A program made the position numbers and the translations under genes. Shown here piece by piece: positions 1 to 64,000 of a DNA stretch of 64,000 bases. The first letter of the stretch is position 1. Every line of letters begins with the position of its first letter. Under the pieces are notes generated by a model. The model did no database searches, was not told the DNA's origin, and was given only the letters and a program-made list of their open reading frames with translations. Location of the stretch: the NCBI GenBank assembly GCA_046291875.1, contig JBKBSF010000019.1, positions 19,111 to 83,110 of the forward strand. Direction: 5' to 3'. The DNA comes from Bacteroidales bacterium (GTDB taxonomy: Bacteria; Bacteroidota; Bacteroidia; Bacteroidales; UBA7960).

Positions 1-1528
1 CCGAATTGGGCGTCTGCCGCAGAATAATGCAATGGTCGCACTGAAAAAAGTACTCTTTGAAGTTTTCCTGGGCAATCCAGAATTTGGCAGGAGGATCTTG
101 CCTTCCAATGGCCTGCGGTCCTGTGATGGGCCCAAAGGGAGGAATCAGTAAATGGTTTACAAAAGAGAGGATAAGATCATCGATGATCTTGTAGTTTTCC
201 GGAATAAGTTCATGATCGTGGTCAAAATGAGGTTCGTGCCCCCATCCTTCGAAAGTATACAGGGTGTGTTCAAGCCCCAGTTGCTGAGTATGTTGCAAGA
301 TACTGGCCGAGCCATGGAGGCGTCTGGAAAAGAATGCAGAAGCCCTTGCGCTTACATTGGCAAAGGGAAAATCGGAACCATAGGGTACAACATAATCCTG
401 GTCGCCATGAATAGATAGTAAGGGAACACGATTGTGGGGTTTGATGACAGACAGATCGTCGAGGGCGCCCCACATGTTTACAGCTCCTCTTATGGTAAAG
501 GGTCCGTGAAGATCATTAACGGCACAATCCAGGCATCCCAGGTCGGGCTGCAATCGCAGCACACTTCCCCTTGCACTGGGCCATATCTCCGACTCATCCA
601 TAAATGTTGTTTTCAGGGTGAGAATTCCTCCGGCGCTGTGTCCTGCCAGAACCACAAAGTGAGGGTCGATCCGATACCGGTTGTGGTGGTGCGAAAGGTA
701 GCGCAAGGCAGCCCTTACATCCTGCATGGCGCTGTACATGGCGCGCTCCAGGTTCGAATACCTTCCGGGCAGGAAAATATATCCCAGGCGGTAGTTTACA
801 GAAGCAACCACAAATCCCCGTCGGGCATAGTCTTGGGCTAGTTTGGAAACAAGTTCGTCGCCTTTATCGCCGGCAATAAATGCCCCGGCATGCAGCAAAA
901 CCATGAGGGGGCGGTTGTTTTGCAAATCACCTTCAGGCTGGTAAATATCCATTTGCAAAGGTATGGACCGGCGAAGCAGGTTGGAAGTGATACCTTCTGC
1001 CACTTCAAACAATACCTGATTGTAGCTTTTGTTTTCGCGCTTTTCGATGGAGCGGGAAGAATAAAACCCGGGAGCATGCCCATAAACAACTTCCTCTTTT
1101 GTTACCATTGAGAACAACGCATCGTGGTAGCGAAAGGGTGCGCACGGGAAACTGCGGGTATAGTATTGGCGGAAAGAGATCCGTTGGTTAGCTCCCACCA
1201 GGTAAAACTGATCATGGTATACCTGGAGTCGACCCTGAAGGTTGGCATGACCGCTGAGACGAAATCGTGTAACATTGCGCGATTGCCTTACCCGGAAAGG
1301 CTGGGGTGTGGCAATGGCCTTGTTGAGGGTAATGTATTGTCCGCGCGACGCACTTTCAAACTTCACTGCAATTCCCATCTCTTCACTTATATACCAGGTG
1401 TCGTGCGCAATTCCTGGTGTTGAAGGGGTTTTGCAGGAGGAGTGCCATATCAGAGCCCAGAGAATAATCAAAAACAGGACATGAGGGGTGGGTCTGGGTG
1501 TGGCAGTTCGGTTCCCTGAAAGCTTCAT
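1..1528 (-). CDS. alpha/beta-hydrolase fold esterase/lipase, partial (3' end runs off the left edge of the window)
   Basis: Absent from the ORF track because no stop is reached. Manual minus-strand translation from the ATG (complement of 1526-1528) stays open to position 1. N-terminus MKLSGNRTATPRPTPHVLFLIILWALIWHSSC looks like a signal/lipobox. It also has LMVLLHAGAFIAGDKG and the GxSxG nucleophile elbow VVLAGHSAGG, then SIHGDQDYVVP and GWGHEP. Confidence 0.7.
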   Translation of the reverse strand, partial: MKLSGNRTATPRPTPHVLFLIILWALIWHSSCKTPSTPGIAHDTWYISEEMGIAVKFESASRGQYITLNKAIATPQPFRVRQSRNVTRFRLSGHANLQGRLQVYHDQFYLVGANQRISFRQYYTRSFPCAPFRYHDALFSMVTKEEVVYGHAPGFYSSRSIEKRENKSYNQVLFEVAEGITSNLLRRSIPLQMDIYQPEGDLQNNRPLMVLLHAGAFIAGDKGDELVSKLAQDYARRGFVVASVNYRLGYIFLPGRYSNLERAMYSAMQDVRAALRYLSHHHNRYRIDPHFVVLAGHSAGGILTLKTTFMDESEIWPSARGSVLRLQPDLGCLDCAVNDLHGPFTIRGAVNMWGALDDLSVIKPHNRVPLLSIHGDQDYVVPYGSDFPFANVSARASAFFSRRLHGSASILQHTQQLGLEHTLYTFEGWGHEPHFDHDHELIPENYKIIDDLILSFVNHLLIPPFGPITGPQAIGRQDPPAKFWIAQENFKEYFFQCDHCIILRQTPNS

Positions 1529-1654
1529 TTTTTGGCAGGTTTTGATTTGGCAATCAGCAACAGGTTCGCTGTTGCGTATCGGCCAAATATATAACGTTTT
1601 TGACGATTAACCAGAAAAAGTACGGTTTTTTTGTGTTCCATCCTCAGGCTTATC

Positions 1655-1662
1655 TAACTTTG
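1655..1662 (+). promoter_or_regulatory. Bacteroidota-type -7 box TAACTTTG (consensus TAnnTTTG) upstream of galM
   Basis: Exact TAnnTTTG match about 90 nt upstream of the galM ATG. A TTTG at 1630-1633 lies 21 nt upstream, matching the -33 element spacing. Confidence 0.45.
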
Positions 1663-1752
1663 CATCGCAATACTGCATAACAGCAAACAGGCACCCAGGT
1701 GAGGCAAGCAACACCAAGCCTCGCAAGTCACAGGCTTTAAAATAAATAAGGC

Positions 1753-2793
1753 ATGATTGTAACAAAAACCCCTTTTGGCACTTTACAGGATGGCCGCATA
1801 GCCATGCTTTTTCAATTCAAAACCTCCAATGGTTTGCAGATCAGGATCAGCAATTTTGGCGCAGCCATCATTTCAGTAAAGTACCCGGACAAATCGGGCA
1901 ATTCGGAAGAGGTTACTGCAGGATTTCCTCAGTTGGGTCCTTACCTGCAAGGCCACCCCTACTTTGGAGTGGTAGTGGGTCGTTTTGCCAATCGCATTGC
2001 CGGGGGCACTTTCAGCATTGATGGAAAACCCTACAGCCTGGCCTGCAACAACGGACCCAATCACCTGCATGGCGGCCCCCAGGGTTTTCATACCAAACTC
2101 TGGGATTACTCTCTCCTTGAAAAACAAGATGAGGCACATCTTACACTTCGGTATTTCAGTCCGGATATGGAAGAGGGCTATCCGGGCAATATGGAGGCAG
2201 AGGTAACCTATGTGGTAGCCGACAACAATAAGGTTGATATCTGCTACAAGGCTCAAACAGACCAGGCCACCCATGTAAACCTCACCAATCATGCTTATTT
2301 CAATCTGAGCGGTTTCAGAGAGAATATTCAAAACCATTGCCTGAAGCTACATGCCTCTCACTATCTTGAGATCAATGAACATCAGATCCCTACCGGAAAA
2401 CTCATCCCTTGCCAGGATACTCCCATGGATTTCAGCAAGAACAGCAAACTTGCCAACCAGGGAATGCCTGTAATGCAAGAGCTGGATCATTGTTTTGTAC
2501 TTGAAGAAGACAGAGACTGGCAAACGCTTCCTGCAGCTGTTTTGCACCACCCCCAGAGTGGCCGGAGGATACAGGTGTTTTGCAGCCAACCTGGCATACA
2601 GGTCTACACATCCAACTTTCTGGATGGAAGTCTGAGAGGCCATAACGGCATGGCTTATGCCAAACACAGTGCCATCTGCCTTGAAACACAGCATTTCCCC
2701 GACAGCCCCAACCAGCCTCATTTCCCATCTACCCTCCTCTTGCCAGGGCAGCAATACAACCAAACTACCCGTATGATTTTTGACAACCACTAG
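1753..2793 (+). CDS. galM: aldose 1-epimerase (galactose mutarotase)
   Basis: 346-aa ORF. FGVVVGRFANRIAGGTFSIDGKPYSLACNNGPNHLHGG and HLTLRYFSPDMEEGYPGN are typical of the aldose 1-epimerase family. Sits in a galactose operon. Confidence 0.9.
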   Translation: MIVTKTPFGTLQDGRIAMLFQFKTSNGLQIRISNFGAAIISVKYPDKSGNSEEVTAGFPQLGPYLQGHPYFGVVVGRFANRIAGGTFSIDGKPYSLACNNGPNHLHGGPQGFHTKLWDYSLLEKQDEAHLTLRYFSPDMEEGYPGNMEAEVTYVVADNNKVDICYKAQTDQATHVNLTNHAYFNLSGFRENIQNHCLKLHASHYLEINEHQIPTGKLIPCQDTPMDFSKNSKLANQGMPVMQELDHCFVLEEDRDWQTLPAAVLHHPQSGRRIQVFCSQPGIQVYTSNFLDGSLRGHNGMAYAKHSAICLETQHFPDSPNQPHFPSTLLLPGQQYNQTTRMIFDNH

Positions 2794-2948
2794 TTGCAAG
2801 AATTGATTTTACCCACTTTTTGAGCGAAATAGCACATCTTGCCACCTGATTGCAAATCCTCCTCTTACTTTTTTCAGGAAAAAATTTGGCATTTAGGTTT
2901 TTTTGCGTAATATTGTCAATCATAACAGTACAGAACAGTTAGGTTGGC

Positions 2949-3950
2949 GTGAGGCAAATCATCCATATCGATAAGGATTCGTCGGTATCCAAATACCGCC
3001 AGATTATAGCCTCGGTGGGCATGGCCATTGCCAGTGGGCAGCTTAAGCCAGGCGACAAAATGCCCAGCATCAACCATCTGTGCAAACAATGGAAACTATC
3101 CAGAGATACGGTACTGAATGCCTATTACGAGCTACGGTCGAAAGGGATTATATCCTCAGCTCCTGGCAAAGGATTTTATGTGGAGAAAGCACAACCCCAT
3201 GTGGAACAAAACGTTTTCGTTTTATTTGACGAAATAAATGCTTTCAAGGAGGACCTTTTTCAATCTTTCAAGGCAAACCTGCCACCTGAGATTACCACCG
3301 AAATATTCTTTCATCATTTCAACCCCGGTTTGTTCCGGCAGTTGCTGGACCACAACAAGGGTAAGTATACCACGTGGGTGATTATGCCCGCCAATCTTGT
3401 CTCTGCGGCCCAGCACATCCGCAATCTTCCGGGCAGAGTTGTAATACTGGACCAATGGCCCCAGGACCTGGAGGCTGACTATGCAGGGGTTTACCAGAAT
3501 TTCCGGAAAGACACCTATGAAGCTCTTTTGTCGGGCCGCCAGCTCCTGGATCGCTACAATAAACTGATCATGGTGCACCCAGGGGGGAAAGAACCGGAAG
3601 GGCAATTCAAGGGATTTCTGGAGTATTGCCATCATACCGGAACATCGCACGAGCTCATCAACAGCCTTGATGGAAGAAAAATATCGGCTGGCGAGGCATA
3701 CCTTGTTATCTGGGATCGCGACCTGGTATGGCTGGTAAAACAAGCCGCTGCCAAAGGATTGAAACTGGGCAAAGACCTGGGATTGATATCCTACAACGAC
3801 ACAGCACTGAAAGAGGTGGTTGCCAGCGGTATTACAACCATTTCCACTGATTTCAGGCAAATGGGACAAACCCTTGCCTGCCTGGTGGCTGAAAACAAAA
3901 CAGAACGTATTGAAAATCCATCGCGACTGATCATAAGAGGATCGCTTTGA
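2949..3950 (+). CDS. transcriptional regulator, GntR-type winged-helix N-terminus fused to a LacI/periplasmic-binding-protein-like sugar-binding domain
   Basis: 333 aa with a GTG start. N-terminus is KYRQIIASVGMAIASGQLKPGDKMPSINHLCKQWKLSRDTVLNAYYELRSKGIISSAPGKGFYV (GntR HTH). The C-terminal ~250 aa has a PBP-like alternating pattern (ISYNDTALKEVVASGITTISTDFRQMG). Confidence 0.8.
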   Translation: MRQIIHIDKDSSVSKYRQIIASVGMAIASGQLKPGDKMPSINHLCKQWKLSRDTVLNAYYELRSKGIISSAPGKGFYVEKAQPHVEQNVFVLFDEINAFKEDLFQSFKANLPPEITTEIFFHHFNPGLFRQLLDHNKGKYTTWVIMPANLVSAAQHIRNLPGRVVILDQWPQDLEADYAGVYQNFRKDTYEALLSGRQLLDRYNKLIMVHPGGKEPEGQFKGFLEYCHHTGTSHELINSLDGRKISAGEAYLVIWDRDLVWLVKQAAAKGLKLGKDLGLISYNDTALKEVVASGITTISTDFRQMGQTLACLVAENKTERIENPSRLIIRGSL

Positions 3951-3979
3951 GAACACATAATCATTAAACCAACACCCCA

Positions 3980-4888
3980 ATGCAACCAACACTATTGATA
4001 CTTGCTGCCGGTATGGGCAGCCGATATGGCAGCCTCAAACAGATTGACAAACTGGGGCCCGGGGGCGAAACCATCATCGACTATTCCGTTTTTGATGCCA
4101 TGCAGGCAGGATTCGGTAAAGCTGTTTTTGTTATTCGCAAAAGCATCGAAAAGGACTTCATTGATGTATTTGCAGACCGGTTCCTGAAAAAAATTCCTTA
4201 CGAAATTGTATTTCAGGAACTGGATCTTCTCCCTGAAGGGTTTGCGTGTCCGGAGGACAGAACCAAACCCTGGGGCACAGCACATGCGCTCTGGGTATGC
4301 CGCAATGTGGTGAAAGAACCTTTTGTGGTGATCAATGCCGATGATTTTTACGGAAAGCAAGCCTACCAGGTACTGGCTGACCATCTCAGGCAAAACCCGG
4401 AACATGAGAGTAATAATTTCGCAATGTGCGGTTACAAACTACACAATACACTATCGGAACATGGTAATGTAACCCGCGGCATATGCAAAATAAACCAGGA
4501 AGGATACCTCGAATCGGTGGATGAGCAGTTTAATATTGGGCGGGATGAAACCGGGATGATAGTGAGTTACAAGGATGAAGAAAATTTGGTTTTACTTCCG
4601 GATGAAACGGTTTCCATGAATATATGGGCATTCAATCCGTCAATATTTCAACTCATTGAAGAGTATTTCGTCAGATTTCTAGAAAAACAAATCCACCTAC
4701 CCAAATCCGAACTTGTAACACCCCAGCTGGTTGACCAGATTATAAAAGATGGAAGGGGCAAAATTAAAGTGTTGCATTCGGCATCTAAGTGGTTTGGCGT
4801 TACCTACGCAAATGACAAACCCCTTGTAATGCAAACCCTGAAAGAACTAACAAACAGCGGAGAATATCCAAAAAAGCTTTGGCAATAA
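3980..4888 (+). CDS. sugar-phosphate nucleotidyltransferase (NTP_transferase fold), substrate unknown
   Basis: 302 aa. N-terminal LILAAGMGSRYGSLKQIDKLGP is a G-rich nucleotide-binding loop. KPWGTAHAL and VINADDFYG are typical of sugar-1-P nucleotidyltransferases. Confidence 0.75.
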   Translation: MQPTLLILAAGMGSRYGSLKQIDKLGPGGETIIDYSVFDAMQAGFGKAVFVIRKSIEKDFIDVFADRFLKKIPYEIVFQELDLLPEGFACPEDRTKPWGTAHALWVCRNVVKEPFVVINADDFYGKQAYQVLADHLRQNPEHESNNFAMCGYKLHNTLSEHGNVTRGICKINQEGYLESVDEQFNIGRDETGMIVSYKDEENLVLLPDETVSMNIWAFNPSIFQLIEEYFVRFLEKQIHLPKSELVTPQLVDQIIKDGRGKIKVLHSASKWFGVTYANDKPLVMQTLKELTNSGEYPKKLWQ

Positions 4889-4959
4889 ACCTTAACAAGA
4901 ACTCTGATTCTTAGCGTTTCAGCGGTTCTAATCAAAAATCCTAAATCAAAAATAACATC

Positions 4960-6600
4960 ATGGGAACATTTCACACACTCGATTATGTAATTTTTGCGGC
5001 CTATGGGTTGCTGATCCTTTCGGTAGGTCTTTGGGTGTCCAGGGGCAAAAAAGGAGAAAAGAAAAGTGCCGAGGACTACTTCCTGGCCAGCAAGAGTTTG
5101 CCCTTCTGGGCCATTGGTGCCTCGCTGATTGCAGCCAATATTTCGGCAGAGCAATTTATCGGCATGTCGGGCTCGGGCTTTGCCATAGGGCTGGCCATTG
5201 CCTCCTATGAGTGGATGGCGGCGCTTACACTGATCATTGTGGCCAAGTTCTTCCTCCCGATTTTCATCAAACAGGGGCTATTTACCATACCCCAGTTTAT
5301 TGAGAAACGTTTCAACACCAACCTGAAAACCATCCTGGCTATTTTCTGGGTTGCCTTGTTCATTTTTGTAAACCTGACCTCTGTGCTGTTTCTGGGCGCA
5401 AAGGCCCTTGATACCATTCTGGGCACAGGCGATGGCTCCATGATCATGTATTTCATAATAGGTCTGGCATGTTTTGCTGCCGCTTACTCCATCTGGGGTG
5501 GCTTATCGGCAGTAGCCTGGACCGATGTAATACAAGTGGTGCTGCTTGTGGTAGGCGGATTTATCACTACCCTGATTGCCCTCAACCATGTAACACCCGA
5601 GGGGGGTATTCTTACAGGTGTTTCGCACATTTATGCAACTGCTGGCGATAAGTTTCAGATGATTCTCAGTCGCGACCATTCTCAATATCTCAACTTACCC
5701 GGCATTGGGGTATTGATTGGAGGTATGTGGGTTGCCAATTTGTACTACTGGGGCTTTAACCAGTACATTATTCAACGTGCACTGGCAGCAAAATCGCTCA
5801 AAGAAGCACAAAAAGGTCTTGCCTTTGCTGCATTTCTGAAACTGCTTTTACCCATTTTTGTGGTAATCCCGGGTATTATTGCCTATGTAATGTATATGCA
5901 ACCTGCCGGAACAGCTCTGATTGATGGAGTACAAAGCGATTTTCTGCGTGCCGACGGCACCATCAACTATGATATCTCTTACCCCTGGCTGATCCGTACC
6001 TTTATTCCTATGGGTATCAAAGGCCTTGTGGTGGCAGCCCTTACTGCAGCCATTGTATCATCGCTTGCCTCTATGCTCAACTCTACAGCAACCATCTTTA
6101 CCATGGATATTTACAAACCCTACTTCTCTAAAAGGACAGATGGCACCGACCTGGTACCGGTAGGTCGTATTTCAGTAATGGTTGCCCTGGGCATAGCGGT
6201 ATTCCTGGCACCCGCCCTCGATTCTATGCCCCAGATGTTTCAATACATCCAGGAGTATACGGGTGTGGTAAGCCCGGGAATTCTGGCAGTATTCCTCATG
6301 GGTCTGTTCTACAAGAAAGCCAACAGCAAAGGGGCTATCATAGGTGTAATTGCATCTATACCTGTGGCATTGTTGCTCAAACTTCTTCCCCTTGAAATGC
6401 CTTTCCTCGATCAAATGATGTACACCTGCCTTATCACCATTGTAATCATCGTTATGGTGAGCCTGCTCACTGCCGACCACGATGAAGACCCCAAAGCAAT
6501 TCCGCTGCCAAAGGAAACTTTCAAAACCGGAAAGAATTTCAACCTGGCAGCCTATGCAGTGGTACTGATACTGGTAGTGCTGTACACTGTGTTCTGGTAA
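4960..6600 (+). CDS. sodium:solute symporter family sugar transporter (SGLT-like, probable Na+/galactose-glucose symporter)
   Basis: 546 aa and polytopic. SLPFWAIGASLIAANISAEQFIGMSGSGF and WGFNQYIIQRALAAKS are SSS/SGLT hallmarks. Located between regulator/NTP-transferase and galK. Confidence 0.9.
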   Translation: MGTFHTLDYVIFAAYGLLILSVGLWVSRGKKGEKKSAEDYFLASKSLPFWAIGASLIAANISAEQFIGMSGSGFAIGLAIASYEWMAALTLIIVAKFFLPIFIKQGLFTIPQFIEKRFNTNLKTILAIFWVALFIFVNLTSVLFLGAKALDTILGTGDGSMIMYFIIGLACFAAAYSIWGGLSAVAWTDVIQVVLLVVGGFITTLIALNHVTPEGGILTGVSHIYATAGDKFQMILSRDHSQYLNLPGIGVLIGGMWVANLYYWGFNQYIIQRALAAKSLKEAQKGLAFAAFLKLLLPIFVVIPGIIAYVMYMQPAGTALIDGVQSDFLRADGTINYDISYPWLIRTFIPMGIKGLVVAALTAAIVSSLASMLNSTATIFTMDIYKPYFSKRTDGTDLVPVGRISVMVALGIAVFLAPALDSMPQMFQYIQEYTGVVSPGILAVFLMGLFYKKANSKGAIIGVIASIPVALLLKLLPLEMPFLDQMMYTCLITIVIIVMVSLLTADHDEDPKAIPLPKETFKTGKNFNLAAYAVVLILVVLYTVFW

Positions 6601-6608
6601 ATAATGGC

Positions 6609-6674
6609 GGGTGTAATGGGTAATGGGTGAATCACTCATCACTCATCACCGATCACCCATTACCCATTACACCC
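6609..6674. other. perfect 22-bp inverted repeat (hairpin) with a 22-nt loop in the symporter-galK spacer
   Basis: GGGTGTAATGGGTAATGGGTGA (6609-6630) is the exact reverse complement of TCACCCATTACCCATTACACCC (6653-6674). The loop ATCACTCATCACTCATCACCGA has its own short tandem repeat. No U-tract follows. Confidence 0.85.
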
Positions 6675-6694
6675 TTCATCCAAAATTCAATACA

Positions 6695-7843
6695 ATGAAT
6701 CAACAACAAGTAGAACAAATATTTGAGCAAAAGCACAAGCAGCCGCACCGGATCTTTGCTGCCCCTGGCCGTATCAATCTGATTGGCGAACACACCGATT
6801 ACAATGAGGGTTTTGTGATGCCTGCAGCCATTGACAAGAGGATCTATCTGGCCATTGCTCCTGTGCCTGGCAATAAAGTTGAAATTTACTCAGCAGATTT
6901 TGACGAGACGGTAACCTTTTCGCTGAACCAGGCTCTGAACGATATGCCCCACTGGGCCAAATACCCCTATGGCGTTGTCAGAGAGCTTGAAGCAGCAGGC
7001 CATACGCTGCAGGGTTTCTGCGCCGTTTTTGGAGGCGACATCCCCAAGGGTGCCGGACTGTCATCGTCTGCTGCCCTCGAGAGTGTGTTTGCAGTAGCTC
7101 TTAACACCCTTTTCAGTTTGAATATCGACAACATGACCCTGGCCCGGATAGGACAAAGGGCTGAGCACAACTACGCCGGAGTTAAATGCGGCATCATGGA
7201 TCAGTTTGCTTCCATCCATGGCAAGAAAGACCATGTAATGATGCTCGATTGTCGCTCACTGGAGTATGAATACCGCCCCCTGAAACTGGACGGATTTGAA
7301 CTGATCCTGGCAGACACCCGGGTAAAACACAGCCTTGCCTCATCGGAGTACAACCTGAGGCGGCACCAATGCGAAGAAGGTGTAATGGTGCTGCGCACAC
7401 AAATGCCTGCAGTACGCAGTTTGCGCGATGTAAGACCCAAAGATGTTTACCCTTACAGAGAAATGATGGGCGAAGAGGTTTTCATGCGCTGCGAGTACGT
7501 TACAGAAGAGAACCAACGGGTGAAAGAGATGGCCAGGGCCCTTGAGGAAGACGATATGCCTCTGGCAGGTGAGCTTCTTTTTGCTTCTCATCATGGCCTG
7601 AGCAACAAATACCATGTAAGCTGCCCCGAACTGGACCTTCTGGTCGATATAGCCCGAAACACCCCAGGTATACTTGGAGCAAGGATGATGGGCGGCGGAT
7701 TTGGGGGTTGCACCATCAACCTGGTAAGCTCTGACGCGGCAGAGCAGTTCAAAGAAAGTGCCTACTCAGGATTTAAAAAACAATTCGGAACCGAACCTCT
7801 GTTTTACAAGGTAAACCTCAGCCAGGGAGCTACAGAATGTTAA
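6695..7843 (+). CDS. galK: galactokinase
   Basis: GRINLIGEHTDYNEGFVMPAAI (galactokinase signature) and GAGLSSSAALE (GHMP kinase motif). I place the start at the ATG at 6695 (MNQQQVEQIF...). The track start at 6623 lies inside the hairpin. Confidence 0.93.
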   Translation: MNQQQVEQIFEQKHKQPHRIFAAPGRINLIGEHTDYNEGFVMPAAIDKRIYLAIAPVPGNKVEIYSADFDETVTFSLNQALNDMPHWAKYPYGVVRELEAAGHTLQGFCAVFGGDIPKGAGLSSSAALESVFAVALNTLFSLNIDNMTLARIGQRAEHNYAGVKCGIMDQFASIHGKKDHVMMLDCRSLEYEYRPLKLDGFELILADTRVKHSLASSEYNLRRHQCEEGVMVLRTQMPAVRSLRDVRPKDVYPYREMMGEEVFMRCEYVTEENQRVKEMARALEEDDMPLAGELLFASHHGLSNKYHVSCPELDLLVDIARNTPGILGARMMGGGFGGCTINLVSSDAAEQFKESAYSGFKKQFGTEPLFYKVNLSQGATEC

Positions 7844-7885
7844 AACAATTTTCATCGTCAGAAAACATATTGCAGGGGGAAATTG

Positions 7886-7893
7886 TAACTTTG
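7886..7893 (+). promoter_or_regulatory. -7 box TAACTTTG upstream of galE
   Basis: Exact TAnnTTTG match 41 nt upstream of the galE ATG. No well-spaced -33 TTTG was seen. Confidence 0.35.
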
Positions 7894-7933
7894 TTTAAAA
7901 CCTGATAAATCTGCAAATAAATACCGCAAAAGC

Positions 7934-8965
7934 ATGTCTGAAAAAATACTCGTTACCGGTGGCACCGGCTATATTGGCTCTCATACTGTGGTGGAACTGC
8001 AACAGAGTGGCTATGAAGTTTTAATAGTTGACAACCTTGCCAATTCTGAAGAGAGCATTGTAGGCCAGATTGAAAAGATTACCGGTGTTCGCCCTCATTT
8101 TACCCAGCTTGATCTGAGTGAGCGTCAGCCCACACTGGATTATTTTAAGCAACACAACAACATTGCGGGGGTAATCCATTTTGCCGCTTACAAAGCAGTT
8201 GGAGAATCAACCGAATTTCCATTGAAATACTACCAGAACAACCTGGGCTCGCTTGCCAACCTGATGGAAGCCATGGCCCTTGTTAACTGCAAAAACCTGG
8301 TGTTTTCCTCTTCCTGCACCGTTTATGGTCAGCCCGATGTATTGCCCGTAACAGAGAGTGCTCCTATCAAAAAGGCTCTCTCTCCCTATGGCAATACCAA
8401 GCAGGTTTCGGAGGAGATCATATTCGATCAATGTCTTACCGGAAAGGTAGAGGCCATTGCGCTGCGCTATTTCAATCCCATAGGAGCGCACCCTACAGCA
8501 CTCATCGGAGAACTGCCTCTGGGTGTGCCCAACAACCTGGTTCCATTTATTACACAGACAGCCATTGGCAAACGCGACAAGCTCAGGGTGTTTGGAGATG
8601 ATTACAACACCCCCGATGGCACCTGCATACGCGACTACATCCATGTGGTGGATCTCGCCAAAGCCCACGTTGTAGCCATGGAGCGACTCACGCAAGGCAA
8701 AAATCTGGAACGGTTTGAGGTATTCAACCTGGGTACCGGAAACGGTTTCAGTGTACTGGAAGTGATCCAGACTTTTGAGAAAGTAAACAGCCTGAACCTA
8801 AATTACGAGATCGCACCCCGCCGCCCGGGCGATGTGGAGCAGGTTTGGGCAGAAACCACACGTGCCAACGAAGTGCTGGGCTGGAAAGCAGAGCTGGGGC
8901 TGGAACCCATGCTGCAGTCGGCATGGAAATGGGAGTTGTATTTAAAGGAGAAAGCAACCCCCTGA
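7934..8965 (+). CDS. galE: UDP-glucose 4-epimerase
   Basis: 343 aa. ILVTGGTGYIGSH is the Rossmann GxxGxxG, SPYGNTK is the YxxxK catalytic motif, and DGTCIRDYIHVVDLA is present. Confidence 0.95.
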   Translation: MSEKILVTGGTGYIGSHTVVELQQSGYEVLIVDNLANSEESIVGQIEKITGVRPHFTQLDLSERQPTLDYFKQHNNIAGVIHFAAYKAVGESTEFPLKYYQNNLGSLANLMEAMALVNCKNLVFSSSCTVYGQPDVLPVTESAPIKKALSPYGNTKQVSEEIIFDQCLTGKVEAIALRYFNPIGAHPTALIGELPLGVPNNLVPFITQTAIGKRDKLRVFGDDYNTPDGTCIRDYIHVVDLAKAHVVAMERLTQGKNLERFEVFNLGTGNGFSVLEVIQTFEKVNSLNLNYEIAPRRPGDVEQVWAETTRANEVLGWKAELGLEPMLQSAWKWELYLKEKATP

Positions 8966-9121
8966 CAGATATCACAAAGGAGAAGGCTGTCTGAAGAATG
9001 CCCACTGGTTACTATCGGGCACTCCTCAAACAGCCTCTTCCATTTTTAACCCCATTGTACAGAAAACGATTCAATTGAAAGCAGCAATATTTTCTGACAC
9101 AGGGGCCTTCCGATCATCCTC

Positions 9122-11689
9122 CTATTCAAGCCAGGCTTCCTGAAGATAAAACCGGATATTGTTTTCGGATCCATCGCCCTGCAAGGTGATCTGAAGAACC
9201 TCCAGATCGGAGGCAACCAAGGGTCCGTGATTTGTTATGGCCGCATGCCAGGGCTTAAACTCCGGATAAGGTCGGGGTATCATGGCAAACTGTCCTTCTT
9301 TGAAATCTTTCAGGGCAAGCCTATAGTTTTCTTGTTGTTCGTTCAGGATCAGGTCATGGGTAAAAACGTTTCCCGATTTATCTATCAGGCTAACCTCAAG
9401 CCGAACCGGGCCATTGCCCAGATTTGCACCCCTCATTACCAGGTACTCTTTCTGATTTAGCTCACTCTTTCTGCCTGCCACCTGATCGCGGAAGTTATAC
9501 TTTATGGTATGAATACGCGTACGGCCGGTACCATCCTGGTTGTTGGGAATTTGCTCCAGATCGTAAAACAACCATCCTTTCCCCTTTTCAAAAGCGGCCC
9601 GTAAATCAACTCCCCTTACCCATGGGCGAAGGGTTTCTTCATTGTCTGCCATGGCGCACCACAAGGCAATGGGTTTCCCTTCGGGGATAAAATGCATGGT
9701 ATAGGTGGTTTGATCGTAAAAATCCCAGTCGCCGGGTTTCCGGTCGATCCCTGCAGGAAACGTTCTCCAGTGATCACCAAAATCTATCACAACGAAATAA
9801 TGGAGTATCCCGTGTTTTGCAATTTCAGAAGGCAATGAAAGCTGGTAGATGTCATTGCCCAGATATTCTGCTTTCATCTGGCGATTGCCCAGTCTGTCCC
9901 ACATGGCTATGGTTACATTCCCGGGTTTGCGGGGGCTGATCAGTTCGAAACGGATGTGAGCCTCTGCACCGGCAGTAACCTGTGGGGCAGAATAGTTTTT
10001 CACCAGGGTAACCTCCAGGTTGCTTTCAGGTGCTACAAACTCATTCATCCTGATATTTCCCAGCATAGATTGAGGATCGATTCGCACGGTGTTTCCAGCA
10101 GCCTGGAGCAAATACACACCTGGCAGGACTTCGAACTGACTGTTGCGGGCCAATGCAGACAGGGTGTTACCTTCATCGATTCCCTTTACAGAAAATCCAC
10201 TGCCAAGCCCGGGCAAAGCAACTTGCATTGCTCTTTGGGTATGATGCACTGCTGCAACCTGCCGGTGGGGACTTACCCGTGCATAGGGGTCGCCGATCCA
10301 ATGGGCATCGGGCATCACTTCGAGCCGCCATACGCCAGGAGCCAGTTTGTCGAGGAAGTAGGCTCCTTTGCCATCGTAGCGCACCACCGCAGAATTGCCA
10401 TATCCGGCAATGGAGGTAAGACGGTTTACATCGGGAGGTACAGTTGGGGTATGGTTGGTATAATAAAACCTCTCAGGCGATACCAATTCTGCCAGATCTT
10501 CTTCATACCGTATGCGGAAGTTTGCGAAAGTATTGTTGTGTGGAAAGCTGCCAAAGTCGGCATAGCGTGGTACCTGGTGAAAGACCTGCGAGGCAATCAT
10601 AAGACTGATCGCCTTTTGAGGTGCGTAGGGAAGACTCATAAAGTGTGTGCCATAGTTGGTATTGAAGGGAGCCAGAAACATGGCATCGTAATCGAAATGA
10701 GTTGCCAGCTGCATCCCTGCCTGGCGAAAACTTCGCGCCATGGCCGGATACATATAGTTTCCTTCGGCGTCGGCAGCATCAAACTCATACACAATCTTCG
10801 CCATATTCCTGAAATCCAGATCATCGGCAAAGGGGATATGGTAGGTGCTCACATGAGGCAGAAAGTTTCCGTTGATCTGGCGATTGGCCACCAAGCCCGT
10901 AGGATACCATTGAAAAGTTCCTCCTTGCACATCTGCTTCCATGTAGGCCCGATAGAGGTGTATGCTGTGGGTTACATTGTAAAAGATGGGGGTTTGTGTT
11001 CCGGTTCGGCGCATGGATGCCACCATGCGATTGATGAAGTCTTTAACCTCCTCAACAGTACCAGGATGATGCGGCTCGTTGCTTACCTCAAAAGCAACCA
11101 CATCGGGATCGTCTTTGTAAGCAATGCCGGTGTATGGGTTTACATGATTGAGAAACTGATACAGGTAGTTCTCCTGCGCTTTTATGGCATCGGGATGAGT
11201 AAGACAACCCGCCTTGCCATATTTGCGTGCAAAACCTGGCGTATCGAAATCGGGTTCAGGCCAGCCGTTGCCCCAAAAGGCAATGGGTGTAATTACGAAC
11301 TTCATACCGCGCTGCTTCATCTCGGCAACAGCAAAATCGAAAAGCCTCAGATGCTCGTTGTGCAATAAGTTGCCCAGCGTATCGGAGATCTCGGTATCCC
11401 AAACATGCACCCGGTACAAATTAAAACCCAAACGTGCAAAATGATACACATCCTGCCTGATAGCTTCTTCGTGATTTACCCCCATCCTTTTGGCCATGCG
11501 AAAGGCATGAGCAAATGGGGTTGAATAGTTTACCCCAAATCCATGGATCTCACTGTTATCGGCCCTCCAACGCAGCACACCCTGTGCATCCACATAAGTT
11601 GAATGCTCTGTTGCTGACTGTGAAAGTACCGTTTGCAAGGCAAAAACAAGCAGTAGTACCGCCAGGAAAAATCGTTTATTCAGCATCAT
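9122..11689 (-). CDS. secreted glycoside hydrolase, clan GH-A-like TIM barrel plus a large C-terminal beta-rich region; CAZy family not assignable by eye
   Basis: 855 aa with signal peptide MMLNKRFFLAVLLLVFALQTVLSQ. YHFARLGFNLYRVHVWD and VVAFEVSNEPHH (NEP acid/base-type motif) suggest a clan GH-A enzyme. Last gene of the galactan PUL strand. Confidence 0.65.
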   Translation of the reverse strand: MMLNKRFFLAVLLLVFALQTVLSQSATEHSTYVDAQGVLRWRADNSEIHGFGVNYSTPFAHAFRMAKRMGVNHEEAIRQDVYHFARLGFNLYRVHVWDTEISDTLGNLLHNEHLRLFDFAVAEMKQRGMKFVITPIAFWGNGWPEPDFDTPGFARKYGKAGCLTHPDAIKAQENYLYQFLNHVNPYTGIAYKDDPDVVAFEVSNEPHHPGTVEEVKDFINRMVASMRRTGTQTPIFYNVTHSIHLYRAYMEADVQGGTFQWYPTGLVANRQINGNFLPHVSTYHIPFADDLDFRNMAKIVYEFDAADAEGNYMYPAMARSFRQAGMQLATHFDYDAMFLAPFNTNYGTHFMSLPYAPQKAISLMIASQVFHQVPRYADFGSFPHNNTFANFRIRYEEDLAELVSPERFYYTNHTPTVPPDVNRLTSIAGYGNSAVVRYDGKGAYFLDKLAPGVWRLEVMPDAHWIGDPYARVSPHRQVAAVHHTQRAMQVALPGLGSGFSVKGIDEGNTLSALARNSQFEVLPGVYLLQAAGNTVRIDPQSMLGNIRMNEFVAPESNLEVTLVKNYSAPQVTAGAEAHIRFELISPRKPGNVTIAMWDRLGNRQMKAEYLGNDIYQLSLPSEIAKHGILHYFVVIDFGDHWRTFPAGIDRKPGDWDFYDQTTYTMHFIPEGKPIALWCAMADNEETLRPWVRGVDLRAAFEKGKGWLFYDLEQIPNNQDGTGRTRIHTIKYNFRDQVAGRKSELNQKEYLVMRGANLGNGPVRLEVSLIDKSGNVFTHDLILNEQQENYRLALKDFKEGQFAMIPRPYPEFKPWHAAITNHGPLVASDLEVLQITLQGDGSENNIRFYLQEAWLE

Positions 11690-11760
11690 TAAAAAGTTTA
11701 ATTAGTTCTTCATAGAGCGGTGAAAACAACCGGAGTTGTCCCCCATCGCAAAAGAGTAAA

Positions 11761-11793
11761 AGTGACGGGGTGAAATTTAATCACCCCGTCACT
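11761..11793 (-). terminator. hairpin (13-bp stem) downstream of the SusE/F-like gene
   Basis: AGTGACGGGGTGA-aatttaa-TCACCCCGTCACT, followed on the minus strand by the T-rich TTTACTCTTTTG. Confidence 0.55.
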
Positions 11794-11799
11794 GGATTA

Positions 11800-12849
11800 T
11801 TAATTCTTTATTACTTCATAATTGTAAGGCACATTGTGCAGATCAAGCACAATAGTATAATTGCCCGCTTCGCTGATGGGGATATTATTACCATCGTGCC
11901 CGGGATCGAGCACACCATCCAGATCGTCATCACCATAAATCAATGACCAGTTTTCGTTGGCAATGAATTTAAAGCCCCCAGCGGTAACATCCATGGTAAT
12001 GGACCAGGTTTTTGATTGTACATCGAACTGCATAGGAGTAAATGACCATCCATTGAAGTCGCCGGTTACAGCCCATTCGGTAGTATATAACTGGTAGGTA
12101 AGATTGTCGAGGTTGGCAATGATTCTGTAGTAGCCAACCCCTTGTGTGGCAAAAATATTATTACCGCCCCAGTTGCCTACCTGCAGGGTACCGGAAGTAC
12201 CACTTTCGTTCGGATCGCCAATTACCTCTTCTTCCACCCAGTCGGGCACGAACGACATTTTGAAGCCATTCCAGTTTTCGCCATTGTCCATCCAGATATA
12301 ACCCTCGTAAATGTTATTACTCTTGAAAGAGTAGAGGTGATCTGTAAAGGACCAGCCGTTATGATCGCCTGCCAGATACAGTTTTGGAAAATCAAGAACC
12401 ACATCCAGCGGAACGAAGTTAATGTTTACCACATTGGATTCTGCAACCAGCTCGGCACTTATACTGGCAATTACCTTAAACTGTACTGCAGCTGTTTCGC
12501 CGGGCAATGCCCCCAAGGCCAGCAATGATTGATTGATGCGCGAAACCAGCATAGAATGATTGAGCAACTTGGTGGTTCCCAGCGATACTGATTGCTGGAA
12601 ATTGTTGGATGCCAGATCCATGCGCAATACATAATCCGGATTACGGTGCTGAAATCCGAAATCTGCCGCAACCCAGTTGAAGGCAGCGAACACATCATCG
12701 ATGTTATCCTGGGTGATACCAAAGGTTGAGTTTGCGTGCGTATTGGATAGCACCGGAGGGGTTATTTCACCCATCGTTACCATGTCTCTGTCGTAGCAAG
12801 CTGTAAGCAGCAGCATCAGCACCAGGGGGAGCAGAAAGATCTTTTTCAT
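11800..12849 (-). CDS. SusE/SusF-family surface glycan-binding lipoprotein
   Basis: I prefer the internal start MKKIFLLPLVLMLLLTACYD (lipobox) at 12849 over the track start at 12966. Has a SusE-like N-domain and two C-terminal GDHNGWSF / GDFNGWSF repeats typical of SusE/F CBM-like domains. Immediately downstream of SusD. Confidence 0.7.
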   Translation of the reverse strand: MKKIFLLPLVLMLLLTACYDRDMVTMGEITPPVLSNTHANSTFGITQDNIDDVFAAFNWVAADFGFQHRNPDYVLRMDLASNNFQQSVSLGTTKLLNHSMLVSRINQSLLALGALPGETAAVQFKVIASISAELVAESNVVNINFVPLDVVLDFPKLYLAGDHNGWSFTDHLYSFKSNNIYEGYIWMDNGENWNGFKMSFVPDWVEEEVIGDPNESGTSGTLQVGNWGGNNIFATQGVGYYRIIANLDNLTYQLYTTEWAVTGDFNGWSFTPMQFDVQSKTWSITMDVTAGGFKFIANENWSLIYGDDDLDGVLDPGHDGNNIPISEAGNYTIVLDLHNVPYNYEVIKN

Positions 12850-13122
12850 CTGAAAAAGGCTTACCAGAGATGGGGAGAAGAACATATCCCGGTTTATTTT
12901 CGGGAGCACCTGCATGATTTTACGTTCATGCGGGTTTGCGTTATTGTGAAAACATGTTCGTTTCATCAGAATATAATTTGATTAAGTAATTGGTCTGATG
13001 GAACATCCTGAATTGTCATCCTCGTGTGTGTTAAGGGATTTATCATGGATGTTTCATATTTTTGAACTTTGATAATGTTTTGCTTTACTGCAGAAGAGAG
13101 GCTCCTGCAGCGTGGAAATTTA

Positions 13123-14709
13123 TTAATACCCGTTTTGCTGCAGGTTGGGATTGGCGGCGATATCCGATGCTGGAATAGGGAACCAATTGTATCGGTCGGC
13201 CAGGGCACGACCTTCGTAAACCCCTCCTTTCCATTCCCACATATAATCGCCACTGGTAAATTTTCCGAACCTTACCAGGTCGGTGCGCCGATGGCCCTCC
13301 CAATAAAATTCGCGGGCCCGCTCATCGAGAATAAAATCCAGGGTAAGCTCAGATGCCGTAATACGCCCTGAGGTATTTCCATAGGCTCTGTCGCGAATGG
13401 CATTAACTGCTTCAAGAGCCTGAGCCGGGGTACCCCCCTGCCCTCCTCTGAGCACTGCTTCGGCAAACATCAGGTAGGCATCGGCTACCCTGAAGAGCGG
13501 GAAATCAATGTCCATATGCAGATTGTTGGATCCCAGCTGACCTGTAGAAGTGATGTTCTTATACTTCATTACCGAAAAGCCATTGGTAAACTGGGCAATG
13601 TCGTCGGTGGTAATGGTGCGCCCTTCTGTAAAAAACATGGCTCTTTTGTCGGTTGCTCCTGTGTAATCATCAAATTTCTCGATGAGTTGTTTCCTTGCCC
13701 GATTGCCACCCCAGGGGTTTATGCCGTAAGAAGCTGCATCCATATCAGAAGACCATGAAGAACATGCGATCATGGTTACACCTCCCCAGGTCTGTGCATT
13801 GAGCCCATCGGCCACCACCGGAAAAATAACACCCTTGGCGTTGTGATTATCCGCCAGGAAAAGGTTCTGGTATACCGGATCAAGCTCGTAAGCCGATTCC
13901 ATGACTTTGCGAGCGTAGGTAACGGCCTCCGTATAGCGGGTTGCGCCTGTATAAACTCCGGCATTGAGATAGAGTTTGGCAAGGATCATCCAGGCACTGG
14001 CCCGGTCGATACGCCCGTAAACATTGGCCAGGGGCTGCAGCAAAAGATCCTCAAGCTCTAACAATTCGCTTTCAACATAATCAAACAAATCGATTTTGGA
14101 TATCTGTGGAGGGAGGAAGGCTCCGATGGGATCATTTTCCGTAACAAAGGGCACACTTCCATAGAAATCAAGGGCGTGGTAATAACTCAGGGCCCTTAAC
14201 AAACGAGCCTCGGCGCGGTAGAGTGCAATTTCGGTCCGGATGGCTTCACTGAAGCCCCGCTCTGCGAGTTTGGCCGGTGTTGTCTCTCTTATAAACTCAT
14301 TGGCCAGCGTAATTTGATAATAGATGCGCGAATACATCCCCAGATTCACCTCGTTGGAGGGGGTCCAGTTGTTGGTTTGCAATTCGGGTATACCCGGATC
14401 ATTCCAAACCCAGAGCGCCATTTCGGTAGTAAGGTCTTGCATATACCAAAAGGCGCGGATATAGTTGGAAGCTCCTTCGTCAACCCCCAGCACATCCTGG
14501 TCTCCATCGGGCCCTACCTGGCCGGTGAGCGATAATCCGCCGTAAAGCTTGGCCAGCACCATCTCGTAATTGGCCGGATCATTATAAAAAGTGGCTGATG
14601 TAATAACATTCTCATCAAGGGGTACGGTGTCAAGATCCTTTAGGCAGGATGTAAACAACATAACACTGCCCATGAGTAAGGATAAGGATAAAATATATCG
14701 TGTCTTCAT
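13123..14709 (-). CDS. susD: SusD/RagB-family nutrient-binding outer-membrane lipoprotein
   Basis: 528 aa with lipobox LFTSCLKD. Shows a TPR-like SusD pattern (LAKLYLNAGVY, RAEARLLRALSYYHALDFYG, FYWEGHRRTDLVRF). 11 nt downstream of SusC. Confidence 0.9.
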   Translation of the reverse strand: MKTRYILSLSLLMGSVMLFTSCLKDLDTVPLDENVITSATFYNDPANYEMVLAKLYGGLSLTGQVGPDGDQDVLGVDEGASNYIRAFWYMQDLTTEMALWVWNDPGIPELQTNNWTPSNEVNLGMYSRIYYQITLANEFIRETTPAKLAERGFSEAIRTEIALYRAEARLLRALSYYHALDFYGSVPFVTENDPIGAFLPPQISKIDLFDYVESELLELEDLLLQPLANVYGRIDRASAWMILAKLYLNAGVYTGATRYTEAVTYARKVMESAYELDPVYQNLFLADNHNAKGVIFPVVADGLNAQTWGGVTMIACSSWSSDMDAASYGINPWGGNRARKQLIEKFDDYTGATDKRAMFFTEGRTITTDDIAQFTNGFSVMKYKNITSTGQLGSNNLHMDIDFPLFRVADAYLMFAEAVLRGGQGGTPAQALEAVNAIRDRAYGNTSGRITASELTLDFILDERAREFYWEGHRRTDLVRFGKFTSGDYMWEWKGGVYEGRALADRYNWFPIPASDIAANPNLQQNGY

Positions 14710-14720
14710 TGCTCTATGGT

Positions 14721-17696
14721 TTAAAATTCAAAATTAACACCCAGTACAAAAGTGGTAGGACGAGGATATATATTGATATCCATGCCATTGAACACCTCCG
14801 GATCGAGGCCCTTATAACCGGTTAAAACGAAAAGGTTCTGTACAGTAAATGACAATCTGAGGTTGGTGTTGGCACTGACAATATCACCAAACTGATATCC
14901 CAGCGACACAAAATCCATCCGGAAGAAAGAGGCATCTCTTACATAATAATCGGAAAGCAACTGCTGCGAATTGAAACGGGTATCCAGCACACTTACCGGC
15001 ATATTCTGAATATAAGGTGGATTGTAGGTGTATTGGAAGTTGGCATTGGAGGCCACAAAATCGTTGTACACAAAATTGCCTATACTTGCTCTTCCAGAGA
15101 AGGCAAAATCCCATTTACCGTATTGAAGCCTGGAGGAAATACCCAGCAGATAATCGGGGGCAGAAGAGAAGAAGTGATATCTGTCTTCAATGGTGATTTC
15201 GCCATCACCATCCCTATCCACATAAACTCCTGGGATAGGATTTCCATCGGCATCATACACCTGCTGAAAAACGAAGAACGAATTGGCAGGCCTTCCTACG
15301 CTATGAATCTTTGCATAGTTTCCGGTACCGCCCGAGATAACACCCAGAAATGCACCCTGGTAGCTGGGATTGTCTACAATGGTTAGTTTGGTGATTTCAT
15401 TGATATTTCGGGTGAAATTAAAGCCAATCTCCCATGTTCTTTCGCGTGTGGCAACAGGAATAACATTGAGGTTAAACTCAATACCACGATTCTCCATGGT
15501 ACCCACATTGGTAAGAAGAACATTGGTAAAGTTTGTACCGGCAGCCACCGGGATTTCGTTGATCAGGTCGCGGGTTTCGCGGTGATATAGTTCAACTGAA
15601 CCATTGATTCTCTCGTTGAAGAAACCATAGTCCAACCCGATATTGAGGGTAGTGGTTTCTTCCCATTTCAGATCAGCATCATACCCGGCAGGGCGCGCCA
15701 TGGTAACCCAGCGGTTGCCAAAAAGGTAGCGGGCGGTTTCCATACTATAGCTGTAGCGAGCCAGATAGGGATAGTCGTCGCTGGTTATATATTGCTGGCC
15801 GGTGATGCCATACCCCATCCTTAAGCGGAGGTTGGAAAGAGATCCGGCCCGGCTCATGAAATCCTCTTCACTAATGCGCCATGCGGCTGCAAAGGAGGGG
15901 AAAGTACCCCAGCGATTGTCAGGCGACAGGCGCGAGGTGCCATCATGCCTTAGTGTCATGGTTAGCAGGTATTTGTCCATAAGGGAGTAATTGACCCTTC
16001 CGAAGAATGAAATAAGGTAGCTTTCGGTGGGAGCTGTTCTTTCAGGGTCAATAATATACTGCTGGTTTACACTGGTAGCCTTCCAGTAATCTTCGCGCCA
16101 GAAATGCTGCCAGGAATATCCACCCATTACATCCAGACGACTGCGCAATGCAGGCAGTTCGGTGTTGTAATTCAGATAAAAATCGAGCAGTGAGTTGCTT
16201 TTAGACTGGCTGTAGGTGCGGTCCAGACCACTGATGTCGGTGCCATCGGAAGCACGACGGTATTCAAAGGCAGCATTGGTGGGAACAAACACCGAACCTT
16301 CGGAAGAGGAAACATCGTAGCCCATGTTGAGGGTAGCCTGCAATTGGGGCAGGAATGGGAGCTTGTAATCAAACTTTAAGCTTCCTATGCTACGCATTAC
16401 GTCGGATAGGTCTTCTGTAAGATTGAGCTGTGCAACAGGATTGGTAGGTGCAAAGCTGGCGGGCCGCCCTCCATCCATCCAGGTGGTATAACCTGCATAG
16501 GGGCTGTTTTCGTCAAGAACGGGTTTGGTAGGATCGAACAATATGGCATTGCCAATGGCACTTGTAGAAGCAAATCGGTTGTGGGTATAAACACCTCTTA
16601 CGCTCAGGCTAACCTTCAGATCATCATTAAGAAACGAGGGGTTAGCATTGAGGGCTCCCGAGTAGCGGTTCATGGAGGAGGTCATCAGCAATCCCGATTG
16701 CCCTGAATATCCTAAAGACACCCGGTAGGGGATATTAAGAGCAGCTCCCGACATACTGAAATTATGATCGGTACCGGAAGCGGTTCTGAATATTTCGTCT
16801 TGCCAGTTGGTGCTGGCATTTCCCAGCAAAGCAACGGCACTGGAATTCTCACCATAGCGTTCAATCATGATACTACGGTAGGCCTGAGCATCAAACACTT
16901 CAATCTGATTGGTTTTGATACCCATCGAAACATTGGAGTTGTAAGAAAAACGGGTTCTTCCAGGTGCTCCCTGTTTGGTGGTAATGATGATAACTCCGTT
17001 AGATGCCCTCGATCCATAAATGGCGGTGGCAGAAGCATCCTTAAGTACGGTAAAGGATTCGATATCGTTGGGGTTGATCGTACTCAGCGGGTTTCTCATT
17101 CCGGAAACGCCATCATTGTCTACGGCCACTCCATCAATCACAATAAGAGGGTCGTTGCTTGCAGACAAAGAGGAGCCTCCTCGTATGCGAATGGTGGCAC
17201 CACTTCCCGGAGCTCCTCCGCTGGTGGTAATTTGCACACCCGATACTTTCCCTGCCAGCAATTCCTGTGGGGTAGTAATCGCACCCTGGTTGAAATCTTT
17301 GGCACTAACGGAAGAAATGGCCCCCGTGGCATCGCCACGGCGCACCTGGCCGTAGCCGATCACCACAACCTCCTGCAATGTGGATACATCGGGCATCAAC
17401 TGTACGTTCAATGAGGTTTGCCCCTCAATAACAATCAGTTCGGGCACCATACCCACTACAGTTATTTGCAGGACTTCGCCATCGGACACCTGCAGGCTGA
17501 AGGTTCCATCGGTGCCAGACACCGTGCCTCGTTGTGTTCCCTGCACTACAATGGTAGCTCCGGGGATGGTTTCTCCGGTTCGGTACTCAGTGATTCTCCC
17601 TGAGAGGGTTCTCTGCTGAGCCTGTGCCGGAAGGCTAAAAGCCAGGATCAGTAAGCACAAACCCAGCAACTTCAGGTTCTGTAATTTACTTTTCAT
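14721..17696 (-). CDS. susC: SusC/RagA-family TonB-dependent transporter
   Basis: 991 aa with a signal peptide. CarboxypepD_reg-like LSGRITEYRTGETIPGATIVVQG, plug motifs (AITTPQELLAGKVSGVQI, IRIRGGSSLSASNDPLIVIDG, ASATAIYGSRASNGVIIITTK), and a C-terminal ...VLGVNFEF. Confidence 0.95.
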   Translation of the reverse strand: MKSKLQNLKLLGLCLLILAFSLPAQAQQRTLSGRITEYRTGETIPGATIVVQGTQRGTVSGTDGTFSLQVSDGEVLQITVVGMVPELIVIEGQTSLNVQLMPDVSTLQEVVVIGYGQVRRGDATGAISSVSAKDFNQGAITTPQELLAGKVSGVQITTSGGAPGSGATIRIRGGSSLSASNDPLIVIDGVAVDNDGVSGMRNPLSTINPNDIESFTVLKDASATAIYGSRASNGVIIITTKQGAPGRTRFSYNSNVSMGIKTNQIEVFDAQAYRSIMIERYGENSSAVALLGNASTNWQDEIFRTASGTDHNFSMSGAALNIPYRVSLGYSGQSGLLMTSSMNRYSGALNANPSFLNDDLKVSLSVRGVYTHNRFASTSAIGNAILFDPTKPVLDENSPYAGYTTWMDGGRPASFAPTNPVAQLNLTEDLSDVMRSIGSLKFDYKLPFLPQLQATLNMGYDVSSSEGSVFVPTNAAFEYRRASDGTDISGLDRTYSQSKSNSLLDFYLNYNTELPALRSRLDVMGGYSWQHFWREDYWKATSVNQQYIIDPERTAPTESYLISFFGRVNYSLMDKYLLTMTLRHDGTSRLSPDNRWGTFPSFAAAWRISEEDFMSRAGSLSNLRLRMGYGITGQQYITSDDYPYLARYSYSMETARYLFGNRWVTMARPAGYDADLKWEETTTLNIGLDYGFFNERINGSVELYHRETRDLINEIPVAAGTNFTNVLLTNVGTMENRGIEFNLNVIPVATRERTWEIGFNFTRNINEITKLTIVDNPSYQGAFLGVISGGTGNYAKIHSVGRPANSFFVFQQVYDADGNPIPGVYVDRDGDGEITIEDRYHFFSSAPDYLLGISSRLQYGKWDFAFSGRASIGNFVYNDFVASNANFQYTYNPPYIQNMPVSVLDTRFNSQQLLSDYYVRDASFFRMDFVSLGYQFGDIVSANTNLRLSFTVQNLFVLTGYKGLDPEVFNGMDINIYPRPTTFVLGVNFEF

Positions 17697-17864
17697 AGTG
17701 TTGTTGTTTAGTTGAGTTTTGGATTCAAGAGAATTGGTCTGGTATGATGGATGTAGCTCATCACAGATATTTTTTATTTGATCCTTCCAGAGGCACCCTA
17801 ACGGGTACCTCCTCAGCCAGGCCCATTGTTGTATGCAGCCTGGGGGTTGGAAATCTTATTGTTC

Positions 17865-20234
17865 TCAGCGGGCACTTACCCGGATCGTTGCCACAGGTAG
17901 TCCTTCAGCCTTGGCCTCTACAACAATACTGCCTGCAGTTCGCCCTGCCCTGAGCAGAATGGTGGCGATACCTGCCTCTGCTTCCATCGGATTGTGCCCC
18001 ACCAGCTCGCCATCTCCTGCTATTAGGGTATAATGAATGGCAGGACTTGCATCGGGCAGGACAGTTCCCCTTTCATCAACCACAGCTGCATACAGAAAAA
18101 CAATATCGTTTTTGCCAATTACAAGAGGCCGGTTGCTTTCATCGATCCAGAGTTTCAGTGAACTGGCAGGGCCTGGTGTATGGCGGGCCATCCGGGTCAC
18201 TTCTTCCCTCCCTGCAAAACCGGCAGCTATGAGCTCTCCAGGCACAATTGCTTCAAGGTGAAATGTAAAAGGGGGTTGTTGCAAATGTGTGCTGTATACA
18301 TCGGCATCGGGTTTTTGTCTGCCCAAAGAGTTGCCGTTTACAAACAACTCTACCTCTTCACAATTGCTGTAGACTTTCACTTCGAGAAAATCTGGGTCAT
18401 GGTAGTAGTTGGCGATGTATACAAAAGGTTCGTTGAACTCCTGCACCGGAAATTCTCCCATTCGAGCCTGACTTTTGTAGAACCAATAGGCAAACTTGGG
18501 CAGCCTGAATATGTCCATCACACCCGAAGCCTCCAGATCAGGAGCATAGCCACGGTTGTAATCGAATACCAGCCAGTTGGCATCGCCTGCAATGGCACCT
18601 TTGCGATTGCTGTTGTGCGCTTCCTGATAATTGAGTGCCTGCTGAGCCAGCCTTCTTTGCCCAAATCCTCTGAGCTGTCTGGAGTTCCGCTCTTCAGAGG
18701 TAAGGTCTTCAAAAGCAGATTGGTTAAACCCGGCATTGTGCGCATAATACTCCCAATCTCCGTATTCGGCTATAAGGAGAGGTTTGCCCCCATCGTAATG
18801 ATTCCAGTAGTGGGGAGGCTTGCCATGCTGGCGGGCAGGAATATACACATCGTATACTCCTTCCCACCAGCCGCAGGTATACACATCAGGGGAGGGTAAC
18901 TCTTCATATACAATATCATGAGCTTGCTGCATATAGGCATCTGTCATGGCAGTTTCATTCAGGGATGCCTCCCAGAGGATTACAGAAGCATGATTACGAT
19001 CTCTTCGCATCATTTTACGCACATCGTTGAGGGATCTTTCCTGAAAAACCTCATCACCAAAAAACTGCCACCCAGGTATTGCATTCATTGACAGCAACCC
19101 AAGTTCATCGAGTGCATCCATAAAAGCTTTGGAGTGAGGATAATGAGACAGTCGGACAAAATTGTACCCGGCACTTCTGATCTTCCATGCATCGCGGTAC
19201 TGCGCGTTGTCCGACAGAGCATATCCTATGTAGGGGTATTCCTGATGACGATTGGTGCCACGCAGAAAGAAGGGTTCTCCATTGAGCTCAAACCCTTCGG
19301 TGGTAAACCGGAAAGTACGAATGCCAATCCTTGCCAAATCAGAATCTGCTGGTTTTTCTCCCTTGTATGCCTCGGCCAGCAAATGATACAGGTAGGGATT
19401 TGAAGGCGACCACAATTCGGGGCTTTCAACCGGTATCCGGAAATGAAAGAGGGCATGGCTGCCCGCCTCAAGGGTTTGAGATTCGGAGATCTGCTCTGCT
19501 ATCACCTTTCCTTCTTTATCCTTCAATACTATCCTAACCTTTGCAGGCTGAGAGAAATCGTACTCATTGCTCACATCCACCTGTACATTTACAGTAGCTT
19601 TCTGAGGAGAAACATCAGAATAGGTTACCAGCAAACCACCCGCAGCAGGTCTGTCAGCGCCAATAGGATCAGAAATATGCAGTTTGTCTTTCACCACAAA
19701 CCACACATTACGGTAGATGCCACTAAAATAATTGAAGTCCAGATCGTCAAGTGGTTTGCCTGGAGGCACCTGCGGATTGTCCTCGTTGTTTAGCCTAACC
19801 AGCAGTGTATTCACTTCTCCAAACCGAATATATTCTGCCAGGGGCACATAAAAGGGAAGATACCCGCTGTAGGACGATTTCAGTAATACACCGTTGAGGT
19901 ACACATCACTAACCTGCATTGCCCCTTCAAAATGCAATGCCAGATGCTTGTTGTTAAGTTTTTCGGGGACAAAGAATTTCTTGCGGTACCAGGCTGTACC
20001 TTGCCATTGCCTGCCTTCAATCACCAGAGGTTCGACATGAGCTGTATGAGGCAGATCAACCGACTCCCAGGGCAGGTCATAACCTGCAAAGACCTGATCA
20101 TCTGCCACATCTTTCACAAACTCCCATCCCTGGTTGAAAAGATTTTCGCGGAGGGAGAAAGAAGCATCTTCCCGCATATTTTTGCAGGAGGCCAAAAACA
20201 ACAAAAGGAACAGGTAACCAAAAATTTTCTTCAT
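17865..20234 (-). CDS. GH2-family beta-galactosidase (lipoprotein)
   Basis: 789 aa with lipobox LLFLASCKN. GH2 sugar-binding, Ig-like and TIM order is present (TAWYRKKF, GIYRNVWF, FRGTNRHQEYPYIGYA, NFVRLSHYPHS, NHASVILWEASLNE). Confidence 0.85.
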   Translation of the reverse strand: MKKIFGYLFLLLFLASCKNMREDASFSLRENLFNQGWEFVKDVADDQVFAGYDLPWESVDLPHTAHVEPLVIEGRQWQGTAWYRKKFFVPEKLNNKHLALHFEGAMQVSDVYLNGVLLKSSYSGYLPFYVPLAEYIRFGEVNTLLVRLNNEDNPQVPPGKPLDDLDFNYFSGIYRNVWFVVKDKLHISDPIGADRPAAGGLLVTYSDVSPQKATVNVQVDVSNEYDFSQPAKVRIVLKDKEGKVIAEQISESQTLEAGSHALFHFRIPVESPELWSPSNPYLYHLLAEAYKGEKPADSDLARIGIRTFRFTTEGFELNGEPFFLRGTNRHQEYPYIGYALSDNAQYRDAWKIRSAGYNFVRLSHYPHSKAFMDALDELGLLSMNAIPGWQFFGDEVFQERSLNDVRKMMRRDRNHASVILWEASLNETAMTDAYMQQAHDIVYEELPSPDVYTCGWWEGVYDVYIPARQHGKPPHYWNHYDGGKPLLIAEYGDWEYYAHNAGFNQSAFEDLTSEERNSRQLRGFGQRRLAQQALNYQEAHNSNRKGAIAGDANWLVFDYNRGYAPDLEASGVMDIFRLPKFAYWFYKSQARMGEFPVQEFNEPFVYIANYYHDPDFLEVKVYSNCEEVELFVNGNSLGRQKPDADVYSTHLQQPPFTFHLEAIVPGELIAAGFAGREEVTRMARHTPGPASSLKLWIDESNRPLVIGKNDIVFLYAAVVDERGTVLPDASPAIHYTLIAGDGELVGHNPMEAEAGIATILLRAGRTAGSIVVEAKAEGLPVATIRVSAR

Positions 20235-20344
20235 ACTTCAAGGTTTACGAAATCGTTTGCGGAACTATTTATTTTTTTACCGCATCCGGAGTTTTGGCCC
20301 AAGGGCAAACCAGGTTTGCGGTAAAATGAAAGTATCTGACCCGT

Positions 20345-21541
20345 TTACTGGTAATCCCAGTTGAGGTATTGCACCACATCGGTAACATTACCTGAGAAAT
20401 TAAAAAAGGCACAGTTTTCCCATGAGGAGCCGGTACCCCATAAGTCGACCATTGAGGAGGAAATCCAGGCAGGCTCCCAGTAAAAGACCCCGATGGCCCC
20501 GGCATCCATCATACTTTGGGTAAGGGCGATCATAAAATCGCGCTGCCCTTCAACGGTATAGGGAAACCCGGCAACAGGGGGCTGATTGTAATACAGATTG
20601 GGATAGTTATCGTTGTTGGCCGTGGTAAAGGGGTATGCCGTTTCCAGCAGCATTACATCGCGGTTGTAATTGGTTTTAACCTGCTTTACCACATTGCCAA
20701 GCCCGTTAAAAGCAACAGTGGTGTGCCAGATATGATAATAGGAAAAACCCATCACGTCAAAGTCGGTTACGTTTCCTTTGTGTATAACATCGCCCATCCA
20801 GTAGTTAAGATTTTTCGGATCTGCCACATGCAGAATTACCTGAGTTGAATGTCCTGCAAGGGCATCCATATCGCGGATGGCTGAGATTGCAGCATTCACC
20901 ACCTTGCCAAAGTTGGCCCAGTGCCCCTGACAAACATTCAATGAAGGAAAACCGGCCGGTGTATGGGTCATCATCATGCCACAGTTGGTTTCGTTACCCA
21001 CCTGTATCATCTTGGGAAGCAGATCTTTCTCTCTCAGTCTGCTCAATACGTTAAAGGTATACTGGTACACCGAATCGGCCAGTACCTGAATATCGGTAAT
21101 GTCGCGCCAGGCTCTGGGAACATCCTGATGCCCCGGATCGGCCCATGTATCCGAATAATGAAAATCCAGCAAAACATCCATACCTGCCTCTTTTGCCCTT
21201 TCCATGCTTTTTATCACGTCGTCGAGCCCGCTGTACAAAGGCACTGAATGATTATAGAGATCGAAAACCCAATCAGGGTTGTGCCACAGACGCAACCTCA
21301 CAGTATTGGCACCATGGCGGGCCAATACCTTAAAAGGATCTACCTGCTGGCCGTTTTCGCGGTATACGCCTCCGTGATCCTCTACCTGGTTTACATACGA
21401 CAGATCTACTCCCATGGCAAATCCCGCAGGAATATTTCCATTTTCATCAGGCTGGGGCTTAACACCCTCTTTTTTGCATGATACGCAGGAGGCAAAAACA
21501 AGAAGAAACAAAACCGGACGAATAAATACTCTTAATATCAT
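20345..21541 (-). CDS. ganB: GH53 arabinogalactan endo-beta-1,4-galactanase (lipoprotein)
   Basis: 398 aa with lipobox VFASCVSC. GVDLSYVNQVEDHGGVY, NTVRLRLWHNP, MIQVGNETNCGMM (acid/base Glu) and VMLLETAYPFT (nucleophile Glu) are GH53 hallmarks. Confidence 0.9.
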   Translation of the reverse strand: MILRVFIRPVLFLLVFASCVSCKKEGVKPQPDENGNIPAGFAMGVDLSYVNQVEDHGGVYRENGQQVDPFKVLARHGANTVRLRLWHNPDWVFDLYNHSVPLYSGLDDVIKSMERAKEAGMDVLLDFHYSDTWADPGHQDVPRAWRDITDIQVLADSVYQYTFNVLSRLREKDLLPKMIQVGNETNCGMMMTHTPAGFPSLNVCQGHWANFGKVVNAAISAIRDMDALAGHSTQVILHVADPKNLNYWMGDVIHKGNVTDFDVMGFSYYHIWHTTVAFNGLGNVVKQVKTNYNRDVMLLETAYPFTTANNDNYPNLYYNQPPVAGFPYTVEGQRDFMIALTQSMMDAGAIGVFYWEPAWISSSMVDLWGTGSSWENCAFFNFSGNVTDVVQYLNWDYQ

Positions 21542-21814
21542 GGCAACCGTTTTATTAATTTATGATCAGGATATCTTAAAACTATGAAATCCTTACTGCC
21601 ACCAAAAATAAATGATGCTGAGATAAGTCACTTTTCGGCTTCTTACCAATTATTGACCAAATCTTACATTTACCAAAAAACCCACCTGCTGATGGGGCAT
21701 TTGCATTGTTTTTACTAACTTCATGCACTTGATTTTTTCATACATCCAATGCCTGCCCGGATTTTTTTTAGGCAATTTACAAAGCACTAATCTATCCTGG
21801 CATCTTGATAAAAA

Positions 21815-24800
21815 ATGTACACCATGTGCCGGACGGGCTCCATTACACCCTTTACATACAGGATCATCTCTGCCACTATGCTTTTGGTTGCTTTTTTCAA
21901 CCTGCATGCAAGTCATTCATTGTATTTTTCCAACCTTACTGCCCGCAACGGGTTAAGCTCGAACATTACCAATTCGATAGTACAAGACAAGCATGGATTT
22001 ATCTGGATCGGCACCCAGGAAGGTCTTTGCCGGTATGATGGTTTCAGGATGATCAATTTCCAGCACACCCTCAGTGAGGGCTCCCTTTCGTCCAACAACA
22101 TAAGCACACTTCTTTACGATGATGATTATATATGGGTGGGCACCTGGGAAGGACTTAACCGGATCAACATACACACCTTTGCGATACAACGGGTTTTCAC
22201 CGGCCATTTATCGGGGGCTATCAGAGCCCTTTACAAAGACCGGCAGGGCGATGTATGGATCGGAACATCCAACGGAGTTTTCGTTTACGAGAAATCTGAT
22301 AATCAACTTAAAAGCTACAATACACAGAACAGTTTGCTGAGTCACAACACCATCAGGAGTTTTTACCAGGCCCGCAATGGGGATATGTGGATAGGCACCT
22401 ACGATGGATTGAACCGCTATCAAAACGGGCATTTCAGCACCTACAACCTTAAAGGCAACTACATGCCTCTGCTGGAAAACAATCTGATTGTATCCATTCA
22501 ACCTCTTACACCTGCTGCTGACACCCTGCTATGGGTAGGCACAGAAACCGGACTGGCCAGGTTCGACACCCGCAACGGCAGATACACGCTCTACAACACC
22601 TCTAACACACAGCTGAGCAACGAGGTGATAAAAAGCATATACCATCAGAACGACAGTCTGTTATGGTTAGGTACAGATTTCGGGCTTAATATTTTCAATA
22701 CAAGGTCGCTGGCAGTAGAAACCTATTACCACGACCCATTGATAGAGCACTCCCTGGCCAGCAACGTAATCTGGGAGATTTTCGAAGACCGCCAGCAGCG
22801 ACTGTGGTTTATTACATCCAATGGTGTAAGCATTTCCGACAAGCAACAGCCCCATTACCAGTTTTACGAACAGTACTTTTCGAGGGAGCCCCTGCGAATA
22901 GGCAACCAGGTGAAAGACATCCTTGTAGCCACCTCAGGGCAAACCTGGCTGGCAACCATTCACGGGGTCGTGGCCATTGATCCGGCAGGAGGAAAACAAC
23001 AGACTTTCAGCACCATTTCTCCTGCCAACGAACGCTTGTTGCTCAACAATGTATATGCCCTCATGGAAGATGAAAAGGGCAGAATACTGATTGGCACCGC
23101 CGGAGGCATAAACATATGGGATCCAACACAGAAGAGGATGTTTGCCATTACAGCCAATCGCGAAAACGGTCTTTTGTCGAATTACATCAGTGGTTTTGCT
23201 TTCGATCCGGAAGGGAATTTGTGGGTCACCGCCTGGGAAGGAGGCCTTTTCAAAGCACACAGACCTTCGCAGAACCCCGAGCAGTGGTACTTCGAACTGG
23301 CAGACTCCAATGGCGATGGTCGTTTAACCTCCACCCATAGCCACCTGTACTATGCAAATATGAACACCCTTTGGAGGGTAAACCCCCAAACCCTGGAGAA
23401 AACACCAGTGGAAACAGCAAACCAGGCTCTGCAGGGCAAACAGATATCTGCCATGATGGCCGCCAGTAATGGTGCGCTGTGGCTGGGAGCCCTGCAGGAG
23501 ATCATCATTTACCATCCTGACAACGACACCATTATCAATCTCAATATACACACCGGCAGACCTCAAAAAATCATCAACCTTCAACAGGACACCCTTGGTA
23601 ATGTTTGGGCAACCACCTCCGACGCCATTATCCGTATAGAAGCCCAAAACCTCTCCCAGATGCTGATCCCGGTAAACCGTAATTCGCCTCTGAAAGGGTT
23701 TTACCAATTTTGTTCGGCCACAGACCCCACCGGGCGTGTACTTTTTGGTGGCGACAACGGCTTCATTGCCATTTCACCAGACATAGCCATTTCAAGGGGC
23801 AGCACTCCCAATGTATACATTACAAGCCTTTTTATCAACAACCAGCAAATCCATCCGGCAGACTCCCTAACACCCCAAAACCAGGATATCGCATTTGTGG
23901 AAAAACTCCGGCTGAGGCACAACCAGAATTCTCTCACTTTTGAGTTTTCAACTTTAGACTATTTGTTTCCAGAGTTTGTGCAGTTTCAATACCGCATGCT
24001 CCCTTTTCAGGAGGAGTGGACATTGACTTCGGGAGAGAAGAACTTTGCCGTTTTCGCCAATCTCAAACCTGGCCAATACACTTTTCAGATCAAAGGATCA
24101 GACCGTTCTGGCGAGTGGAGTGAGGTAAGATCTGTGCAGGTAGGGATTATTCCCAGCATATGGCTGGCACCCATCACTTTGCTGTTGTACTTTTTAGTTG
24201 TGCTTTCGGCGGGTGTATACGCCTACAGAGTTTACCGCAACCGGCGGCGACTTCGCAACGAGCTGCAACTCATACGCCTTGAAAAGCAACACAATGAAGC
24301 ATTGTACCAGGCCAAAATACGTTTCTTTACCAATATTTCGCACGAGTTTCGCACACCCCTTAGTCTTATTCTGCCCCCCATTCATGAATTACTGAAAGAA
24401 AACTCCGGCAAACCTAATCATGAAAAGATGCTGAAACTGGCTCAGCGCAATGCACAAAGACTTTACAAACTCGTAAATCAGCTGCTGGATTTTCGCAAAA
24501 TTGAAGCAGAAAAGCTTGAGCTTGCTCCATCGGCCCTCGATATGGTGGATTTCTGCCGTGATATCTTCAACTCTTTCGACGACATGGCTGCCCGCAATGA
24601 AACAGAATACCTTTTTCTCACTTCAGTAGATTCGCTGTCGATGGAAATTGACCGTGAAAAAGCAGAAACCATTATTTTCAACCTTTTGTCCAATGCTTTT
24701 AAATACACTCCGGTAAATGGACAAATCAGTCTTTCGCTGAAGACCATAGAACCACCTGAAGGCCCCATGCAACTGGAAATTGCAGTAAAAGATAATGGCA

Positions 24801-25864
24801 TTGGGATATCAGAAGAAGAACAAAAGCATATTTTCAAGGAGTTTTACCAAACTGCCGAGAGCCGTTCGCTTAAAAAGGGAAGTGGAATTGGTCTTACCCT
24901 TGCCCAGGAATATGCCCGACTGCACAAAGGACATATAACAGTGGCAAGCCAGCCAGGCAAGGGCAGTGAGTTTACGTGGGTTTTGCCCATTCCGGAAACC
25001 CACGCACAGGAAATCGCCCCCACCGGAAATTCAGTGGTGTATTCCGGCCAAAAACCAGGCAATGAGCCGGTTTCAACACCGGCAGGAGCCAAAAAGATTT
25101 TGGTAGTTGACGACAATGAGGACATCCTGGAGCTTGTGGAATTGAACCTTCGCGATCAATACCAGGTTTTCCTGGCACGCAACGGAGCACAGGGGCTTGA
25201 AAAGGCCGAAACCCTGCAACCCGACCTGATCTTGTCTGACGTAATGATGCCCGTAATGGATGGCATTGAACTATGCAGGCAAATCAAAAGCAACCGGGCC
25301 ACCATGCATATTCCGGTTATATTACTCACCGCCAGAAGCCTGGATATGCATAAAACAGAAGGGCTCACAGAGGGTGCCGATATGTACCTTACCAAACCCT
25401 TCGATATGGATGTGCTCAAATCCTCTCTCCTTTCGCTCTTCAGAAGGCAAGATCTGCTAACCCAGTACATAAGAACCGACCTCATACTCAAACCATTGCA
25501 AGAGGCTGACACTGATCGCAACCAGGATGAACTGTTCCTGAAAAAGGTGATTACACTCATTGAAAACCATATGGCAAACCCTGATCTTTCTGTCGAATTG
25601 ATTGCCGCATCACTGGGAATGAGCGCAACCCACCTTTACCGAAAACTGAAGGAAAATACAGGATACAGTACCAAAGAGATCATCATGAACTACCGTATGC
25701 AGAAGGCAGCCCAGATGATCCGCAACAACGAAGGAAATATCTCGGAGATCATGTATGCAGTAGGCTTCTCAAGCCTTGCGGGTTTCTCAAGAAGCTTTAA
25801 ATCCAAATTTGGTGTGGCACCTTCAGCCTTTTCGTCTCAAGCGGAGCCTGGGAAACAGGGCTAA
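21815..25864 (+). CDS. hybrid two-component system regulator (periplasmic beta-propeller sensor, HisKA/HATPase, receiver, AraC HTH)
   Basis: 1349 aa. Repeated two-component regulator propeller motifs (D..G.IWIGT..GL). TM segment WLAPITLLLYFLVVLSAGVYAY, H-box SHEFRTPLSL, G-box GSGIGLTLA, receiver ILVVDDNEDI...SDVMMPVMDG, and a C-terminal AraC HTH. The true start may be the ATG at 21878 (MLLVAFFNLHA). Confidence 0.9.
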   Translation: MYTMCRTGSITPFTYRIISATMLLVAFFNLHASHSLYFSNLTARNGLSSNITNSIVQDKHGFIWIGTQEGLCRYDGFRMINFQHTLSEGSLSSNNISTLLYDDDYIWVGTWEGLNRINIHTFAIQRVFTGHLSGAIRALYKDRQGDVWIGTSNGVFVYEKSDNQLKSYNTQNSLLSHNTIRSFYQARNGDMWIGTYDGLNRYQNGHFSTYNLKGNYMPLLENNLIVSIQPLTPAADTLLWVGTETGLARFDTRNGRYTLYNTSNTQLSNEVIKSIYHQNDSLLWLGTDFGLNIFNTRSLAVETYYHDPLIEHSLASNVIWEIFEDRQQRLWFITSNGVSISDKQQPHYQFYEQYFSREPLRIGNQVKDILVATSGQTWLATIHGVVAIDPAGGKQQTFSTISPANERLLLNNVYALMEDEKGRILIGTAGGINIWDPTQKRMFAITANRENGLLSNYISGFAFDPEGNLWVTAWEGGLFKAHRPSQNPEQWYFELADSNGDGRLTSTHSHLYYANMNTLWRVNPQTLEKTPVETANQALQGKQISAMMAASNGALWLGALQEIIIYHPDNDTIINLNIHTGRPQKIINLQQDTLGNVWATTSDAIIRIEAQNLSQMLIPVNRNSPLKGFYQFCSATDPTGRVLFGGDNGFIAISPDIAISRGSTPNVYITSLFINNQQIHPADSLTPQNQDIAFVEKLRLRHNQNSLTFEFSTLDYLFPEFVQFQYRMLPFQEEWTLTSGEKNFAVFANLKPGQYTFQIKGSDRSGEWSEVRSVQVGIIPSIWLAPITLLLYFLVVLSAGVYAYRVYRNRRRLRNELQLIRLEKQHNEALYQAKIRFFTNISHEFRTPLSLILPPIHELLKENSGKPNHEKMLKLAQRNAQRLYKLVNQLLDFRKIEAEKLELAPSALDMVDFCRDIFNSFDDMAARNETEYLFLTSVDSLSMEIDREKAETIIFNLLSNAFKYTPVNGQISLSLKTIEPPEGPMQLEIAVKDNGIGISEEEQKHIFKEFYQTAESRSLKKGSGIGLTLAQEYARLHKGHITVASQPGKGSEFTWVLPIPETHAQEIAPTGNSVVYSGQKPGNEPVSTPAGAKKILVVDDNEDILELVELNLRDQYQVFLARNGAQGLEKAETLQPDLILSDVMMPVMDGIELCRQIKSNRATMHIPVILLTARSLDMHKTEGLTEGADMYLTKPFDMDVLKSSLLSLFRRQDLLTQYIRTDLILKPLQEADTDRNQDELFLKKVITLIENHMANPDLSVELIAASLGMSATHLYRKLKENTGYSTKEIIMNYRMQKAAQMIRNNEGNISEIMYAVGFSSLAGFSRSFKSKFGVAPSAFSSQAEPGKQG

Positions 25865-25985
25865 CCCTTAATCATCACACTTTTAACTTCCTGAATTTCA
25901 AAATCATTTGCCACCCCCACTCCCTTGCACCGCAAAGTAATTTAATTTTTTTAGTACTTTGTTTTGCATAGTACTGTTTTTTGCT

Positions 25986-25993
25986 TAGCTTTG
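25986..25993 (+). promoter_or_regulatory. -7 box TAGCTTTG upstream of padR
   Basis: TAnnTTTG match 26 nt upstream of the ATG. The TTTG ending at 25966 lies 19 nt upstream (-33-like). Confidence 0.45.
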
Positions 25994-26018
25994 TACCCAC
26001 AATTGAAATTGTAGGGCT

Positions 26019-26345
26019 ATGAATTTAGAAAATACCAAAGCACAAATGCGAAAAGGCGTGCTGGAGTTTTGCATCCTGTCGCTGCTATCGGGCCATGAGG
26101 CATACACCTCAGAGATCATTGAATCGCTTAAGGAATCGAAACTATTGGTGGTGGAGGGCACTATCTACCCTCTGCTTACGCGTCTTAAGAACGATGGCCT
26201 GCTGAGCTATCGATGGGAGGAATCCAGTAGTGGGCCACCCAGGAAATATTACAGTGTAACCCCATTGGGCCAGCAAGCCTTGCAGGAATTGCGCAAAACC
26301 TGGAATGAGCTGGTTGGAGCCGTTGAAAAAACCACAAATTTTTAA
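26019..26345 (+). CDS. PadR-family transcriptional regulator
   Basis: 108 aa. KGVLEFCILSLLSGHEAYTSEIIESLK...VVEGTIYPLLTRLKNDGLLSYRWEES...PRKYYSVTPLG is the PadR winged-helix signature. Confidence 0.88.
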   Translation: MNLENTKAQMRKGVLEFCILSLLSGHEAYTSEIIESLKESKLLVVEGTIYPLLTRLKNDGLLSYRWEESSSGPPRKYYSVTPLGQQALQELRKTWNELVGAVEKTTNF

Positions 26346-26383
26346 ACCATAAAAACTTTTTCTTTACCTAAAAAGATTGATCC

Positions 26384-27907
26384 ATGAAAAAGACTGTAAC
26401 CGCAAATATTGGAGGAATGGTTTTCCATATCGATGAGGATGCCTACGAAAAGCTTTCGCAGTATCTGAGCCACATCCGGGAGCATTTCAGCACCGACCAG
26501 GGGCGCGACGAAATCCTTTCTGACATCGAGAACCGGATTGCCGAGATGTTTGGCCAGAAACTCACCTCCAGCAAAACTGTAATTACCCTGGATGATGTTA
26601 AGGAGGTAATCAGCCAGTTGGGCGAACCCGAACAAATGAGCGATGGAGAAGAAGAAAAGGACAAAAGCAAATCCTTCGAGAACGAGCGCTCAGAAAAACG
26701 CCTTTACCGCGATCCTGACGATAAATACATTGCCGGGGTAGCCGGAGGCCTTGGAGCGTTCCTCAACCTCGACCCCACCTGGATCCGCGTGGCCTTTGTG
26801 GTGTTTACCTTTGTATACGGTTTTGGCCCCCTGCTGTATATCATTCTTTGGATTGTAGTGCCCAAAGCGCGCACTACAGCAGAGCGACTTGAAATGCGCG
26901 GCGAGAAAGTAAATCTTTCCAATATAGAGAAAACCATTCGCGAAGAATTCGATGAAATCAAAGATAACCTCAAGGAGTTCTCCGAAGAAACCCGTCATCG
27001 TTTTAAAAAAAAAGAAAAGGCCCGGAATGTGCGTGAGCGCAACGCGCAGGTAGCAGCCAACCTGGTAAAGGTTTTTGCCAAGGCAGCAGGGGTAATCCTG
27101 ATATTATTGGCCTTTTCCTTTATGGTAGCCTTTATCTCGGGTATTTACCTGATGCCTGCAGGGTTGCATTGGGGCACAGGCTTTACCTTCTTTTCTCTTC
27201 CTGATTTACTAACGGCCTTTCTGCCCTCTGCTCAGTGGGTGCAACTGGCTATGTTTGCCATAGTGCTCATTGTAGGGATTCCGATTTTCTGGATGTTGCT
27301 AACGGGCATTCAACTGCTCTTTTCGGTACGCGCCTCGTCGCGCTATCTGGGCATTTTCACCTTTGTGGTATGGCTGGCCGCCCTGGGTGCACTCTCCATT
27401 TCAGCAGTAGCCGGCGCACGCAATTTTGCCGTACAGCAACAAACCGTGCAGGAAATTCAACTGGAGCAGGGCCAGTGGCCCGAGCTCCTGCTGGCACTCA
27501 ATAAGTCGGACCACCCCTCATCGCACCGGATCAATCGCCACGCCGGACCTCACAAGTTTATGGTAATGTGGCATGAGAGCGACAACACAGCACTGGGTGT
27601 TCCGGAAATGCGCATCCAGAAAAGCACAGACAATGACCTCTATCTGGAGATTGTAAGGCAGGCCCGTGGCGCCTCCCTCACACAAGCAAGAGAAAATGCA
27701 GAGAGTATTGACTTCGGGTTTCACCAAAACGACTCCCTTATTGTTTTCGATCCGGTTTTCTCCTATGGCAAAGAGCATGGCTTTCGCAACCAGAAGCTGG
27801 ATCTTATACTGCATGTGCCCGAGCACAAGAGTGTGGTGCTGCTCAACAATATGAGAAGAAACATGTATGTGCGATGGGGAAGGGATCTGGAAGTGTCGGA
27901 GAGATAG
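26384..27907 (+). CDS. PspC-domain membrane protein
   Basis: 507 aa. RLYRDPDDKYIAGVAGGLGAFLNLDPTWIRVAFVVF is the PspC domain, followed by several TM helices. 38 nt downstream of padR. Confidence 0.8.
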   Translation: MKKTVTANIGGMVFHIDEDAYEKLSQYLSHIREHFSTDQGRDEILSDIENRIAEMFGQKLTSSKTVITLDDVKEVISQLGEPEQMSDGEEEKDKSKSFENERSEKRLYRDPDDKYIAGVAGGLGAFLNLDPTWIRVAFVVFTFVYGFGPLLYIILWIVVPKARTTAERLEMRGEKVNLSNIEKTIREEFDEIKDNLKEFSEETRHRFKKKEKARNVRERNAQVAANLVKVFAKAAGVILILLAFSFMVAFISGIYLMPAGLHWGTGFTFFSLPDLLTAFLPSAQWVQLAMFAIVLIVGIPIFWMLLTGIQLLFSVRASSRYLGIFTFVVWLAALGALSISAVAGARNFAVQQQTVQEIQLEQGQWPELLLALNKSDHPSSHRINRHAGPHKFMVMWHESDNTALGVPEMRIQKSTDNDLYLEIVRQARGASLTQARENAESIDFGFHQNDSLIVFDPVFSYGKEHGFRNQKLDLILHVPEHKSVVLLNNMRRNMYVRWGRDLEVSER

Positions 27908-28037
27908 TTTTGAGCGGCCCCGGACAAAAAACGTTAAGGTAGGGAAATGATGATTGAACAATCTGGCAATTTGGTTATTTTTGTATATAGTCAAAACACA
28001 CAAATCATAAAATCATCATTTCATACACCCGAAAAAA

Positions 28038-30482
28038 ATGTCTGCAGCAAAAAATAAAAAAATCAATCCTCCTTTACCCTTATCCAAAGAAGAAATACTC
28101 AAAGATTATCGCCTTGCTCATGAGAGTCGGCAGGCCAGCATAATGGGCCGGCGTGAGGTACTCACGGGCAAGGCGAAATTCGGCATTATGGGCGATGGCA
28201 AAGAGGTGCCACAACTGGCTATGGCCCGTGCTTTTCGTGCCGGCGACTGGCGCAGCGGCTACTACCGCGACCAAACCTTTATGCTGGCCACTGGCATGAC
28301 CACCCTCGAAGAACTTTTCAGCCAGCTGTATGGCGATACGGATCTGGAGGCCAATCCTTCCAACGGAGGCCGTATGATGAACAACCATTTTGCCACCCGC
28401 AGCCTCGACCCACAGGGCAACTGGAAAGACCTTACCCTGCAACCCAACTCCAGCGCCGATATTTCGCCTACAGCAGGGCAGATGCCCAGGTTGCTTGGCC
28501 TTGCGCAGGCTTCCAAAGTGTATCGCAATCATCCCGACAAAAGCATTCAACAAAATTTTTCCAATCAGGGCGATGAAGTTGCCTTCGGTACCATCGGCGA
28601 CTCTTCCACCAGTGAAGGGCTCTTCTGGGAAACCATGAACGCTGCTGGGGTGTTGCAGGTACCCATGGCCATGTCGGTGTGGGACGATGGCTATGGAATC
28701 AGCGTCCCCATCGATTACCAAACCATCAAAAAGAGCATTTCCGAAGCTCTCAAGGGATTTCAGCGTGATGCTCAGCACGAAGGATTCGAAATTCTTACAG
28801 CCAAAGCATGGGACTACCCCACCCTGCTGGAAGTTTATCGCAATGGGGTTGAGATCTGCCGAAAGCAACATGTGCCCGTATTGTTTCACATCACTGAAGT
28901 AACTCAACCCCAGGGGCACTCCACCAGTGGTTCGCACGAACGATACAAAACGCCCGAACGCATGGCCTGGGAGAAAGAGTTTGATGGCCTTGTACAGATG
29001 CGCAAATGGATACTCGAAAACCAGATCGCCCATGAAGAAGAGCTGAATCGCATTGAGGCAGAGGCCACTGAGCGTGTTAAGCAAGCTCGCAAAAATGCCT
29101 GGGAGAACTTTCAGAACCCCATTAAAAAAATGAGGGATGAGTTCATCGAAATGGTAAATATTACCCAATGCCAATGCCTTAAGGTTGATAAAATTGATAC
29201 CCTTATACAGGACCTGAAACGTGTGGGCGAGCCCATCCGCAAAGATGTGATCAGCACTGCGAAAAAGATACTCCGCCTGATTTGTCATACCTGCACCACC
29301 GAAGAATCGCTCAAGATGCAGGTGAGCAAATGGCTTGAAAACGCATTACAGGAAAGCCATGAGCGATACAGTTCGCACTTGTACAGCCAAACCTCTCTCT
29401 CTGCCATGCAGGTAAAAGAGGTGAAGCCACTTTATTCTGAAAACAGTAAAAAGGTAAATGGCAGGGAGATTCTGGTGGCCAATTACGATCATATATTCAC
29501 CCAATATCCCCAGACCCTGGTTTTTGGCGAGGATGTAGGAAAAATTGGAGGAGTAAACCAGACCCTTGAAGGGATGCAGGCCAAATACGGTGAGTTGCGG
29601 GTAAGCGATACAGGTATCCGCGAGGCCACCATACTGGGGCAGGCACTGGGAATGGCCATGCGTGGACTTCGCCCCATTGCAGAGATTCAGTATTTCGATT
29701 ATCTGCTCTATGCCTTACAGGTAATCAGCGACGATTTGGCAACCCTTCGCTACCGCACCGCCGGCGGCCAGAAAGCCCCGGTAATCATCAGCACCCGGGG
29801 GCACCGACTCGAAGGAATCTGGCATTCGGGCAGCCCCTTAAGCATGGTGATCAACTCTATAAGAGGAGTTTATGTGCTGGTACCCCGCAACATGACCCAG
29901 GCTGCAGGCTTTTACAACACCATGCTTCAAAGCGACGACCCCGCATTGATCATCGAACCCTTGAACGGATACCGGCTCAAGGAGGTAATGCCAGATAACA
30001 TAGGGGAATTTACAGTACCCCTGGGTAAACCCGAAATCCTCCGCCAGGGCAACGATGTTACCCTGGTTACTTACGGATCGTGTGTGCGCATTGCAGAAGA
30101 TGCCGCCGATCAACTGGCCGAATACGGAATTTCCGTTGAGTTGATCGACGTGCAATCCCTTCTTCCTTTTGATATCGATCATACCATCGTGGAGTCGCTC
30201 AAAAGAACTAATAAGATCGTATTCTTCGACGAGGATGTGCCGGGTGGTGCAACCTCCTATATGATGCAGAAAGTGCTGGAAGAACAAAACGGATATCTCT
30301 ACCTGGATGCCAAGCCCGGCACGGTAACCGCCAGAGAACACAGGGCAGCCTACAGCACAGATGGCGACTATTTCTCCAACCCCAATGCAGAGGATGTATT
30401 CGATGCCATTTACGAGATCATGCATCAATACAACCCACAACGTTTCCCCGACCTGTACCCTCACAGCAGGCCGAAATCTTAA
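28038..30482 (+). CDS. fused alpha-ketoacid dehydrogenase E1 component (alpha and beta subunits in one polypeptide), TPP-dependent
   Basis: 814 aa. N-half is E1-alpha-like (GDGKEVPQLAMA, GTIGDSSTSEGLFWE). C-half is E1-beta/transketolase-like (LVFGEDVGKIGGVNQTLEGMQAKYGELRVSDTGIREATILGQALGMAMRGLRPIAEIQYFDY). Confidence 0.85.
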   Translation: MSAAKNKKINPPLPLSKEEILKDYRLAHESRQASIMGRREVLTGKAKFGIMGDGKEVPQLAMARAFRAGDWRSGYYRDQTFMLATGMTTLEELFSQLYGDTDLEANPSNGGRMMNNHFATRSLDPQGNWKDLTLQPNSSADISPTAGQMPRLLGLAQASKVYRNHPDKSIQQNFSNQGDEVAFGTIGDSSTSEGLFWETMNAAGVLQVPMAMSVWDDGYGISVPIDYQTIKKSISEALKGFQRDAQHEGFEILTAKAWDYPTLLEVYRNGVEICRKQHVPVLFHITEVTQPQGHSTSGSHERYKTPERMAWEKEFDGLVQMRKWILENQIAHEEELNRIEAEATERVKQARKNAWENFQNPIKKMRDEFIEMVNITQCQCLKVDKIDTLIQDLKRVGEPIRKDVISTAKKILRLICHTCTTEESLKMQVSKWLENALQESHERYSSHLYSQTSLSAMQVKEVKPLYSENSKKVNGREILVANYDHIFTQYPQTLVFGEDVGKIGGVNQTLEGMQAKYGELRVSDTGIREATILGQALGMAMRGLRPIAEIQYFDYLLYALQVISDDLATLRYRTAGGQKAPVIISTRGHRLEGIWHSGSPLSMVINSIRGVYVLVPRNMTQAAGFYNTMLQSDDPALIIEPLNGYRLKEVMPDNIGEFTVPLGKPEILRQGNDVTLVTYGSCVRIAEDAADQLAEYGISVELIDVQSLLPFDIDHTIVESLKRTNKIVFFDEDVPGGATSYMMQKVLEEQNGYLYLDAKPGTVTAREHRAAYSTDGDYFSNPNAEDVFDAIYEIMHQYNPQRFPDLYPHSRPKS

Positions 30483-30540
30483 TTTTTCATAACAAAGCAG
30501 GCTGACTGCCTGAAGCTTAGGTGTAGCAAAACACATATAT

Positions 30541-30570
30541 ACACAGGGTTCTTTTGCCAGAACCCTGTGT
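30541..30570 (+). terminator. hairpin (12-bp stem) downstream of the E1 fusion gene
   Basis: ACACAGGGTTCT-tttgcc-AGAACCCTGTGT, followed by AATGTTTTTA. Confidence 0.55.
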
Positions 30571-30623
30571 AATGTTTTTAAATACATGTTTAAACGACTG
30601 ATTAAAAGTCAGAAAAAAAGCTT

Positions 30624-30631
30624 TATCTTTG
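30624..30631 (+). promoter_or_regulatory. -7 box TATCTTTG upstream of the Dak2-DegV gene
   Basis: TAnnTTTG match 77 nt upstream of the ATG at 30708. Confidence 0.4.
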
Positions 30632-30707
30632 CACCCCTCAAAGGGCAGGTGCACAAACAGTGGTCTGATGGCCGGTACCTGTATCATGTTTAACAAACAA
30701 TTTTCAA

Positions 30708-32516
30708 ATGAACGAAACCAACGTTTCCTCGGCCCAAAACCTCCTGGACGGCAAGCGTCTATATTTCAGTTTCCTGGCAGGTGCTTTCAATGTTTTTGAG
30801 AATCAGAAAATGCTCAACAAGATGAATGTTTTCCCGGTTCCGGATGCTGATACGGGCACCAACCTGGCCTCAACCTTCCGCTCCATAGTGGAGAACACTA
30901 CCCCCAGCGATCACATAAAAGAAACTACTATGGCCATTGCTGAAGCGGCACTTACGGGTGCGCGGGGCAATTCGGGCATTATCATAGCCCAGTTTCTGTA
31001 TGGTGTAAGCAATGAAATTGAAGACCAGAAGGAGATTACCCTGCAGAATTTTGCAGAGGCCGTAATGAAGGCAGTAAACTATGCTTACCAGGCCATTGCC
31101 AATCCGGTGGAAGGAACCATCATTACCGTTTTGCGCGAATGGGCTGAATTTATCTACAATTTAAAGGACAAGTTCGAAACCTTCGAACAACTCATGGGCG
31201 AGTCGCTGGTAAAAGCCCGCGAATCGCTTGCCCAAACACCAGAGAAACTGCAAATCCTCAAGAAAAACAATGTGGTGGATGCCGGTGCGCAGGGCTTTGT
31301 GGTTTTCCTGGAAGGGATCAACCAGATATTTCAAAAAGAGAATGTAAAGAAGATTCTGAGCTATAAAACCACCACCGTTCACGAAGACGCAGTTATCCTT
31401 GACGAACATGAGGAGAGTGAATTCAGGTATTGTACCGAAGCCCTTATCTCCCTGAAAAATACCGATAAGGCAACAGTGAAGGAATTTCTTACTCCTATGG
31501 GAGATTCATTGGTGATGGCAGGGCCCGACAAACGTATGCGAATCCACATCCACACCAACGCCCCTGAGGAAGTTTTTGCACACCTTGCCGATGTGAGCAG
31601 CATTCTCTACCAAAAGGTGGATGACATGGTGCGCCAGAACGAAATTGCCCATCGCCGCAAGTACGATATAGCCCTTGTGATCGACTCTACATGCGATCTG
31701 CCCCGGGAGCTCATCGAAGAGCACCAGATACACGTGGTTCCTCTTAATGTTTTTTTCGGCGAAAGTCAGTTCCTTGACCGCCTAACCATTACCCAGGAAA
31801 AATTCTTTCACTTGCTGGAAACCTCCGATGTGTACCCCACATCTTCGCAACCCGCCATCAAAGACATCACCAACACCTTCAGTTACCTCTCCACCCATTA
31901 TGAGTCAGTTGTTGCACTTCATATCTCATCGGTACTGAGTGGCACATTTGCCAACAGCAAAAAGGCAGCTGAGAAGATACAGAAGGAGAGCCGCAAACCC
32001 ATTGATGTGATGGATACACGTCAGACCAGTGGTGCCGCCGGGCTGATTGCTTTGCGCACTGCAGAAGCTATTGCAAATGGACTGACCCACCAGGAGCTTT
32101 TGCACTGGGTGCCGCAATGGACCGATAAGGTAAAACTTTTTGTGGGTGCCCGTTCACTCAAATCCTTTGTAAAGGGCGGAAGGGTGAGTCCTGCTAAAGG
32201 TTTTATAGGCAATCTTCTCAACACCAAGCCCATTATTTCTGTTGACGAAACCGGTAGAGCTCAGCTTTTCGACAAGGCTTTCAGCTACAAGGGAAGTTTG
32301 CGCAAAACCCTGGCCCATGCCCAGAAATATATCGGCAAGCAAAAACTCTGGGGATACTGTATCTTTCATGCCCAGGATCCTGATACAGCGAACTGGTATG
32401 CACAGGAGCTTGAAAAACTCACTGGCCAGAAACCACGCTATATCATGGAGGTATCACCCGTACTTGCCATCAGTGCCGGAATCGGTGCTGTGGGTGTTGC
32501 CCTTATGCTTGACTAA
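30708..32516 (+). CDS. Dak2 (DhaL-like, FakA N-terminal type) domain fused to a DegV (FakB-type fatty-acid-binding) domain
   Basis: 602 aa. N-terminus FPVPDADTGTNL...ALTGARGNSGIIIAQF is the Dak2/DhaL nucleotide-binding signature. C-terminus IALVIDSTCDLPRELIEEHQIHVVPLNVFFG...YPTSSQPAIKD...ALHISSVLSGTFANSKKAA is the classical DegV signature. Confidence 0.85.
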   Translation: MNETNVSSAQNLLDGKRLYFSFLAGAFNVFENQKMLNKMNVFPVPDADTGTNLASTFRSIVENTTPSDHIKETTMAIAEAALTGARGNSGIIIAQFLYGVSNEIEDQKEITLQNFAEAVMKAVNYAYQAIANPVEGTIITVLREWAEFIYNLKDKFETFEQLMGESLVKARESLAQTPEKLQILKKNNVVDAGAQGFVVFLEGINQIFQKENVKKILSYKTTTVHEDAVILDEHEESEFRYCTEALISLKNTDKATVKEFLTPMGDSLVMAGPDKRMRIHIHTNAPEEVFAHLADVSSILYQKVDDMVRQNEIAHRRKYDIALVIDSTCDLPRELIEEHQIHVVPLNVFFGESQFLDRLTITQEKFFHLLETSDVYPTSSQPAIKDITNTFSYLSTHYESVVALHISSVLSGTFANSKKAAEKIQKESRKPIDVMDTRQTSGAAGLIALRTAEAIANGLTHQELLHWVPQWTDKVKLFVGARSLKSFVKGGRVSPAKGFIGNLLNTKPIISVDETGRAQLFDKAFSYKGSLRKTLAHAQKYIGKQKLWGYCIFHAQDPDTANWYAQELEKLTGQKPRYIMEVSPVLAISAGIGAVGVALMLD

Positions 32517-32537
32517 GTAAGACATTTACTAATATGG

Positions 32538-32580
32538 AAAGAGGTCGTTCTATCGGGTAGAACGACCTCTTTTTTTTTTA
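32538..32580. terminator. bidirectional intrinsic terminator between the convergent Dak2-DegV and rubrerythrin genes
   Basis: AAAGAGGTCGTTCTA-tcggg-TAGAACGACCTCTTT (15-bp stem) followed by a T run of about 10. Confidence 0.85.
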
Positions 32581-32602
32581 GTTGCAATGATGCTGAGGCG
32601 AT

Positions 32603-33181
32603 TTAGTAATTTTCAACCCACTGCTCAAAATAGGCCTGAGGATGAGCACATGTGGGGCAGTTCTTAAGGGCTTTCTCTCCCTCATAAATATAACCACACT
32701 TGCGGCAGTACCACTTCACTTTCTCAGGACGCTGAAATACGGAGCCATCTTCTACCCTTTTTAGCAGTTTCAGGTAACGCTCCTCATGGTTTTTCTCAGC
32801 TTCGGCTATGAGTTTAAATGTTGTGGCAATCCTTTTAAAACCTTCTTCCTCGGCTATACGGGCAAACTCCGGATACAGAATTTCCCATTCTTCGTTTTCA
32901 CCTGCAGCAGCTCCTTTGAGGTTCTCTGCAGTGGTGCCGAGCTTTCCGGCAGGATAAGCAGCAGTAATCTCAACCATGCCGCCCTCAAGATACTCATAAA
33001 ACCTTTTGGCATGCATCTTCTCCTGGTTGGCAGTTTCGATAAAATACCCTGCTATTTGTTCGTATCCCTCTTCTTTGGCAATCTTGGCATACATCTCATA
33101 GCGACGCGTAGCCTGCGACTCTCCGGCAAATGCTTTAAGCAAATTCTGTTCTGTGCGCGTTCCTTTTATGCTTTTTTCCAT
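32603..33181 (-). CDS. rbr: rubrerythrin
   Basis: 192 aa. Has a ferritin-like diiron domain (EKMHAKRFYEYLEG, EAEKNHEERY) and a C-terminal rubredoxin-like CRKCGYIYEG...CPTCAHP. Confidence 0.9.
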   Translation of the reverse strand: MEKSIKGTRTEQNLLKAFAGESQATRRYEMYAKIAKEEGYEQIAGYFIETANQEKMHAKRFYEYLEGGMVEITAAYPAGKLGTTAENLKGAAAGENEEWEILYPEFARIAEEEGFKRIATTFKLIAEAEKNHEERYLKLLKRVEDGSVFQRPEKVKWYCRKCGYIYEGEKALKNCPTCAHPQAYFEQWVENY

Positions 33182-33316
33182 AGTAGTAGTATTGGTGTTA
33201 ATAATGAATACGGTATCTGTGCTTTAATCTAAAAAACAAATATACATTATTTCACTCAGCCTGCCGCCATCCACAATCAGGAAAACACTGACCTGCTGTA
33301 ATTTATAATCAGTTTA

Positions 33317-33360
33317 AATAAAAACGAGGATGCAATCTTCTGGAAAAGAGTTGCATCCTC
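33317..33360 (-). terminator. intrinsic terminator downstream of purA
   Basis: GAGGATGCAA...TTGCATCCTC (10-bp stem), followed on the minus strand by GTTTTTATTT. Confidence 0.6.
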
Positions 33361-33395
33361 ACTTGTATGTACTTTTCAGGTCCTTTAACGGAAAA

Positions 33396-34703
33396 TCATT
33401 TTTTAATAAGGGTTTGAGAGCGGTCGGGCCCAACAGACACGATATCTACACCTACACCGGTGAAGTTCTCCACAAAGCGAATATACTGGGCCAGTGCTGC
33501 GGGCAACTCATCGAAGCTTCTCACATGCTCCAACGACTGGTTCCAACCCTTGAAATTCTGGTAAACAGGCTCTATCTGATCTGCTTCAAACTCGAAAGGT
33601 ATATAATCGATCAATTCTCCTTTATACCGATAGCCAATACATACACGGAACTGTTCAAACCCGTTGAGCACATCGGCTTTGGTCATGATAAGCGATGTTA
33701 CACCATTGATCATGACACTGTATTTAAGTGCAGGCAGATCGAGCCACCCGCAGCGGCGTGGTCTGCCGGTGGTTGAGCCAAATTCGTTGCCTACTTCGCG
33801 AAGCTTTTCGCCATCAACATCAAACAACTCGGTAGGAAATGGGCCACTGCCCACTCGTGTACAATAGGCTTTAAAGATACCATAAACCTGGCCAATGGCG
33901 GAGGGTGCCAGCCCGAGACCGGTACATGCTCCGGCTGCTATGGTATTTGAGGAGGTAACAAAGGGATAGGATCCAAAATCTACATCCAGCAGCGACCCTT
34001 GAGCCCCTTCGGCCAGCATTTTCTTATTCTGCTCAAGACTATCATTGACAAAGATCTCTGAGTCTACAAAGGTGAACCCTTTGAGAACCTCCACGCCTTC
34101 AAACCACTTTTTCTCATATTCTTCAAAACTCAACCCGTCGAGCAACACGCTCTGGCGGTCGAACCCCAGGGCAATCACTTTCTTCAAATGGCTTTCCTTA
34201 AGCCTGTCGTATTGCTCACTGAAATCGTGTTGCAGCATATTACCCAAGCGCAGGCCGGTGCGAGCAATCTTATCGGTGTAGGTGGGTCCAATGCCCTTCA
34301 GGGTACTCCCAATTTTCAGATCGCCTTTGGAATGCTCCAGTGCAGCGTCCATAAGCTTGTGTGAGGGCAAAATCAGGTGGGCTTTGCGCGAAAGCAGCAA
34401 TCGCTGATGCAGCACCTCCATGGCAAGACCTATACTGTTAAGCTCCTTACGAAAGATCATCGGATCTATCACCACTCCATTGCCAATAAGATTTACCGAA
34501 CCCGCATGAAAAATGCCGGAAGGGATGGTGTGCAACACATATTTTTTATTGTCGAACTCAAGGGTATGACCGGCATTGGGCCCTCCCTGGAAACGTGCAA
34601 TTACATTGTACCCTGGTGTAAGTACGTCTACAATTTTACCTTTACCTTCATCGCCCCACTGTAAACCCAGGAGCACATCAGCCTTGTTTTTTGTATGGAT
34701 CAT
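33396..34703 (-). CDS. purA: adenylosuccinate synthetase
   Basis: VLLGLQWGDEGKGKIVD (P-loop) and GGPNAGHT. I prefer the start MIHTKNK at 34703. The track start at 34730 abuts the upstream terminator hairpin. Confidence 0.95.
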   Translation of the reverse strand: MIHTKNKADVLLGLQWGDEGKGKIVDVLTPGYNVIARFQGGPNAGHTLEFDNKKYVLHTIPSGIFHAGSVNLIGNGVVIDPMIFRKELNSIGLAMEVLHQRLLLSRKAHLILPSHKLMDAALEHSKGDLKIGSTLKGIGPTYTDKIARTGLRLGNMLQHDFSEQYDRLKESHLKKVIALGFDRQSVLLDGLSFEEYEKKWFEGVEVLKGFTFVDSEIFVNDSLEQNKKMLAEGAQGSLLDVDFGSYPFVTSSNTIAAGACTGLGLAPSAIGQVYGIFKAYCTRVGSGPFPTELFDVDGEKLREVGNEFGSTTGRPRRCGWLDLPALKYSVMINGVTSLIMTKADVLNGFEQFRVCIGYRYKGELIDYIPFEFEADQIEPVYQNFKGWNQSLEHVRSFDELPAALAQYIRFVENFTGVGVDIVSVGPDRSQTLIKK

Positions 34704-34730
34704 CTCTGAATTTTTTTCATCATTGCACAA

Positions 34731-34753
34731 AAAAAGCCGTAGACCGGCTTTTT
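34731..34753 (-). terminator. short hairpin downstream of the Fur-family gene
   Basis: AAAAAGCCG-tagac-CGGCTTTTT, symmetric with A and T runs on both sides. Confidence 0.45.
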
Positions 34754-34829
34754 ATCGTGTGTCAAAAGTAAGAATTTTTTTGGCAATACAGCCTATGGGA
34801 AGCTGGGTAAAAAGCTAAAAAACAGCTTT

Positions 34830-35381
34830 TCAGTTCTTTTTAATATTTTCGCAACTTTTGCAGCGCCCATAGAATGTAAAGGAACGATGCTCCACATCAA
34901 AACCCAGCAGGTTCTCAACAGAATTCTGGATCTCCTGCAGCCTTGGATCGCAAAACTCAAGCACTTTGCCGCACTCAGTGCATACAAGATGGTCGTGTTG
35001 TTTGTACTTATACGATTTCTCGAACTGTGCTACGTTTTTGCCAAACTGGTGCTTAATCACCAGGTTGCAATTGAGCAGCAATTCAATGGTATTGTAAAGG
35101 GTAGCTCTGCTCACCCTGTATTTGTTGTTTTTCATTTTAATGTAGAGCGACTCAACATCAAAATGCCCGTCGGTAAGGTAGATTTCTCTGAGAATGGTAA
35201 ACCTTTCCGGGGTTTTACGGTGCCCATTGTTTTCAAGGTAAACAGAAAAAATATTTTTTACTGTTTCCAGAACTTCCGGGTCTTCTTTGCGGTCTTTCAT
35301 GTACATCAGCAGATTTTTGATCTGGCCAGGTAATTCAAACGAAGTAATTCCCCTGTTTGTTAACAATACATTAACTTTCAA
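34830..35381 (-). CDS. Fur-family metalloregulator (Fur/PerR/Zur type not resolvable)
   Basis: [28 protein letters not shown] and a C-terminal CKSC (structural Zn CxxC pairs). At 183 aa it is long for Fur, so internal starts (MYMKDRK...) are possible. Confidence 0.8.
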
Positions 35382-35471
35382 GCCATAAAGATATAAAATC
35401 TTTTGGTTATTTGAAATGGTTATAAATAATTATTGCTTTGCCCGCCAATTGGGCAATACAGGGGCATTTGA

Positions 35472-37739
35472 CTACTTGCCGATTCTCGAAACCTGTTTTA
35501 CTCCCTTAATTTTTTTGATCTTGGAGATCAGGTTGTTCAGATGCTGGGTATCATTCACATAGAGCATTACTGTACCCTCGAAAGTCCCCGCATTGCTGTC
35601 GATATTAATGGATCGGATATTGAGGTTATACTCGCTGGAGATAAGATTGGTGAGATTGTTGAGAATTCCCATATCATCGATCCCCTGTATTTTGATACCA
35701 CTGAGAAAGGCAATGGATTTACCGGTATACCATTTGGCTTTTACAATCCGGTAGGCAAACTTCGACATCAGCTGCACCGCGTTGGGGCAGTTGTTGCGGT
35801 GTATTTTGATGCCTTCGTTAATGGTAACAAATCCGAAAACATCATCTCCCGGAATGGGGTTGCAGCAGGGCGAAAGGGTATAATCCAGGGCTTCCATGCT
35901 ATCGCCAATGAGCAGAGTATCGGGCTTTTCTTTGAGTTTGGCCCTGATGGGATCGAAAGGTTCTTTCTCGGGTGCCTGTGTACGGCCACTTTTGGAGAAG
36001 GGATTTTTCAGGTAACTCAACAGCCCTCCCCTCTCGTTCTCTGACAAGTATCCTTTCAGGTCTTTGATATCGAGTTTGTCAACGGCAAACTCATAATACA
36101 GATCCAGGGGAGCCTGCAGTTTAAAATGGTTCACAAGCTTCTGTATGGTTTCTTGCGAAGAATCCATTTTAAGCTGTTTGAGCTTGCGGTCGAGTTTCTC
36201 CTTGCCGTCTTCTGCAATTTTCTTTTTCTCCTCCTTCAGTGCAGTCTTGATCTTTCCTTTGGCCCTGGCGGTGGTAACGTAATTGAGCCAGTCGGGCTTT
36301 GGCTTTTGCTTTACAGAGGTAATGATCTCGATCTGATCGCCACTTTTGAGCGGGTGGCTCAAAGGCACAAGTTTGTGGTTGAGCTTTGCTCCCAGGCACT
36401 GATCGCCCACCTTGGTATGTATGCTGTAGGCAAAGTCGAGTGCGGTAGAACCAACGGGCAGCGTGCGCAATTCGCCCTTGGGTGTAAAAACGAATATCTC
36501 GTCGGAGAAAAGGTTCAGTTTAAAATCGTCGATAAAATCAAGAGCATCCTTCTCGGAAGTTTTCAGGATCTCGCGGATTCTGTTCAGCCACTTATCAATG
36601 CCACTTTCGCCTGCTTTGGATTCCTTGTATTTCCAGTGGGCAGCATATCCTTTTTCGGCAACATCGTCCATCCGTTTGGTACGAATCTGCACCTCAACCC
36701 ATTTACCTTGCTTACTCATCACGGTAGTATGCAGCGATTCATAACCGTTGGCTTTGGGAGTAGAAATCCAGTCGCGCAGGCGATCCGGGTTGGGGCGGTA
36801 AATATCGGTAACAATGGAATAGGCCCGCCAGCAATCGGCCTTCTCTCGCTGCTCAGGAGTATCAAGGACGATACGTATGGCAAAAATATCGTATACCTCT
36901 TCGAAGGGCACCTCCTGTTTCTTCATTTTACCCCAGATGGAGCTGATGGATTTGGTGCGTCCCAGTATCTTGTAGCCAAGCCCCTGTTCGTTTAGAGCCT
37001 TTTTGATGGGAAGGGTAAAGTTGGCAATAAACCGGTTACGTTCTTCTTCAGAGTCGACCAGTTTCTGTGAAATATCACTGTAAATTTCCGGATCGGTATA
37101 TTTGAGGGCAAGATCCTCCAGTTCGCTTTTTATGGCATGAAACCCGAGCCTGTGGGCCAGGGGAGCAAAAAGATAGAGGGTTTCATTGGCAATCTTAAGT
37201 TGCTTTTTGGGAGGCAGCGAATCCAGGGTTCGCATGTTGTGCAACCTGTCGGCCAGTTTTATCAGGATTACCCTCACATCGTCGGAAAGGGTAAGGAGCA
37301 TCTTTCTGAAATTTTCGGCCTGCACCGAAGTGGTTTGATCGAAGATGCCTGATATTTTGGTAAGCCCGTCGATGATGCGCGCCACCTCTTCTCCAAAATA
37401 TTCGGTAATATCGGCCAGGGTATAATCGGTATCTTCCACCACATCGTGTAAAAGAGCGCACACCACGCTGGTTGCACCCAGGCCAATTTCTTCCACCACA
37501 ATGCGTCCTACGGCTATAGGATGATAAATATAGGGTTCGCCACTTTTGCGGCGGTGATCTTTGTGCGCCTGTAGGGCAAAATTAAAAGCCTGCCGGATTT
37601 TCTTTCTGTCGTTGGGTTTGGTGCTGGGGCGGCACACCGAGAGCAAACCCCTGTATTGTTTCAGGATTTCCAGTCGCTCCTGCTCCTGCTCCATGCTGTT
37701 TATATTTATGCTTTCCGAGTCTGACACGTATAATACCAA
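35472..37739 (-). CDS. bifunctional RelA/SpoT-family (p)ppGpp synthetase/hydrolase
   Basis: 755 aa. HD hydrolase motif (YIYHPIAV...LLHDVVEDT), synthetase domain (GRTKSISSIWGKMKKQ...YDIFAIRIVL), and TGS and ACT-like C-terminal regions. Confidence 0.95.
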   Translation of the reverse strand: MVLYVSDSESININSMEQEQERLEILKQYRGLLSVCRPSTKPNDRKKIRQAFNFALQAHKDHRRKSGEPYIYHPIAVGRIVVEEIGLGATSVVCALLHDVVEDTDYTLADITEYFGEEVARIIDGLTKISGIFDQTTSVQAENFRKMLLTLSDDVRVILIKLADRLHNMRTLDSLPPKKQLKIANETLYLFAPLAHRLGFHAIKSELEDLALKYTDPEIYSDISQKLVDSEEERNRFIANFTLPIKKALNEQGLGYKILGRTKSISSIWGKMKKQEVPFEEVYDIFAIRIVLDTPEQREKADCWRAYSIVTDIYRPNPDRLRDWISTPKANGYESLHTTVMSKQGKWVEVQIRTKRMDDVAEKGYAAHWKYKESKAGESGIDKWLNRIREILKTSEKDALDFIDDFKLNLFSDEIFVFTPKGELRTLPVGSTALDFAYSIHTKVGDQCLGAKLNHKLVPLSHPLKSGDQIEIITSVKQKPKPDWLNYVTTARAKGKIKTALKEEKKKIAEDGKEKLDRKLKQLKMDSSQETIQKLVNHFKLQAPLDLYYEFAVDKLDIKDLKGYLSENERGGLLSYLKNPFSKSGRTQAPEKEPFDPIRAKLKEKPDTLLIGDSMEALDYTLSPCCNPIPGDDVFGFVTINEGIKIHRNNCPNAVQLMSKFAYRIVKAKWYTGKSIAFLSGIKIQGIDDMGILNNLTNLISSEYNLNIRSINIDSNAGTFEGTVMLYVNDTQHLNNLISKIKKIKGVKQVSRIGK

Positions 37740-37828
37740 TTAGATTTGTGCCCTAAAATTAATCATTTTTGGGGCTCCCTTGAAGCACGGTCAATTGTAT
37801 TTTAGAGCCAGAAATCTTAATGCTGCAT

Positions 37829-38722
37829 TCAGGGTTGTTTTACGCTACCTTTCAGCTGTTTGTAGAGCAGGCTCACAATACCATCGCTAAGGCCGATTTT
37901 GGGCACCAACAGGACTCGTGCCTGCATAATCTTCATGATAAAATGAAAGATCTCTGCAGCAGGCACTATTACATCGGCCCGGTCGGGTCTGAGGCCCATC
38001 AGCTCGATACGCTGCTGCAGGCTGAAACTGTTGAGATGCTTCAATGCATATTCCAGGTTGACAAAGGGGAGGGTTTTTTCGGGCACCCTGCCATAAAGCT
38101 TGGCTATTTTATTGATGTTGCCCCCGGAGCCTACACACAATATTTCATGAAAGAGACCCTGGTATTGTCGCAGCCATTGCTCCATATGTTGCCATTCGTC
38201 TTGCTGTACCATGCCTTTTAGCATCCGCACCGTACCCAGTCGAAAACTGCTGTTTGCAATAAGGCCTTGTTGCGATATAATGGACAACTCAGTGCTTCCT
38301 CCACCCACATCAATGAACAGTGTATACCGATGCTGGCGCACCTCCTGAAGGTTTTGCACTGCACTTACAATACGTGCTTCCTCCACCCCATCAATTATTT
38401 CTATGTCAATGCCCGCTTTATCGGCAATTCGACTGATCACTTCCTGGTTGTTGCGTGCTTCGCGCATGGCAGAGGTGGCGCAGGCTTTCCAGGCTACCGG
38501 TTCGTTTACCTCGATTAGCAACCGAAAGGCCTTCATGGTTTTTATGAGCTTTTTGATCTTCTCCTCACTGATCTTATGCTGGGTAAAAACATCCTCCCCC
38601 AACCGTATCGGCACCCGCATTAGTGAGGCTTTCTCTACCACGATCTGTCCTTCCTGCTCAAATACATTGGAGAAAAACAAGCGAACTGCATTGGATCCTA
38701 TATCAATAGCCGACAATAACAT
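37829..38722 (-). CDS. Ppx/GppA-family phosphatase (short form, exopolyphosphatase or pppGpp 5'-phosphohydrolase)
   Basis: 297 aa. MLLSAIDIGSNAVRLFF and LFIDVGGGSTEL are ASKHA-fold phosphate-binding motifs of Ppx/GppA. Its start is 5 nt after the ppk1 stop. Confidence 0.85.
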   Translation of the reverse strand: MLLSAIDIGSNAVRLFFSNVFEQEGQIVVEKASLMRVPIRLGEDVFTQHKISEEKIKKLIKTMKAFRLLIEVNEPVAWKACATSAMREARNNQEVISRIADKAGIDIEIIDGVEEARIVSAVQNLQEVRQHRYTLFIDVGGGSTELSIISQQGLIANSSFRLGTVRMLKGMVQQDEWQHMEQWLRQYQGLFHEILCVGSGGNINKIAKLYGRVPEKTLPFVNLEYALKHLNSFSLQQRIELMGLRPDRADVIVPAAEIFHFIMKIMQARVLLVPKIGLSDGIVSLLYKQLKGSVKQP

Positions 38723-38727
38723 GGGCG

Positions 38728-40785
38728 CTAATGTTGATAGAACTGGTTCTTGAAATACTGGTAAGTCTCGGTTTGCGACCGAAATGGGGGTAGTCCATCC
38801 AATCTGTAATCATTCAGAGTATCTTCACCCAGCAAACGGGCTTTTACATTGTCTTTCCACTGGATATCGAGCACCGTTTGGATATCCCTTTTCAGATCTT
38901 CGTCCCATACAGGTACTCCCACTTCAATGCGATGATCCAGGTTGCGTGCCATCAGGTCGGCTGAAGAAATATAGTACCGAGGATCGCCATTATTGTGAAA
39001 GACAAAGATGCGCGCATGCTCCAGGAAACGATCCACAATACTGATCACTTCCACATTTTCGCTCAGGCCTTTAACACCGGGCACCAGCACACAGATTCCC
39101 CTGATAATCAACCTGAACTTAACTCCGGCCTTTGATGCAGCATAGATTTTCTTCACGAGGGTTTCATCGACCAGGGAGTTGAGTTTCATGGTTACCATAG
39201 CAGGAAAGCCTGCTTTTGCATGGGCCATCTCCCGGTTTATCATCTGTGTAATAAACTGTCGTGTTCTGATAGGCGATACGACCAGGTGCCTGAACGAAAC
39301 AGGCGACATATAGGCTTTCTCGAACATCCCGAATACCTGATCTACTTCTTCGGCCAGTTGAGGATTGGCTGTGAGCAGACTGCAATCGGTATAGATGCGG
39401 CTTGTGGTTTCATTGAAATTGCCTGTGCCAATGTTGGCATACATCTTCATGGCCTTGCCCTCCTTTCGTTTGATAAGGATGAGTTTGGAGTGCACCTTAA
39501 GCCCGGCAGTACCATGAATAAGATTAACCCCTTCTTCCAGCATCTTCTCCGACCAATAGATGTTGGCCTGCTCATCGAACCGGGCCTGCAATTCCAGGTA
39601 AACGGTAACCTCCTTGCCATTGCGCACCGCATTGATGAGGGCATTGACCACCTTTGAAGTTTTTGCCACCCGGTACAAGGTCATCTTGATGGCTTTTACC
39701 CTGGGATCAATGGAGGCTTCGCGCAGCAGATCGATAATATACTGGAAGGATTGATAGGGGAAATGCAGCATAATATCGCGTTCGCGAATGGCCGCCAGTA
39801 TACTCCTGCTGCCCGAAAGGTAGCGGTTGGGCAGCGGGGGCAGAGGTTCATATTCAAGGTGAGGGCCACCCACATTGGGAAAAGACATAAAGTCCTTGAA
39901 ATTATGGTAACGCCCCCCTTTTACAAGGTTATCCCGTGCAGAAATCCTGAGCCTGTCCATGATCATTCGCAGCATTCCCTGTGGCATCTGGGAATCATAG
40001 ACAAAACGTACAGGTCTGCCTTTTTTGCGCTGCTTGAGGCTTTCGCTCATGCGCTCCATGAGGCTTTTGGAAACATCGTTGTCGATCTCCATCTCCGCAT
40101 CGCGGGTAATTTTCGCGGTAAATGCCTCAAATTCATCATATTCAAAAATAGAAAAGATATCTGCCAGGTTATAGCGAATTACATCATCCAGCAGAATGAT
40201 GTAGTTATTGTCTTCTTTTTTGGGAAGTATAAGGAAACGTGGCACCACAGAGGTGGGCACCTTTATCAGGGCATAATCATCCTTTATGGATCGGTCTTTC
40301 TTGCGCAGATGCACTGCCAGATAAATGGACTTATCTTTCAGGGATGTACTTTTCCTGAAATTCTTGATCATGATGGGAAAAAGATTGGAACGTACCTGGT
40401 CGCGGAAATACTGCCGCACAAAGGCTCCCTGATCATCGCTGAGCTGGTTTTCATTTACAATAAAGATCTTTTCGTTTTCCAGTTCAACACGCAACTGACT
40501 GAAGATCTCTGCAAATCGCTGTTGCAGCACAAAATCCATTCTTGATATTTTCCCCAGTAGTTTCTCGGGTGATTCGCGCAGGGAGTGTTCCGGGTCAGGG
40601 AAATCGCGCAATCGCCGCCAGGTAGCTACCCTTATCCTGAAAAACTCATCCAGATTGTTGGAGAAAATCCCCAGAAACCGCAGCCTCTCCACCAACGGAA
40701 CCCGCGGATCGGCGGCTTCCTGCAATACCCTTTCATTAAACGACAACCAACTGATTTCGCGGTTGATAAGGGGTTTCTTCTTCAT
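38728..40785 (-). CDS. ppk: polyphosphate kinase 1
   Basis: 685 aa. NREISWLSFNERVLQEAAD, FLGIFSNNLDEFF and the PLD-like LKVHSKLILI. Confidence 0.95.
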   Translation of the reverse strand: MKKKPLINREISWLSFNERVLQEAADPRVPLVERLRFLGIFSNNLDEFFRIRVATWRRLRDFPDPEHSLRESPEKLLGKISRMDFVLQQRFAEIFSQLRVELENEKIFIVNENQLSDDQGAFVRQYFRDQVRSNLFPIMIKNFRKSTSLKDKSIYLAVHLRKKDRSIKDDYALIKVPTSVVPRFLILPKKEDNNYIILLDDVIRYNLADIFSIFEYDEFEAFTAKITRDAEMEIDNDVSKSLMERMSESLKQRKKGRPVRFVYDSQMPQGMLRMIMDRLRISARDNLVKGGRYHNFKDFMSFPNVGGPHLEYEPLPPLPNRYLSGSRSILAAIRERDIMLHFPYQSFQYIIDLLREASIDPRVKAIKMTLYRVAKTSKVVNALINAVRNGKEVTVYLELQARFDEQANIYWSEKMLEEGVNLIHGTAGLKVHSKLILIKRKEGKAMKMYANIGTGNFNETTSRIYTDCSLLTANPQLAEEVDQVFGMFEKAYMSPVSFRHLVVSPIRTRQFITQMINREMAHAKAGFPAMVTMKLNSLVDETLVKKIYAASKAGVKFRLIIRGICVLVPGVKGLSENVEVISIVDRFLEHARIFVFHNNGDPRYYISSADLMARNLDHRIEVGVPVWDEDLKRDIQTVLDIQWKDNVKARLLGEDTLNDYRLDGLPPFRSQTETYQYFKNQFYQH

Positions 40786-40979
40786 AGTACAATCGGGGTT
40801 AAAGTGGCGGAATCACTAATAAAATGGAAGAACAGGTCTTTTTGTTGTGCAGCATTAAAAATTTAAGCCTGCAATATTGCAAAAGAAAGCCCAACCACAT
40901 GTTAAATCGCGGTTAATTTTTTTTTGATGATGCTTCAGTTGCCTGCACCAAAACCCAGAGCACATCTCAAAGCATTACA

Positions 40980-41471
40980 TCAGAGGTCTTTAGGAAACAC
41001 CACAAAAGGGATTTCACGTGCAGCCATCATGATATTCTCCCATTTATCGGTCATAAATCTTATGCAAACCACTGCCGAAGTGGGCATATAATCAACCTTT
41101 TCGACAAGAAAAACATTGGCGAACCGGGTCATGTCTGGGTTATGCCCCACCAGCATCACGTGGTTTCTGTTATCGGGCAAACCATACACAACATTTTCAA
41201 TGGCCTGGGCTCCTGAGAAATACAATTGACTGTCGATAAGGATCTCCTCCCTGCTGTAACCCAACCCTTCGGCCAGAATACATGCTGTTGCATAAGCCCT
41301 CAGGGCATGGCTGGAAACAATCAGGTCAGGAGCAACCTGCTGCTTCTTCAGATAGGTAACAATGCGCCGGGTTCTTTTTTCTCCCTTGGGCAACAGGTCC
41401 CTTTCATGATCCTCCTTTGCCAGATCCTCCCACGAGGATTTGGCATGCCTCACAAGATAGAGCGTTTTCAT
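40980..41471 (-). CDS. SixA-like histidine phosphatase superfamily protein
   Basis: 163 aa. LYLVRHAKSSWE is the RHG-type catalytic motif. SSHALRAYATA and LVGHNPDM are also present. Confidence 0.8.
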   Translation of the reverse strand: MKTLYLVRHAKSSWEDLAKEDHERDLLPKGEKRTRRIVTYLKKQQVAPDLIVSSHALRAYATACILAEGLGYSREEILIDSQLYFSGAQAIENVVYGLPDNRNHVMLVGHNPDMTRFANVFLVEKVDYMPTSAVVCIRFMTDKWENIMMAAREIPFVVFPKDL

Positions 41472-41610
41472 TGTACTTTTTGTTTGGTTGGATGTAAAAA
41501 TGCTAATATTTTGAGGAAAAACAAAAAATATAACATTAATTTTTATCCATGATCGCTATCATGCTATCCCATTGTTTATCCAAAAAAAGCAGCTGCCAGA
41601 CAAACGGGCA

Positions 41611-41649
41611 CAAAAAAACCATGCAAATCAGAGCTGACTTGCATGGTTT
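41611..41649 (-). terminator. intrinsic terminator downstream of glyA
   Basis: AAACCATGCAA...TTGCATGGTTT (11-bp stem), followed by a T7 run on the minus strand. Confidence 0.7.
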
Positions 41650-41677
41650 GAAAATTCAGTGAGGTTTGCTACCGGGC

Positions 41678-42958
41678 CTACCAGGCAAAAAGCGGAAACT
41701 GACCCATCAGGTCGTTCACTTTCTTGCGGACACTTGCAATTACCTGCTCATTGTCGATATTGGAGATTACCTCATCAATAAAGTCGACAATCTGTACCAC
41801 ATGCTCCTCTTTCAACCCACGGGTAGTAACGGCAGGCGTGCCGATACGGATACCTGAAGTCTGGAAAGGAGAACGACTATCGAAAGGAACCATGTTTTTA
41901 TTGATGGTGATATCAGCAAGCACCAGCGTATTCTCTACTTTCTTACCTGTAATATCCGGAAACTTCGAACGCAGGTCGATAAGCATCAAGTGGTTGTCGG
42001 TACCATTGGAAGTTACGTGATATCCTTTGCTGATAAAAGCATGGGCCATAGCTTGTGCATTTTTCATTACCTGTTCGCCATACTGGCGGAAAGAGGGTTT
42101 CAGAGCTTCGCCAAAGGCTACTGCCTTGGCGGCAATAACATGCTCCAGGGGTCCGCCTTGGGTGCCGGGGAATACTGCCGAATCAAGGATTTGCGACATC
42201 ATTTTGATTTCTCCCTTGGGGGTTTTGTGGCCCCAGGGGTTTTCAAAATCTTTCCCTATAAGGATCAGACCTCCACGGGGGCCTCTCAGGGTTTTATGTG
42301 TTGTGGTAGTAATGATATGGCAATGAGGCAGCGGATCGTTGAGTAGTTTGGCAGCAATAAGTCCGGCAGGGTGAGCGATATCGGCCATCAGGATAGCACC
42401 AACCTTGTCAGCGATCTGGCGCATACGGGCAAAATCCCAGTCGCGCGGATAAGCCGAAGCACCCGCCACAATGAGTTTGGGTTTTTCGCGCAGGGCTACC
42501 TGCTCCATCTGGTCGTAATCGATACGTCCATCAGCTTCTTTAACTTCATAGGCTACCGGGCGGTAAAGGATTCCTGAAAGGTTTACAGGTGCACCGTGCG
42601 AAAGGTGTCCGCCATGGCTCAGATCGAGCCCCATGAAAGTATCACCAGGCTGCAGGCAGGCAAGAAAAACCGCTGCATTGGCCTGGGCTCCGCTGTGGGG
42701 TTGTACATTGGCCCACTCGGCACCAAAAAGCTCTTTGGCCCGGTCAATGGCAAGCTGCTCGGTTTGATCTACAATCTGACAGCCGCCATAATAACGTTTG
42801 CCGGGATATCCTTCTGCATATTTGTTGGTAAGCACACTGCCCATGGCTTGCATGACCTGCTCGCTTACAAAATTCTCTGAAGCAATCAGCTCAACACCAT
42901 GCAACTGGCGTTGCTTTTCCTGCTCAATAAGGTCAAAAATTTGATGATCTCTTTCCAT
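41678..42958 (-). CDS. glyA: serine hydroxymethyltransferase
   Basis: 426 aa. VELIASENF and [14 protein letters not shown] (PLP lysine motif). Confidence 0.96.
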
Positions 42959-43013
42959 AATTGTGACTGTATCTTGTATTAGTGTTTTGAAAAATAAGCA
43001 GTTAAAACTGCGG

Positions 43014-43021
43014 CAAAATTA
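43014..43021 (-). promoter_or_regulatory. -7 box TAATTTTG (minus strand) upstream of glyA
   Basis: Plus-strand CAAAATTA is the reverse complement of TAATTTTG. It lies 56 nt upstream of the glyA start. Confidence 0.4.
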
Positions 43022-43121
43022 GCAATATTTTCCAAATGGGATATTTTAACAAGGGGCATTATCCTAAAAACTCTAAATTTACCGCCGGAAAACAAAAAAT
43101 CACCTTTAACGCCCAGTACAT

Positions 43122-45725
43122 ATGATCAGATCCCTTTTTGTTCTGCTGCTTGTGGCAGCCAGTCTTTTCAGGGGCCATGCCGAAAACCGCCTGGCCATAT
43201 CGCAGTGGCTCAGCATAGAGCCCCATACGGTGGAAATGCCAACCTTTCACCAGCAGCCCAACACCCGCGGAAACACTTTTGAGCTCCGCAACCTTCTCGA
43301 CTTTAATCACATTCAATTCCAGAACCACTTTCCGGCTCCTGCCAAGGTCCTTACTCATATCAATGGAAGGGATCTTACCTGGAATGCTGTTTTTACAGAT
43401 GCCAACGGATATGTATTTCTGGAACAAGAGACTTCAGATCCTGACATTAAAGTGGCCTATCTGGCTGTATACATCCAGGCTGACCGATACATTCATACCA
43501 ACCTTGAAATAAAAAGCCCCCACATGTTAAGGGTTTGGCTCAATGGCGAACCTATTGGCACCAAAGGCACCACAGAGCAGGAAGAGAACACTGTTGGCAA
43601 AGTAAACAGAGACTTGAAGCTGGAAAGAGGCAAGCATCTGCTGCTGATCAAAACCCTGCGTCCTGCCCAGGCCGCCCTGGACTGGAAAGTAATGGCCAGC
43701 CTTGAAGTAAAAGCCCCCTGGCAGATAGAAGACCTCAGCATTTCCACAGAGCCGCTCACCCGCAAAAACATTTCGCATATTCTTGATGGTGTGAAGATCA
43801 CCAGCATTGAGCCTTCGCACGATGGCAAATACTACAGCGTGAATTTCAGCCGAGCTCAGCCCCCTTCCGATCAGGCTGAACGCTGGACAGAGATACGTCG
43901 TGCCGACGACCGCAGGCTGATGCACAGCTTCCGCCATGCGCGCATAACGCAGGGGCAATGGCTACCCAACAGCAACCGCTTTTCCTTTGTAAACACCAGT
44001 GGAGGGAAATCCAGCCTGTTTGTATTGGATCTGGATAATTCGCAGATCATTACAATGCTGGAAGAGATGGAAAACTTCAGTGGCTACCGCTGGGCTCCCA
44101 ACGAGGAGTTTATCATATATACCCTTCGCGAGGAAGGCAGCAGAACCGATACCGATATAAGGCAGGTGCTGGGCATGCAGGACAGGCAGGCCCATTTCAG
44201 GCACCGCAGCTTTTTGTATCGTTTCCACATTGCTTCTGCCACCCATCAAAGACTTACCTTCGGCAACCTCACCACATCGCTGCAGGATATCAGCCCCGAC
44301 AGCAGGCAGATCCTCTTCAGCCAGAGCTTTCCAGATTATACCCAGCGCCCCTTTTCGCGGCAGAATATGTTTATCCTGCATCTGGCCGATATGCGTCTGG
44401 ATACTTTGTGGATGGATGAACTCAGGGGGGTGAGTGCCTCCTTTTCACCCGATGGCCGCTTCCTGCTTGCCACCGGAGGCCCTTCTGCCTTCGGAGGGAT
44501 CGGAGAAAACGTTCCGGAGGGAATGATACCCAATAACTACGACACCCAGGCCTACATATACGAAATTGCAAGTGGCAAGGTAAACCCCATTACACGCAAT
44601 TTCAATCCCGATATTGCCTCCGCCCGCTGGCATAAACCCGACAACATGATCTACCTGCTTACCACCGATGAAGATTATCGTCGGTTGTACCGGTATGATG
44701 TGAGGCGCGATCGCATTGATTTTCTGGATCTTGGATGGGATTACATCTCATCCGTCAGCCTTGCCCCCAATGCCCGGTGGGCCATCATCTCAGCATCGCA
44801 AACCAATGCCCCTTCCAGGCACTTCATGCTCAATTTGCGCAACCAGCGCAGCACTGTGCTCGAAGATACCGAATCGGAGATTTACCGGCATGTGGAGTTT
44901 GGGCAAGTAAAAAACTGGGAGTTTGCCTCTTCGTCAAATACGCCCATCAAGGGAAGGGTATATTATCCGCCCGATTTTGATCCTGCTGTCAAATACCCGG
45001 TTATTATTTACTATTATGCAGGCACTACTCCTGTGGGCAGAACCTTTGGGGGTCGCTATCCATTTAATCTCTGGGCTGGCAATGGCTATCTGGTTTATGT
45101 TTTTCAGCCCAGTGGAGCAACAGGCTTCGGGCAGGAGTTTTCAGCAGCCCATGTTAACAATTGGGGGATTACCGTGGCAGACGAGATCATTGAAGGGACA
45201 CAAAAATTCCTTGAAGCGCACCCATATGCCGATGCTTCCAGGGTAGGTTGTGCAGGAGCATCCTACGGAGGGTTTATGACCATGCTGCTGATGACCCGCA
45301 CAGATATTTTTAAAGCTGCCATTTCCCATGCCGGCATCAGCTCAATCTCAAGCTACTGGGGCGAGGGTTTCTGGGGATACGCCTACAGCGCTGAAGCATC
45401 GGCCGACAGCTACCCCTGGAACAATCGCGAACTCTATGTAGAGCAAAGCCCTTTGTTTCATGCCGACAAAATCAACACCCCATTGCTGCTGATAACCGGC
45501 GATAGTGATACCAATGTACCTCCGGGCGAAAGCATACAACTCTACACAGCCCTTAAGATCCTTGACCGCCCTGTGGAGCTGGTTATGGTGAAAGGAGAAG
45601 ACCACCATATTGTAACATACAGCAAACGAAAACAATGGCACAACGTAATCATGGCATGGTGGGATAAGCACCTTAAAGACCAACCCCAATGGTGGACCGA
45701 ACAATTCCCTGAGAAAAATTACTGA
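43122..45725 (+). CDS. S9-family serine peptidase (prolyl oligopeptidase/DPP-like) with a large N-terminal beta-propeller region
   Basis: 867 aa with a signal peptide. Catalytic region has GCAGASYGGFM (GxSxG), LLITGDSDTNVP (Asp) and VKGEDHHI (His). Confidence 0.85.
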   Translation: MIRSLFVLLLVAASLFRGHAENRLAISQWLSIEPHTVEMPTFHQQPNTRGNTFELRNLLDFNHIQFQNHFPAPAKVLTHINGRDLTWNAVFTDANGYVFLEQETSDPDIKVAYLAVYIQADRYIHTNLEIKSPHMLRVWLNGEPIGTKGTTEQEENTVGKVNRDLKLERGKHLLLIKTLRPAQAALDWKVMASLEVKAPWQIEDLSISTEPLTRKNISHILDGVKITSIEPSHDGKYYSVNFSRAQPPSDQAERWTEIRRADDRRLMHSFRHARITQGQWLPNSNRFSFVNTSGGKSSLFVLDLDNSQIITMLEEMENFSGYRWAPNEEFIIYTLREEGSRTDTDIRQVLGMQDRQAHFRHRSFLYRFHIASATHQRLTFGNLTTSLQDISPDSRQILFSQSFPDYTQRPFSRQNMFILHLADMRLDTLWMDELRGVSASFSPDGRFLLATGGPSAFGGIGENVPEGMIPNNYDTQAYIYEIASGKVNPITRNFNPDIASARWHKPDNMIYLLTTDEDYRRLYRYDVRRDRIDFLDLGWDYISSVSLAPNARWAIISASQTNAPSRHFMLNLRNQRSTVLEDTESEIYRHVEFGQVKNWEFASSSNTPIKGRVYYPPDFDPAVKYPVIIYYYAGTTPVGRTFGGRYPFNLWAGNGYLVYVFQPSGATGFGQEFSAAHVNNWGITVADEIIEGTQKFLEAHPYADASRVGCAGASYGGFMTMLLMTRTDIFKAAISHAGISSISSYWGEGFWGYAYSAEASADSYPWNNRELYVEQSPLFHADKINTPLLLITGDSDTNVPPGESIQLYTALKILDRPVELVMVKGEDHHIVTYSKRKQWHNVIMAWWDKHLKDQPQWWTEQFPEKNY

Positions 45726-45752
45726 TCCATAGCTTTTTGCTAACATTGCACT

Positions 45753-45822
45753 ATCACCCGACCTGATGCATGAGACAATGGCCTGAAAACCCAACCCATG
45801 CAAACCAGCTCGGGTGATTTTT
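45753..45822 (+). terminator. long interrupted hairpin plus T-run downstream of the S9 peptidase gene
   Basis: Outer stem ATCACCCGA (45753-45761) / TCGGGTGAT (45810-45818), an inner TGCATG/CATGCA pairing, then TTTTTG. Confidence 0.4.
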
Positions 45823-45915
45823 GTTTAGAGAAAAGTTTGGAGAAAACACCTTTTTCTTAACATAAACTTAATGTTTTCATCACATGGAATTAATAATTTG
45901 GTAATACTCGGATGC

Positions 45916-45923
45916 TACTTTTG
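45916..45923 (+). promoter_or_regulatory. -7 box TACTTTTG upstream of the small CarboxypepD_reg-like gene
   Basis: TAnnTTTG match 90 nt upstream of the ATG at 46013. Confidence 0.4.
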
Positions 45924-46012
45924 TGATGTATTCGCTTGTTCTTTACTCCTGATATTCAGTAAGAGCTGGCAACAAGAAAAGACTTAAGAAGAAACAACAA
46001 AACAGATACATC

Positions 46013-46357
46013 ATGAAAAGATTTGCTCTTGCCACCCTTGCTTTTTTGGCCCTTAGCCTCAATGGTATTGCCGGAAATGTTGCCGAATTAAAAGAGAACC
46101 AGACGACATTCAGCATCAGCGGCACCGTACTTGACATTGCCACCGGCGAAGCACTTGCCGGAGTAAAAATTCAGATCTGCAACACAGAAACTGCTTATTC
46201 TGATTTTGATGGAAATTTCCTTGTCAGTGGTTTGCTTCCGGGCACCTACAAATTGTCGACCACCTACATTTCTTATCAATCCAATGAACTGGAGATCAAC
46301 CTGAACCCACAAGACCTGGAGAATATTGAAGTTAGGATAGGACAAGTAACAAAATAA
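46013..46357 (+). CDS. small secreted protein consisting of a single carboxypeptidase-regulatory-like (CarboxypepD_reg) domain
   Basis: 114 aa with signal peptide MKRFALATLAFLALSLNGIAG. ISGTVLDIATGEALAGVKIQI...DFDGNFLVSGLLPGTYKL resembles the N-terminal domain of TonB-dependent receptors, but without plug or barrel. Confidence 0.6.
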   Translation: MKRFALATLAFLALSLNGIAGNVAELKENQTTFSISGTVLDIATGEALAGVKIQICNTETAYSDFDGNFLVSGLLPGTYKLSTTYISYQSNELEINLNPQDLENIEVRIGQVTK

Positions 46358-46408
46358 ATCCTGCATTTGCAGAACCCCCCGACCCCTCCACAAAAAAGCC
46401 CCAATACT

Positions 46409-46443
46409 AAAAAAACCTTAACCGCCCGGTTGAGGTTTTTTTT
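46409..46443. terminator. bidirectional terminator between the convergent genes at 46013-46357 and 46460-46927
   Basis: A-run, AACCTTAACC-gccc-GGTTGAGGTT (one G-U pair), then a T8 run. Confidence 0.65.
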
Positions 46444-46459
46444 ACGGGAAATTAAGGTA

Positions 46460-46927
46460 TTAATCGAAGGATTTTTCACTCACCAGCTGGCCCTGCTCAT
46501 CGAACATGCGCCATGTGCCCGATCTTTGGCCATTCTTATACTCCATATCATACAGCAGCGTACCGTTTTCATCCCAGATATACCATTTGCCGTCTTTGTT
46601 TCCGTTCAGATAATGAGCAATGGCCATTTGCTGCCCGTTTTCGTTCCATTTGGTCCACTGACCGTGCATCTGCCCCATCTGATAGGAGCGAATCTCCTGG
46701 ATCTGTCCGTTGGAGAAGAAAAGGATCACCTGGCCGTCAATCTGTCCTTGCTTAATACTCATTTGCATTTTGAGTTGTTGCCCGCCCGGATAGTATTCTC
46801 TCCAGGGGCCGGAATAGAGTTGCTGATCAGGGCTGTAATACAGCCCATCAGCACCTTTGGTGATCTCCTGCCCATAAGTAATTCCCAGGGCCAGGATAAG
46901 AGAAATAGTTATCAACAATCGCTTCAT
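46460..46927 (-). CDS. secreted MORN-repeat-variant (YwqK-like) protein
   Basis: 155 aa with signal peptide MKRLLITISLILALGITYGQ. Has repeated G.W..(Y/W)...G motifs (GPWREYYPGG, GQVILFFSNG, GQWTKWNENG, GKWYIWDENG, GTWRMFDEQG). Confidence 0.7.
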   Translation of the reverse strand: MKRLLITISLILALGITYGQEITKGADGLYYSPDQQLYSGPWREYYPGGQQLKMQMSIKQGQIDGQVILFFSNGQIQEIRSYQMGQMHGQWTKWNENGQQMAIAHYLNGNKDGKWYIWDENGTLLYDMEYKNGQRSGTWRMFDEQGQLVSEKSFD

Positions 46928-47160
46928 AATTTATTTTTAGGGTGTATTCAGCTATGAAAATTCCGGAAGCAAGCTCCTTTGAGAATTTCTAAGCCGAAGC
47001 CGGATTTATACTAGGTTTTCTGTTTTCCCTATCAGCTTTCCAAACCTTTCAGGGTCATGAGTTCTAAGGCATTAAATGCTTTAACAAGTAAAGGCTAATG
47101 AATAAGTGTTATTTTGACCCAAGGTGGTTTAAAACAGCGTGTTTGCTCAAATATACGAAT

Positions 47161-47189
47161 AAAAGCTTTGCCCTGAAACCGGGCAAAGC
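47161..47189 (-). terminator. hairpin downstream of the 47262-47861 gene
   Basis: GCTTTGCCC-tgaaacc-GGGCAAAGC, followed by a T4 run on the minus strand. Confidence 0.5.
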
Positions 47190-47261
47190 AAATTTAATAT
47201 AGCAGATCGGCCCCCTGCAACTAAACAGGCAAGCAAAACTGAATATTTAAAGTATTCCGGG

Positions 47262-47861
47262 TTATAGCTCCACATCATATCGCCACTCGCGTTTTTGCAA
47301 GTCATAGCGAAGGCGATCGTCGGGCCATTCGATGATCAGTTTATTACTGAGGTGTTGCTGAAGATCACCGGCAATAAGAGCAGGAAACAGAACATCTGCA
47401 AGCTCCCTGAGCCTCTCTTCTTCCAGTACTTGTGTAACAAACTCCTCTCTGTAATCCAGTAATTCAAGATCATCACCCAACCTGAAGCTTCCGCCAATGG
47501 CTCTCCGGTTTCCCAGGGGGTGTCTGGCAGGGCGGATCATGTAAAAGAAGTGCAATCCGTTGTCATCCACATAATAGCGGTAAAAATAGTAGTTGCGCGA
47601 TTGTTCTATATAAAACTGCCGGTACCGGGGCTCCATACGTGTTAGATGATCTGCATAGCGAGGTTTTACTCCCATAAGGGTAACCACATTTACCAGCAGG
47701 GAGTCCTGCTGCTCTCTGGGGATGTACCTATCGATATGATAGGTGCCCTTAGGAGGAAAAAGAATAAAGTATGCAGCGGCAGAGAGAACGATAATCACAA
47801 TTACGGTGATGGTAAAACCTTGTGCGGCTTTTTTTGTCATGACAGGGTGTTTTTTGTGCAA
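47262..47861 (-). CDS. hypothetical N-terminally membrane-anchored protein
   Basis: 199 aa with one TM segment (FTITVIVIIVLSAAAYFILF). I recognised no family motif. Supported only by ORF length, flanking terminator and intergenic spacing. Confidence 0.5.
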   Translation of the reverse strand: MHKKHPVMTKKAAQGFTITVIVIIVLSAAAYFILFPPKGTYHIDRYIPREQQDSLLVNVVTLMGVKPRYADHLTRMEPRYRQFYIEQSRNYYFYRYYVDDNGLHFFYMIRPARHPLGNRRAIGGSFRLGDDLELLDYREEFVTQVLEEERLRELADVLFPALIAGDLQQHLSNKLIIEWPDDRLRYDLQKREWRYDVEL

Positions 47862-47963
47862 ATTGATGCTCCACAGGGAGCTTAACCAAAAGAGGTGGAA
47901 CGGATTGCTTGATCCGTTCCACCTGAGATTTTTTATGATAGATTTATGGAAAAATGCATTCCA

Positions 47964-49805
47964 TTAAAAATATACCTGTACGCCGGGGAGCCATTCAGCC
48001 CAACCTTCGGTCCAGTCGACAGTACCAAAAGCACCGGAGAAGGGAACCTGCTCAAATTTATCGGCTTCGGGCACGTTATCCCATTTGGCTGCAGTAAGCA
48101 GCATAGAGTTGCTCAAGGGCAGTACAGCAGGATTAGCCACCAGGTCGAAAATGGTGGGGTTGATACCCGCATCTTCCCACTTGGCCAGCCTTTTATTGCC
48201 ATATTCAGGCTTGTTGAACCAGTTAACGATATTGAAATCAGGGTTTACATTATCCTGCTTCAGAGAAATGCCTCTGGGAGCATTGGGGTGATTGGGGCGG
48301 GGATTGCCGGAGCCATCCAGGAAGGGAAGGCCATCCACAACACCTTCAACATCGGCATTGTAGGCGGAACCGTAGCCATTGCCACCCCATCCATCAACAC
48401 CTGCAAGGATTACGTTGCGAAGTCTGAGATCATCATTCAATGCATGACCACTCGACAAACCCCTTTCGTCATCCACATAAATTCCTGCAGGGAAACCGGT
48501 AATGAAAGAGTTGTAAATACGCAACATGCTGTTTCTTCTCAGCTGGGCACCATGCTGATAATTGGTGTTAATGGGGGTTTCGCGGGTTTTCTTGGGTCCA
48601 ATCACAGTAACGTTGGCAAAGCGAGCCTGCGTAAAAGGTTGTTGTGCATTCCCTGCACCGTTATTGTCCACCTCAAAACCATTGGAACCAGATTGGTCGG
48701 CCAGGTTAGGATCGCGGATTACCAGTGCAAATTGCACGAAACCAGAGTAACCGAAATCCACATCCAGATCATCATCGAGGTTGCGGTAAGCGATCAGGTA
48801 TTTGGCATCCACAGAGCCCCCAAACCATTCGAAGGCATCATCCAAACCATAAGAACACTGGACATATTCGAGGATAGTACCTTTACCTACACTACCCATG
48901 GTAAGGGAGTTTACTTCCTCGTTAGGGTTGATAGGAATACCGGCGTATTCAATTCTTACATAACGAACAATTCCTGAAGATTCAGTAACGTCATCCAGCT
49001 CAACATCACCACCAAAGTAGGCACCATAGCCACCTTCGAGCTGCACGTTGGGGCCCTGGTTGTTTTTAACCCGGCCACACATTACCAGCCCACCCCAGTC
49101 GCCGGGGAGACGCTGACCTATCGGCTGCTCAGAGGTCATGATGATAGGATTTTCCTTGGTACCTTCGGCAAAAATCTTGCTGCCGCGCTGTACAATCAGG
49201 GTTCCTTTGGTTTCTTTATCCCCTACGATAAGGGTACCAGGCTGGATGGTAAGGGTTCCGGTTTGTTGTACGTAGGTTCCATCGCCTTGCGGCAAATCGC
49301 TTCCCACGCGAACGAAACCATTCAAACGATAAATGGTATCGCTGTACCAGGTGTGGTTGCCAAGCAAGCTTCCTGCAGGAATCTCTTTTACAGGTTTAGC
49401 AGTAACCCTGAGCTTAAGGATAACCACATCAGAAGTACGATCTCTGGTATCCTTGGCTACAAAAGAATAGTTAACCTCGCTGCCAATGGGGTCGCTAACG
49501 GTGGTTTCAAACTCCCAGGTAAAAGTAGCAGGACTTCCTGAAATGGTTTCGGTTTGGTAAGGCACACCATTTTTAGCAATCTCGAGAGTCTGAAGACCTT
49601 CGGGGGCTGTAATGGTAACGGTGACTCCAATTTTATTGCCGATGGCATTGGAAACCTGCTCAACAGACAATGTTACGACCGGACGATCTTTCAGTTCGGT
49701 ATCATCATCCTTATCGCAGGATTGCATTACAAAGCCAAAGCAAATCACTGCAAAGGCCATGAACAATGTTGCAAATTTTTGCGTGTTGTTTTTTTTGTTA
49801 CTCAT
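47964..49805 (-). CDS. large surface lipoprotein of unknown function, Ig-like N-domain plus a predicted right-handed beta-helix-like body
   Basis: 613 aa with lipobox FGFVMQSCDKDDD. About 100 aa of Ig-like beta region (VTVTITAPEGLQTLEIAKNG). Then short repetitive turns: GTLTIQPGTLIVG, GTLIVQRGSKIFAEG, GDWGGLVMCG, VRYVRIEYAG, DDAFEWFGG, DDDLDVDFGYSG, NGFEVDNNG. I cannot name a family. Confidence 0.65.
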   Translation of the reverse strand: MSNKKNNTQKFATLFMAFAVICFGFVMQSCDKDDDTELKDRPVVTLSVEQVSNAIGNKIGVTVTITAPEGLQTLEIAKNGVPYQTETISGSPATFTWEFETTVSDPIGSEVNYSFVAKDTRDRTSDVVILKLRVTAKPVKEIPAGSLLGNHTWYSDTIYRLNGFVRVGSDLPQGDGTYVQQTGTLTIQPGTLIVGDKETKGTLIVQRGSKIFAEGTKENPIIMTSEQPIGQRLPGDWGGLVMCGRVKNNQGPNVQLEGGYGAYFGGDVELDDVTESSGIVRYVRIEYAGIPINPNEEVNSLTMGSVGKGTILEYVQCSYGLDDAFEWFGGSVDAKYLIAYRNLDDDLDVDFGYSGFVQFALVIRDPNLADQSGSNGFEVDNNGAGNAQQPFTQARFANVTVIGPKKTRETPINTNYQHGAQLRRNSMLRIYNSFITGFPAGIYVDDERGLSSGHALNDDLRLRNVILAGVDGWGGNGYGSAYNADVEGVVDGLPFLDGSGNPRPNHPNAPRGISLKQDNVNPDFNIVNWFNKPEYGNKRLAKWEDAGINPTIFDLVANPAVLPLSNSMLLTAAKWDNVPEADKFEQVPFSGAFGTVDWTEGWAEWLPGVQVYF

Positions 49806-49882
49806 TGTTTGTTTTTTAAATAATTGTTTTTGTTAGCTATTATGGGCCCAGTGCCCGATGGTTTACTAAAAATTCATGGTAG

Positions 49883-49890
49883 CAAAAGTA
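49883..49890 (-). promoter_or_regulatory. -7 box TACTTTTG (minus strand) upstream of the lipoprotein gene
   Basis: Plus-strand CAAAAGTA lies 78 nt upstream of the start at 49805. Confidence 0.4.
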
Positions 49891-50037
49891 GTGGGCCAAT
49901 GTAAACTTCACGTTAATAAATCCTGATCAAATCATTAAAAAACACAATCGTATCATTCTCATTCACAGCTCACTGCATTTAACCTTTCCATAACATAATC
50001 ATAACATTGGCTTAACATCTGCCCTTGCACAGGAGGC

Positions 50038-50045
50038 TAATTTTG
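50038..50045 (+). promoter_or_regulatory. -7 box TAATTTTG upstream of the TonB-dependent receptor gene
   Basis: TAnnTTTG match 90 nt upstream of the ATG at 50135. Confidence 0.4.
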
Positions 50046-50134
50046 CCCTTTGTATACTAAGGTGTATTGCATCCGTTTGAATGAAGTTTGCAAACACGTT
50101 TCTGAACATCCACAAACCTTACAACAAAACAATA

Positions 50135-53026
50135 ATGAGCCATTACAGCAGAATTCTTTTTTCCGTTTGTTTGTTAACCCTTTGCAGTTTTTTGGCCCTT
50201 GGCCAGTCGGGCAATATAGAGGGGATTGTTTATGATGCACGCACCAAGGAGAGGCTTGTGGGTGCGCAGATCGTAATTCAGGGAACCGGCATAGGTGCTT
50301 CCGCCAACCTCAATGGCGAGTTTCGGTTGGTAAACATACCCCATGAGCGTGCCGACCTTCTGGTTTCCTTTATTTCCTATGAACCGGTTGTGATCGAGAA
50401 TATCCGCATAGAACGTGGCAGAACCATAACTCTTGAAGTGGAGATGCATGAGGTAAGCTACCAACTGGAAGGAGTTACCGTAACCGCCCGCCGCACAACC
50501 CATACCGAAACCGCACTGATTACATCACTTCGCAACAGCCAGGTGGTAACCAGCGGTATTTCTGCACAGCAAATCAGCCGATCACAAGACAGCGATGCGG
50601 CCCAGGTAGTAAGAAGGATACCCGGTGTGACCATTATTGAAGATCGTTTCATTATTGTGCGGGGATTGAGTGAACGCTACAACACGGTGATGCTCCATAA
50701 TGTAATTGCCCCCAGTATGGAGGCCGATGTGCGTTCCTTTTCGTTCGACATTATTCCCAGCTCACAAATCGAGCAGCTGCTCATTCATAAAAGCCCCTCG
50801 GCCGATTTACCCGGCAACTTTGCCGGAGGTGCCATCCAGATCATCACCAAGGCCATTCCCGACCGCAGTGGATTTGAGATTTCCTACACCAACCGCTACG
50901 ATGATGGCACTACATTTCGCAATTTCTACCGATCTGAACGATCTGACAACGCGTGGATGGGATTTGGATCGGACTATTTTTCCCTTCCTGAAGATTTTCC
51001 ACGCGATTTACGCACCATCACCAATAATAATGCGGAACTGGAACGTATGGGCAAATCCCTGAAAAACAACTGGATCCCCATTGAAGAAACAGCCTTTCTC
51101 AACCAAAGTGCTTCACTGGCTGGCATGTTGCGGTTCAATTTATTGGGCATGGAGGTGGGAAATATCACTACCCTCAGCTACAGCAATAGTAAGTCAACCA
51201 ACGAGGTATTCCGCAGCGATTACAACTCATACAACCATGGCACTTTCGACCCCAACGGCAATGTAATTATCGCTCCTCAAAGCCTGCCTATTTACAATTT
51301 CTACGACGATCGCTTTTCAAACAACATCCGTTTGGGAGTGCTGCACAACTGGGGTATCAATATATCCAAAGATCATTCTGTTGAAATTATCAACCTGTTT
51401 AACCACAACAGCACCTATCGTTATGTAAACCGGCAAGGCGATCATATTGACTTTGGTGCCACCATGAACAACCACAATTTCCAGCAGATCTTTCGCGGAT
51501 TGTATTCGGGGCAAATGAACGGCAAACATCAACTGACTTCTTCAACCAAATTAAACTGGACTGCGGGTCTGAGCAACTCTTTCCGCGAAATGCCCGACTA
51601 TAAGCAATACAGAACCGACCGCAACATCAACGACCCCGAGAGCGATTTCAGCATCTATGTACCTATTGGGGGGGCGCAACCCTATTTCATGGGAAGGTTC
51701 TATTCCTCCATGGAAGAGAAAGGACACACCTATGCTGGCAACATAAGCCAGACGATAAACCTGAATGCAATCCCTTCTCTGAAGCCCGAGTTCAAAGCCG
51801 GCTTTTTTACAGACTATATGGAGCGCGAATTTATTGCCCGTAACATTGGTTACACCGCAAGCACCTTATTCTTTCCGCAAGACCTTCGCAGGGTCTCTAT
51901 CGATTCGCTGTTTCATCCTGACTACCTAAGCATCACACAGGGCACAGGCCTTATCAAACTTGACGAGCAATCCAACCCCCAGGATTCTTATGAAACCTCC
52001 AACGACCTTTTTGCCTGGTACGGGATGGTGGTATTGCCCATGGCAGACCGTTTCACCCTGTCGGCAGGACTGAGAGTAGAGCAAAACCGTCGCATCCTTA
52101 AAAGTGCAACCACAACAGGCCCTGTAAATGTCGACAACAACGAAACCCATAATTTGCTCTCGATAAACATGACCTACAATCTCTCTCAAAAGCTTTTGCT
52201 GCGTGCAGCCTACGGAAAAACTATAAACCGGCCGGAGCTCAGAGAGATGGCCCCTTTTGGGTTCTATGACTTCGACAACAATTGGGTAGTGTCGGGCAAT
52301 CCTTTCCTTAAGACAGCTCTGATCGACAATTATGACCTGAGGCTCGAATATTACCCCAGCCTTTCGGAGGTGATCTCCATTGCCGGCTTTTATAAGGTTT
52401 TCGAAAACGCCATCGAAAGAGTGGTTCTGGTAGGTGCCGGATCAGGTGGCAGCAAAAACTTCTCCTTTGGCAATGCCGATGAAGCACTTGTGTATGGAGT
52501 AGAAGCCGAAGTAAGAAAAAGCCTCATGGGGATGACCGGGATAACTTTTTTCGATAACCTGTCCGTGTACTTTAATACGTCTTTACTCAAAAGTACCGTT
52601 ACCATTGGTTCAGGATCGCGCTCTGCAGGCAGAGATACCGACCCACGCCCCCTGCAGGGTCAATCGCCCTACATTGTAAATGCAGGGTTGTTTTACAACA
52701 ATACAGATGCTGATTTGCAGGTAAACCTGTTGTACAATATCATAGGGAAACGTCTGTTTACGGGAGGTATACGTGAGCTTGACAAAGTAACCATAACCTA
52801 TCCTGACATCTATGAAATGCCCCGCAATCACCTTGAACTGACCGTTTCTAAAAGACTAAGCCGACACATCAGCATGAAGGCAGGGATCATCGATATCCTC
52901 AATGAGCCTGTTGTATTCCTGCAAGATGCCAATGAGGATGGCATCTTTGATCGCAACAACGACCAGATCCTACGCCGGTACAGACCCGGAATATCTGCCA
53001 CACTGGGGCTTACTTTTAAAATGTAA
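50135..53026 (+). CDS. TonB-dependent receptor with an N-terminal CarboxypepD_reg domain, no adjacent SusD-like gene
   Basis: I prefer the start MSHYSRILFSVCLLTLCSFLALGQ (signal peptide) at 50135. IEGIVYDARTKERLVGAQIVIQGT is CarboxypepD_reg-like. Plug motif AAQVVRRIPGVTIIEDRFIIVRGLSERYN, followed by a long beta-barrel. Confidence 0.88.
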   Translation: MSHYSRILFSVCLLTLCSFLALGQSGNIEGIVYDARTKERLVGAQIVIQGTGIGASANLNGEFRLVNIPHERADLLVSFISYEPVVIENIRIERGRTITLEVEMHEVSYQLEGVTVTARRTTHTETALITSLRNSQVVTSGISAQQISRSQDSDAAQVVRRIPGVTIIEDRFIIVRGLSERYNTVMLHNVIAPSMEADVRSFSFDIIPSSQIEQLLIHKSPSADLPGNFAGGAIQIITKAIPDRSGFEISYTNRYDDGTTFRNFYRSERSDNAWMGFGSDYFSLPEDFPRDLRTITNNNAELERMGKSLKNNWIPIEETAFLNQSASLAGMLRFNLLGMEVGNITTLSYSNSKSTNEVFRSDYNSYNHGTFDPNGNVIIAPQSLPIYNFYDDRFSNNIRLGVLHNWGINISKDHSVEIINLFNHNSTYRYVNRQGDHIDFGATMNNHNFQQIFRGLYSGQMNGKHQLTSSTKLNWTAGLSNSFREMPDYKQYRTDRNINDPESDFSIYVPIGGAQPYFMGRFYSSMEEKGHTYAGNISQTINLNAIPSLKPEFKAGFFTDYMEREFIARNIGYTASTLFFPQDLRRVSIDSLFHPDYLSITQGTGLIKLDEQSNPQDSYETSNDLFAWYGMVVLPMADRFTLSAGLRVEQNRRILKSATTTGPVNVDNNETHNLLSINMTYNLSQKLLLRAAYGKTINRPELREMAPFGFYDFDNNWVVSGNPFLKTALIDNYDLRLEYYPSLSEVISIAGFYKVFENAIERVVLVGAGSGGSKNFSFGNADEALVYGVEAEVRKSLMGMTGITFFDNLSVYFNTSLLKSTVTIGSGSRSAGRDTDPRPLQGQSPYIVNAGLFYNNTDADLQVNLLYNIIGKRLFTGGIRELDKVTITYPDIYEMPRNHLELTVSKRLSRHISMKAGIIDILNEPVVFLQDANEDGIFDRNNDQILRRYRPGISATLGLTFKM

Positions 53027-53050
53027 AATCAACTATACCTCCTTCTAATT

Positions 53051-53083
53051 AAAAAAGGCTGCTTCATGATGAAGCAGCCTTTT
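53051..53083. terminator. bidirectional terminator between the TBDR gene and the convergent 53116-53889 gene
   Basis: AAAAAAGGCTGCTTCATGATGAAGCAGCCTTTT is a near-perfect palindrome flanked by A and T runs. Confidence 0.75.
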
Positions 53084-53115
53084 CCTTGTCTCTCTCAATT
53101 TGCCAGAACAAACCT

Positions 53116-53889
53116 TCAGGCAATTCTTTTCATCCGCAGCACAGTAAACAATACAATCAGACCCAGACCCAGGATCAAAGCCCAGTTGGATAGGGGCACG
53201 GGTTGTGGTTCACCACCATCGTCACCGCCGGGCACTTCACTACCAAAAGTTACATTGTCGAAGCCAATAAAGTTGGCGGCACCGATAAACTTAATGGACT
53301 TGGCAACACCCTCAAAGCTCACACCAATGGGTTGCCAGATGTTATATGCTCCGCCGGGAATATTCAATGAGCCCAGGGGGGCAAGATTTAAGGAAGCAAT
53401 CATATTGCCCATTCCTCCTACTTCGTCGTAAACCTCAACACTACCAGGACGATCAATAGAAGAGTAGAAGAACGAAAACCCTGTTTCGAAACCTGCCGCA
53501 TAATTCATGATGGCATTATTCTCATCCAGAAAGAACATGATGGTGGAAGGGCTGGGTTCGTTCTGGAAGTTTCCTGTACCACCTGCATAACCGGCAATAA
53601 TAGAAAGGGTAGATCCAGAGAAGGTAACACCATAATCGGGTCCTGGCCCAATGCCGCCTCCGGCAAAGCCACCATTGTAATAATCGAGCACCTGCTGCAC
53701 ATTACCCAGGCCTTCAAAGTCGAGCACTACAACTCCGGATTTGGAAGGAGTGGGTGTAGCTGCCTGCAACTGTTCTGGAGTAACGGTTGGTGTAATGGAA
53801 GGATCATGGATGGTTTTCTGGGCAAAAACACCCATAGGTAGGGCCAACATTACTGATGCAAAAATCAGGGTATAAAGTTTGTTTTTCAT
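53116..53889 (-). CDS. secreted protein with a PEP-CTERM / IPTL-CTERM-like C-terminal sorting signal
   Basis: I prefer the start MKNKLYTLIFASVMLALPMGVFAQ at 53889. The C-terminus is tripartite: GGEPQPVPLSNW, a hydrophobic helix ALILGLGLIVLFTVL, and a basic RMKRIA. Upstream VLDFEGLG and FDNVTFGS resemble typical PEP-CTERM cargo. Confidence 0.7.
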   Translation of the reverse strand: MKNKLYTLIFASVMLALPMGVFAQKTIHDPSITPTVTPEQLQAATPTPSKSGVVVLDFEGLGNVQQVLDYYNGGFAGGGIGPGPDYGVTFSGSTLSIIAGYAGGTGNFQNEPSPSTIMFFLDENNAIMNYAAGFETGFSFFYSSIDRPGSVEVYDEVGGMGNMIASLNLAPLGSLNIPGGAYNIWQPIGVSFEGVAKSIKFIGAANFIGFDNVTFGSEVPGGDDGGEPQPVPLSNWALILGLGLIVLFTVLRMKRIA

Positions 53890-53928
53890 AGCGATTTGTT
53901 TTGTCGTTATACATAATTTATTTATCGA

Positions 53929-53936
53929 CAAACTTA
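53929..53936 (-). promoter_or_regulatory. -7 box TAAGTTTG (minus strand) upstream of the PEP-CTERM-like protein gene
   Basis: Plus-strand CAAACTTA lies 40 nt upstream of the start at 53889. Confidence 0.4.
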
Positions 53937-54121
53937 AGTCATTTTTGCTATGAACGCTCTGCTTTTTTTGTAGGTCTGGAGTTCGGGGTGTTCAACTAAA
54001 TTTATCCGAACAAACACAAGATCATAAAGACCTAATTTTGTAGCACTTATGATAAATGCAAGAAAGCTACCGGGCAAATCAAATTGTTTTTTTAAACTAC
54101 CTGATGCAAAAAAAAGCTGGA

Positions 54122-54877
54122 TCAATCGTCCAGCTCAAACTCTTCTATCTCGTCATCCTCACTTCGATAGGCATCTTCATCTTTGTCGAAGTCATCATCT
54201 TCATCATCATCTTTATCTTCATCCCGTGCTGAAGATTTGAAGATATCGGGCTGGATGGCCAGAATTTTCTTCACTTCCTTTTCTGCATCGCTTTTTTTGC
54301 CGGTTTCCAGGAGTATTTCGGTTTTCAGCAAAAGAGCCAATAAATGCTTTGGGTTTATTTTCAGGGCAATATTCAGATATTCAAGTGCCGCCTTGAGTTC
54401 TTTGTTATACCATGCTACCAGGGCTTTGCCTGTCCAGGCTTCATTGCACTTTCCATCAATATTGATACATTTTTCGAAACATTGGGCAGCTCGCACAAAA
54501 TCCTTTTGCACAAGGAATGCACCCCCCAGATCCAGGTATGCTTCAAAGGGATCATCGTAGAGAGAGGTTGCCTTCTCCAGATCCTCAATGGCTTCTTCAA
54601 GACTGTCGTCGGCACCATAGGTAAGACCCCTGAGGTGAATGGCTTTGGCATCTTTGGCGTTAAGTTCTTCGAGCTTATCCAGGGTTTCCAGAGCGTTGTT
54701 AAAGTCTTTGCGCCGCAAGTAGGCACCCGCCAACCCATGCAGAGCTTCCGGATTCTCTTCCTCCTCTTCGCAAATAGCTGAAAAAAGCTTTTCTGCCCCG
54801 GCAAAATCTCCTTTGTCGAACTTCTTCCAGGCTTGTTCCAACTGCTTAGTTGTTTCGTTATTAGATGATTGCTTCAT
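54122..54877 (-). CDS. cytoplasmic TPR-repeat protein with a strongly acidic C-terminal tail
   Basis: 251 aa with no signal peptide. Several TPR-like units (AEKLFSAI, ALHGLAGAYLRRKDFNNALETLDK, AYLDLGGAFLVQKDFVRAAQCFEKCI). The tail is ARDEDKDDDEDDDFDKDEDAYRSEDDEIEEFELDD. Confidence 0.8.
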   Translation of the reverse strand: MKQSSNNETTKQLEQAWKKFDKGDFAGAEKLFSAICEEEEENPEALHGLAGAYLRRKDFNNALETLDKLEELNAKDAKAIHLRGLTYGADDSLEEAIEDLEKATSLYDDPFEAYLDLGGAFLVQKDFVRAAQCFEKCINIDGKCNEAWTGKALVAWYNKELKAALEYLNIALKINPKHLLALLLKTEILLETGKKSDAEKEVKKILAIQPDIFKSSARDEDKDDDEDDDFDKDEDAYRSEDDEIEEFELDD

Positions 54878-54999
54878 ATAAGGACACGAGATTTTTGTGG
54901 TTATTCCTTGCGGCTAAATTAAAAAAACACCCAATGAAAAAAAATTTTTAACCTTCCTAAATTCGCCATTTTCTTACTTTTACCTTCAAAACTGACTGT

Positions 55000-56856
55000 A
55001 TGTGCGGAATACTGGGCTTTTGTGAGGGTCGTGCACCCCGAAAAGATATTGACACCCTTGCATTGCTGCTGGCCCATCGAGGACCCGATGCCCGTGGTGT
55101 ATTTGCAGAAAACAATACTACCCTGGCTCACCTGAGATTAAGCATCCTCGACCTTAGCGATGACGCCAACCAGCCTATGTTTTCTCATTGCAAACGATAC
55201 GTAATGGTTTACAATGGAGAAGTATACAATTTTCGCGAGATCCAGACCCGGCTGAAAGAAAAAAATCCTTCCTTTGCTGCCCGCACCCAATCCGACAGCG
55301 AGATAATCCTGGAGGCTTTTGCTGCATTCGGGCCCGATTTCGTGCATCAACTCAATGGCATGTTTGCCATCGCCATCTGGGACAGAGAGCAAAACAGCCT
55401 TTATCTTTACCGCGACAGGTTGGGAATAAAGCCCATTTATTATTACCACCTTGAGGGCCGACTGGGCTTTGCATCGGAACTCAAGGTACTGGAGGCCTCC
55501 TTCGATCAATCGCTACAGGTAGACTACCAGGCAGTAAATGCCTTTCTGCACCTGGGTTACATACCGGCACCCTTGAGCATTTATCGCCAGATCAGAAAGT
55601 TTCCGGCTGGCTGCATGGGCGTTTTGGCAAAGGGTGAATTTCAGATACAACCCTACTGGCAGGCAGAAGAGAAAATCGGTGCCTCTCTGATGGAAGATCC
55701 GTTGGAGGCCCGCAAACAACTCACTGCCCTCATTGAATCTTCAGTGCGATATCGATTGGTTTCCGATGTGCCCTATGGCACCTTCCTGAGCGGAGGAATC
55801 GACTCCAGCCTGGTAACTGCAGTGGCCCAGAGCCTGCACCAACAGCCCATCAATACCTTCTCCATCGGTTTCTGGGACCAGAAGTTCAATGAGGCCGATC
55901 ATGCACGTTCTGTGGCAAAACACCTGGGCACACACCACCACGAGTTTATGGTAACCGAGAAGGATGCACTTCACTGGATGCCACTGCTCAACGACATATA
56001 CGACGAGCCCTATGCGGATTCCTCAGCAATACCTACCCTGCTGGTATCGCAAATGGCACGCAAGCATGTTACCATGACACTCTCTGGCGATGGAGGGGAT
56101 GAACTATTTATGGGCTACGGAGCCTATAAATGGGCACAACGATTGGCAAACCCGTGGGTGAAACTATTGAGCTATCCGGCAGCAGTCTTACTGCCTTTCG
56201 GGCCCGCAAAATATCGAAGAGCTGCCAGGTTGTTCGAAAACCCAGCCATGAAAACATTGCACAGCCATATTTTCTCACAGGAGCAATATTTGTTCAGCAG
56301 GAAGGAAATAGCCCAATACCTCAACCCAGAATACTTCTCCGATTTCCCGATGAGAGAAAATCTTTCGGTTGGCGCACGAAAACTCAATGCAGCAGAAGAG
56401 CAGGCGCTGTTCGATTTGTTGTACTACCTGCCCGACGATCTGCTGGTAAAAGTAGACCGTGCCAGCATGCACTTCGCCCTGGAAACCCGGGTTCCCCTTC
56501 TCGATTACAGGATCGTTGAATGGGCTTTGAACCTGCACCCCAGTCTCAAGCAACGCAACTCACAGGCCAAATGGCTTCTTAAGGAAGTATTGTATCAATA
56601 CGTACCGGCTCATCTTTTTCAACGCCCCAAAAGAGGCTTTGCCATTCCCTTGCAAAAATGGCTCAGAAAAGATCTTCGAAGTTTTGCCATGGATCATCTC
56701 CATCCCGATGCCATCCGGCAAACCGGATTGCTGAACCCAAAAGCCGTGGATGCGCTTTTGAAAAACTTTTACAACAAAGATCAGCACTATCTCTACAACC
56801 GGATATGGCAATTGCTCGTACTGCAGCGCTGGTTTTTGAGCAAAACAACACCATAA
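55000..56856 (+). CDS. asparagine synthase family glutamine amidotransferase (AsnB-like)
   Basis: 618 aa. MCGILGF provides the N-terminal nucleophile Cys2. YNGEVYNF is present, and FLSGGIDSS is the PP-loop ATP pyrophosphatase motif. Confidence 0.9.
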   Translation: MCGILGFCEGRAPRKDIDTLALLLAHRGPDARGVFAENNTTLAHLRLSILDLSDDANQPMFSHCKRYVMVYNGEVYNFREIQTRLKEKNPSFAARTQSDSEIILEAFAAFGPDFVHQLNGMFAIAIWDREQNSLYLYRDRLGIKPIYYYHLEGRLGFASELKVLEASFDQSLQVDYQAVNAFLHLGYIPAPLSIYRQIRKFPAGCMGVLAKGEFQIQPYWQAEEKIGASLMEDPLEARKQLTALIESSVRYRLVSDVPYGTFLSGGIDSSLVTAVAQSLHQQPINTFSIGFWDQKFNEADHARSVAKHLGTHHHEFMVTEKDALHWMPLLNDIYDEPYADSSAIPTLLVSQMARKHVTMTLSGDGGDELFMGYGAYKWAQRLANPWVKLLSYPAAVLLPFGPAKYRRAARLFENPAMKTLHSHIFSQEQYLFSRKEIAQYLNPEYFSDFPMRENLSVGARKLNAAEEQALFDLLYYLPDDLLVKVDRASMHFALETRVPLLDYRIVEWALNLHPSLKQRNSQAKWLLKEVLYQYVPAHLFQRPKRGFAIPLQKWLRKDLRSFAMDHLHPDAIRQTGLLNPKAVDALLKNFYNKDQHYLYNRIWQLLVLQRWFLSKTTP

Positions 56857-57007
56857 TTAATACTTTGCTAACCATCAATTAATGCTGTCTTAACAGCTTT
56901 TGATTGTAGCTGGGGTAACTTTGCAATGTAGATATCATCTGAATTATTCTTCGGTTTCCATTCTTCTGATGATTCTCTCTTCATGTTGTGTTTTGATGAA
57001 TAAACGG

Positions 57008-57035
57008 AAAGCCGGGCCCAGCACCCGGCTTTTTT
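57008..57035 (+). terminator. intrinsic-terminator-like hairpin about 150 nt downstream of asnB and 40 nt upstream of the next ORF
   Basis: AAAGCCGGG-cccagca-CCCGGCTTT followed by a T-run (TTTTTT). Confidence 0.55.
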
Positions 57036-57074
57036 AAGAATGAACTGTTCAGAAAACCCCAAAACCCTTCTTCT

Positions 57075-58448
57075 ATGACACTTCGGCAAGGCAATGTTGC
57101 ATCGCAAACAGAAAAAGAAACTCCTTCCCGTGAAACTGCAGAGCCATCAAACTCAAAAGCCTGGCTGGCCACTGCCAATATGGGGTATGGTCATTTGCGG
57201 GCGTTGTATCCTGTTCGCAGCATCTCGCCATCGGAAATCATAGAAGTGGGCGATGATGCATCTACCCCTCATACGGAGCGTAAACTATGGCGGCGCATCC
57301 TCCGATTGTACGAGTTTCTGTCGCGGGCAAAATCAATTCCGGTGATAGGCAGAAGTCTTTTCCGCTTGCTTGATTTTTTCCTGCGTATTCCATCCTTCTA
57401 TCCTTTTCGGGATCTTTCCAAAAGCACTTTCCAGGTTCGCATGTTAACTTCCAGCATCAGAAAGGGATTGTGTAAGGGTATGCTGGAGCGGATTTCCCAA
57501 AGCCCACTGCCCCTTGTTACCAGTTTTTATGCTCCGGCCATTGCTGCCGACACACAAGGACATCCGAGGGTTTTCTGTATCATTTGCGATACCGACCTCA
57601 ACCGTGTATGGGTAAGCCAAGACCCATGGGAAAGCCGGATCGAATACTTTGCCCCTACCGGTCGGGCTGCACGCCGGTTGAAAGCGTATGGTGTGCCAGA
57701 AAACCGGATACATCTCAGCGGCTTTCCACTTCCCTTAGAATTACTGGGCAACACTGATCTGGATGTTTTGAAAGCAGACCTGGGCCAGCGATTGCACTAC
57801 CTTGACCCCGCAAACAGATTTTGGCCTCTGCACGAACGCAATGTCAACTATTTTCTAGGAGAAGACAACTGCAGGTTTCTCAACCAGCGCAAACTCACCA
57901 TTACCTTCGCAGTTGGAGGTGCCGGAGCTCAAAAACATATAGGCAAAAAGATTGCTGTGAGTCTGCGTGAAAAACTCATGGCAAATCAGATCCAACTTAA
58001 CCTTGTGGCGGGCACCCGCACCGAAGTGATCGATTTTTTCCTCGATGTACAGGAAGAGATCAACAGCCAAAGTATTAAAGTGATTTTCGGGAAGGATTTT
58101 CCGGAATACTATGCAAAATTCAACCAGACACTCCGAACCACAGATATCCTGTGGAGCAAACCCAGTGAACTTTCCTTCTACTGCGCCCTGGGCATACCCA
58201 TTATTATGACACCTACTATAGGAGCACAGGAGAGGGCAAACCGTAAATGGTTGCGAGAAATACAAGCGGGATTCAAACAAGAAGATCCCCGCTACACCGA
58301 TCAGTGGTTGTTCGATCTTATCAACAAAGGCAGGCTGGCAGAAGCAGCATGGGCCGGTTTTCTGAAGGCACGCAAACGTGGCACTTTCAACATCATCGAT
58401 TTTCTGCAAGATGGCACCATAAACTCCCACAGCCAGCTCATCCGTTAA
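57075..58448 (+). CDS. divergent GT-B glycosyltransferase, UgtP/MGDG-synthase-like (GT28-like)
   Basis: 457 aa. WLATANMGYGHLRALY resembles the LTANYGNGH / TGGGH N-terminal motif of UgtP/MGDG synthases. C-half TFAVGGAGAQKHIG...ILWSKPSELSFYCALGIPIIM matches a GT-B C-domain pattern. Weaker than the next gene. Confidence 0.55.
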   Translation: MTLRQGNVASQTEKETPSRETAEPSNSKAWLATANMGYGHLRALYPVRSISPSEIIEVGDDASTPHTERKLWRRILRLYEFLSRAKSIPVIGRSLFRLLDFFLRIPSFYPFRDLSKSTFQVRMLTSSIRKGLCKGMLERISQSPLPLVTSFYAPAIAADTQGHPRVFCIICDTDLNRVWVSQDPWESRIEYFAPTGRAARRLKAYGVPENRIHLSGFPLPLELLGNTDLDVLKADLGQRLHYLDPANRFWPLHERNVNYFLGEDNCRFLNQRKLTITFAVGGAGAQKHIGKKIAVSLREKLMANQIQLNLVAGTRTEVIDFFLDVQEEINSQSIKVIFGKDFPEYYAKFNQTLRTTDILWSKPSELSFYCALGIPIIMTPTIGAQERANRKWLREIQAGFKQEDPRYTDQWLFDLINKGRLAEAAWAGFLKARKRGTFNIIDFLQDGTINSHSQLIR

Positions 58449-58509
58449 CATTTCCGATACAATAACTTAACGCAAAGGTAATTGCATCTTCAGGATCACT
58501 TAACATTGG

Positions 58510-59706
58510 ATGGGTAATATTGCAAAACTTCTACCCAAAAAGGTTATGCAGAAAAATTTCCTGTTTCTCTACCTTAAAACCGGAGGCGGACATCTTGCTC
58601 CAGCCAGGTCGGTAGCCAATTATCTCAAAGCAAAACATGGCGATAAAGTAAACCCCCTGCTTCTGGATGGATTCGAAGGAGTAAACAGGGGCATCAAAGC
58701 CCTTGTGGAGGATGGATACCGAAAATCTCAGGCCAGCGCATTATGGGTTTTCGAAACGCTCTACGCTCTGAACAAGATCCCTTTCGTTGCCAGGCTCACT
58801 GCGGCTTTATTAAGCTATTTTATCGTTGATCCACTGGAGAAGCAGATCCTGTCGGCACAACCTTCCAGGGTGGTGATTTTTCATTTTTTCCTGATACGGC
58901 CTGTAATGGCCATACTAAAAAAACACAAGCTCGATATTCCGGTAAGTGTGGTGGTTACAGACCCCTTTACGGCGCATCCCATATGGTTTCTCGACAAAAG
59001 GCCCTCTTTCATTGTCTTCTCCCAGCGAGTAAAAGACTATGCTGTAACCAGGGGAATTCTTCCTCAATCACTCTCCATCTTTCCGTTTATCCTCGACGAA
59101 AAATTTACCCGCCCCGCTGACCCTTTGCTTGGCGGAATAATAAGGCAAAATCTTGGCTTCGACCCACACAAGCGCATCATCCTGATCCTGGGTGGTGGAG
59201 ATGGTATCCCCAAAGGAAAAAAGATACTGAAAAACTTCCTGAGGAACAATGCAGGAGCAGAAGTAGCCATAGTATGCGGCAATAATCGGGAACTCTACAG
59301 CAAGGCCCTTAAACTTAAAGAAAAGCACAACTTCGATGCACTTAAGGTATACGGCTATGTAGATTTTATTTACGAACTCATCAATATTGCAGATGTGGTG
59401 GTAACCAAATGCGGCGCAAGCACTTTTATGGAGATCCTTATTTCCGGAAAGATCCCTGTGATCAACCATTACATCTGGGAGCAGGAAAAGGGGAATATGG
59501 AGTTTGTGCGCGACAACCTGCTGGGAGTTTACGAAAGCAATCCCCAACGATTGCCCGAAAAGATCAGCGAGATCATTTACAATCCTCATATCTACAACGT
59601 CTACAAATCGAATATTGAAAGCATGTCATTGCAAAACGGCACCCCCATGGTTTCTGAATTCCTCATCCATCAATCTCCTGCTTATGAACCTGCTCGTAAT
59701 TTCTGA
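58510..59706 (+). CDS. MGDG-synthase/UgtP-family glycosyltransferase (GT28)
   Basis: 398 aa. FLFLYLKTGGGHLAPARSVANYL, ILILGGGDGIPKG, and ADVVVTKCGASTFMEILISGKIPVI is a GT-B C-terminal nucleotide-sugar-binding pattern. Confidence 0.78.
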   Translation: MGNIAKLLPKKVMQKNFLFLYLKTGGGHLAPARSVANYLKAKHGDKVNPLLLDGFEGVNRGIKALVEDGYRKSQASALWVFETLYALNKIPFVARLTAALLSYFIVDPLEKQILSAQPSRVVIFHFFLIRPVMAILKKHKLDIPVSVVVTDPFTAHPIWFLDKRPSFIVFSQRVKDYAVTRGILPQSLSIFPFILDEKFTRPADPLLGGIIRQNLGFDPHKRIILILGGGDGIPKGKKILKNFLRNNAGAEVAIVCGNNRELYSKALKLKEKHNFDALKVYGYVDFIYELINIADVVVTKCGASTFMEILISGKIPVINHYIWEQEKGNMEFVRDNLLGVYESNPQRLPEKISEIIYNPHIYNVYKSNIESMSLQNGTPMVSEFLIHQSPAYEPARNF

Positions 59707-60448
59707 TCTGCACATAGGCAACAACGACCATTTCGAAACTTTCGGATGGAATGGCCACGATTTCATTAAAGCATTGCAAAAGATAATACATGAAGAACGT
59801 ATCGACAAGGTGGTGCTCAACGGCGACATCTTTGAGCTTTACAAATACAGCTTTGACGAGATTTGCAACTCCAACAAAGACCTGGTAGACTACCTGCTCA
59901 ATCAATCATCTTTCATTTATCTGAAGGGAAATCACGATGCCATTTGCCCCTTCGGCGAATCAAGCTACCAAACCACCAACAGCAAAGGCCAAAGCATCTA
60001 CATTGAGCATGGGCATAGTGCCGATTTTATGAATGGAACACAACTGGGAAGAAAAATACAGACCCTGGGGTTTAATCTTCTGCGATGGATCAGTAAAACG
60101 CCCTGGGTACTCAACATCTATTTCCGCATTGTAGAACTGGATGAAGCCATCAACAAAATTCCCAAAAAGTATCATTCCATAAAGTACCTCACCCATGCCT
60201 TGCGCCTGCTCAAAGACCACGACCTGGTAGTTTTGGGTCATACACATAAGATAGAAGCACACAAAACTTACTATCTCAACGCAAGGAAGCAATATATAAA
60301 CAGCGGATCGTGCTCCATGGGTCGCTTTCAGGGGGTTATTATCGACACCGAAACTCTGAGCTACGACACACTGAAATTCAAAAACTACAAAGAACTCCGC
60401 AAGGAATACAAACGCCCATTGATAAGAGAGCTTGCCCTCACTGCCTGA
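59684..60448 (+). CDS. calcineurin-like metallophosphoesterase, LpxH-like
   Basis: I place the start at the ATG at 59684 (MNLLVISDLHIGNND). Motifs in order are DLH, NGDIFEL, GNHD, EHGH and LGHTH. It overlaps the upstream GT gene by 23 nt, which suggests translational coupling. Confidence 0.8.
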   Translation: MNLLVISDLHIGNNDHFETFGWNGHDFIKALQKIIHEERIDKVVLNGDIFELYKYSFDEICNSNKDLVDYLLNQSSFIYLKGNHDAICPFGESSYQTTNSKGQSIYIEHGHSADFMNGTQLGRKIQTLGFNLLRWISKTPWVLNIYFRIVELDEAINKIPKKYHSIKYLTHALRLLKDHDLVVLGHTHKIEAHKTYYLNARKQYINSGSCSMGRFQGVIIDTETLSYDTLKFKNYKELRKEYKRPLIRELALTA

Positions 60449-60473
60449 CCCCCTTGCAAACCCCAGATACATG

Positions 60474-60503
60474 AAAACCCCGGTGGATGACCGCCGGGGT
60501 TTT
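60474..60503. terminator. bidirectional terminator between the phosphoesterase gene and the convergent porP/sprF gene
   Basis: AAAACCCCGG-tggatgaccg-CCGGGGTTTT. Confidence 0.7.
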
Positions 60504-60525
60504 AAATTTATATCTTTCCATCAGG

Positions 60526-61563
60526 TTACATTTGCCCATCCGGGCAAGGAATTGCCCCCTGCTTTTTGTTGGGTGGTCCCTGGTTAAACTGGTAAATAAT
60601 GGATATTTCGTGTGCACCGCCTGTAGAATTGATCATACGGCTTACAGTAAAGTCGTAGCTGTAGGCAAACCTGAGGTTGTCGGTACGCAGACCACCGGTA
60701 AGCACCAGTGCATCATTGTTCATCAACCCGTGAATCTGATTGTTAAAGATGGGTATACCTCTGTAGAGCAACCCCAGCGAGATAGGATCTTTGGACCAGT
60801 AGACCCCCAGGTCGATCTGGTTGAACCTTCCCTGGTTGCGATACATGGTGGCCACAGAAATGCTTTCCTGTATTTTGGTGGCATACGTGCTTCCATAGTA
60901 ATAGCGATAACCGGCATAAATCGATGTTTTCATTGGGATACGGCTCTCCTCGCCCGTCATGGACTGATTGGGGCGCATCATATTATCTATGGTAAACCCT
61001 CCCCACATATTGGTATTATAAACCAGCAGAGAAGACGCTGCATCAAAGTATCCGATCCTTTCGATGGGCTGGGGCACAAGGGTATGTGGTGCGATGCCAT
61101 CAAGAGAGATCTGGTCGCCAAAGATATGCCGGTGAAAATCTACGGTACGTTGTGCATACAAGAACTGCAACCCCGGACGCAGTGTCCAGCGATGATCGAT
61201 TTTAAAATTATAGCTGTAAACCAAACCCCCATGTGTGGTAGCCAATCGACCTGAGCCTGCCTGATCGCGAAACAGCAATACACCCACACCACTTTTGTAG
61301 TTATGGAAATAATGATCGAAGGAGAAAGCATAGGTTACAAAAGCCCCGGGGATTTGAGGCCACTGGTTGCGGTAGTTCATTACAATACGGCTACCATTGG
61401 TAGCTCCGGCAAAGGATGGAGCCAGATACAGAGGCGCAGCATAAAACTGCGAAAACTGCGGAGCCTGCCCTTGCACCTGCAGCACAGCACCCGATGCAAA
61501 AAACCACATCAACATGAGCGATGCCAGCTTCCTGATACCATATGTGCTCTTATTTGTTTTCAT
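60526..61563 (-). CDS. PorP/SprF-family type IX secretion system outer-membrane protein
   Basis: 345 aa with a signal peptide. QFSQFYAAPLYLAPSFAG is the characteristic PorP/SprF N-terminal motif. Beta-barrel-like alternation continues to the C-terminus. 56 nt downstream of the type-B CTD cargo gene. Confidence 0.85.
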   Translation of the reverse strand: MKTNKSTYGIRKLASLMLMWFFASGAVLQVQGQAPQFSQFYAAPLYLAPSFAGATNGSRIVMNYRNQWPQIPGAFVTYAFSFDHYFHNYKSGVGVLLFRDQAGSGRLATTHGGLVYSYNFKIDHRWTLRPGLQFLYAQRTVDFHRHIFGDQISLDGIAPHTLVPQPIERIGYFDAASSLLVYNTNMWGGFTIDNMMRPNQSMTGEESRIPMKTSIYAGYRYYYGSTYATKIQESISVATMYRNQGRFNQIDLGVYWSKDPISLGLLYRGIPIFNNQIHGLMNNDALVLTGGLRTDNLRFAYSYDFTVSRMINSTGGAHEISIIYQFNQGPPNKKQGAIPCPDGQM

Positions 61564-61619
61564 CGCAAGTTGCGGGTTTTCTGTGTAAATAATTCTTTTT
61601 GGATGACGAGGATTTTCCT

Positions 61620-64000
61620 CTATCTATATAAGGTGACATCTCCAATATCTTCTATTTTTTTACCACTGTGGCAGGTTACCCAAACCTTCCATACATAAAC
61701 TCCCATAGGCGAAAGCTCTCCTCTGTAATATCCATCCCAGCCAATATTGATATCTGTAGATCGGAACAGAAACTCACCCCATCGGTTGTAAATCTCAAGT
61801 CGGTATTCACGGACCCCGGTATGTATGGGATAGAACACGTTATTGGCCGGATCATTCACCACATATTGCCCTCCTGTAGGCCCTGTTGTATTGGGCGTAA
61901 AAGCATTGGGGAATATAATCCTGCAGTTCTCCTCTGCCATAACAGCACCTGCTTTGGTAATCTGATCAAAGCACTGTGGCTGAGTATCCGAACCAACTAT
62001 CAGTGTAATGTCGTAATTGCCCTCTCTCTCGTACTTGTGCTCAGGTTCAAATTCGTAATAAACGGTTCCATCTCCCATATGCCATTCATAATACGCAGCC
62101 AGACTGGAAAGGTTAACCATTCTTACACTTTCGTAAGGCAATTGTACCACAGGAGGGGTTACTCTGAAGTCGGCAGTGGGAGGCTCAAACACTGTAATGG
62201 TTTGGTAGGCAGAGTCTACACCGCCTTCGCCGCTTACCAGAAGTTTAACCAGGTATTCACCCGGGTCATGAAAAATATGTCTTGGGTGTTCCAGGTCAGA
62301 GAAATTGCCATCGGCAAAATCCCATAAAAAGACCTTACCATACTCGGTTTCGTTTCTAAACTGCACCTCAAGGGGAGGGCAACCTTGTGCAGATGGCTCA
62401 AACCCAACAATAGGGAATGGTGCCAGCACTTCTACCTTCTGACTGATGGTGTCGTTGCAGAAGTCATTTCCGGCAAACAATCTCACAGTATAATAGCGGG
62501 TGGCGTAATCGCCGGGCTCCCACACATAGTTATGAAATACCGGAGACTTATCAAGCTTGGCCAGCTGAGTGCCATCCCCCAGATCCCATATGTATTGCCA
62601 GTTGCCATCAGAGCTGAGGTTGTGGGCAACTACAGAGGTGTTGGGGTAGGTTTGGCTATGGGGAGTTACAAAAAGGTCGGCAACGGGTACCGGATACACT
62701 TGCACCTGTTTACTGATAGTATCCTTGCACCCAAAGGTAGAACGAGCTTCCAGCAATACATTGTAAAAACTCTCCTGTGTGCTGCCTGTATAAAATACAT
62801 TGGCCGGGTTGGAGGCAGTAGAGGCAGTGCCATCGCCAAAGCTCCAACTGTACTGATGGGCACGTTGCGATTGATTCTGAAACTGCAGATGCAGCGGATT
62901 ACAACCTGCCATTATGGAGTTATCGGCTGTAAAAAGTGCCTGCACCTCCGGAAATACTGTAATTTGCTGCTGCGATTGGCGTGTGCACCCGAAACCGTTG
63001 CTGGTAACAAGGGTAAGATCCAGCACCACTGGCTCCTCTTCCAGGTTACGGAAGGTATGGTCGAAATTGATCTGTCCGTTGGCTGAGGGAGTTCCACCAA
63101 GATTCCACTGAAAAGCACTCCCTCCTACCGAATGATTTTCGATGGTTACCTCCAAAGGAGAACAACCAAAGGTATGATTGAGTGAAAAATCAGATTTGGG
63201 TCTCGGCCACACGGTAATGGGCAAACTCCTGGATGCCTCGCAACCCCATTGCGACAGGGTGTGAAGATTCACCTGGTACACTTTGTTTTGGGTGTAGCTC
63301 TCATTGTAATAAATGTATTCAGGGTCGGAGGTATTAACAATAGTACCATCTCCCAACGACCAGGTATGCTGGAGCACCCCGAGTGAAAGATTTTCGAATT
63401 GAACCGCAAGAGGATGGCACCCTTCGGTGGTTACATTAAAATCTGCAGTAATATCAGGATATACGGTAATCTGCCTGGAAGCGGTATCGATACATCCCCG
63501 GTCATTCTCAATTTCAAGCAAAGCAGTAAATACGCCAAGACCCTGATCATGCGCCTGATGGTACTCATTTTCAGTATTCCCCCAATTCTGGATGGAGGTT
63601 TGACCATCACCAAAATTCCAACGCCAGGTGGCACTTCCTACGGAGGCATCGGCAAAAGAAACCAGCAGTGGTGAACAACCCACCACAGTATCCGGTTGAA
63701 ACTGTGCCTTGGGACGAGGATACACCAGGATATTCACCTGCGTTGAGTCTTTGCAACCAAACTCAGACTCTGCCTTAAGCTTTACAACAAAGGGCTGATC
63801 ATGGGTATGACTGAAATTGGAGAACACATAAGTATGAGTTGTACTGTCGGTAGTGGATGAATTTCCATCGCCATAATTCCACAGGAAAGGACTGGCTCCC
63901 CCCTGGGTGTTGTTGGTGAAGGTTACTTCAAGCGGATGACACCCCTCAAAGTCAGACACTGATACACTTGCCACAACCTGCGGATATACCGTCAGGCTGT
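61620..64000 (-). CDS. PKD-repeat cell-surface protein with a T9SS type-B (gliding-motility-associated) C-terminal sorting domain, partial (5' end beyond the window)
   Basis: The reading frame is open to position 64000, and the track start at 63974 is only an internal GTG. At least 8 PKD-like units are present (WNYGDG, WNFGDG, WSLGDG, WSFGDG, WDLGDG, WDFADG, WHMGDG...). The C-terminus IIFPNAFTPNTTG...FYPIHTGVREYRLEIYNRWGEFLFRS...GWDGYYRGELSPMGVYVWKV is the type-B CTD signature. Confidence 0.88.
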   Translation of the reverse strand, partial: SLTVYPQVVASVSVSDFEGCHPLEVTFTNNTQGGASPFLWNYGDGNSSTTDSTTHTYVFSNFSHTHDQPFVVKLKAESEFGCKDSTQVNILVYPRPKAQFQPDTVVGCSPLLVSFADASVGSATWRWNFGDGQTSIQNWGNTENEYHQAHDQGLGVFTALLEIENDRGCIDTASRQITVYPDITADFNVTTEGCHPLAVQFENLSLGVLQHTWSLGDGTIVNTSDPEYIYYNESYTQNKVYQVNLHTLSQWGCEASRSLPITVWPRPKSDFSLNHTFGCSPLEVTIENHSVGGSAFQWNLGGTPSANGQINFDHTFRNLEEEPVVLDLTLVTSNGFGCTRQSQQQITVFPEVQALFTADNSIMAGCNPLHLQFQNQSQRAHQYSWSFGDGTASTASNPANVFYTGSTQESFYNVLLEARSTFGCKDTISKQVQVYPVPVADLFVTPHSQTYPNTSVVAHNLSSDGNWQYIWDLGDGTQLAKLDKSPVFHNYVWEPGDYATRYYTVRLFAGNDFCNDTISQKVEVLAPFPIVGFEPSAQGCPPLEVQFRNETEYGKVFLWDFADGNFSDLEHPRHIFHDPGEYLVKLLVSGEGGVDSAYQTITVFEPPTADFRVTPPVVQLPYESVRMVNLSSLAAYYEWHMGDGTVYYEFEPEHKYEREGNYDITLIVGSDTQPQCFDQITKAGAVMAEENCRIIFPNAFTPNTTGPTGGQYVVNDPANNVFYPIHTGVREYRLEIYNRWGEFLFRSTDINIGWDGYYRGELSPMGVYVWKVWVTCHSGKKIEDIGDVTLYR

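What the first reader, a model, noticed from the sequence alone, without database searches (positions are those of the whole stretch)
47964..53026. Divergent pair: unknown 613-aa beta-helix-like surface lipoprotein and a SusD-less TonB-dependent receptor
Seen in sequence: a lipoprotein (lipobox VMQSC) has an Ig-like N-domain and a body full of short turn motifs (GDWGG, IEYAG, DDAFEWFGG, DDDLDVDFGYSG, GFEVDNNG). It is transcribed divergently from a CarboxypepD_reg-plug-barrel TBDR. The 329-nt shared control region has TAnnTTTG boxes on both strands (49883-49890 minus, 50038-50045 plus). Established knowledge: Bacteroidota TBDRs normally pair with SusD-like lipoproteins for glycans, or with HmuY/BtuG-type lipoproteins for heme and B12. 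This lipoprotein resembles none of those as far as I can tell. Inference: this is a distinct surface-capture or enzyme plus transporter module for an unidentified substrate.
Basis: partly seen in the sequence, partly recalled or inferred. Interest (0 to 1): 0.55.

Follow-up and report, generated by a model that had tools for sequence, protein, structure and literature searches.

The report
Phosphate-starvation TonB transporter with beta-helix lipoprotein
This gene pair is a new member of a widespread, already described outer-membrane uptake module, a TonB-dependent transporter plus a beta-helix surface lipoprotein (the ElpS/BT4056 family), that bacteria switch on when phosphate is scarce; what it imports is still unknown.

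Summary
There is a 613-aa lipoprotein (47964-49805, minus strand) with an Ig-like N-domain and a confidently predicted right-handed beta-helix body. It lies divergent from a non-SusC TonB-dependent receptor (TBDR; 50135-53026).

It is not an unknown kind. The lipoprotein carries Pfam PF28492 (Beta_helix_4). By homology and synteny it belongs to the family of Caulobacter ElpS, B. thetaiotaomicron BT4056 and the F. johnsoniae FI/FII/FIII lipoproteins. That family was already reported as a conserved partner, or putative "lid", of a TBDT in 621 genera, and it is induced by phosphate starvation.

In 80 genome loci an orthologous TBDR is adjacent in 71. The usual order is the same-strand operon TBDR->lipoprotein->~190-aa protein; the divergent layout is specific to this clade.

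New here:
- Four tandem 11-bp half-sites (C[AT]TAACAT) lie upstream of the TBDR -7 box.
- The same repeat precedes PitA, porin O/P, Na/Pi-cotransporter, GDPD and phosphonate genes in related loci.
- It matches the DAP-seq core (TTTAACA) of the Riemerella Pho-type regulator.

The best reading is a Pho-regulated module in which the surface beta-helix protein captures or processes a phosphorus-bearing substrate for TonB-driven import. The substrate is unidentified. Verdict: new member of a known kind, moderate-low interest.

The parts
47964..49805 (-). Surface lipoprotein, 613 aa. Signal peptide and lipobox with Cys30 (nt 49716-49805), acidic export-signal-like CDKDDD, Ig-like domain (residues ~40-135, nt ~49401-49688), right-handed beta-helix body plus C-terminal cap (residues 136-613, nt 47967-49400). 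Pfam PF28492 Beta_helix_4; ElpS/BT4056 family.
   Evidence: (PF28492 = Beta_helix_4 on all 120 listed homologues, including one 97% identical)
50135..53026 (+). TonB-dependent receptor/transporter, 963 aa from M19 (the ORF opens at 50081). CarboxypepD_reg N-terminal extension + plug + 22-strand-type barrel. Not SusC family.
   Evidence: (orthologues score 650-1400 bits next to the lipoprotein gene)
49978..50018 (+). Four tandem half-sites at 11-bp spacing (TTTAACCT / CATAACAT / CATAACAT / CTTAACAT). Putative binding array (two dimers) for a Pho-type OmpR-family regulator, 19 nt upstream of the TBDR -7 box.
   Evidence: 0 of 5000 shuffles of the spacer give a 16/16 dimer; conserved in 4 relatives; Riemerella PhoP DAP-seq core TTTAACA
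50038..50045 (+). TAATTTTG, Bacteroidota-type -7 promoter element of the TBDR gene.
   Evidence: CTAATTTTGC is invariant in 5 sequences
49883..49890 (-). TACTTTTG, -7 promoter element of the lipoprotein gene.
   Evidence: CAAAAGTA is invariant in 5 sequences
49903..49921 (-). Weaker direct repeat on the minus strand (ATTAACGT-gaa-GTTTACAT, 12/16), upstream of the lipoprotein -7 box. Possible second regulator site.
   Evidence: (conserved block), read from the sequence; inference
47262..47840 (-). Conserved third gene 'p199', 192 aa from M8. Here it has an N-terminal hydrophobic anchor; in most taxa it is a small lipoprotein. Motifs RPAR..RGVxG, FEExxNTP, EWPDxxLxYDxxxxEW. No known family.
   Evidence: directly downstream of the lipoprotein gene in 65 of 80 loci
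47893..47924 (-). Perfect 13-14-bp GC-rich hairpin between the lipoprotein gene and p199. Possible attenuator or partial terminator.
46460..46927 (-). Secreted MORN-repeat (YwqK-like) protein, 155 aa. Recurs near the module in 11 loci and in Parabacteroides distasonis. The overlapping + strand ORF 46367..46957 is not the gene.
46013..46357 (+). Small CarboxypepD_reg-domain protein, 114 aa. Recurs in 12 loci.
45856..45874 (+). Second Pho-box-like dimer (CTTAACATAAACTTAATGT, 14/16) upstream of the small CarboxypepD_reg gene, followed by TACTTTTG at 45916-45923. Conserved in L001, L002, L006 and L003.
53053..53083 (+). Terminator-like hairpin after the TBDR gene.
47165..47189 (-). Terminator-like hairpin after p199.

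Best explanation
The locus encodes a member of the ElpS/BT4056-type outer-membrane module. This module is a non-SusC TonB-dependent transporter plus a surface-exposed beta-helix lipoprotein (Pfam Beta_helix_4), here with a conserved small third protein (p199).

Most likely mechanism:
1. When phosphate is scarce, a Pho-type OmpR-family response regulator binds the array of 11-bp direct repeats that occupies the -33 region of the TBDR promoter, and probably a weaker site in front of the lipoprotein gene. Both divergent genes are activated.
2. The lipoprotein is lipidated at Cys30 and flipped to the cell surface through its acidic export signal.
3. On the surface its beta-helix groove, lined with universally conserved Asp/Glu/Asn residues (probably metal-bridged), binds or processes a phosphorus-containing ligand.
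4. The ligand is passed to the TBDR, which imports it into the periplasm using TonB energy. Periplasmic phosphatases and Pi transporters then finish the job.

Shown here: gene structure, fold, family membership by homology and synteny, conserved linkage, and conserved repeat arrays shared with phosphate genes.

Taken from the literature on homologues: induction by Pi starvation, surface exposure and release, and the predicted contact with the TBDT's outer face.

Inferred: regulator binding, ligand binding, and the identity of the ligand.
For: Family:
- All 120 listed homologues carry PF28492 Beta_helix_4.
- BLASTP to the Parabacteroides TBDR-adjacent protein: 45% identity, E 5e-89.
- BLASTP to the Sphingomonas protein sitting in the elpS-TBDR-T2SS layout: 36% identity, E 8e-38. 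The partner TBDRs are also homologous, E 4e-53.
- That same layout is described for ElpS/CC0170-CC0171. BT4056 is reported as homologous to Fjoh_0546 and ElpS, with the pair conserved in 621 genera.

Linkage:
- A TBDR is adjacent in 71 of 80 loci, and upstream on the same strand in 65.
- The pair also occurs in Alteromonas/Pseudoalteromonas next to ExbB-ExbD-TonB.

Phosphate link:
- F. johnsoniae FI/FII and their TBDTs are strongly induced under Pi depletion only. ElpS is Pi-starvation-induced, and the Caulobacter PhoB regulon includes the T2SS that releases it and various TBDRs.
- Alteromonas has phoB-phoR-pstS immediately upstream of the pair.
- In Aquirufa/Spirosomaceae loci, PitA, PhnZ, a TIGR03364 oxidoreductase and a PhnX-like hydrolase lie directly downstream.
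- The repeat C[AT]TAACAT-N3-C[AT]TAACAT is 7.5 times denser upstream of the TBDR than in other intergenic DNA. It is present in 26 of 66 loci at >=14/16 and in 45 of 66 at >=13/16.
- Its other sites precede PitA (7 loci), Porin_O_P, Na_Pi_cotrans+PhoU, GDPD, phosphonate genes and an OmpR-type regulator.
- The core matches the Riemerella PhoP DAP-seq motif TTTAACA.
- The window itself carries ppk1, ppx and an MGDG-synthase-like glycosyltransferase next to a metallophosphoesterase.

Precedent: Pi-induced TBDT-lipoprotein complexes (PusCD) import organophosphorus.
Against: - No expression or binding data exist for this organism.
- The repeat is not detected upstream of the pair in the gut Bacteroidales loci, nor upstream of the TBDR in L003. 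Pho control may therefore not be universal.
- B. thetaiotaomicron BT4055/BT4056 mutants show no fitness phenotype, and AlphaFold-Multimer gave only few high-confidence contacts for that pair.
- In Caulobacter the TBDR cc0171 was reported as constitutive and elpS as independently regulated.
- ElpS and FI are abundant in the medium and some family members carry T9SS tails. This fits a stable 'lid' less well than a released binding protein or an enzyme.
- I could not retrieve the CC0170, BT4056 or Fjoh_0546 sequences, so membership rests on proxies.
Confidence: 0.65

Rival explanations
1. Enzyme-first model. The beta-helix lipoprotein is not a lid or binding partner. It is a surface or secreted enzyme (lyase, hydrolase or phosphodiesterase-like) that cleaves an extracellular phosphorus-bearing polymer, for example a phosphorylated glycan, teichoic-acid-like polymer or nucleic acid. 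The TBDR imports the fragments.
For: - The fold is that of pectate-lyase-like enzymes, and every Foldseek neighbour is a lyase, hydrolase, epimerase or tailspike depolymerase.
- A cluster of Asp/Glu residues is conserved across phyla (D323, D344, D345, D348, D350, E378, D380 in true numbering). An Arg-Arg pair is invariant within Bacteroidota. This resembles Ca2+-dependent lyase sites.
- ElpS overexpression raises phosphatase activity in the supernatant, and ElpS and FI are released from cells.
- T9SS-secreted and multi-copy giant variants exist.
Against: - Refolded and immunoprecipitated ElpS had no phosphatase activity on pNPP.
- No sequence or profile match to any CAZy-type or other enzyme family in Pfam, NCBIfam or the PDB.
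- Structural matches are only at fold level (TM <= 0.37).
- The very tight one-to-one pairing with one TBDR orthologue group is more typical of a transport partner.
Confidence: 0.25
2. Glycan-uptake module unrelated to phosphorus: a SusD-less PUL-like pair in which the beta-helix protein binds or cuts a polysaccharide.
For: - Pectin-lyase-like fold.
- The TBDR's best NCBIfam relative is the TonB-Xanth-Caul subfamily. From my own knowledge, that subfamily contains sugar importers.
- Lidbury et al. speculated about plant cell-wall targets.
Against: - No CAZymes, sugar kinases or HTCS/ECF regulators recur next to the pair in 80 loci. The recurrent neighbours are phosphate and phosphonate genes.
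- The F. johnsoniae homologues respond to Pi depletion only.
- The window's galactan PUL (9122-25864) is 22 kb away and has its own SusCD.
Confidence: 0.05
3. Metal or other micronutrient uptake, with the acidic beta-helix acting as a cation-binding surface protein.
For: - Many conserved Asp/Glu residues.
- One related locus (L003) has a heavy-metal P-type ATPase next to the TBDR.
Against: - The ATPase adjacency is seen once.
- The F. johnsoniae loci are reported as tightly repressed under Fe and N limitation.
- No Fur-type or metal-regulator association was found, and no metallophore genes lie nearby.
Confidence: 0.05

Closest known systems
ElpS (CC0170) with TBDR CC0171 of Caulobacter crescentus (Le Blastier et al. 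2010, PMC2996285)
   Same: - Lipoprotein encoded next to a TBDR.
- Homologous by proxy: a Sphingomonas protein in the identical elpS-TBDR-gsp layout matches the window protein at E 8e-38, and its TBDR matches at E 4e-53.
- Linked to phosphate starvation and surface-exposed.
   Different: - ElpS is ~50 kDa without the Ig-like N-domain.
- Gene order is lipoprotein->TBDR, followed by a T2SS cluster whose protease releases ElpS.
- Bacteroidota lack that T2SS and use an acidic lipoprotein export signal, or a T9SS tail in some members.
- cc0171 was reported as constitutive.
BT4055/BT4056 of Bacteroides thetaiotaomicron, a putative non-SusD 'lid' family (Price, Deutschbauer & Arkin 2023, bioRxiv 10.1101/2023.03.17.533168)
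   Same: - Non-SusC TBDT followed by a pectin-lyase-superfamily lipoprotein.
- The pair is conserved across Bacteroidota and Proteobacteria.
- Gut Bacteroidales homologues (P. distasonis 45% identity, B. finegoldii) have the same TBDR->lipoprotein order.
   Different: - Gut versions lack p199.
- At my thresholds they show no Pho-box-like repeat upstream.
- The window's genes are divergent.
- The BT4056 sequence itself could not be compared.
F. johnsoniae low-Pi-inducible lipoproteins FI/FII/FIII (Fjoh_3856, Fjoh_0546, Fjoh_4889) with TBDTs Fjoh_3857 and Fjoh_0545 (Lidbury et al. 2020, PMC8115612)
   Same: - Pectin-lyase-fold lipoproteins next to plug + CarbopepD_reg_2 TBDTs.
- Pho-regulon context.
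- Related loci in my set sit beside Porin_O_P, an OmpR-type regulator and a Na/Pi cotransporter, like the phoBR-linked FII cluster.
   Different: - Flavobacteriales members lack the Ig-like N-domain (matches start at residue ~134-143).
- Expression is shown there and not here.
- No direct sequence comparison was possible.
SusCD and PusCD TBDT-surface-lipoprotein complexes
   Same: - What it works like: a surface lipoprotein partnering a TonB-dependent transporter with a CarboxypepD_reg N-terminal extension.
- PusCD are Pi-induced organophosphorus importers.
   Different: - The TBDR fails the SusC model (42.9 vs 368 bits).
- The lipoprotein is an all-beta helix, not the alpha-helical TPR-like SusD fold.
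- No SusD gene is adjacent.
BtuB-BtuG, HmuR-HmuY and XusA-XusB pairs
   Same: Non-SusD surface lipoprotein handing a small ligand to a TBDT. HmuY-like proteins are also released from cells, a possible analogy for a shuttle role.
   Different: Unrelated folds (beta-propeller or all-beta HmuY fold) and no sequence similarity. Their ligands (B12, haem, siderophores) are known.
Right-handed parallel beta-helix enzymes (PL1/PL6/PL9 lyases, AlgE/AlgG epimerases, phage tailspikes)
   Same: Overall fold class, and stacked acidic residues along the helix.
   Different: Only fold-level similarity (Foldseek E >= 0.01, TM <= 0.37). No Pfam, NCBIfam or PDB sequence match.

Membership tests
ElpS / BT4056 / FI-FIII beta-helix lipoproteins (Pfam PF28492 Beta_helix_4) | Carries the Beta_helix_4 domain | tested here: met
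   The precomputed Pfam annotation PF28492 is on all 120 best homologues, including a 97%-identical cluster. My local Pfam copy returned no hit for the window protein and never listed this family, so the window protein was not scored directly.
ElpS / BT4056 / FI-FIII beta-helix lipoproteins (Pfam PF28492 Beta_helix_4) | Lipoprotein signal (lipobox Cys), with a surface-export signal in Bacteroidota | tested here: met
   ...FVMQS-C30-DKDDD. The Cys is invariant in 53 homologues and the consensus is SCxKDxEL. Surface exposure itself was not tested.
ElpS / BT4056 / FI-FIII beta-helix lipoproteins (Pfam PF28492 Beta_helix_4) | Pectin-lyase-superfamily (right-handed beta-helix) fold | tested here: met
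   AF2 body model has pLDDT 96 and pTM 0.94. All Foldseek PDB neighbours are right-handed beta-helices, though the matches are weak.
ElpS / BT4056 / FI-FIII beta-helix lipoproteins (Pfam PF28492 Beta_helix_4) | Encoded adjacent to a non-SusC TonB-dependent transporter, conserved across families and phyla | tested here: met
   71 of 80 genome loci. Also seen in Parabacteroides, Bacteroides, Sphingomonas, Indioceanicola, Alteromonas and Pseudoalteromonas.
ElpS / BT4056 / FI-FIII beta-helix lipoproteins (Pfam PF28492 Beta_helix_4) | Sequence homology to the named members CC0170 (ElpS), BT4056 and Fjoh_0546 | not testable with these tools
   These sequences could not be retrieved. Proxies were used: the Sphingomonas protein in the elpS-TBDR-T2SS layout (E 8e-38) and the P. 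distasonis TBDR-adjacent PF28492 protein (E 5e-89).
ElpS / BT4056 / FI-FIII beta-helix lipoproteins (Pfam PF28492 Beta_helix_4) | Induced by phosphate starvation (Pho regulon) | tested here: inconclusive
   No expression data. Supporting evidence is a conserved array of four 11-bp half-sites upstream of the TBDR. The same repeat is shared with PitA, porin O/P, Na/Pi cotransporter, GDPD and phn genes, and it matches the Riemerella PhoP motif core.
SusC/RagA TonB-linked outer membrane proteins (TIGR04056) | Scores above the trusted cut-off of TIGR04056 | tested here: not met
   42.9 bits against a cut-off of 368.25, and only over the N-terminal extension.
SusC/RagA TonB-linked outer membrane proteins (TIGR04056) | Adjacent SusD/RagB-family lipoprotein gene | tested here: not met
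   No SusD_RagB or SusD-like hit among the neighbours. The window's only SusD is at 13123-14709, in a separate PUL.
Polysaccharide lyases / glycoside hydrolases of the beta-helix fold (PL1, PL3, PL6, PL9, GH28 and others) | Sequence or close structural match to a family member with its catalytic signature | tested here: not met
   No Pfam or NCBIfam hit even at E<=10. No PDB sequence or profile hit. Best Foldseek E is 0.011 and best TM 0.32/0.37.
BtuG / HmuY / XusB (DUF4374) TBDT-associated lipoproteins | Membership of the corresponding Pfam families or folds | tested here: not met
   No Pfam hit. The predicted fold is Ig-like domain plus beta-helix, not a beta-propeller or HmuY fold.

The most novel reading that the evidence does not exclude
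The beta-helix protein is a Ca2+/metal-dependent capture or processing protein for a polyanionic phosphorus polymer, such as polyphosphate, a teichoic-acid-like polymer or phosphorylated glycan, or extracellular nucleic acid. It would act as a surface-anchored or released 'phosphophore' shuttle that feeds a dedicated TBDT. The so far undescribed p199 lipoprotein would be an obligatory third component of the complex. This would define a second, non-SusD class of TonB-dependent phosphorus importers used by two phyla. The TTAACAT direct-repeat array would be the general Bacteroidota Pho box.
Probability: 0.2. Interest if true: 0.65.

Novelty: new member of a known kind. Interest (0 to 1): 0.3.

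Why it matters
TonB-dependent transporters with non-SusD surface partners are a poorly understood part of the Bacteroidota outer membrane. This pair is among the most widespread of them: 621 genera in the literature, and 8,684 clusters at 50% identity for the lipoprotein family here. No substrate is known for it.

Three points make the open question (what phosphorus form does this module import?) directly testable:
- The locus sits inside a Pho-type regulon, supported by a conserved repeat array.
- A third conserved gene (p199) accompanies the pair in most Bacteroidota.
- There is a defined set of universally conserved acidic residues.

The repeat array may also serve as a working Pho-box model for regulon prediction in environmental Bacteroidota. 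For this particular window, however, the finding is an ordinary member of a described family.

Tried and rejected
- Riboswitch or other cis-RNA in the spacer: the Rfam E-value scan of 49500-50400 gave only noise far below the gathering scores.
- Sequence match to solved structures: phmmer and a 53-sequence profile found nothing. The TBDR also has no PDB sequence relative at E<=1e-3.
- Foldseek with the full-length model: the list was swamped by Ig-domain hits. I re-predicted the body alone and got only fold-level beta-helix hits.
- Direct link to BT4056: the second large homologue search, using the P. distasonis protein, returned only Parabacteroides clusters. I judged a third search unlikely to reach B. 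thetaiotaomicron, F. johnsoniae or Caulobacter and did not run it.
- p199: no Pfam hit for 13 members and no PDB profile hit.
- Sigma-70 promoter scan: at chance level, as expected for Bacteroidota.
- TAnnTTTG count in the window: equal to the shuffled expectation. Only conservation supports the two boxes.
- Pho-box-like repeat in gut Bacteroidales loci (L087, L092, L093), in L004, and upstream of the TBDR in L003: not found at >=13/16.
- Metal-uptake idea from the P-type ATPase in L003: the adjacency is seen once, so I rejected it.
- MoxR as part of the module: it recurs only in Cyclobacteriaceae-type loci, so I treated it as neighbourhood.
- Numbering caveat: alignment A1 and searches used a query lacking Met1, so their residue numbers are one lower than the true numbering used in this report.
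Full report
1. Observation

The two ORFs are as described. The minus-strand ORF 47964..49805 encodes 613 aa. The plus-strand ORF 50081..53026 encodes 981 aa.

The lipoprotein begins MSNKK...FGFVMQS-C30-DKDDDTE. This is a signal peptide with a lipobox cysteine, followed by an acidic stretch that fits the K-(D/E)2-type lipoprotein export signal of Bacteroidota (my own knowledge; Price et al. describe such signals).

The TBDR has CarbopepD_reg_2 + Plug + TonB_dep_Rec_b-barrel domains. It fails the SusC model (42.9 bits against a cut-off of 368). Its best NCBIfam relative is the TonB-Xanth-Caul subfamily, below cut-off. Its true start is probably M19 at 50135: a signal peptide follows, and the orthologues start at the equivalent place.

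The two TAnnTTTG boxes are at the stated coordinates. Window-wide the motif occurs exactly as often as in shuffles, 45 against 45.5, so count alone means nothing. Both boxes are invariant in an alignment with four related spacers. No Rfam family matches the spacer.

2. Structure

AlphaFold2 with a 53-sequence alignment gives a confident model: pLDDT 92.4 for the full length and 96.0 with pTM 0.94 for residues 136-613. Residues ~40-135 match FN3/PKD/Ig-like domains.

The body gives only weak Foldseek hits (E >= 0.011, TM <= 0.37). All of them are right-handed parallel beta-helix proteins: tailspikes, PL1/PL6/PL9 lyases and AlgE/AlgG epimerases. Neither the sequence nor a profile finds anything among PDB sequences. 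There is no close solved relative and no recognisable catalytic family.

3. The family is large and already has a Pfam entry

The local Pfam and NCBIfam copies give no hit. In the large protein database, however, every one of the 120 best homologues carries PF28492, whose name is Beta_helix_4.

An exhaustive profile search of 1.84 billion representatives finds 8,684 clusters at 50% identity with E <= 1e-3, and 3,330 with E <= 1e-30. Many are long proteins with several copies of the domain. Some Bacteroidota members are 950-1050 aa with PKD domains and a T9SS Por_Secre_tail instead of a lipobox.

4. Linkage

In 80 genome loci from GTDB species representatives, spread across Bacteroidales, Cytophagales, Flavobacteriales, Chitinophagales, Sphingobacteriales and Saprospiraceae, an orthologous TBDR (650-1400 bits to the window's) is adjacent in 71:
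- 65 times upstream on the same strand, 62 of them within 400 nt
- 3 times divergent, as in the window
- 3 times downstream

Of the 9 loci without a TBDR, 5 are cut off by the contig end on the upstream side. The divergent layout is confined to the window's own clade (L001, L002, L006, L007, L022).

A third gene, p199 in my shorthand (47262..47840 here), follows the lipoprotein gene directly in 65 of 80 loci. In most taxa it is a small lipoprotein. In this clade it has an uncleaved-looking hydrophobic anchor. It has conserved motifs (RPAR..RGVxG, FEExxNTP, EWPDxxLxYDxxxxEW) and no Pfam or PDB relative.

A secreted MORN-repeat protein (46460..46927, minus strand) and a small CarboxypepD_reg protein (46013..46357) recur in 11-12 loci. 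The MORN protein also follows the pair in Parabacteroides distasonis.

5. The pair crosses phyla and is the known ElpS-type module

tblastn against plasmids and chromids finds homologues in Pseudoalteromonas, Alteromonas, Marinobacter, Sphingomonas, Indioceanicola, Parabacteroides, Phocaeicola and Bacteroides.
- In Sphingomonas parapaucimobilis and Indioceanicola the order is homologue -> TBDR -> gspN/D/E....
- In Alteromonas macleodii it is phoB-phoR-pstS-(2OG oxygenase)-homologue-TBDR-DUF3450-ExbB-ExbB-ExbD-TonB. Pseudoalteromonas is similar.
- The window lipoprotein aligns to the Sphingomonas protein at 36% identity (E 8e-38). The two TBDRs align over 841 residues (E 4e-53).
- Against the P. 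distasonis TBDR-adjacent protein (PF02368 + PF28492) it is 45% identical (E 5e-89). B. finegoldii has TBDR -> a frameshifted homologue.

The literature describes exactly this:
- Le Blastier et al. 2010 found that Caulobacter CC0170 (ElpS), encoded next to the TBDR CC0171 and the T2SS genes, is an outer-membrane surface lipoprotein. It is produced on phosphate starvation, released in a T2SS-dependent way, and associated with (but not itself having) alkaline phosphatase activity. The same tandem occurs in Sphingomonas and Xanthomonas, and homologues occur in Shewanella and Bacteroides.
- Lidbury et al. 2020 found the F. johnsoniae lipoproteins FI/FII/FIII (Fjoh_3856, Fjoh_0546, Fjoh_4889; pectin-lyase fold, related to ElpS). 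FI and FII are encoded next to Pi-induced TBDTs. All are induced only under Pi depletion. FI is the most abundant exoprotein.
- Price, Deutschbauer & Arkin 2023 listed BT4055/BT4056 among six families of non-SusD 'lids'. They noted that BT4056 is 40% identical to Fjoh_0546 and distantly related to ElpS. It has no Pfam but belongs to the pectin-lyase superfamily. The pair is in proximity in 621 genera (394 Bacteroidota, 171 Proteobacteria). AlphaFold-Multimer placed it on the TBDT's outer face with few high-confidence contacts, and there was no fitness phenotype.

I could not obtain the CC0170, BT4056 or Fjoh sequences, so membership rests on the proxies above. I rate membership at about 0.9.

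6. Independent evidence for phosphate control

Reading the spacer, I found CATAACAT-aat-CATAACAT-tgg-CTTAACAT, preceded by TTTAACCT. That makes four half-sites at 11-bp spacing (49978-50018), ending 19 nt before the TBDR -7 box. None of 5,000 shuffles of the spacer gives a perfect dimer. The four half-sites are conserved in the four related divergent spacers.

Across the 80 loci the dimer C[AT]TAACAT-N3-C[AT]TAACAT (>=14/16) occurs:
- 34 times in 17.8 kb of TBDR-upstream DNA (26 of 66 loci; 45 of 66 at >=13/16)
- 30 times in 120 kb of other intergenic DNA
- twice in 1.25 Mb of coding DNA

The 'other' sites are not random. They precede the lipoprotein gene (7), PitA (7 loci), PhnZ/GNAT and PhnX-like phosphonate genes, a Porin_O_P gene, a Na/Pi cotransporter with a PhoU domain, a GDPD phosphodiesterase, an OmpR-type response regulator, and the small CarboxypepD_reg and MORN genes. 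In the window the only other site at >=14/16 is 45856-45874, upstream of the small CarboxypepD_reg gene.

For the phosphate-starvation-responsive regulator PhoP of Riemerella anatipestifer (Flavobacteriales), DAP-seq gave an ArcA-like motif whose most conserved nucleotides are TTTAACA. That is the core of this repeat. I found no published Bacteroidota Pho box beyond that.

The window's neighbourhood fits. It contains relA/spoT, ppx/gppA, ppk1 and a histidine phosphatase upstream. Downstream are an MGDG-synthase-like GT28 glycosyltransferase and a calcineurin-like metallophosphoesterase. Those last two carry the Pfam families (PF04101, PF12850) that Lidbury et al. list for Pi-stress lipid remodelling.

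Limits: the repeat is not found upstream of the pair in the gut Bacteroidales loci I could read, and no expression data exist for this organism.

7. Mechanism

Best model (confidence 0.65):
- It is a Pho-regulated outer-membrane uptake module.
- A Pho-type regulator binds the repeat array in place of a -33 element and activates the divergent genes.
- A strong hairpin after the lipoprotein gene (47893-47924) may let it be expressed in excess over p199. Terminator-like hairpins close both units.
- The lipoprotein reaches the surface. Its beta-helix carries a cluster of acidic residues conserved from Bacteroidota to Proteobacteria (true numbering D323, D344, D345, D348, D350, E378, D380, plus the GDWGG and FGG turns). 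This cluster plausibly coordinates a metal that bridges an anionic, phosphorus-bearing ligand.
- The TBDR then imports the ligand with TonB energy.

The recently characterised PusCD complexes show that Pi-induced TBDT-lipoprotein pairs do import organophosphorus for periplasmic hydrolysis.

Homologues are abundant in culture supernatants and some carry T9SS tails. The protein may therefore act as a released shuttle, hemophore-like, as much as a fixed lid.

Main rival (0.25): the beta-helix is an enzyme that releases importable fragments from an extracellular phosphorus-bearing polymer. Glycan-only and metal-uptake readings are unlikely (0.05 each).

8. Novelty and verdict

The module is, however, an already described and very widespread family with a known physiological context. 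This locus is a new member of a known kind.

Modest additions from this work:
- the conserved repeat array as a candidate Bacteroidota Pho box
- p199 as a conserved third component
- the finding that the divergent layout is clade-specific
- the list of universally conserved acidic residues

The substrate remains the real open question. Interest: 0.3.

Noticed in passing
window 53116-53931 (-), probable start ~53892: A secreted ~258-aa protein with no family hit. Its C-terminus (PVPLSNWALILGLGLIVLFTVLRMKRIA) looks like a PEP-CTERM-type sorting tail. The gene is absent at this position in the closest relatives L001/L002. Its neighbours are a TPR protein (best NCBIfam hit PrsT, below cut-off) and an AsnB-like amidotransferase (XrtA/PEP-CTERM amidotransferase model at 506 bits, below cut-off).
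   Followed up: partly
window 35472-41471 (-) and 55000-60448 (+): The module is flanked by phosphorus genes. Upstream: relA/spoT, ppx/gppA, ppk1 and a histidine phosphatase. Downstream: AsnB-like, DUF6938, an MGDG-synthase-like GT28 glycosyltransferase and a calcineurin-like metallophosphoesterase (PlcP-like). The last two look like a phosphate-stress lipid-remodelling pair. No Pho-box-like repeat was found in front of them at >=13/16.
   Followed up: partly
window 47262-47840 (-); L006-L085 directly downstream of the beta-helix gene: p199 is a lipoprotein (signal peptide plus Cys) in most taxa. In the window's clade it has a hydrophobic N-terminal anchor without a Cys. The papers I read on this module do not mention it. 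It matches no Pfam or PDB entry.
   Followed up: partly
window 47946-48977 (+) and 46367-46957 (+): Long ORFs antisense to the lipoprotein gene (343 aa) and to the MORN gene (196 aa). They are shadow ORFs, not genes: the minus-strand genes have homologues and conserved synteny.
   Followed up: yes
window 9122-25864: A separate galactan-type polysaccharide utilisation locus: GH53, GH2, SusC/SusD/SusE-like genes, an unknown 855-aa protein and a hybrid two-component regulator. Galactose-utilisation genes (aldose epimerase, GalK, SSF transporter, GalE-like) lie at 1753-8965.
   Followed up: no
L028, L032, L035, L037, L039-L042, L047, L050, L076 (upstream of the TBDR): In Cyclobacteriaceae-type loci a MoxR AAA+ ATPase gene sits directly upstream of the TBDR. 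In Riemerella the Pho-type regulator PhoP directly controls moxR/the Bat operon (PMC9603813). The adjacency may reflect a shared regulon.
   Followed up: no
NZ_CP110137.1 35582-36877 (Hymenobacter plasmid; hits H2/H11): The beta-helix homologue there is annotated 'cell shape-determining protein MreB'. This is almost certainly a misannotation.
   Followed up: no
representatives P0241-P0312; L088 5184-9254; L086 7785-10580: Many family members are giants of 900-2400 aa with up to 9 matched stretches of the beta-helix domain. The Alteromonas (1356 aa) and Pseudoalteromonas (931 aa) TBDR-adjacent proteins are examples.
   Followed up: no
L063, L065, L067, L068, L072, L079, L083, L085 (Aquirufa/Spirosomaceae): The operon is followed by a metalloenzyme-superfamily (AP-like) gene, one or two PitA genes, and a phosphonate cluster (PhnZ-type oxygenase, TIGR03364 oxidoreductase, PhnX-like hydrolase, GNAT). 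A conserved 112-121-aa secreted protein of unknown family is divergent from the TBDR.
   Followed up: partly
window 60526-63974 (-): A PorP/SprF T9SS membrane protein next to a PKD-repeat protein with a CHU_C T9SS sorting domain. A Fur-family regulator lies at 34830-35381 (-).
   Followed up: no
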